Program-made: the position numbers and the translations under genes
NCBI GenBank assembly: GCA_022792415.1
Contig: JAAWAY010000182.1
Location: forward strand, 1 to 11,406
Origin: Eggerthellaceae bacterium
Lineage (GTDB): Bacteria; Actinomycetota; Coriobacteriia; Coriobacteriales; Eggerthellaceae
Direction: 5' to 3'
DNA: 11,406 nucleotides
The notes under the pieces: model-generated
The model's database searches: none
Told to the model about the DNA's origin: nothing
What the model saw: the letters and a program-made list of their open reading frames with translations, nothing else
Part shown: one piece after another, positions 1 to 11,406 of the stretch
Position numbering within the stretch: the first letter of the stretch is position 1
Layout of the letters: each line of letters starts with the position of its first letter

Positions 1-102
1 GAGTGGTACCGGGACGGCAGGCTCAAGGCGTTCGAGGAGGACGGCAGGGTGGTGTACGATACGATCATGGGCCGCAGGAGGCGGCTCGGATACGCGGCCT
101 AG
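1..102 (+). CDS. 3' end of an unidentified upstream gene (truncated by window edge)
   Basis: Frame 1 is open from the window edge to TAG at 100-102. It reads EWYRDGRLKAFEEDGRVVYDTIMGRRRRLGYAA, with G/C-rich third codon positions like the neighbouring genes. It is too short to appear in the ORF track and no family can be assigned. Confidence 0.3.
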   Translation, partial: EWYRDGRLKAFEEDGRVVYDTIMGRRRRLGYAA

Positions 103-277
103 GCATGTCCAAGAATCTGCCGCAGTCCCGTTTGACGACGCCCGGGGACCCGATTCGGCCTCCTGGGGCAGAATCTCCGGAAAGTGGCTGAAGCTGACCA
201 GGTGTTTTGCCGATGAAGGCGCCCACGTGGCCCCGACCAGCGTCGTCAAACCCCCGATTCCTGGCATCTCGCGCCGC

Positions 278-405
278 GGGACGTGCGCGCCGGCCCCCGC
301 GGACCCCGCGGGACGTGCGCGCCGGCCCCCGCGGACCCCGCGGGACGTGCGCGCCGCCCCTCGCGGACGCCGCAGGACGTGCGCGCCGGCCTCCGCGGAC
401 GACGC
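278..405. repeat. Four tandem copies of a 32-bp GC-rich repeat (GGGACGTGCGCGCCGGCCCCCGCGGACCCCGC), each junction forming a CCCGCGG-ACC-CCGCGGG hairpin
   Basis: Copies lie at 278-309 and 310-341 (identical), 342-373 (3 mismatches) and 374-405 (4 mismatches). A partial copy precedes at about 268-277. The 32-nt period is not a multiple of 3, so the overlapping track ORFs (207..482, 227.., 283..714) shift frame at each unit. The array is therefore non-coding. Confidence 0.9.
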
Positions 406-539
406 CGCCCGGCGCCTCGCGGAGCCGCTCGCCGCGCTCGCGGGTTTTCTGGCGCCTGCGCCCCGGCCCCGCGCGACAATAGCCCTCGCACGAGGGCGCC
501 GTCCGCGAGGGGCGGGGCCGCAACCGAAACGGAGGAACC

Positions 540-1742
540 ATGCAAGACACCGCGACCAGCATCGACGAGCTCCTTTCCGACGGCATCAAGAGCACGCCCC
601 CGTCGTTCGTCCGCTCCATCCTGGCCGCCGCCTCCGATCCGGCCGTCACCTCGTTCGCCGGCGGGCTGCCCAACCCCATCTCGTTCCCGCAGGCCGAGCT
701 GCTGGACTCGATGACGCGCGTGGTGGCCGAGCGCGGCGCCGACGCGTTCCAGTACTCCATGACCGCCGGCATCCCCGAGCTGCGCGGGTGGATCGCCGAT
801 CGCTACAACCGCCGCTTCGGCACCGACTACGTCGCCGACGACGTGCTCATCACCACCGGCTCGCAGCAGATCCTCGACCTGCTGGGCAAGGTGCTGCTGG
901 ACAAGGGCGACGGCGTCATCGTGGAGAAGCCCACCTACCTGGCCGCCATCCAGGCCTTCGCGCTCAACCAGCCGACGTTCCGCGAGGTGGAGCTGACCGA
1001 GGACGGCCTGGACATCGACGAGCTCAACGCCGCGCTCGACGCCGGCGCCAAGATGATCTACCTCATCCCCAACTTCCAGAACCCCACCGGGCTCACCTAC
1101 ACCGCCGAGGGGCGCCGCCAGGTGCGCGAGGCGCTGGCCGGCCGCAACATCGTGGTGGTGGAGGACGACCCGTACGGCGAGCTGCGCTTCGAGGGCGAGT
1201 CGCTGCCCTACATCGGCGGGGTCAACCACCCGCACGGCGTCGTGATGGGGTCGTTCTCCAAGACGGTGACGCCGGGCTTCCGCATGGGCTACCTGCTGAC
1301 GAAGGACCACGCGCTGCTCAAGGCCGTCAACACCGCCAAGGAGGCCGCCGACCTGCACACCAACGTGTTCGCCCAGTACGCCGTCTACGACTACCTGACC
1401 CACCACGACCTGGACGAGCACCTGGTGAAGATCCGCGACCTGTACCGCGCCCAGGCCGCGGCCATGGTGGAGGCGATGGAGGAGTTCTTCCCCGAGGGCG
1501 TCGCGTTCACCAAGCCCGAGGGCGGCATGTTCCTGTGGGTGACGCTGCCCGAGGGCGTGTCCACCATGGCTCTGTTCGACAAGGCGCTCGCCCGCAACGT
1601 GGCCTTCGTGCCGGGCGACCCGTTCTACGCCGAGCCCGGCGAGCGCAACACCATGCGCCTGAACTTCACCAACGCCGACGAGGACACCATCCGCGACGGC
1701 ATCCGCCGCCTGGGCGAGGTGATCGCCGAGGAGTTGGCCTAG
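540..1742 (+). CDS. PLP-dependent aminotransferase, class I/II (2-aminoadipate / aromatic aminotransferase-like, MocR-type catalytic domain)
   Basis: 400-aa ORF with GGAGGA (531-536) just before ATG 540. The N-terminal FAGGLPNPISFP motif and the SFSK PLP-lysine motif (SFSKTVTPGFRMGY) are present, followed by a C-terminal MRLNF-type small domain. Codon bias is typical of a high-GC genome. Confidence 0.9.
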   Translation: MQDTATSIDELLSDGIKSTPPSFVRSILAAASDPAVTSFAGGLPNPISFPQAELLDSMTRVVAERGADAFQYSMTAGIPELRGWIADRYNRRFGTDYVADDVLITTGSQQILDLLGKVLLDKGDGVIVEKPTYLAAIQAFALNQPTFREVELTEDGLDIDELNAALDAGAKMIYLIPNFQNPTGLTYTAEGRRQVREALAGRNIVVVEDDPYGELRFEGESLPYIGGVNHPHGVVMGSFSKTVTPGFRMGYLLTKDHALLKAVNTAKEAADLHTNVFAQYAVYDYLTHHDLDEHLVKIRDLYRAQAAAMVEAMEEFFPEGVAFTKPEGGMFLWVTLPEGVSTMALFDKALARNVAFVPGDPFYAEPGERNTMRLNFTNADEDTIRDGIRRLGEVIAEELA

Positions 1743-1820
1743 GCGCCGGGCGGCGAGCCGCCTTCTGATCCTCGCGGTGCCGGGCATCCCTCCGCCAGAC
1801 GCCGACCCCATCGCGAACAA

Positions 1821-1864
1821 CGCGGGCCCGGCCGGGACATTCCGGCCGGGCCCGCGAGATTTTA
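1821..1864 (+). terminator. Rho-independent terminator of the aminotransferase gene
   Basis: A perfect 15-bp stem pairs CGCGGGCCCGGCCGG (1821-1835) with CCGGCCGGGCCCGCG (1842-1856). The loop is 6 nt (GACATT) and AGATTTTA follows the stem. Confidence 0.8.
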
Positions 1865-1903
1865 CGCTCCCTTCACACGCGCCTCACGCTCCCCTCCCAC
1901 CGC
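1862..1903 (+). promoter_or_regulatory. Pho-box-like direct repeats upstream of the Na/Pi transporter gene
   Basis: Hexamers TTTACG (1861), TTCACA (1872), CTCACG (1883) and CCCACC (1895) are phased at 11-12 nt. They resemble the TT(A/T/C)ACA units, repeated on an 11-bp phase, bound by PhoP/PhoB-type regulators. They sit 70-110 nt upstream of the transporter start, and a PhoB/OmpR-type regulator is encoded just downstream. Confidence 0.3.
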
Positions 1904-1971
1904 GCCCCTATCCTCTTCGACGACAAAGGGGCGGCCGGGCCGGGCGCCCGCGACGAGCCGAGGAGGCGCAC

Positions 1972-3006
1972 GTGGACGAGATGATGCGGACGGGGCTGGG
2001 ACTGCTGGGCGGCCTGGCGCTGTTCCTGTACGGCATGAACCTGATGAGCGGCAGCCTGCAGGAGGCCGCGGGCGAGCGGATGCGATCCGTGCTGGCGGCG
2101 GTGGGCCGCAACCCCGTGGTGGGCGTGGTCGCCGGCGCCCTGGCCACGGCGGTGCTGCAGAGCTCGAGCGCCACCACGGTGATGGTCATCGGGTTCGTGT
2201 CGGCCGGGCTCATGCGCCTGCCCCAGGCCGTCCCCCTCATCATGGGCGCCAACATCGGCACCACCATCACGGCGCAGATCCTGGCCTTCAAGCTGTCAGA
2301 CTACGTGCTGGCCATCGTGTTCGCCGGGTTCGTCGCCATGTCGCTGGCGCGGCGGGAGAAGGCCAAGCTGGGCGGGCGGGCGCTGTTCGGGTTCGGCCTG
2401 CTGTTCCTGGGCATCGGCACCATGGGCGACGCCCTGAAGCCGCTCGCGTCCGACCCGCTGTTCACCGACATGATCACCCAGGTGACGGGCGTGCCCGTGC
2501 TGGGCGTGGCCGTGGGCACGCTCATGACGCTCGTCGTGCAGAGCTCGAGCGCCACCATCGCGGTGCTTCAGAACCTGGCCTCGCAGCCCGGCCCCGACGG
2601 CGCGAGCCTCATCGGCCTGGAGGGTGCCATCCCCTTCCTGCTGGGCGACAACCTGGGCACCACCATCACGGCGCTGCTGGCGGCAGCGGGCCAGAGCCGC
2701 GATGCCAAGCGCGTGGCGCTGTCCCACTGCCTGTTCAACCTGTCGGGCTGTTTGCTGTTCGTGTGGATCATCGGGCCGTTCGCGGCGCTGGTGGCCGCCG
2801 TGCCCCCGGCCGGCCCCGAGCTGGAGGTCATCGCGCGGCAGATCGCCAACGCCCACACGCTGTTCAACGTGGCGATGACGGCGCTGTGGCTGCCCTGCGT
2901 GCCGCTCATGGTGCGGATGGTGATGGCGCTGCTGCCCGACCGGCCGCCGCGCCCGCGTGACCCGTTGGCCGCGCGCGACCCGCTGCCCGGGGGCATGGCG
3001 GCGTAG
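1972..3006 (+). CDS. Na+/phosphate cotransporter family protein (NptA/YjbB-like, transporter domain only)
   Basis: The polytopic membrane protein has a duplicated LQSSSATT / VQSSSATI signature, the QSSS repeats of Na/Pi-cotransporter type II. The track ORF begins at 1777, but that N-terminus is Pro/Arg-rich junk. GTG 1972 lies 5 nt after AGGAGG (1961-1966); ATG 1981 (MMRTGLGLLGG) is the alternative start. No PhoU-like C-terminal domain is present; the protein ends in a Pro-rich tail. Confidence 0.85.
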   Translation: MDEMMRTGLGLLGGLALFLYGMNLMSGSLQEAAGERMRSVLAAVGRNPVVGVVAGALATAVLQSSSATTVMVIGFVSAGLMRLPQAVPLIMGANIGTTITAQILAFKLSDYVLAIVFAGFVAMSLARREKAKLGGRALFGFGLLFLGIGTMGDALKPLASDPLFTDMITQVTGVPVLGVAVGTLMTLVVQSSSATIAVLQNLASQPGPDGASLIGLEGAIPFLLGDNLGTTITALLAAAGQSRDAKRVALSHCLFNLSGCLLFVWIIGPFAALVAAVPPAGPELEVIARQIANAHTLFNVAMTALWLPCVPLMVRMVMALLPDRPPRPRDPLAARDPLPGGMAA

Positions 3007-3024
3007 CACCTGGGAAACGGCCTG

Positions 3025-3063
3025 CGGGCGGGGGCATCCGCCCGTCCGGGGGCGGGCTACAAT
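3025..3063 (+). promoter_or_regulatory. Two mutually exclusive GC hairpins plus a TACAAT -10-like hexamer upstream of the response regulator
   Basis: CGGGCGG (3025-3031) pairs with CCGCCCG (3038-3044). The same CCGCCC (3038-3043) can instead pair with GGGCGG (3050-3055). TACAAT lies at 3058-3063, 30 nt before ATG 3093. No U-tract follows. Confidence 0.3.
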
Positions 3064-3092
3064 GAGCGCCGAGCACCGGCGGAAGGAGCATC

Positions 3093-3824
3093 ATGGCGGG
3101 CAGGCCCCTCATCTACTACGTGGAGGACGACGAGCACATCCGCGACCTGGCGGCATACGCGCTGGGTCAGGCGGGGATGGACGTGCGCGGGCTGCCTGAC
3201 GGGTCGGGGCTGGCGGCCCTGTGCCGGGCCGAGCCGCCCGACGCCGTGCTGCTCGACATCATGCTGCCCGGCGACGACGGGCTCACGCTGCTGCGCCGCC
3301 TGCGCGCGGACGAGGCGTGCGCCGACGTGCCCGTCATGATGCTCACGGCCAAGGGATCCGAGTACGATGCCGTGCGGGGGCTGGACGCCGGTGCCGACGA
3401 CTACCTGGCAAAGCCCTTCGGCATGATGGAGCTCATCGCGCGCGTGAACGCCCTGCTGCGCCGCGCCGCGCGCCCGGCCGCGACGGGATCACGCGGGGGC
3501 GGCGAGGAAGGCGAGGTGCTCGAGTCGGGCGGGGTGCGCCTGTCGGCCGCCTCCCACCGCGTGGTGGCCGGCGGGACGGCGGTCGACCTGACGGTGAAGG
3601 AGTTCGACCTGCTGCGCGCCCTCATGGCCCGGGAGGGGCGCGTGCTCACGCGCGCCCAGCTGCTCGAGGAGGTGTGGGGCGTGCTCTACCCCGGCGAGAC
3701 GCGCACGGTGGACGCCCACGTCAAGACGCTGCGCCAGAAGCTCGCCGCAGCCTGCCCCGGGGCCGAGCGGACCGTGGAGACGGTGCGCGGCGTGGGGTAC
3801 CGCTTCCAGGGCGGCGAAAGCTGA
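3093..3824 (+). CDS. OmpR/PhoB-family two-component response regulator
   Basis: The receiver domain has the acidic pocket YVEDDE, the phospho-acceptor context LLDIMLPGDDG, and LTAKG...KPF. The C-terminal winged-helix domain has LTVKEFDLL, VDAHVKTLRQKL and TVRGVGYRF. GGAAGGAG lies upstream of the ATG. Confidence 0.92.
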   Translation: MAGRPLIYYVEDDEHIRDLAAYALGQAGMDVRGLPDGSGLAALCRAEPPDAVLLDIMLPGDDGLTLLRRLRADEACADVPVMMLTAKGSEYDAVRGLDAGADDYLAKPFGMMELIARVNALLRRAARPAATGSRGGGEEGEVLESGGVRLSAASHRVVAGGTAVDLTVKEFDLLRALMAREGRVLTRAQLLEEVWGVLYPGETRTVDAHVKTLRQKLAAACPGAERTVETVRGVGYRFQGGES

Positions 3825-5311
3825 TGGGCCGCGCGCCCAGCCTCTCGCGGCGCCTGTTCCGCGCCGTGCTCGCGTTCGCCCTGGCGGGCATCGTGACGTT
3901 CTCGCTGGTCATCGCCGGCATCTGCTACGCGTCCCTCGAGCGAGACGCCGCCGCCCGCCTGGCCGGCGAGGCCCAGCGCGCCGCCCGGCTGCTCGACGGG
4001 CTGCCCGTCGGCGAGCAGGAGGCCATGCTGGCCGGTCAGCTGGACGATGCCGTGCGGATCACGCTGGTGGCGCCCGACGGCGCCGTGCTGTTCGACAGCG
4101 CCACGGCGTCGCAGGACCTGGGCGGGCTGCCCAGCCACGCCGACCGCCCCGAGGTGCGCGCCGCGCTCGAGAGCGGCGAGGGCGCGGCCGTGCGCCGCTC
4201 CGACACCCAAGGCGGCGACACCGTCTACGCCGCCGCGGCGCTGGCCGACGGGTCGGTGGTGCGCCTGGCCGAGACGCGCGAGTCGCTCGTCGCCTTCTTC
4301 CTGGACGGGCTGGTGGCGCCCCTGGCGGCGGCGCTCGTCATCGCCGCCGTGCTGGTGCTGGTGCTGTCGCGCCTGCTCACGCGCAGCCTCATGCGGCCCC
4401 TCGACCAGCTGGACGCGGCGCGGCCCCTGGAGGGCGAGGCCTACGCCGAGATGGTGCCGCTGCTCGCGCGCATCGACTCGCAGCAGCGCACGCTGCGCGC
4501 CCAGAACGAGGAGCTGGCGCGCGCCGAGAGCCTGCGCCGCGACTTCTCGGCCAACGTGTCCCACGAGATGAAGACGCCGCTGCAGGTGATAGCCGGCTAC
4601 GCCGAGCTCATGGCCAACGGCATGGTGCCGCCCGGCGACGTGGCGCGGTTCTCCGGGGTGATCTACGAGGAGTCCCAGGCCATGCGCGCGCTCATCGACG
4701 ACGTGCTCACGCTCTCGCGCCTGGACGAGCAGGGCGCCGGCACCGCGCAGGCCCCCGTCGACCTGGCCGGGGCCGCGGCGCGCGCGGCGCGCAGGCTGGC
4801 CAAGCCGGCGGCCGACGCGGGCGTCTCGGTGGAGGTGGACGCGGAGGGCCCGGCCATGGTGCGCGGCAGCGAGGCGCTGATCGAGCAGATGGCCTACAAC
4901 CTGGTTGACAACGCCGTGCGCTACAACCACCCGGGCGGCGAGGTGCGCGTGACGGTGCGGCTGGAGGACGCCGCGGGCGCGGAGGCGGGCGCGGGCGCGC
5001 GAGATGGCGCAGGCGCCGCGGGCGCGGGTGGTGAGGACGGCGAGGCGCGTGCCGCCAGCGGCCCGGTGGCCGTGCTCATGGTGGACGACACGGGGCCCGG
5101 CATCCCCCCGCAGGCGCGCGAGAAGGTGTTCGAGCGGTTCTTCCGCCTGGACAAGAGCCGCTCGAAGGAGACGGGCGGCACGGGGCTGGGGCTGGCCATC
5201 GTCAAGCACGTCGCCCTCACGCACGGCGGCAGCGTGTCGGCCGGCGACGCCCCCGGGGGCGGCACGCGCCTCACCGTGCGGCTGCCGGCGATCGCGCCGG
5301 GGGCGGAGTAG
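3824..5311 (+). CDS. Sensor histidine kinase (PhoR/EnvZ-like), translationally coupled to the regulator
   Basis: ATG 3824 overlaps the regulator stop (TGATG). Two TM segments (LAFALAGIVTFSLVIAGICYA and VAPLAAALVIAAVLVLVLS) flank a roughly 130-aa external domain. The H-box is FSANVSHEMKTPL, the N-box LVDNAVRYN, and the G-boxes DDTGPGI and GGTGLGLAIV. The track ORF starting at 3221 is an in-frame upstream extension overlapping the regulator gene. Confidence 0.9.
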   Translation: MGRAPSLSRRLFRAVLAFALAGIVTFSLVIAGICYASLERDAAARLAGEAQRAARLLDGLPVGEQEAMLAGQLDDAVRITLVAPDGAVLFDSATASQDLGGLPSHADRPEVRAALESGEGAAVRRSDTQGGDTVYAAAALADGSVVRLAETRESLVAFFLDGLVAPLAAALVIAAVLVLVLSRLLTRSLMRPLDQLDAARPLEGEAYAEMVPLLARIDSQQRTLRAQNEELARAESLRRDFSANVSHEMKTPLQVIAGYAELMANGMVPPGDVARFSGVIYEESQAMRALIDDVLTLSRLDEQGAGTAQAPVDLAGAAARAARRLAKPAADAGVSVEVDAEGPAMVRGSEALIEQMAYNLVDNAVRYNHPGGEVRVTVRLEDAAGAEAGAGARDGAGAAGAGGEDGEARAASGPVAVLMVDDTGPGIPPQAREKVFERFFRLDKSRSKETGGTGLGLAIVKHVALTHGGSVSAGDAPGGGTRLTVRLPAIAPGAE

Positions 5312-5391
5312 CGGAACGGGCGCAGCGGGGCGGGGCGGGGCGCGGGACGGGGCGTGGGACGAGCCCACCGCGCGGCGCGGGGCAGGCCTCG

Positions 5392-5925
5392 CTAGAGCGC
5401 CAGCGCGCAGGCCGCCGCGATCGCGCCCGCCGCCAAGCCCAGCGCCGCGCCCGCGACGACGTCACGCGGGTAGTGGACGCCGCCCGCCACGCGCAGCGCC
5501 GCCAGGACGACGGCGGCCGCGCCCAAGCCGACCGAGACGGCGGGGGACGCGCACCACCAGCCCGCGGCGATGGCGAAGGCCGAGAACGCGTGGCGGCTCG
5601 GCAGCGAGCGGCCCGCCCCGTCGCGGGCGATGAGCGGGGACACGCCGTCACGCTCGTAGGGGCGCGGCGCGTCGATGCGGGCGCGCACGAGGCTCACCAG
5701 GGCGAACGCGACGCCGAGGATGCCGACCAGCGGCACGAGGCGCACCGGGTCGCGCGCCGCCTCCAGGGCGAGCAGCACCGCGAAGGCCGCATAGAACACC
5801 CAGACGATGGCGCGGTTGGCCGCCCCGAGCGCCCGGGCGAGCGTCGGGCGGGCGCCGCACCACGCGGCCCAGCGGGCGTAGCGTCGCGCGTAGGGACGCG
5901 CCTCGGGTGCGCCTGCGTCGCACAT
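5392..5925 (-). CDS. PAP2-family membrane phosphatase (phosphatidic acid / undecaprenyl-diphosphate phosphatase type)
   Basis: All three PAP2 motifs are present: RARIDAPRP (KX6RP-like), PSRH (PSGH-like) and RVAGGVHYPRD (SRX5HX3D-like). The protein has several hydrophobic helices. The start is taken as ATG 5925 (MCDAGAPE), which overlaps the stop of the upstream sirtuin gene by 1 nt (ATGA). The track ORF extension to 6204 is Arg/Gly junk overlapping that gene. Confidence 0.8.
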   Translation of the reverse strand: MCDAGAPEARPYARRYARWAAWCGARPTLARALGAANRAIVWVFYAAFAVLLALEAARDPVRLVPLVGILGVAFALVSLVRARIDAPRPYERDGVSPLIARDGAGRSLPSRHAFSAFAIAAGWWCASPAVSVGLGAAAVVLAALRVAGGVHYPRDVVAGAALGLAAGAIAAACALAL

Positions 5926-6842
5926 CAGGCCCCCTCCCCCGTCACCGCGTCCAGCACCTGGCCCACCGGGGCGGCCACGCACAGGTCGGCGCGGCGGTCG
6001 GCGTCGGTGGGGCTCAGGTTGACGATGGCCAGGTGGTCGCCCTGGAAGTAGCGCAGGAGCCCGGCCGCCGGGTACACCACCAGCGACGTGCCCGCCACCA
6101 CCAGCAGGCGCGCCTGGGCGACGGCCATCGCGGCCGCCTCCAGCACGGCCCCGTCGAGCGGCTCCTCGTAGAGCACGACGTCGGGCTTGACGACGCCCCC
6201 GCACGAGCAGCGCGGCACGCCGTCGGGCGACGCCGCGCGCAGGGCCAGCATCTCGTCCAGGTCGTAGGCCCGCCCGCAGCCCACGCAGCGGTTGCGGTGC
6301 ACGCTGCCGTGCAGCTCCATCACGTTCCGGCTGCCCGCCGCCTGGTGCAGCCCGTCGATGTTCTGCGTGACCACCGCCGCGCAGGTGCCCTGCCGCTCCA
6401 GCTCAGCCAGGGCCCGATGGGCCGCGTTGGGCCGTGCGGCGGGGTGCACCATGTGGTCGAAGTAGAAGTCGAAGAACGCGCGCGGGTGCGCGTCGAAGAA
6501 CGAGCGCGACACCATCTCCTCGGGCGAGCGCTCGCGTCCCTGGGAGAACACACCGCCCGCGCTGCGAAAGTCGGGGATGCCGCTCTCGGTGGACACGCCC
6601 GCCCCGCCGAAGAACACCAGGCCGCCCGGCGGGCACTCCCCCACCCAGCGGCGCAGCGTCGCGACGCCGCGCTCCGCCTCCTCGCCGCGCGATCCGGCCG
6701 CATCCGCTGGCGACACCGTGGGCGGCGCGGCGCCCGTGTCCGCAGGCGTCGGCCCAGCCGCCTCCAAGGCCTCCCGGCCCGTCGCGTTCGCGTTTGCCGA
6801 CGTCGACGTCGCCGCGAGCGCGCCCCGGTCTCGATCGCCCAT
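5925..6842 (-). CDS. cobB: NAD-dependent protein deacylase, Sir2/CobB family
   Basis: Motifs present are GGAGVSTESGIPDFRS, TQNIDGLH, ELHGS and the zinc ribbon CVGC...CSCGG followed by KPDVVLYEE. The start is taken as ATG 6842 (MGDRDRG), preceded by GAGGTGG. The track ORF continues to 7139 only because the purine-rich tract lacks stops. About 55 aa of low-complexity N-terminus precede the catalytic core. Confidence 0.88.
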   Translation of the reverse strand: MGDRDRGALAATSTSANANATGREALEAAGPTPADTGAAPPTVSPADAAGSRGEEAERGVATLRRWVGECPPGGLVFFGGAGVSTESGIPDFRSAGGVFSQGRERSPEEMVSRSFFDAHPRAFFDFYFDHMVHPAARPNAAHRALAELERQGTCAAVVTQNIDGLHQAAGSRNVMELHGSVHRNRCVGCGRAYDLDEMLALRAASPDGVPRCSCGGVVKPDVVLYEEPLDGAVLEAAAMAVAQARLLVVAGTSLVVYPAAGLLRYFQGDHLAIVNLSPTDADRRADLCVAAPVGQVLDAVTGEGA

Positions 6843-7060
6843 GTCCCACCACCTCGCATCCGCACCGAATCCTTCGAGGTACAGGATAGCCCACCGGCGC
6901 GGCCGCCACCATACAACCCGCGGGACGCGACCTTCAGCCGTTCCCGGCATGAAGCCCACCAGACGGCCCTCCGCCCTTCGACGGCCCTCTACCACATAGC
7001 GCCAGGCGGCCCGCCTCCTTCCAGCATGAGCCCCCTCGGCCGCGCAGGCCATCAGACGCG

Positions 7061-7185
7061 ACCTTCCGACCTCCCAACCTCCCCCCCTTCCTCTTCCCCC
7101 CTTCCTACCTTCCCCCCTTCCGACCCTCCTTCCGACCATCTCCCATCCCCCTTTCCTTCCCGCCTTTCCACCTCCCTGCCTCCCG
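7061..7185 (+). repeat. About 125-nt polypyrimidine (C/T) low-complexity tract with internal short repeats
   Basis: Only about 15 purines occur in about 125 nt on the + strand. CCTTCCGACC occurs three times (7062, 7117, 7128). TTCCCCCCTTCC-type units recur every 13-15 nt. The tract lies 220-340 nt upstream of the sirtuin start, where it is purine-rich on the sense strand. Confidence 0.85.
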
Positions 7186-7237
7186 GCAACCTGCCAGTGA
7201 CCCGCCAGCCGCCTTCAGCGACTTTTCACCCCGCCTC

Positions 7238-7400
7238 CATCCAGAATCGACGGTTTGTCGCCATGCGGCCAGCATCCTAAGACGCACAGGAAGCCCAGCG
7301 CCACACAAAACGGATCGATGTCTTTCGCTGACCTGGGGTTTCATCAAGAGGCCGTGCTACAACAAAGCAGGGCGAGCGAACAAACCGTCAATTCTGGATG
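7238..7400. repeat. 20-bp inverted-repeat pair (1 mismatch) flanking a 123-bp lower-GC segment
   Basis: CATCCAGAATCGACGGTTTG lies at 7238-7257. Its reverse complement, CAAACCGTCaATTCTGGATG, lies at 7381-7400, matching 19 of 20 positions. Confidence 0.85.
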
Positions 7401-7434
7401 AAATGCGAGCAAGAACGGGATGCACGCCGTCAGG

Positions 7435-7581
7435 CACACGCGCGATGCCGGGAAGGCTAGACGCACGCGGCGCCGAAAAGATCAGTCACGTGCGATTCAG
7501 GGAAGACCGGCCACACGCGCGATATCGAAAGAATCGACCACCCGCGCGGAGTCGGGAATGCGGTCGCGCGAGACCAGGAAG
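7435..7581. repeat. Iteron-like array: six phased copies of a 16-nt motif GCGCGAnnnCGGGAAG
   Basis: Copies start at 7440, 7465, 7490, 7517, 7544 and 7566, spaced 25, 25, 27, 27 and 22 nt. The sequences are GCGCGATGCCGGGAAG, ACGCGGCGCCGAAAAG, GTGCGATTCAGGGAAG, GCGCGATATCGAAAGA, GCGCGGAGTCGGGAAT and GCGCGAGACCAGGAAG, matching the first copy at 10-13 of 16 positions. An exact 12-mer, CACACGCGCGAT, occurs at both 7435 and 7512. The period is variable and not a multiple of 3, so the array is non-coding. Confidence 0.65.
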
Positions 7582-7785
7582 TCCGAACGACGCGCCAGGA
7601 CGGCCGCCTCGAGATGCTGACCTCTGAGGCAGGGTCGTACGTCGGCCCGCCTCGCGCGGGACGCCGGATCTTCGCGCCACCGCGGGTCGGGACGTGGGAC
7701 GCGAGGAGGGGCGAACGGTAAATCGCGCCATTGCATCCAGCTATATGAAGTTCAATAGAAAAGGGCCCAACACGGGGCGAGCGGC

Positions 7786-8985
7786 CTACTCACGGGGGTG
7801 AGCGGCGACAGGCTCCCGAGGCTCGTAGGGGCGCTGCTCGCGCCAAACGGCGAGGATGGTACCGGCCAGCTTACGGGCGACCGCCGAGACGGCCACCCAG
7901 TGGTGCTTGCCGCGATCACGCAGAGCCTGGTAGTAGTCCCCGTAGTAGGGGTCAGCCCTCCTTGCGGCGTCGGCCGCGATCATGAGCGCCCGGCGCAGGT
8001 AGGGGCTGCCGCGCTTGGACATGTGGGCGCGCCTCCCCTCGAACTGCCCGGACTGGAAGCGCGAGGCGTCCATGCCAGCGTAGGCGATTACCTTGGAGGC
8101 GTCCCCGAAGGAGGAGGCGTCGCCCAACTCCGAGGCGATGGCGGCGGCGGTCACGACGCCCAGGCCCGGGACGGTGAGGAGCACGGCGGCGGAGGAAGCG
8201 GCAAGCTGCTCGGCGCAGAGCACGTCGAGTTCCGCTATGGCGCGGTCGAAGCCGTCCAGGAGGCCGAGCAGGACGCGGGCCTCGCAGGACAGGGCCTCGG
8301 AGGGGCAGCCGACCGAGGCGCGGGCGGCCCCGACGAGGGCGCAGGCCCGCTCGTGCCCGTGTCGGCCCCGGGAGGCGGTAGAGAGCAGCGCCGCCAGGGC
8401 CTCCGGGTCGGCGTCGGCCAAAAGGCACGGCGAGGGGTAGGCCGCCAGCACCGCGCGGGAGGAGGCCGACCAGAGGCCGCCCATGACGCGGGCGAACTCC
8501 GGGAAGACACGGTCAATGACGGCGGTGAGGCGGTTCTTGGCCTGGGTTCGCTGCGCCACCACCTGCGAGCGGCAGCGGGTGAGGTGGCGCAGACCCTCCG
8601 CGTCAGGCGGGAGGGCGGGGACGGGCTCCGGTCGGTAGAAGCGCCCAAACTGCGCGATGGCCACGGCGTCCACCGCGTCGGTCTTGCACTTGCGCACCGT
8701 CTCGGCGCGACGGAAGGCCGAGACGCGGGCAGGGTTCACGACAGCCACGCGCCACCCCGAGGCGGCGAGGTGTCGGGCGAGGGCCACGTGGTAGTGGCCG
8801 GTGGCCTCCAGCACGACGAGCGAGCCGGACGGCGCGGCCCCGCGGGATTGGAGCCAGGACGCGAGGGACGCGAACCCGGCGGCGTCGTTGGAGAAGGAGA
8901 AGGGAGGCCCGACGACCCCTCCCCCCTCGTCGACGGCGGCGGCAACGTGGAAGGCCTTGGCGACGTCGATGCCGACATAGAGCAT
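7786..8985 (-). CDS. IS110-family transposase / DEDD recombinase
   Basis: 399 aa. The N-terminal RuvC-like DEDD pattern is MLYVGIDVAK (D), VLEATGHYH (E) and CKTDAVDAVAIA (D, D). The C-terminal Tnp_20-type domain has TVPGLGVVTAAAIASELGD (HhH) and SGQFEGRRAHMSKRGSPYLRRAL (conserved Ser region). GGAGGGAGG lies 7 nt upstream of the ATG. Confidence 0.93.
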   Translation of the reverse strand: MLYVGIDVAKAFHVAAAVDEGGGVVGPPFSFSNDAAGFASLASWLQSRGAAPSGSLVVLEATGHYHVALARHLAASGWRVAVVNPARVSAFRRAETVRKCKTDAVDAVAIAQFGRFYRPEPVPALPPDAEGLRHLTRCRSQVVAQRTQAKNRLTAVIDRVFPEFARVMGGLWSASSRAVLAAYPSPCLLADADPEALAALLSTASRGRHGHERACALVGAARASVGCPSEALSCEARVLLGLLDGFDRAIAELDVLCAEQLAASSAAVLLTVPGLGVVTAAAIASELGDASSFGDASKVIAYAGMDASRFQSGQFEGRRAHMSKRGSPYLRRALMIAADAARRADPYYGDYYQALRDRGKHHWVAVSAVARKLAGTILAVWREQRPYEPREPVAAHPRE

Positions 8986-8995
8986 GGAGAAACCT

Positions 8996-9096
8996 CCCTC
9001 CTGCCTCCCCGCGCGCCCCGCCCCACAAGATCTTCGGTCATGCGGCCCCTGGGGCGCACCAGCCGAATACGCGGCACAGGCGGGGAGGCGGGAGGG
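8996..9096 (-). promoter_or_regulatory. Long stem-loop filling the rep-recombinase intergenic region; its 3' arm covers the recombinase Shine-Dalgarno
   Basis: A 17-nt inverted repeat with one mismatch pairs 8996-9012 (CCCTCCTGCCTCCCCGC) with 9080-9096 (GCGGGGAGGCGGGAGGG). The enclosed loop is 67 nt and contains a smaller GC hairpin around 9042-9057. On the minus-strand RNA the 3' arm GCGGGGAGGCAGGAGGG runs into the GGAGGGAGG ribosome-binding site. Confidence 0.6.
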
Positions 9097-9112
9097 CTGA
9101 CTATGTAGATGA

Positions 9113-9730
9113 CTAGACGAGGCCGGCGGCTGCCAGCTGCTCGGCCTCCCTGACCTGACGTGTGCGGGCGGCGCAGCGCCTGGAGCGTATGTACTGCGAT
9201 ATGCCGTAGGCCGACTTGCTGGACAGTATCAGCAGCCAGTCGGAGTTGTTGCGGGCCGCGTAGTTCCAGAGCGCGGCGAACTCGTTGACGTCGTTGTCCT
9301 CCACGAACGCCGTCATGTCCGCGAGCATGGACAGCTCCTCGGACTTGGAGAGCGCCCGGGAGAAATCGCACGTGATGCCGGAGAGGCGCACGACCGAGTC
9401 GACCGGGTAGGGGTGCTTGGAGGGGTCGTCGAGGTGGCAGAGGTAGCGGCACATGGTGCGGAAGCTGCGCACCGGCTCGAAGAACTCCACGCCCGTGAAC
9501 GCGAAGTCCTCGCGCACCTGGGAGAGGGCCTTCACGCTCTCGTAGCGGGCCACTACGTGGACGTGGGGCTTCACGGGCTGCCCGTCGGCGTCCACGTCGG
9601 CGTCGTGCAGGACGTAGGCGATCGGAACGTGCAGGTCGCGCATCATGCCCTCCCAGCCCTCGGGGAGGGACTCGGGGTAGCACACGAACGTCCAGCAGGG
9701 CTTGCGCTTGGAGGGGTCGTACTTCGCCAT
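9113..9730 (-). CDS. Rolling-circle replication initiator, RepB/Rep_2 (pMV158) family HUH endonuclease
   Basis: The N-terminus closely parallels pMV158 RepB: CWTFVCYPESLPEGW (compare YFTFLLYPESIPSDW), LHVPIAYVLHDAD, the HUH motif KPHVHVV, and the tyrosine motif MCRYLCHLD (compare MYLYLTH). AAGGAG lies 7 nt before the ATG. Confidence 0.88.
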   Translation of the reverse strand: MAKYDPSKRKPCWTFVCYPESLPEGWEGMMRDLHVPIAYVLHDADVDADGQPVKPHVHVVARYESVKALSQVREDFAFTGVEFFEPVRSFRTMCRYLCHLDDPSKHPYPVDSVVRLSGITCDFSRALSKSEELSMLADMTAFVEDNDVNEFAALWNYAARNNSDWLLILSSKSAYGISQYIRSRRCAARTRQVREAEQLAAAGLV

Positions 9731-9766
9731 GGGGTGCTCCTTACGTGATTAGTGAATACTGATGCA

Positions 9767-9797
9767 ATTGGGGGGCAGACGTAGCAGGCCCCCCAAT
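9767..9797 (-). promoter_or_regulatory. Candidate double-strand origin (nick-site hairpin) for the Rep protein
   Basis: A perfect 10-bp stem pairs ATTGGGGGGC with GCCCCCCAAT. On the gene-sense (minus) strand the 11-nt loop reads CTGCTACGTCT. It shares the CTACG core with the pMV158-family nick sequence TACTACG/AC, which also sits in a hairpin loop upstream of repB. The hairpin ends 36 nt upstream of the rep ATG. A second small hairpin, GCCCC-TGCCG-GGGGC, lies at 9799-9813. Confidence 0.5.
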
Positions 9798-9843
9798 CGC
9801 CCCTGCCGGGGGCAACGGCCCGGCTCCGCGCGGAAAGACGGTG

Positions 9844-10533
9844 CTATTCCGCGCTGCGCTGCGCCGGGAGCGGACGGTCGCCGCCCGGGGGCAGGGGTGC
9901 CCCCTGCCCCCGCCCCCGGGCGTCGCCCGGCACCTGCCGGAAGAGCGCACAACTGTCGTAGAGGCGACGGTAGCAGCGGCGCGGAAAGAGCCAGGAGACG
10001 CCGATGCGCTGGCCGAGGCCGTAATAGCAGCTAACCGCACAGAAGAGCCTCCCGGCAAAGGGGAGCGAGAGCAAGCGAGCGACGAGGCCGAAGCTGGCGA
10101 GGCGGCGGTGCTTCACCTCGACCTCGATGAGCGCCCGTATCTGGCGGTCTATCATGCGGTCGTGCTGGGCTATGAGCACGACGCGGTAGCCAAGCTTGCG
10201 GTGCTGGGAGAAGAACTCGATCCACGAGAGCCGGTCGCGCTGCGACCAGTCGCGGCTGTTGAACACCAGCTGCGCCTCGTCGATGACGAGCAGGATATCA
10301 TCCTCGCGCACCCTGCGCCCGCCCCAGCGGGCCCGGGCAATCTCATAGAGCCGGGGCGGCGAGAGCGCGTCGTTGGGGACGTACCTGAAGCGCTCGGCGT
10401 AGCCGCGCGTCTCCGGGTTGACGTCGAAGTTGGCGACGACGGGGGCGCGGCGCCACACGAGCGCGTCGCGTATCTCCTTGGCCGCGTGCATGGACTTGCC
10501 CGAGCCGGGCGTGCCGGAGTAGAGGTAGATCAC
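9844..10533 (-). CDS. Zot / inovirus pI-like assembly P-loop ATPase
   Basis: Walker A lies at the extreme N-terminus (MIYLYSGTPGSGKS) and Walker B is DDILLVIDEAQ, followed by FSQHRKLGYRVVLIAQ. This is the characteristic Zot-family layout. A hydrophobic segment (LVARLLSLPFAGRLFCAVSCYYGL) follows the ATPase domain. The start is GTG 10533, 6 nt after GGGAGGAGG. Confidence 0.85.
   Translation of the reverse strand: MIYLYSGTPGSGKSMHAAKEIRDALVWRRAPVVANFDVNPETRGYAERFRYVPNDALSPPRLYEIARARWGGRRVREDDILLVIDEAQLVFNSRDWSQRDRLSWIEFFSQHRKLGYRVVLIAQHDRMIDRQIRALIEVEVKHRRLASFGLVARLLSLPFAGRLFCAVSCYYGLGQRIGVSWLFPRRCYRRLYDSCALFRQVPGDARGRGQGAPLPPGGDRPLPAQRSAE
9887..9911. other. Perfect 11-bp GC hairpin inside the 3' end of the Zot-like gene
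   Basis: GGGGGCAGGGG (9887-9897) pairs with CCCCTGCCCCC (9901-9911) around a 3-nt loop. It lies in the low-complexity tail codons (RGRGQGAPLPPGG) of the ATPase ORF, about 45 nt before its stop. Confidence 0.6.
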
Positions 10534-10546
10534 AAGCGCCTCCTCC

Positions 10547-10801
10547 CTACTTGACAGAGTTTATGAAGTCCATGACCACAAGGGCGACGTTGACCGCGAT
10601 GATCGCGCCGACCCAGACGGTCAGGATGGTTATGAGGTCGCCCACCGGGATAAGCCAGTTGAGCGCGCCCAGGGCGTCGGCCACGGGCTGCGGGACGGCG
10701 AGGGGGAGCGATGCCACGTCGATGGTGGGCAGGAGGCCCAGGAGCAGCAGCACCAGCTGCAGCCCAGCGCCCGTGAGGAAGTCGATGATCTGCGTTATCA
10801 C
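10547..10801 (-). CDS. Small hydrophobic membrane protein, inovirus pVI-like position (minor coat / assembly)
   Basis: The 84-aa product starts at GTG 10801, which overlaps the upstream stop (GTGA). It reads VITQIIDFLTGAGLQLVLLLLGLLP...LITILTVWVGAIIAVNVALVVMDFINSVK, with 2-3 predicted TM helices. Its stop overlaps the ribosome-binding site of the Zot-like gene. The track ORF start at 10999 gives an Arg-rich N-terminus overlapping the upstream gene and is judged spurious. Function is assigned from position only. Confidence 0.5.
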   Translation of the reverse strand: MITQIIDFLTGAGLQLVLLLLGLLPTIDVASLPLAVPQPVADALGALNWLIPVGDLITILTVWVGAIIAVNVALVVMDFINSVK

Positions 10802-11406
10802 GTCGCACCACCCGCCCCGGTGCGGAAGATGAAGGACTTGGACGAGAGCAGGAGGCCGCACGCGAACAGCAGCCGCACCGCCCAGCCGACGACGTCCGCG
10901 AACCCCTGGTAGCCGGAGAGGTCGAGGACAAGCGACTCGCCCATCACCTCGAAGGAGACGACCGGCGCGGCGGCGTCGGCCTCGAGGAGCCCGAGGCACT
11001 GCTTGACGATGGCGGGGACGCAGAAGGGGAACACGCCCGAGAGCGCGCCGAAAACATCGGAGGTGAGGGCAGAGAGCCGCGAGAAGTCCAGGTCGCCCAG
11101 GATGGCGTCGGCCACGTCCTCGGCCAGGCCGAGGCGCAGGAGGGACTGTATCTCGCCCAACTCGTCGTAGAGGCGGTCGGGTATGGAGACATCGACGGAG
11201 GGGAGGTCGAGGGCTCCCATACGGTTATAGACCATCGCCAGAAGTTGGGCAACTGAATGCACCTCACGGGAGGAACCAGGCAGTGTTCCGCTGTAGTAGC
11301 CCGCAGACCACAAGCCTGCAAGAAGCTGCGATACCGTGTGGGAGGTGCGGGAACTGCTGGGCAGGGCGCCCTCGAAGGTGAAGCGCCCGTCGGTGACGAG
11401 CATGGC
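10798..11406 (-). CDS. Hypothetical phage structural protein with C-terminal membrane anchor (pIII-like position); possibly 5'-truncated by window edge
   Basis: The reading frame is open to the window end, with an ATG at 11403. A C-terminal hydrophobic segment (VVGWAVRLLFACGLLLSS) is followed by a short tail. The gene lies immediately upstream of, and overlaps, the pVI-like ORF. No recognisable catalytic motif is present. Confidence 0.45.
   Translation of the reverse strand, partial: AMLVTDGRFTFEGALPSSSRTSHTVSQLLAGLWSAGYYSGTLPGSSREVHSVAQLLAMVYNRMGALDLPSVDVSIPDRLYDELGEIQSLLRLGLAEDVADAILGDLDFSRLSALTSDVFGALSGVFPFCVPAIVKQCLGLLEADAAAPVVSFEVMGESLVLDLSGYQGFADVVGWAVRLLFACGLLLSSKSFIFRTGAGGAT

What the first reader, a model, noticed from the sequence alone, without database searches (positions are those of the whole stretch)
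7401..9112. IS110-family DEDD recombinase as terminal gene of the phage block: likely phage integrase and candidate RNA-guided (bridge-RNA) system with asymmetric non-coding flanks
The recombinase is co-oriented with, and directly follows, rep, rather than interrupting a gene. Neisseria filamentous prophages are known to integrate using their own IS110/Piv-family transposase instead of XerCD or a tyrosine integrase. The same logic may apply here.

IS110-family enzymes are also known to be programmed by an element-encoded bispecific ncRNA. It lies upstream of the gene in IS110-type elements and downstream in IS1111-type elements. Here the upstream flank is only 127 nt and folds into one long stem-loop. 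The downstream flank is about 490 nt with no credible ORF, lower-GC patches (about 7290-7430 and 7720-7775) and repeats. That layout fits an IS1111-like 3' guide RNA or a novel arrangement.

I cannot fold or identify the guide loops by eye.
Basis: partly seen in the sequence, partly recalled or inferred. Interest (0 to 1): 0.75.

Follow-up and report, generated by a model that had tools for sequence, protein, structure and literature searches.

The report
Filamentous prophage integrase with split bridge RNA
The last gene of a filamentous prophage in a gut Eggerthellaceae genome is an RNA-guided IS110 recombinase that acts as the phage's integrase; one half of its guide ("bridge") RNA lies just upstream of the gene and, in four complete relatives, the other half lies at the far end of the phage.

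Summary
A full-length IS110-family recombinase (7786-8985, minus strand) follows rep and zot of an inovirus prophage. It has a 127-nt stem-loop spacer upstream and non-coding DNA downstream.

- The recombinase is the phage's own integrase. Every lineage of this phage clade that carries it ends in the same short right end (...CATATAGCTGG, window 7747-7737), and unrelated host DNA follows at more than 10 different sites.
- The 490-nt 3' flank is host DNA, not an IS1111-like guide.
- The 127-nt spacer is the donor-binding loop (DBL) of a bridge RNA. A covariance model built only from compact IS relatives hits 9016-9085 (33 bits, E about 1e-5). One guide, GCUGG, equals the right end. The other, AAGAU, predicts an AT core, and AT is what follows the right end (7736-7735).
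- The target-binding loop (TBL) is not in the window. In four complete related prophages it lies about 5.5 kb away at the phage left end, and its guide matches each lineage's insertion site 6 of 6.

So the phage genome sits between the two loops of a split bridge RNA. I found no paper describing this. All of it is comparative inference, with no RNA or activity data.

The parts
7786..8985 (-). IS110-family DEDD/Ser bridge recombinase (399 aa), which serves as the phage integrase.
   Evidence: Pfam and NCBIfam matches. Sequence matches to the solved bridge recombinases IS621 and ISCro4. Catalytic residues are conserved. dN/dS is 0.24-0.29 against the closest phage-borne copies.
9016..9085 (-). 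Donor-binding loop (DBL) of the bridge RNA, in the rep-recombinase spacer. The outer stem extends to 8996-9096.
   Evidence: Covariance model R1, built from 13 compact IS relatives only, hits here full length at 33.2 bits, E 7.6e-6. Helices 1, 2 and 4 are 86-100% paired with compensatory changes across 8 phage copies.
9059..9063 (-). Left donor guide, GCUGG.
   Evidence: Identical to the last 5 nt of the right end (7741-7737). It covaries with the right end across relatives as GCUGG, GCAGG or GAUGG.
9030..9034 (-). Right donor guide, AAGAU. Its reverse complement is ATCTT, that is core AT plus the first left-end bases CTT.
   Evidence: It sits at the aligned position of ACGAG, AUGAG, AGGAG, ACAAG or AAGAG in relatives, each of which equals the reverse complement of core plus left-end start. 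The predicted AT core is observed at 7736-7735.
7737..7785 (-). Right end of the element and prophage (49 nt). It holds a terminator-like hairpin (7765-7782), a -35-like TTGAAC (7750-7755) and the left-donor sequence CATATAGCTGG (7737-7747).
   Evidence: Conservation across window, L001, L002, L182, L183, L186, L189, L175 and L233 ends here. The motif is unique in the window. The terminator scan finds the hairpin.
7735..7736 (-). Core dinucleotide AT, the crossover point at the phage-host junction (attR).
   Evidence: Predicted from the right donor guide and observed in the sequence. The related lineage with guide GAGAA has TT at both attR and attL.
7728..7734 (-). Right half of the host target (GCAATGG). 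Host DNA runs from here down to the SIR2 gene (5925-6842). It is not part of the element.
   Evidence: Every relative diverges at this point. The flank resembles no related locus or plasmid.
9113..9730 (-). Phage replication initiator (Rep_OBD plus RepB_C).
   Evidence: Pfam. Homologues at 57-80% identity always lie directly upstream of the recombinase in this clade.
9844..11406 (-). Zot/pI assembly ATPase (9844-10533) and upstream structural ORFs of the inovirus, cut by the contig end.
   Evidence: Pfam Zot. tblastn shows synteny with the complete prophages L175, L183, L186 and L233.

Best explanation
The window holds the right-hand 3.7 kb of an integrated filamentous phage (inovirus) of an Eggerthellaceae bacterium. 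The phage descends from, or has captured, an IS110-group insertion sequence, and it uses that element's RNA-guided recombinase as its integrase.

In compact relatives the left end carries, in this order: a -10 box, a 5' hairpin, the target-binding loop (TBL), the donor-binding loop (DBL) and then the recombinase gene. In this phage clade about 5.5 kb of phage genes (small ORFs, a pIII-like gene, zot, rep) lie between the TBL and the DBL.

**Shown in the window**
- A DBL directly upstream of the recombinase gene.
- One DBL guide (GCUGG) equals the phage right end.
- The other guide (AAGAU) specifies an AT core plus the first bases of the left end.
- The right end stops at 7737 and is followed by AT and then host DNA.

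**Shown in four complete relatives, inferred for this phage**
- The left end starts CTTATATT(A/G)AGTC.
- The left end carries the 5' hairpin and the TBL.
- The TBL guides match the host sequence on either side of the insertion.

**Inferred mechanism**
1. In the circular replicative form, the right and left ends join to make attP.
2. In several lineages that joint also makes a sigma-70-like promoter: a -35 in the right end, a 17-nt spacer, and TATATT in the left end. This promoter would drive the TBL RNA.
3. The DBL is transcribed with rep and the recombinase gene.
4. Recombinase subunits loaded with the two separate RNAs pair attP with a chromosomal site and exchange strands at the core dinucleotide.
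5. Integration separates the -35 from the -10.
For: **1. The rep-recombinase link is ancient and conserved.** Every member found carries zot-rep-recombinase in this order. Protein identities co-vary: Rep 80/79/72/57% against recombinase 73/77/52/50%. The phage-borne recombinases are monophyletic in a neighbour-joining tree. dN/dS is 0.24-0.29 among close copies.

**2. The element's right end is the prophage-host boundary.** This holds at more than 10 distinct host sites.

**3. In L175 the prophage precisely splits a PDDEXK_2 gene.** CT is present at both junctions, so attB can be reconstructed.

**4. A DBL model built without any phage sequence finds one hit per phage copy.** The hit is always in the rep-recombinase spacer. 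There is no hit in relatives that lack the recombinase.

**5. Guide-DNA rules fit.**
- The left donor guide equals the right-end 5-mer in 17 of the 19 elements whose right end is known. One of the two exceptions (L147) is an alignment shift.
- The right donor guide equals the reverse complement of core plus the first 3 left-end bases, 5 of 5, in all 16 elements whose left end is known. Five different triplets occur.
- The non-canonical cores predicted from the RNA were observed: AT in the window and TT in L001. The TT prediction was later confirmed at attL of L233.

**6. The TBL model hits the left end of L183 and L186** (E about 0.005-0.008).

**7. The right target guide fits.** Read at the aligned position, it matches core plus 4 host bases 6 of 6 in all four phage lineages, against 1-3 of 6 for non-cognate pairs. 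Five independent insertions of one lineage all lie at CT-ACGG.

**8. The sister compact IS L003 has an unsplit TBL plus DBL** that obeys the same rules.

**9. Separate TBL and DBL RNAs support IS621 recombination in vitro** (PMC11208158).
Against: - No TBL or left end is on this contig, so half of the system is inferred from relatives.
- There are no expression data, and no circular attP junction was found in public contigs.
- The spacer's folding energy is not significant on its own.
- The left donor guide matches only 5 nt and does not cover the core.
- The L002 junction core is CT, while its guide predicts TT.
- The compact-IS TBL model does not reach significance on L233 or L175.
- An unrestricted longest-match test of the TBL guides is weak (p 0.04-0.19 for the right guide, not significant for the left guide). 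Left target guide matches are only 5-6 nt with mismatches.
- The -35 element is poor in the 396-aa recombinase lineage.
- E-values from the shortened calibration are rough.
Confidence: 0.78

Rival explanations
1. Passenger or decaying IS. A compact IS110 element once landed beside rep in an ancestral phage. It lost the 5' half of its bridge RNA and is now inert cargo. The phage integrates by another route, such as host XerCD.
For: Related inoviruses without any recombinase exist (L181, L165-L167). Only half a bridge RNA lies next to the gene.
Against: The recombinase's right end is the prophage boundary at every site. The DBL's right donor guide matches the phage left end about 5.5 kb away, not anything adjacent to the DBL. 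A TBL with matching guides sits at that left end. The L175 junctions share the CT core and split a gene cleanly. The ORF is intact and under purifying selection.
Confidence: 0.07
2. IS1111-like layout. The guide RNA lies in the roughly 490-nt 3' flank (7290-7785).
For: The flank is non-coding, has lower GC, and contains a strongly folding palindrome at 7225-7412 (z = -5.2).
Against: Homology among relatives ends at 7737. The flank has no similarity to any related locus. Rfam, DBL-model and TBL-model searches find nothing there. Compact relatives have a long left end (about 260 nt) and a short right end, with the bridge RNA in the left end. That is the IS110-group layout.
Confidence: 0.02
3. 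The 127-nt stem-loop is a phage element unrelated to recombination, such as a rep terminator, a packaging signal or a replication origin hairpin.
For: It is a GC-rich hairpin in an intergenic region of a filamentous phage. Inoviruses use hairpins for origins and packaging.
Against: It is homologous to the DBL of compact, phage-free IS elements. It is absent from relatives that lack the recombinase. Its two unpaired strands covary with the element ends and core. It has no T-tail and is not called as a terminator.
Confidence: 0.05

Closest known systems
IS621 and ISCro4 bridge recombinase systems (IS110 group)
   Same: A DEDD RuvC-like domain plus a Ser Tnp domain. The guide RNA has internal loops whose 5' strand equals the top strand left of the core and whose 3' strand is complementary to core plus right side (rules from PMC11208160; seen here). 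The RNA lies upstream of the gene. A dinucleotide core is used.
   Different: Protein similarity is remote (E 1e-24 to 1e-28). The element is about 6.8 kb, not about 1.3 kb. The two loops are encoded about 5.5 kb apart rather than in one roughly 180-nt RNA. The window's core is AT rather than CT. The left donor guide match seen here is only 5 nt and stops short of the core.
Unnamed compact IS110 elements of Coriobacteriia (for example L003, L084, L092-L094)
   Same: Recombinase identity is 45-54%. The DBL and TBL are homologous. The end sequences are homologous: right end ...ATAGC(T/A)GG(T)-CT, left end C(G/C/A/T)TATATT.
   Different: They are about 1.6 kb, multi-copy and carry no cargo. TBL and DBL are contiguous in a left end of about 260 nt. 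They form the sister group of the phage-borne clade, not part of it.
Neisseria Nf/MDA and Thermus phiOH16/Zuza filamentous phages
   Same: These are inoviruses with an IS110-family transposase gene at one end of the provirus, thought to mediate integration. Sister phages lacking the gene exist (PMC11437467; PMC7058167).
   Different: The hosts and Rep types differ, and I did not compare the sequences. No bridge RNA was reported for them in the papers I could search.
Expanded cargo-bearing IS110 loci (bioRxiv 10.64898/2026.08.14.744561)
   Same: IS110 elements whose boundaries enclose kilobases of cargo, some of it phage-derived.
   Different: That study describes resistance and plasmid-like cargo and half-matched boundaries. 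It does not mention a complete inovirus as cargo or a TBL and DBL separated by the cargo.
IS1111 group / seekRNA elements
   Same: The same recombinase superfamily, also RNA guided.
   Different: Their guide lies downstream of the gene in a long right end with 7-17 bp subterminal inverted repeats (PMC11208160). Here the right end is 49 nt and carries no guide.

Membership tests
IS110-family bridge recombinase system (IS110 group) | Recombinase with an N-terminal DEDD RuvC-like domain and a C-terminal Tnp domain carrying the catalytic serine. | tested here: met
   Pfam PF01548 plus PF02371. NCBIfam NF033542 at 266 bits against a cut-off of 140. D7, E60, D103, D106 and the SKxG serine are invariant. 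The protein matches the IS621 and ISCro4 chains.
IS110-family bridge recombinase system (IS110 group) | Donor-binding loop whose strands match the element's own right end and core plus left end. | tested here: met
   Model R1 hits 9016-9085. GCUGG equals the right-end 5-mer. AAGAU is the reverse complement of AT plus CTT, and AT is observed at the junction.
IS110-family bridge recombinase system (IS110 group) | Target-binding loop complementary to the insertion site. | tested here: inconclusive
   Absent from the window, because the left end is beyond the contig end. Present at the left end of L183 and L186 by model, and of L175 and L233 by position and guide match.
IS110-family bridge recombinase system (IS110 group) | Guide RNA encoded upstream of the recombinase in a long left end, with a short right end. 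| tested here: met
   The DBL is upstream and the right end is 49 nt. In relatives the TBL is at the extreme left end. The two loops are, however, not contiguous.
IS110-family bridge recombinase system (IS110 group) | The same core dinucleotide flanks both ends of the integrated element. | tested here: inconclusive
   Only attR (AT) is on the contig. The feature is met in the relatives L175, L183 and L186 (CT/CT) and L233 (TT/TT).
IS110-family bridge recombinase system (IS110 group) | Compact element of about 1.3-1.6 kb that carries only the recombinase and its RNA. | tested here: not met
   In complete relatives the ends enclose about 6.1-6.8 kb that includes a full set of inovirus genes.
IS1111 group (seekRNA in the right end) | Guide RNA downstream of the recombinase in a long right end, with 7-17 bp subterminal inverted repeats. 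| tested here: not met
   Conservation ends 49 nt after the stop codon. There are no model or Rfam hits in 7140-7785.
Inovirus (Tubulavirales) prophage | Zot/pI morphogenesis ATPase, a rolling-circle Rep and a run of small structural ORFs in one orientation, about 5-9 kb. | tested here: met
   Pfam Zot, Rep_OBD and RepB_C. The Zot region matches annotated Zot genes in GenBank phage records (bajarodino viruses) at 65-75%. Synteny holds with the roughly 6.1-6.8 kb complete prophages. The window holds only the right 3.7 kb.
Nf-type inoviruses that integrate through an IS110/Piv-family transposase | Transposase gene at one end of the provirus, and integration that depends on it. | not testable with these tools
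   The layout is the same. Dependence on the transposase needs an experiment. I made no sequence comparison with Nf phages.

The most novel reading that the evidence does not exclude
This is a naturally two-piece bridge RNA system used as a phage integrase. The target-binding RNA is encoded at the phage left end. In some lineages it is expressed only from the promoter that forms when the genome circularises. The donor-binding RNA travels with the recombinase gene at the other end. Integration-site specificity of the phage lineages then evolves by changing a few guide nucleotides. Four lineages show four different guides and four matching targets, and three different cores occur (CT, TT, AT).
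Probability: 0.6. Interest if true: 0.8.

Novelty: new variant of a known kind. Interest (0 to 1): 0.66.

Why it matters
- It would give a mechanism for how IS110-bearing filamentous phages choose their integration sites. For the Neisseria and Thermus phages this has only been assumed to depend on the transposase.
- It would show that nature already uses separate TBL and DBL RNAs, an arrangement so far demonstrated only in vitro.
- It would show that a bridge recombinase can carry a whole replicating virus as its cargo.
- The clade offers a set of related recombinases with readable guide-target pairs and non-CT cores, which is useful for studying or engineering specificity.
- It warns annotators that an "IS110 transposase" at a prophage edge may be the integrase rather than an insertion.

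Tried and rejected
- **Rfam scan of the whole window.** Only one chance miRNA hit; no bridge RNA match.
- **Single-protein scan of GTDB genomes.** Nothing was found. The alignment-based rescan worked.
- **Rep search in IMG/VR.** Nothing.
- **GenBank phages, DNA search.** Only distant Zot matches.
- **Exact-pattern scans for the predicted attP joint** (ATATAGCTGGNNCTTATATT) in IMG/VR and JGI metagenomes. There were 39 hits, all in unrelated AT-rich DNA with no rep, zot or recombinase nearby. No circular form was recovered.
- **Empty-site search through the neighbouring SIR2 gene.** The closest other protein is 78% identical and on short contigs. No conspecific genome without the prophage exists in the database.
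- **Unrestricted longest-match test of TBL guides against flanks.** Too weak to be useful. I replaced it with the position-specific test.
- **Compact-IS TBL model on L233 and L175.** Not significant.
- **Early mistaken reading of L175.** I briefly took the second CGTATTCGG motif near the L175 left end as the left junction. I rejected this once the split PDDEXK_2 gene fixed attL at CCCTG-CT-CTTATATT.
- **Resemblance between right end and compact-IS left end.** The right end AACTTCATATAG, read as its reverse complement, resembles the compact-IS left end TATATTGAAGTT. I judged this coincidental.
- **Window flank 6843-7736.** No similarity to any fetched locus or to plasmids.
Full report
**What the window is**

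The 11,406-bp window is an entire contig of a metagenome-assembled "Eggerthellaceae bacterium" genome. Positions 1-7734 are chromosomal. They hold a Na/Pi cotransporter, a histidine kinase, a PAP2 gene and a SIR2 deacylase at 5925-6842.

From 7737 to the contig end, everything on the minus strand is the right part of a filamentous prophage:
- structural ORFs;
- Zot/pI (9844-10533);
- Rep_OBD/RepB_C (9113-9730);
- a 127-nt spacer;
- a 399-aa IS110-family recombinase (7786-8985).

The recombinase is full length. It passes the NCBIfam "IS110 family RNA-guided transposase" cut-off. It matches the solved bridge recombinases ISCro4 and IS621. It keeps the DEDD and serine residues.

**Is the recombinase the phage's own?**

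The two closest homologues (77% and 73% identity) also sit directly behind zot-rep. A search with Rep found 13 further proteins. Looking up their contigs, and those of the 396-aa and 404-aa recombinase groups, showed the same zot-rep-recombinase order every time. The exception is relatives that lack the recombinase altogether: L181 by Rep look-up, and L165-L167, which came from the Zot scan.

Three further points support shared history:
- Rep and recombinase identities fall together.
- The phage-borne recombinases form one clade in a neighbour-joining tree.
- dN/dS among close copies is 0.24-0.29.

This is a long-standing, selected association, not a recent IS hit.

**Where the element ends**

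I aligned the DNA after the stop codon across the window, L001, L002, L182, L183, L186, L187, L189, L193, L175 and L233. Conservation runs only to ...(C/T)ATATAG(C/A)TGG, 49 nt after the stop in the window (7737).

After that each copy runs into different host genes. These include ModA-like, Fic, radical SAM, ferredoxin, XerC-like, Na/Pi cotransporter and PDDEXK_2 genes.

- It matches none of about 240 fetched loci and no plasmid.
- It gives no Rfam or custom-model hit.

The IS1111-like reading is rejected.

**Decoding the family's bridge RNA from compact relatives**

Recombinases at about 45-54% identity lie on many contigs of 1.6-2 kb and in multi-copy form. One Atopobiaceae chromosome has three copies, with a left end of about 260 nt and a right end of about 120 nt. 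Their left ends contain, in order:
- a C(G/C/A/T)TATATT box;
- a hairpin;
- a target-binding loop (TBL);
- a donor-binding loop (DBL).

Both loops show compensatory base changes in their stems. The guide rules published for IS621 apply (PMC11208160):
- The DBL 5' strand carries GCUGG or GCAGG, identical to the right end GCTGG or GCAGG.
- The DBL 3' strand carries ACGAG, AUGAG, AGGAG or ACAAG. Each is the reverse complement of core CT plus the first three left-end bases (CGT, CAT, CCT or TGT).
- The TBL 3' strand carries the reverse complement of CT plus the first host bases to the right.

**The 127-nt spacer is a DBL**

I built a covariance model from 13 compact-IS DBLs, with no phage sequence included.
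- It hits window 9016-9085 over its full length (33.2 bits, E 7.6e-6).
- It hits exactly one site, in the rep-recombinase spacer, in each phage-borne copy.
- It gives no hit in the relatives that lack the recombinase.

Across eight phage copies, three of the four helices are 86-100% paired, and six pairs have changes on both sides. That alignment is fitted to the model, so the count leans towards the structure.

In the window:
- The 5' strand reads GCUGG (9063-9059), which equals the right end at 7741-7737.
- L175 has GAUGG in the RNA and GATGG in its right end.
- The 3' strand reads AAGAU (9034-9030). This predicts core AT plus left-end bases CTT.
- The two bases after the right end are AT (7736-7735).

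The L001 lineage reads GAGAA, which predicts a TT core, and TT follows its right end. When I later recovered a complete prophage of that lineage (L233), its left junction read ...CCTCG-TT-CTTATATT. One copy, L002, has CT where TT is predicted.

**Where the other loop is**

Neither the compact-IS TBL model nor the conserved left-end motif occurs anywhere in the window. The left end must lie beyond 11406.

Four complete relatives show what is there:
- **L175.** The prophage splits a PDDEXK_2 gene. The gene's C-terminal codons continue in frame on the other side of the prophage. This fixes attL as CCCTG-CT-CTTATATTGAG and attR as GATGGT-CT-CCAAAG.
- **L183/L184, L186 and L233/L234.** These give equivalent junctions.

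All four left ends begin CTTATATT(A/G)AGTC(C/G)CG, followed by a hairpin and a TBL-like loop. The compact-IS TBL model detects the loop in L183 and L186 (E about 0.005-0.008). It does not detect it significantly in L175 or L233.

Read at the aligned position, the 3' strand of that loop gives:

| Lineage | Right target guide | Reverse complement | Observed core + 4 host bases |
|---|---|---|---|
| L175 | UUGGAG | CTCCAA | CTCCAA (6/6) |
| L183 | AGCUAG | CTAGCT | CTAGCT (6/6) |
| L186 | CCGUAG | CTACGG | CTACGG (6/6) |
| L233 | AAAAAA | TTTTTT | TTTTTT (6/6) |

Non-cognate pairs match only 1-3 of 6. Five independent insertions of the L186 lineage all lie at CT-ACGG. Matches on the left target side are shorter, 5-6 nt with mismatches. 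An unrestricted longest-match test is weak.

The compact IS L003 is sister to the phage clade. It has TBL and DBL side by side, with perfect 7-8 nt guide matches. This fits an unsplit arrangement as the ancestral state.

**Mechanism**

Shown:
- the recombinase;
- the DBL and its match to the right end and core;
- the exact right boundary.

Shown in relatives, inferred here:
- the TBL at the left end, about 5.5 kb from the DBL.

Inferred:
- The circular phage genome joins right and left ends into attP.
- In the window, L233, L175 and the compact IS elements, that joint places a -35-like hexamer (TTGAAC in the window, 7755-7750) 17 nt from the left end's TATATT. This resembles the junction promoter of IS621. 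The -35 is poor in the 396-aa lineage.
- The DBL has no promoter or terminator call of its own. It is probably made from the rep-recombinase transcript.
- IS621 works in vitro with TBL and DBL supplied as separate molecules, and its synaptic complex uses loops from two RNA molecules (PMC11208158). A split guide is therefore mechanistically plausible.

**Comparison with what is known, and novelty**

Already described:
- IS110-family transposases at the edge of filamentous prophages, for Neisseria Nf and Thermus phiOH16/Zuza phages.
- Cargo-bearing IS110 loci, in a 2026 preprint.

Full-text searches found no paper linking bridge or seek RNAs with filamentous phages. The preprint does not mention separated loops. 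The library is incomplete, so this is absence of evidence only.

I rate the finding a new variant of a known kind: a bridge-RNA system whose cargo is a whole inovirus and whose two loops are encoded at opposite ends of it.

**Limits**

- All sequences come from metagenome assemblies.
- No transcript, circular form or activity has been observed.
- The model E-values are rough.
- The left half of this particular phage is missing.

Noticed in passing
window 7225-7412: A long imperfect palindrome lies in the host flank. Its core arms are 7238-7258 and 7380-7400 (21 nt, 95% complementary) and extend to about 30 nt. It folds far better than shuffled sequences (z = -5.2). It is about 335 nt from the insertion point and is not conserved in any related locus.
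   Followed up: partly
window 7061-7169: A CCTTCC-rich tandem repeat tract (periods 8, 16 and 30) with extreme C/G strand skew lies upstream of the SIR2 gene. It creates a spurious N-terminal extension of the SIR2 ORF. The intergenic region between SIR2 and the prophage is unusually long (about 890 nt) and low in GC.
   Followed up: partly
L175 5315-5340: The left end of this complete relative carries, after its TBL, a partial copy of the 5' half of the DBL (GCCGTATTCGGCGGCTGGG) just before the first phage ORF. It may be a scar of the event that separated the two loops. It is not seen in L183, L186 or L233.
   Followed up: partly
L102, L104, L105 (about 300 nt upstream of the recombinase): In these compact relatives at 42-43% identity, a TBL-like loop sits directly before the recombinase gene with no DBL in between. 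L104 gives a weak DBL-model hit about 3.3 kb upstream (652-719, E 0.08). These may be further non-canonical bridge RNA layouts.
   Followed up: no
L164 (IMG/VR UViG_2524023091_000001) 5070-8086: A second inovirus lineage has Zot at 69% identity, a different Rep (G2P type) and a different IS110 recombinase (39% identity) behind a 230-nt spacer. By eye the spacer seems to hold both loops. This suggests independent or modular acquisition.
   Followed up: partly
L181, L165-L167: Close inovirus relatives (Zot at about 60-62% identity in L165-L167; Rep at about 28-31% in L165-L167 and 55% in L181) have no recombinase gene at all. This parallels the phiOH3/phiOH16 pair in Thermus.
   Followed up: partly
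L175 5042-5185 and 12013-12657: The L175 prophage interrupts a PDDEXK_2 (Rpn/YhgA-like) gene. The phage right end supplies a new short C-terminus and a stop codon for the truncated gene.
   Followed up: yes
L092-L095, L098 (left flanks): These compact IS copies insert at GCTCCTC-CT, the reverse complement of a ribosome-binding site next to a start codon. Their TBL is therefore tuned to Shine-Dalgarno regions.
   Followed up: partly
window 9764-9800 and 9855-9949: Two GC-rich inverted repeats lie in and just after the 3' end of the zot ORF, before rep. One has 13-nt arms and the other 43-nt arms. They are candidates for the phage origin or packaging hairpins. The last roughly 75 codons of the zot ORF lie outside the Pfam Zot match.
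   Followed up: no

What the first reader, a model, noticed from the sequence alone, without database searches (positions are those of the whole stretch)
9113..11406. Filamentous-phage (inovirus)-like module with a plasmid-type RepB initiator in a high-GC Gram-positive-type genome
The sequence shows a same-strand block with start/stop overlaps, in this order:
- a 200+ aa protein with a C-terminal membrane anchor
- an 84-aa multi-TM protein joined by a GTGA overlap
- a Zot/pI-type ATPase with an N-terminal Walker A (GTPGSGKS) and Walker B (LLVIDEAQ)
- a hairpin-rich intergenic region
- an HUH Rep

This is the canonical pIII-pVI-pI-IG-pII order of Inoviridae. The initiator is not Ff gpII-like; it is a close motif-level match to the pMV158 RepB/Rep_2 plasmid family. 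Few inoviruses of high-GC Gram-positive hosts are characterised, so a phage-plasmid chimeric replication module here deserves attention. The ssDNA-binding and major-coat genes are presumably beyond 11406.
Basis: partly seen in the sequence, partly recalled or inferred. Interest (0 to 1): 0.7.

Follow-up and report, generated by a model that had tools for sequence, protein, structure and literature searches.

The report
Filamentous prophage carrying IS110 bridge recombinase
The window holds the right-hand part of an integrated filamentous phage of a gut Eggerthellaceae bacterium; its plasmid-type replication protein is normal for this phage group, and the neighbouring "IS110 transposase", with a guide-RNA-like element, belongs to the phage and probably inserts it into the chromosome.

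Summary
On the minus strand lie a C-terminal fragment of a pIII-like protein (cut by the contig end), an 84-aa pVI-like membrane protein, a Zot/pI ATPase, a 113-bp intergenic region and a RepB/Rep_OBD initiator. All four genes are syntenic with complete circular 5.4-6.2 kb inoviruses from animal faeces and with prophages in Adlercreutzia and Enterorhabdus.

The RepB-type initiator is not an oddity. Dozens of deposited inoviruses have the same Zot-IG-Rep layout. The intergenic region carries a pMV158-like origin: a hairpin whose stem varies while the loop tGCTACGTCt is conserved, followed by 7-bp iterons.

The less expected part lies outside the given coordinates. The "IS110 transposase" at 8985-7786 diverges in step with the phage genes in relatives and always forms the prophage's right end. 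It is preceded by a stem-loop homologous to the donor-binding loop of IS110 bridge RNAs, whose guide matches the right end.

In two complete relatives the unit phage+recombinase is inserted as one piece. Their left ends carry a stem-loop complementary to the target. This suggests a naturally split bridge RNA. That left end is not in this contig.

Verdict: a new member of a known phage group, with a probably new variant of integration module.

The parts
10798..11406 (-). C-terminal 203 codons of a pIII-like large virion/adsorption protein. The ORF is open at the contig end. It has internal ~24-aa repeats and a C-terminal membrane anchor.
   Evidence: tblastn gives 46% identity to the C-terminus of the 707-aa protein of bajarodino virus 9, 51% to bajarodino virus 26, and 39-50% to the protein upstream of p6/Zot in Adlercreutzia/Enterorhabdus prophages. 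There is no Pfam or PHROG hit.
10547..10801 (-). 84-aa pVI-like small multi-TM protein. Its GTG start overlaps the upstream TGA stop.
   Evidence: It is 70% identical to the 84-aa ORF preceding Zot in bajarodino virus 9 and 52-74% identical in Eggerthellaceae prophages, always in the same position. There is no profile hit. The pVI assignment rests on position and hydrophobicity only.
9844..10533 (-). pI/Zot morphogenesis ATPase (229 aa), with a ~24-aa C-terminal read-through extension.
   Evidence: Pfam Zot gives 3.9e-22; PHROG 197 gives 1.6e-25 and PHROG 1675 gives 2e-20. It is 58-66% identical to bajarodino Zot proteins, which end at ...RQVPGAA. In L131 the stop codon precedes the GC hairpin.
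9887..9911 (-). Perfect 10-bp GC hairpin (GGGGGCAGGG-ggcac-CCCTGCCCCC). In relatives it lies just after the Zot stop. It may be a terminator, a packaging signal or a minus-strand origin; its role is unassigned.
   Evidence: Sequence. Equivalent GC hairpins follow Zot in L002, L004, L008, L009, L041 and L131.
9767..9797 (-). Putative double-strand origin nick hairpin. The stem is ATTGGGGGGC/GCCCCCCAAT and the loop is cTGCTACGTCt. The predicted nick is CTACG/TC, between 9780 and 9779.
   Evidence: The hairpin is retained in the centroid fold. The loop GCTACGTC is conserved in 8 distinct loci whose stems differ (ATTGGGGGG, CCGATGCCAT, GATGCCATGGGG, AAATGGGGGG). The pMV158 RepB nick sequence is TACTACG/AC, in the IR-I hairpin loop (PMC1851628).
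9744..9764 (-). Three 7-bp direct repeats (CATCAGT ATTCACT AATCACG) directly 3' of the hairpin. They are candidate Rep-binding iterons.
   Evidence: Equivalent 2-3 x 7-bp repeats occupy the same position in relatives (TTATCAG TTATCAA; CAGTATT CAGTATT). pMV158 has two 7-bp proximal direct repeats next to IR-I.
9113..9730 (-). RepB/Rep_OBD-type HUH rolling-circle initiator (205 aa).
   Evidence: Pfam Rep_OBD gives 2.1e-24 and RepB_C gives 9.2e-12. PDB RepB of pMV158 (3dkx) gives E=2.9e-6. In the alignment shown for the related RepB chain 8amu, HDAD aligns to HDKD, HVHV to HYHV, and MCRYLCH to MYLYLTH. It is 52% identical to the bajarodino virus 40 Rep and 31-37% identical to small RCR plasmid Reps, including Eggerthella lenta 3.8-kb plasmids.
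8995..9096 (-). Stem-loop homologous to the donor-binding loop (DBL) of IS110-group bridge RNAs. It has the conserved CGTATTCGG (9071-9063), the guide CTGG (9062-9059), an inner hairpin, and a 3' loop CATGACCGAAGATCTTG.
   Evidence: Fold. It is conserved in L047, L041, L119, L124 and L131. Homology to the DBL of canonical IS110 relatives was judged by eye. The guide equals the RE terminal bases in the window, L047 and L119 (CTGG) and in L041 (ATGG), and in 14 of the 15 canonical relatives where an RE-like match was found. It is NOT detected by the sequence profile or by covariance model R1.
7786..8985 (-). IS110-family DEDD recombinase (399 aa), the proposed phage integrase.
   Evidence: Pfam DEDD_Tnp_IS110 gives 8.7e-38 and Transposase_20 gives 2.2e-22. 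PDB ISCro4 (9t56) gives 1e-27 and IS621 (8wt6) gives 7e-24. It is collinear with and co-diverges with the phage genes in L131 (74% nt identity over window 11138..7737) and in L047.
7737..7785 (-). Right end (RE) of the element. It comprises a terminator-like hairpin (7782-7765), a -35-like TTGAAC (7755-7750) and the terminal TTCATATAGCTGG (7749-7737). The prophage/host junction lies at 7737|7736.
   Evidence: Similarity to L131 stops exactly at 7737. The same terminal motif is followed by unrelated DNA in L047, L041, L119, L123, L124, L125 and L127. Canonical IS110 relatives end TTGAC..TATAGCTGG|TCT.

Best explanation
Window 11406-7737 (minus strand) is the right-hand ~3.7 kb of an integrated inovirus (filamentous ssDNA phage) in an Eggerthellaceae chromosome. 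The contig breaks inside the pIII-like gene, so the left part is missing. That part would hold the ssDNA-binding-like ORF, small membrane ORFs and the ~52-aa major coat gene.

Replication (inferred from homology). The RepB-like HUH protein binds the 7-bp iterons. It nicks the plus strand in the loop of the hairpin at 9797-9767, predicted at CTACG/TC, and primes rolling-circle replication as pMV158 RepB does.

Assembly (inferred). pI/Zot, together with the pVI-like and pIII-like proteins, extrudes the filament. There is no secretin gene, as expected for a monoderm host.

Integration (inferred from comparative data). The phage does not use a tyrosine integrase or XerCD. It uses its own IS110-family DEDD recombinase, the last gene of the prophage. 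A donor-binding-loop RNA is encoded between rep and the recombinase. Its guide is identical to the terminal bases of the right end. In complete relatives, a target-binding stem-loop sits at the opposite (left) end of the prophage, just downstream of a -10 box. After circularisation this -10 box would face the -35-like box of the right end. In effect the ~5-kb phage genome is cargo sitting between the two loops of an IS110 bridge RNA, and the whole unit inserts at short chromosomal targets (REP-like palindromes in one lineage).
For: Phage identity:
- Profile hits.
- Synteny and 45-70% protein identity with complete circular Inoviridae genomes.
- The same module in Adlercreutzia mucosicola DSM 19490, A. 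caecimuris B7 and Enterorhabdus MAGs.
- pVIII-like coat genes in relatives.

Origin:
- A conserved loop with non-conserved stems, plus iterons, in 8 loci.
- RepB catalytic residues align.
- The pMV158 nick motif.

The recombinase belongs to the phage:
- Continuous 74-76% nucleotide identity from Zot through rep, IG2 and the recombinase, ending exactly at the RE, in L131 and L047.
- Parallel amino-acid divergence: L131 Rep 78 / recombinase 78; L047 80 / 73; L041 57 / 50.
- The same gene order, with the RE abutting different host DNA at different right junctions.
- In L041, removing everything from TATATTGAG... to ...GATGGT restores an open reading frame across the insertion site: a 254-255-aa ORF continuing the gene that carries a weak PDDEXK_2 hit. 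So phage and recombinase were inserted as one unit.
- L124 and L041 share the left end CT|TATATTRAGTCSCG.

Bridge-RNA logic:
- The DBL guide equals the RE guide in the phages and in 14 of the 15 canonical relatives with an RE-like match.
- ATATA...TATAT flanks the donor core, like the ATA/TAT short subterminal repeats of the IS110 group.
- The 3' loops of the left-end stem-loops are complementary to core plus right target (L041 TTTGGAG vs CTCCAAA; L124 TTCCGTAG vs CTACGGAA). The same anchored rule holds in canonical relatives.
- An unoccupied REP-like target copy (…GCCCC CT ACGG) exists in L124.
Against: - The left end, the coat gene and the target-binding loop are absent from this contig, so completeness and activity of this copy are unknown.
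- The window's IG2 element is not recognised by a sequence profile or by a covariance model built from canonical IS110 relatives. The only phage-locus hit is L124 3075-3179 at E=4.
- The guide/target complementarity at the left ends is short. It is not significant in an unanchored shuffle test (160/2000 and 506/2000).
- The junction dinucleotide is AT in the window and TT in L131, not the CT seen in other relatives.
- Exact-pattern scans for an RE-CT-LE circle junction found nothing in IMG/VR or JGI metagenomes.
- Many ~50%-identical IS110 proteins in Eggerthellaceae look like ordinary stand-alone ISs.
- Rep P0004 (72% identical) and recombinase P0045 (52% identical) share the same longest-contig length (2,558 nt). 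This suggests, unverified, that they are linked and that the modules are sometimes shuffled.
- The Zot stop codon is lost in this copy.
Confidence: 0.8

Rival explanations
1. The IS110-family gene is an ordinary, independent insertion sequence that happened to land next to (or in the attachment site of) an inovirus prophage. It plays no role in phage integration.
For: - Hundreds of ~50%-identical IS110 proteins in Eggerthellaceae sit on ~1.6-kb contigs typical of multicopy ISs.
- Recombinase-less relatives exist. L045 is flanked by a 20-bp direct repeat next to dut. L046 and L009 also lie next to dut.
- Roux 2019 notes that selfish and domesticated transposases cannot be told apart by sequence.
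Against: - The element's right end is the prophage/host boundary at every site examined. No phage DNA follows it.
- Uniform 74-76% nucleotide divergence runs across phage genes and recombinase.
- In L041 the interrupted host ORF is restored only by removing phage and recombinase together.
- The space between rep and the recombinase (127 nt) is too short for the complete ~190-nt left end seen in canonical relatives.
Confidence: 0.08
2. Nested elements: a recombinase-less inovirus integrated into the left end of a resident IS110 element, between its two RNA loops. The composite is an accident, not a functional phage integration system.
For: - In L041 a 9-bp repeat CGTATTCGG occurs both at the left end (5320) and upstream of the recombinase (10667).
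- Subtracting the DNA between these repeats would leave a ~1.5-kb IS and a ~5.3-kb phage. Both sizes are typical.
Against: - The DBL stem-loop upstream of the recombinase is complete on its own, with both strands of its outer stems lying in IG2.
- The same architecture recurs in lineages whose recombinases are only ~50% identical and at different chromosomal sites. This implies the composite is what propagates.
Confidence: 0.1
3. The module is a decayed, immobile prophage remnant (or an assembly-truncated fragment) with no current function.
For: - The contig ends inside the pIII-like gene.
- The Zot stop codon is lost, so the ORF reads through the downstream hairpin.
- The junction dinucleotide is AT rather than CT.
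Against: - All ORFs present are intact, with overlapping or tightly spaced starts and good RBSs.
- Catalytic motifs of Zot, Rep and the recombinase are conserved.
- An identical 1,630-nt contig occurs in run SRR11195283.
- The contig break is plausibly caused by the internal repeats of the pIII-like gene.
Confidence: 0.25
4. The region is an integrated rolling-circle plasmid or a conjugative-element fragment rather than a phage.
For: The Rep is 31-37% identical to Reps of small RCR plasmids, including Eggerthella lenta plasmids.
Against: - Zot/pI and the two upstream genes are homologous and syntenic with complete Inoviridae genomes that encode annotated coat proteins.
- No relaxase, T4SS or mobilisation gene is present.
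Confidence: 0.02

Closest known systems
Bajarodino viruses 40, 9 and 26 (GenBank PQ006143, PQ006132, PQ006168) and Dulem viruses (lemur faeces, PMC11281440): complete circular 5.4-6.2 kb Inoviridae genomes from animal gut viromes
   Same: They share the gene order: large pIII-like protein, ~85-aa protein, short (~205 aa) Zot, intergenic origin, Rep_OBD-type Rep, small ORFs, major coat. Zot is 58-66% identical and Rep is 52% identical (virus 40). Virus 40 has the same origin loop GCTACGTCT.
   Different: These genomes carry no recombinase. The window's element has an IS110-family recombinase plus flanking non-coding modules after rep. It is integrated in an Eggerthellaceae chromosome of 70-78% GC.
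Neisseria filamentous prophages Nf1-4 / MDA phage, and Inovirus D_HF3_12 (OR148970)
   Same: They are inoviruses that carry an IS110-family transposase. They are thought to integrate with it at a short repeated chromosomal sequence (dRS3) containing a CT motif (PMC7058167 citing Kawai 2005). A circular virome genome contains the transposase.
   Different: - The recombinase is only ~29% identical over its N-terminal half.
- The host is Gram-negative.
- The Rep is gpII/RstA-like, and the transposase is not at the same position relative to rep.
- No bridge RNA has been described for them in the papers searched.
IS621 / ISCro4 bridge recombinases (IS110 group; Durrant 2024, PMC11208160; PDB 8wt6, 9t56)
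   Same: - DEDD plus Tnp domains (E 1e-24 to 1e-27).
- A right end carrying a -35 box.
- A donor flanked by ATA/TAT.
- A guide in a 5' loop side identical to the right-end terminal bases.
- REP-like targets in one lineage.
   Different: Canonical elements are ~1.3-1.6 kb, with both RNA loops adjacent in the left end. Here ~5 kb of phage genes appear to separate a target-binding stem-loop (at the prophage left end, seen only in relatives) from the donor-binding loop (upstream of the recombinase). The window's element is not detected by a model of the canonical RNA.
RepB of plasmid pMV158 (Rep_2/Rep_OBD family; PDB 3dkx)
   Same: - An origin-binding/nuclease domain with HxD, HxH and catalytic Tyr.
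- A C-terminal RepB_C domain.
- A nick sequence in a hairpin loop (TACTACG/AC vs tGCTACG/TC), with short direct repeats beside it.
   Different: Sequence similarity to pMV158 RepB is low (E~3e-6). The replicon is a phage, not a plasmid. There are no distal 11-bp repeats. The copy-control genes (copG/RNAII) were not seen.
Propionibacterium phage B5 (recalled from memory: the only cultured inovirus of an actinobacterium)
   Same: A filamentous phage of a high-GC Gram-positive host, with a small genome and no secretin.
   Different: It is not among the hits for Zot or Rep in the phage collection. The relationship was not tested further.

Membership tests
Inoviridae / Tubulavirales (filamentous ssDNA phages) | pI/Zot-type morphogenesis ATPase with an N-terminal P-loop | tested here: met
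   Pfam Zot gives 3.9e-22. PHROG 'protein I of M13' gives 2e-20. Walker A and B motifs are conserved.
Inoviridae / Tubulavirales (filamentous ssDNA phages) | Small (~50 aa) single-TM major coat protein, and an ssDNA-binding protein | not testable with these tools
   These genes are not in the contig, which ends in the pIII-like gene. Complete relatives have a 52-aa METITTA...KRF coat ORF and a 76-87-aa first ORF.
Inoviridae / Tubulavirales (filamentous ssDNA phages) | Conserved module order pIII - pVI - pI - intergenic origin - Rep, on one strand, in a 5-8 kb circular genome | tested here: met
   The order is seen in the window. It is identical in complete circular GenBank genomes and in 20+ genomic loci.
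Inoviridae / Tubulavirales (filamentous ssDNA phages) | Production of filamentous virions containing circular ssDNA | not testable with these tools
   This needs culture and electron microscopy. The circular relatives come from virome assemblies only.
pMV158-type RepB / Rep_OBD (Rep_2) initiators | Rep_OBD nuclease domain with metal-binding His/Asp residues and a catalytic Tyr | tested here: met
   PF01719 gives 2.1e-24. The alignment to RepB shows HDAD/HDKD, HVHV/HYHV and RYL/LYL with the Tyr aligned. These residues are invariant in A2/A3.
pMV158-type RepB / Rep_OBD (Rep_2) initiators | C-terminal oligomerisation domain | tested here: met
   PF21861 RepB_C gives 9.2e-12 over residues 134-185.
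pMV158-type RepB / Rep_OBD (Rep_2) initiators | Origin with the nick sequence in the loop of an inverted repeat, plus direct repeats for Rep binding | tested here: met
   The hairpin is at 9797-9767 with loop cTGCTACGTCt, conserved across loci with different stems. 7-bp repeats lie at 9764-9744. The reference motif is from PMC1851628. Nicking itself was not tested.
IS110 family / bridge recombinase systems | DEDD (RuvC-like) N-terminal domain and a Tnp C-terminal domain with a conserved Ser | tested here: met
   PF01548 gives 8.7e-38 and PF02371 gives 2.2e-22. D7, E60, D103, D106 and S312-G313 are invariant in A5. The protein aligns to ISCro4 and IS621.
IS110 family / bridge recombinase systems | Non-coding RNA with two internal loops (target-binding and donor-binding) next to the recombinase | tested here: inconclusive
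   A donor-loop-like stem-loop with a matching guide is present at 9096-8995. No target loop lies next to it. Candidate target loops sit at the far left end in L041 and L124 only. The covariance model and the profile do not detect the window's element.
IS110 family / bridge recombinase systems | Element ends: a right end with a -35 box, a donor flanked by short ATA/TAT repeats, and a conserved core dinucleotide (CT) at both junctions | tested here: inconclusive
   The window's right end has TTGAAC and ...CATATAGCTGG, but the junction dinucleotide is AT. CT is found in L041, L047, L119-L127 and at both ends of L041 and L124. L131 has TT.
XerCD/dif-integrating inoviruses (CTXphi-like) | Prophage flanked by dif-like direct repeats, with no phage recombinase | tested here: not met
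   No flanking repeat was found around L041, and a phage-linked recombinase is present. The recombinase-less relative L045 does have 20-bp flanking repeats, but whether these are dif-like was not established.

The most novel reading that the evidence does not exclude
A lineage of Eggerthellaceae inoviruses is in effect the cargo of an IS110-type element whose bridge RNA is naturally split. A target-binding RNA would be transcribed from the junction promoter at the phage's left end. A donor-binding RNA would be encoded ~5 kb away, upstream of the recombinase. Together they would give RNA-guided, reprogrammable phage integration into REP-like or other short chromosomal sites.
Probability: 0.45. 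Interest if true: 0.75.

Novelty: new variant of a known kind. Interest (0 to 1): 0.55.

Why it matters
As flagged, the finding (an inovirus with a RepB-type initiator) only adds one more member to a gut inovirus group that is already sequenced but uncharacterised. It does assign that group to Eggerthellaceae hosts.

The integration module is of wider interest. It links a whole virus genome to a bridge-recombinase system. It offers a natural example of the two RNA loops working from separate loci. It may also explain how IS110-carrying filamentous phages, including the Neisseria Nf/MDA phages, choose their sites. Finally, it gives compact, GC-rich recombinase/guide pairs with defined natural donors and targets that can be tested directly.

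Tried and rejected
- Exact-protein look-ups of Zot, the response regulator and the recombinase found nothing. Only Rep was on record.
- tRNA and Rfam scans of the window were empty or chance-level, so there is no tRNA attachment site and no curated RNA family.
- A scan of IMG/VR with Rep peptide patterns found no relative.
- IMG/VR relatives of the recombinase (33-46% identity) contain no Zot. They served only as canonical IS110 comparators.
- RNAalifold on the MAFFT alignment of canonical upstream RNAs gave a poor consensus because of register shifts. I therefore supplied four manually checked helices.
- The resulting model R1 and an nhmmer profile recover the GC-rich canonical relative L048 (E 2e-7 and 6e-6). 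They do not recover the phage-linked elements.
- Searches for an RE-CT-LE circle junction in viral and metagenome collections found nothing.
- The 6.9-kb contig L127, hoped to be a circular genome, is a prophage with an IS21 inserted in the pIII-like gene.
- I rejected the idea that the 600-bp non-coding stretch 7736-7140 is a 3' bridge RNA (IS1111-like). Similarity to relatives stops at 7737, and the stretch matches no fetched locus.
- I rejected reading the AT junction as proof of decay after L131 showed TT.
- L124 and L125 were first taken as unrelated sites. They lie within ~5 kb of each other in related strains.

Full report
**What is in the window.**

The window is a complete 11,406-nt contig of an Eggerthellaceae metagenome-assembled genome. 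NCBI names its Rep 'HFJ75_09195 hypothetical protein' and its recombinase 'IS110 family transposase'. GC content is 63-81%.

Positions 1-7139 carry ordinary host genes: an ORF read by eye as an aminotransferase, a membrane protein, a two-component system read from the ORF translations, PAP2 and SIR2. Only PAP2 and SIR2 were profile-tested.

All features of the finding are on the minus strand:
- an ORF open at the contig end (11406->10798);
- an 84-aa hydrophobic ORF (10801->10547) whose GTG start overlaps the preceding TGA stop;
- a Zot ORF (10533->9844);
- 113 bp of non-coding DNA;
- a Rep ORF (9730->9113).

Profile searches give Zot PF05707 E=3.9e-22, PHROG 'protein I of M13' 2e-20, Rep_OBD PF01719 2.1e-24 and RepB_C PF21861 9.2e-12.

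**It is an inovirus, and an ordinary one for its group.**

tblastn against deposited phage genomes finds 84 records for Zot and 50 for Rep. Nearly all the Rep hits, and the best Zot hits, are 4-10 kb circular Inoviridae from rodent, lemur and pig faeces; the remaining Zot hits are classical Gram-negative filamentous phages.

In bajarodino viruses 40, 9 and 26 the order is Zot, ~85-160 bp intergenic region, Rep, five to ten small ORFs (one annotated as major capsid protein in virus 40), a 500-700-aa protein and an ~85-aa protein. The window's first two ORFs are homologous to the last two of these (46-51% and 62-70% identity).

A scan of one genome per species finds the closest Zot relatives (59-65%) in Adlercreutzia mucosicola DSM 19490, A. 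caecimuris B7, Enterorhabdus and other Eggerthellaceae. More distant relatives occur in Lachnospiraceae and Oscillospiraceae. The Eggerthellaceae loci show the same pIII-like, p6, Zot order, followed by a Rep_OBD-type Rep in most of them.

Complete relatives carry a classic pVIII-like coat ORF (for example METITTALGTAITSLSSNIQTAVGANLPAMLSVAAIFIVITATWRLVKRFAK). They also carry a 76-87-aa first ORF of ssDNA-binding-protein size.

Exchange of replication modules between inoviruses and plasmids is established (Roux 2019, PMC6813254). The nearest plasmid Reps are 31-37% identical, while phage Reps reach 52-80%. The 'phage-plasmid chimera' is therefore the norm for this lineage.

**Replication origin.**

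Rep aligns to pMV158 RepB (PDB 3dkx, E=2.9e-6), with the metal ligands and the catalytic tyrosine in register.

The intergenic region as a whole is not unusually structured (z=-0.75). One 10-bp hairpin (9797-9767) survives in the centroid fold.

Eight distinct loci with this Rep type have a hairpin at the same place. Their stems differ (ATTGGGGGG, CCGATGCCAT, GATGCCATGGGG, AAATGGGGGG) but the loop keeps tGCTACGTCt. L041 has the variant GTTACATCT. This resembles the pMV158 nick sequence TACTACG/AC, which also sits in a hairpin loop beside short direct repeats (PMC1851628).

The hairpin is followed directly by two or three 7-bp direct repeats; in the window these are CATCAGT ATTCACT AATCACG at 9764-9744. 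I infer a RepB-type double-strand origin with the nick at CTACG/TC (9780|9779). This is inference from homology.

Prophages of Adlercreutzia with a more distant Rep (~30% identity) have a different loop, CTTGATA, followed by GTGTTCC repeats. Origin and Rep are thus exchanged together.

A second, perfect GC hairpin (9911-9887) follows the Zot stop in relatives. In the window it lies inside the ORF, because the stop codon is lost.

**The 'IS110 transposase' belongs to the phage.**

Downstream of rep lies a 399-aa DEDD_Tnp_IS110/Transposase_20 protein (8985->7786). It is related to the bridge recombinases ISCro4 and IS621 (E 1e-27 and 7e-24). Four lines of evidence show it is not a chance neighbour.

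1. Collinear divergence. L131 aligns to the window at 74% nucleotide identity without a break from 11138 to 7737. L047 aligns at 76% from 10272 to 7775, with the terminal RE motif shared beyond that. Protein identities run in parallel: L131 Rep 78 / recombinase 78 / p6 79; L047 Rep 80 / recombinase 73; L041 Rep 57 / recombinase 50.

2. Constant position. In every locus recovered (L041-44, L047, L119-129, L131) the order is pIII-like, p6, Zot, Rep, ~127-146 nt, recombinase, ~45-55 nt ending in (C/T)ATATAG(C/A)TGG. Unrelated host DNA follows.

3. Insertion as one unit. In L041, deleting everything from TATATTGAG... (5186) to ...CCATATAGATGGT (about 12030) rejoins two ORF fragments. The result is a 254-255-aa open reading frame continuing the gene that carries a weak PDDEXK_2 hit. 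The unit that inserted was therefore phage plus recombinase. L124 has the same left end, CT|TATATTAAGTCCCG.

4. Too little room for a stand-alone IS. Only 127 nt lie between rep and the recombinase. Canonical relatives need ~190-215 nt of left end.

Recombinase-less relatives exist (L045, L046, L009). They sit next to dut-nrdR-lexA. L045 is flanked by the 20-bp repeat TAAGAT(A/G)CATTATCAGACAT. The lineage therefore uses at least two integration strategies.

**Bridge-RNA features.**

Canonical IS110 relatives from IMG/VR (33-46% identical recombinases) show the architecture described by Durrant 2024 (PMC11208160):
- a right end TTGAC..TATAG-NNNG|TCT;
- a left end with a -10 box;
- a ~190-nt RNA with two stem-loops.

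In those relatives the 5' side of the second loop (GAATGAG-NNNG-ATG) carries the same four bases as the right end in 14 of the 15 loci where an RE-like match was found; the variants are CTGG, TTGG, TTAG and CAGG, and the one disagreement looks like a spurious RE match. The 3' side of the first loop carries the complement of CT plus 2-6 bases of the right flank.

The window's rep-recombinase spacer folds into a stem-loop (9096-8995). Its 5' loop CGTATTCGG-CTGG, inner hairpin and 3' loop CATGACCGAAGATCTTG match the second (donor-binding) loop of the canonical RNAs by eye. Its guide equals its own right end (...ATAGCTGG). L041 has ATGG in both places. The junction ATATA-GCTGG-CT-TATAT reproduces the ATA/TAT short repeats reported to flank IS110 donors.

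No first (target-binding) loop lies next to it. In the two complete relatives, the left end begins with TATATT. After circularisation this would lie 15 nt from the -35-like box of the right end. The left end also contains a stem-loop with a large internal loop. The 3' side of that loop is complementary to the core plus the right target:
- L041: TTTGGAG vs CT-CCAAA;
- L124: TTCCGTAG vs CT-ACGGAA. The five right junctions of that lineage read CT(A/G)CGG(A/G)(A/G).

The L124 phage sits in a REP-like palindrome. An unoccupied copy (GGGGCGACCAAGGTCGCCCC-CT-ACGG) lies 5 kb away.

I therefore propose that the phage genome lies between the two loops of an IS110 bridge RNA, which work from separate loci. 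Durrant 2024 showed that a bridge RNA works when supplied in trans.

**Limits of that proposal.**

- A profile and a covariance model of the canonical RNA recover the GC-rich canonical relative L048 but not the phage elements. The only phage hit is L124 3075-3179 at E=4, although it is in the predicted place and register.
- An unanchored shuffle test of the left-end complementarity is not significant.
- Only two left ends are available.
- The junction dinucleotide is AT in the window and TT in L131.
- No circular junction was found in two public collections.
- This contig lacks the left end altogether.

**Comparison with what is known.**

IS110 transposases in filamentous phages are known from the Neisseria Nf/MDA phages, which integrate at dRS3 repeats with a CT motif (PMC7058167). 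A circular salivary inovirus genome carries such a gene.

I found no paper in the library that links bridge RNAs to filamentous phages, or inoviruses to Eggerthellaceae.

**Verdict.**

The flagged module is a new member of a known phage group. The replication 'chimera' is ordinary. The integration module is a probable new variant, namely phage cargo with a split guide RNA. It deserves experimental testing.

Noticed in passing
window 9844-9915 (minus strand): The Zot ORF has lost the stop codon that relatives have after ...RQVPGAA / ...APGG. It reads 24 codons further, through the conserved GC hairpin.
   Followed up: partly
window 11200-11400 (minus strand): The pIII-like fragment contains internal ~24-aa repeats (SSSRTSHTVSQLLAGLW / GSSREVHSVAQLLAMVY). 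The L009 homologue has many such repeats. These repeats may be why the assembly breaks here.
   Followed up: no
window 7140-7736: About 600 bp with no convincing ORF, tRNA or Rfam hit, at lower GC (63%), lie between the prophage end and SIR2. The stretch has no similarity to any fetched locus. The first 13 nt after the junction resemble the L047 flank (TGCAATGGCGCGA vs TGGTACGGCGCCA).
   Followed up: partly
window 7061-7137: CT-rich (GA-rich on the minus strand) 8/16-nt tandem repeats lie inside the 5' part of the long SIR2 ORF. The SIR2 domain starts only at residue 179, so the real start codon is probably further downstream.
   Followed up: no
window 274-400: Four copies of a 32-nt tandem repeat (92% matches) lie upstream of the ORF at 540-1742, read by eye as an aminotransferase and not profile-tested.
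   Followed up: no
L045 890-909 and 6019-6038; L046; L009: Recombinase-less relatives of the same phage group are integrated next to dut-nrdR-lexA. L045 is flanked by a 20-bp direct repeat TAAGAT(A/G)CATTATCAGACAT. The mechanism is unknown; whether the repeat is dif-like was not established.
   Followed up: partly
L004, L005, L006, L008, L009, L019, L024 (Zot-Rep intergenic regions): A second origin type goes with a ~30%-identical Rep_OBD protein. It has the hairpin ACGCCCCCTA-CTTGATA-TAGGGGGCGT followed by GTGTTCC GTGTTCC. From memory, the loop resembles the CTTG/ATA nick site of pC194/phiX174-type replicons.
   Followed up: no
L116 7818-7905: In this IMG/VR relative of the recombinase, the upstream RNA matches the target-binding half of the model, but 58 model positions of the donor-binding half are replaced by 6 nt. 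It may be another case of separated loops.
   Followed up: no
L127 224-2591: A related prophage carries an IS21-type element (rve + IstB) inserted in its pIII-like gene.
   Followed up: no
L124 2900-3050 and 15176-15203: Several copies of a REP-like palindrome (GGGGGCGACCTTGGTCGCCCCC and variants) surround the prophage. One of them is the integration target.
   Followed up: partly
A6 alignment of canonical IS110 upstream regions (e.g. L050): The 5' end of the RNA (ACAGATTGAGG) could pair either with the closing strand of the first stem-loop or with a segment just upstream of the recombinase RBS (CCTCCATCTGT). This may be an alternative structure coupling RNA folding to recombinase translation.
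   Followed up: no
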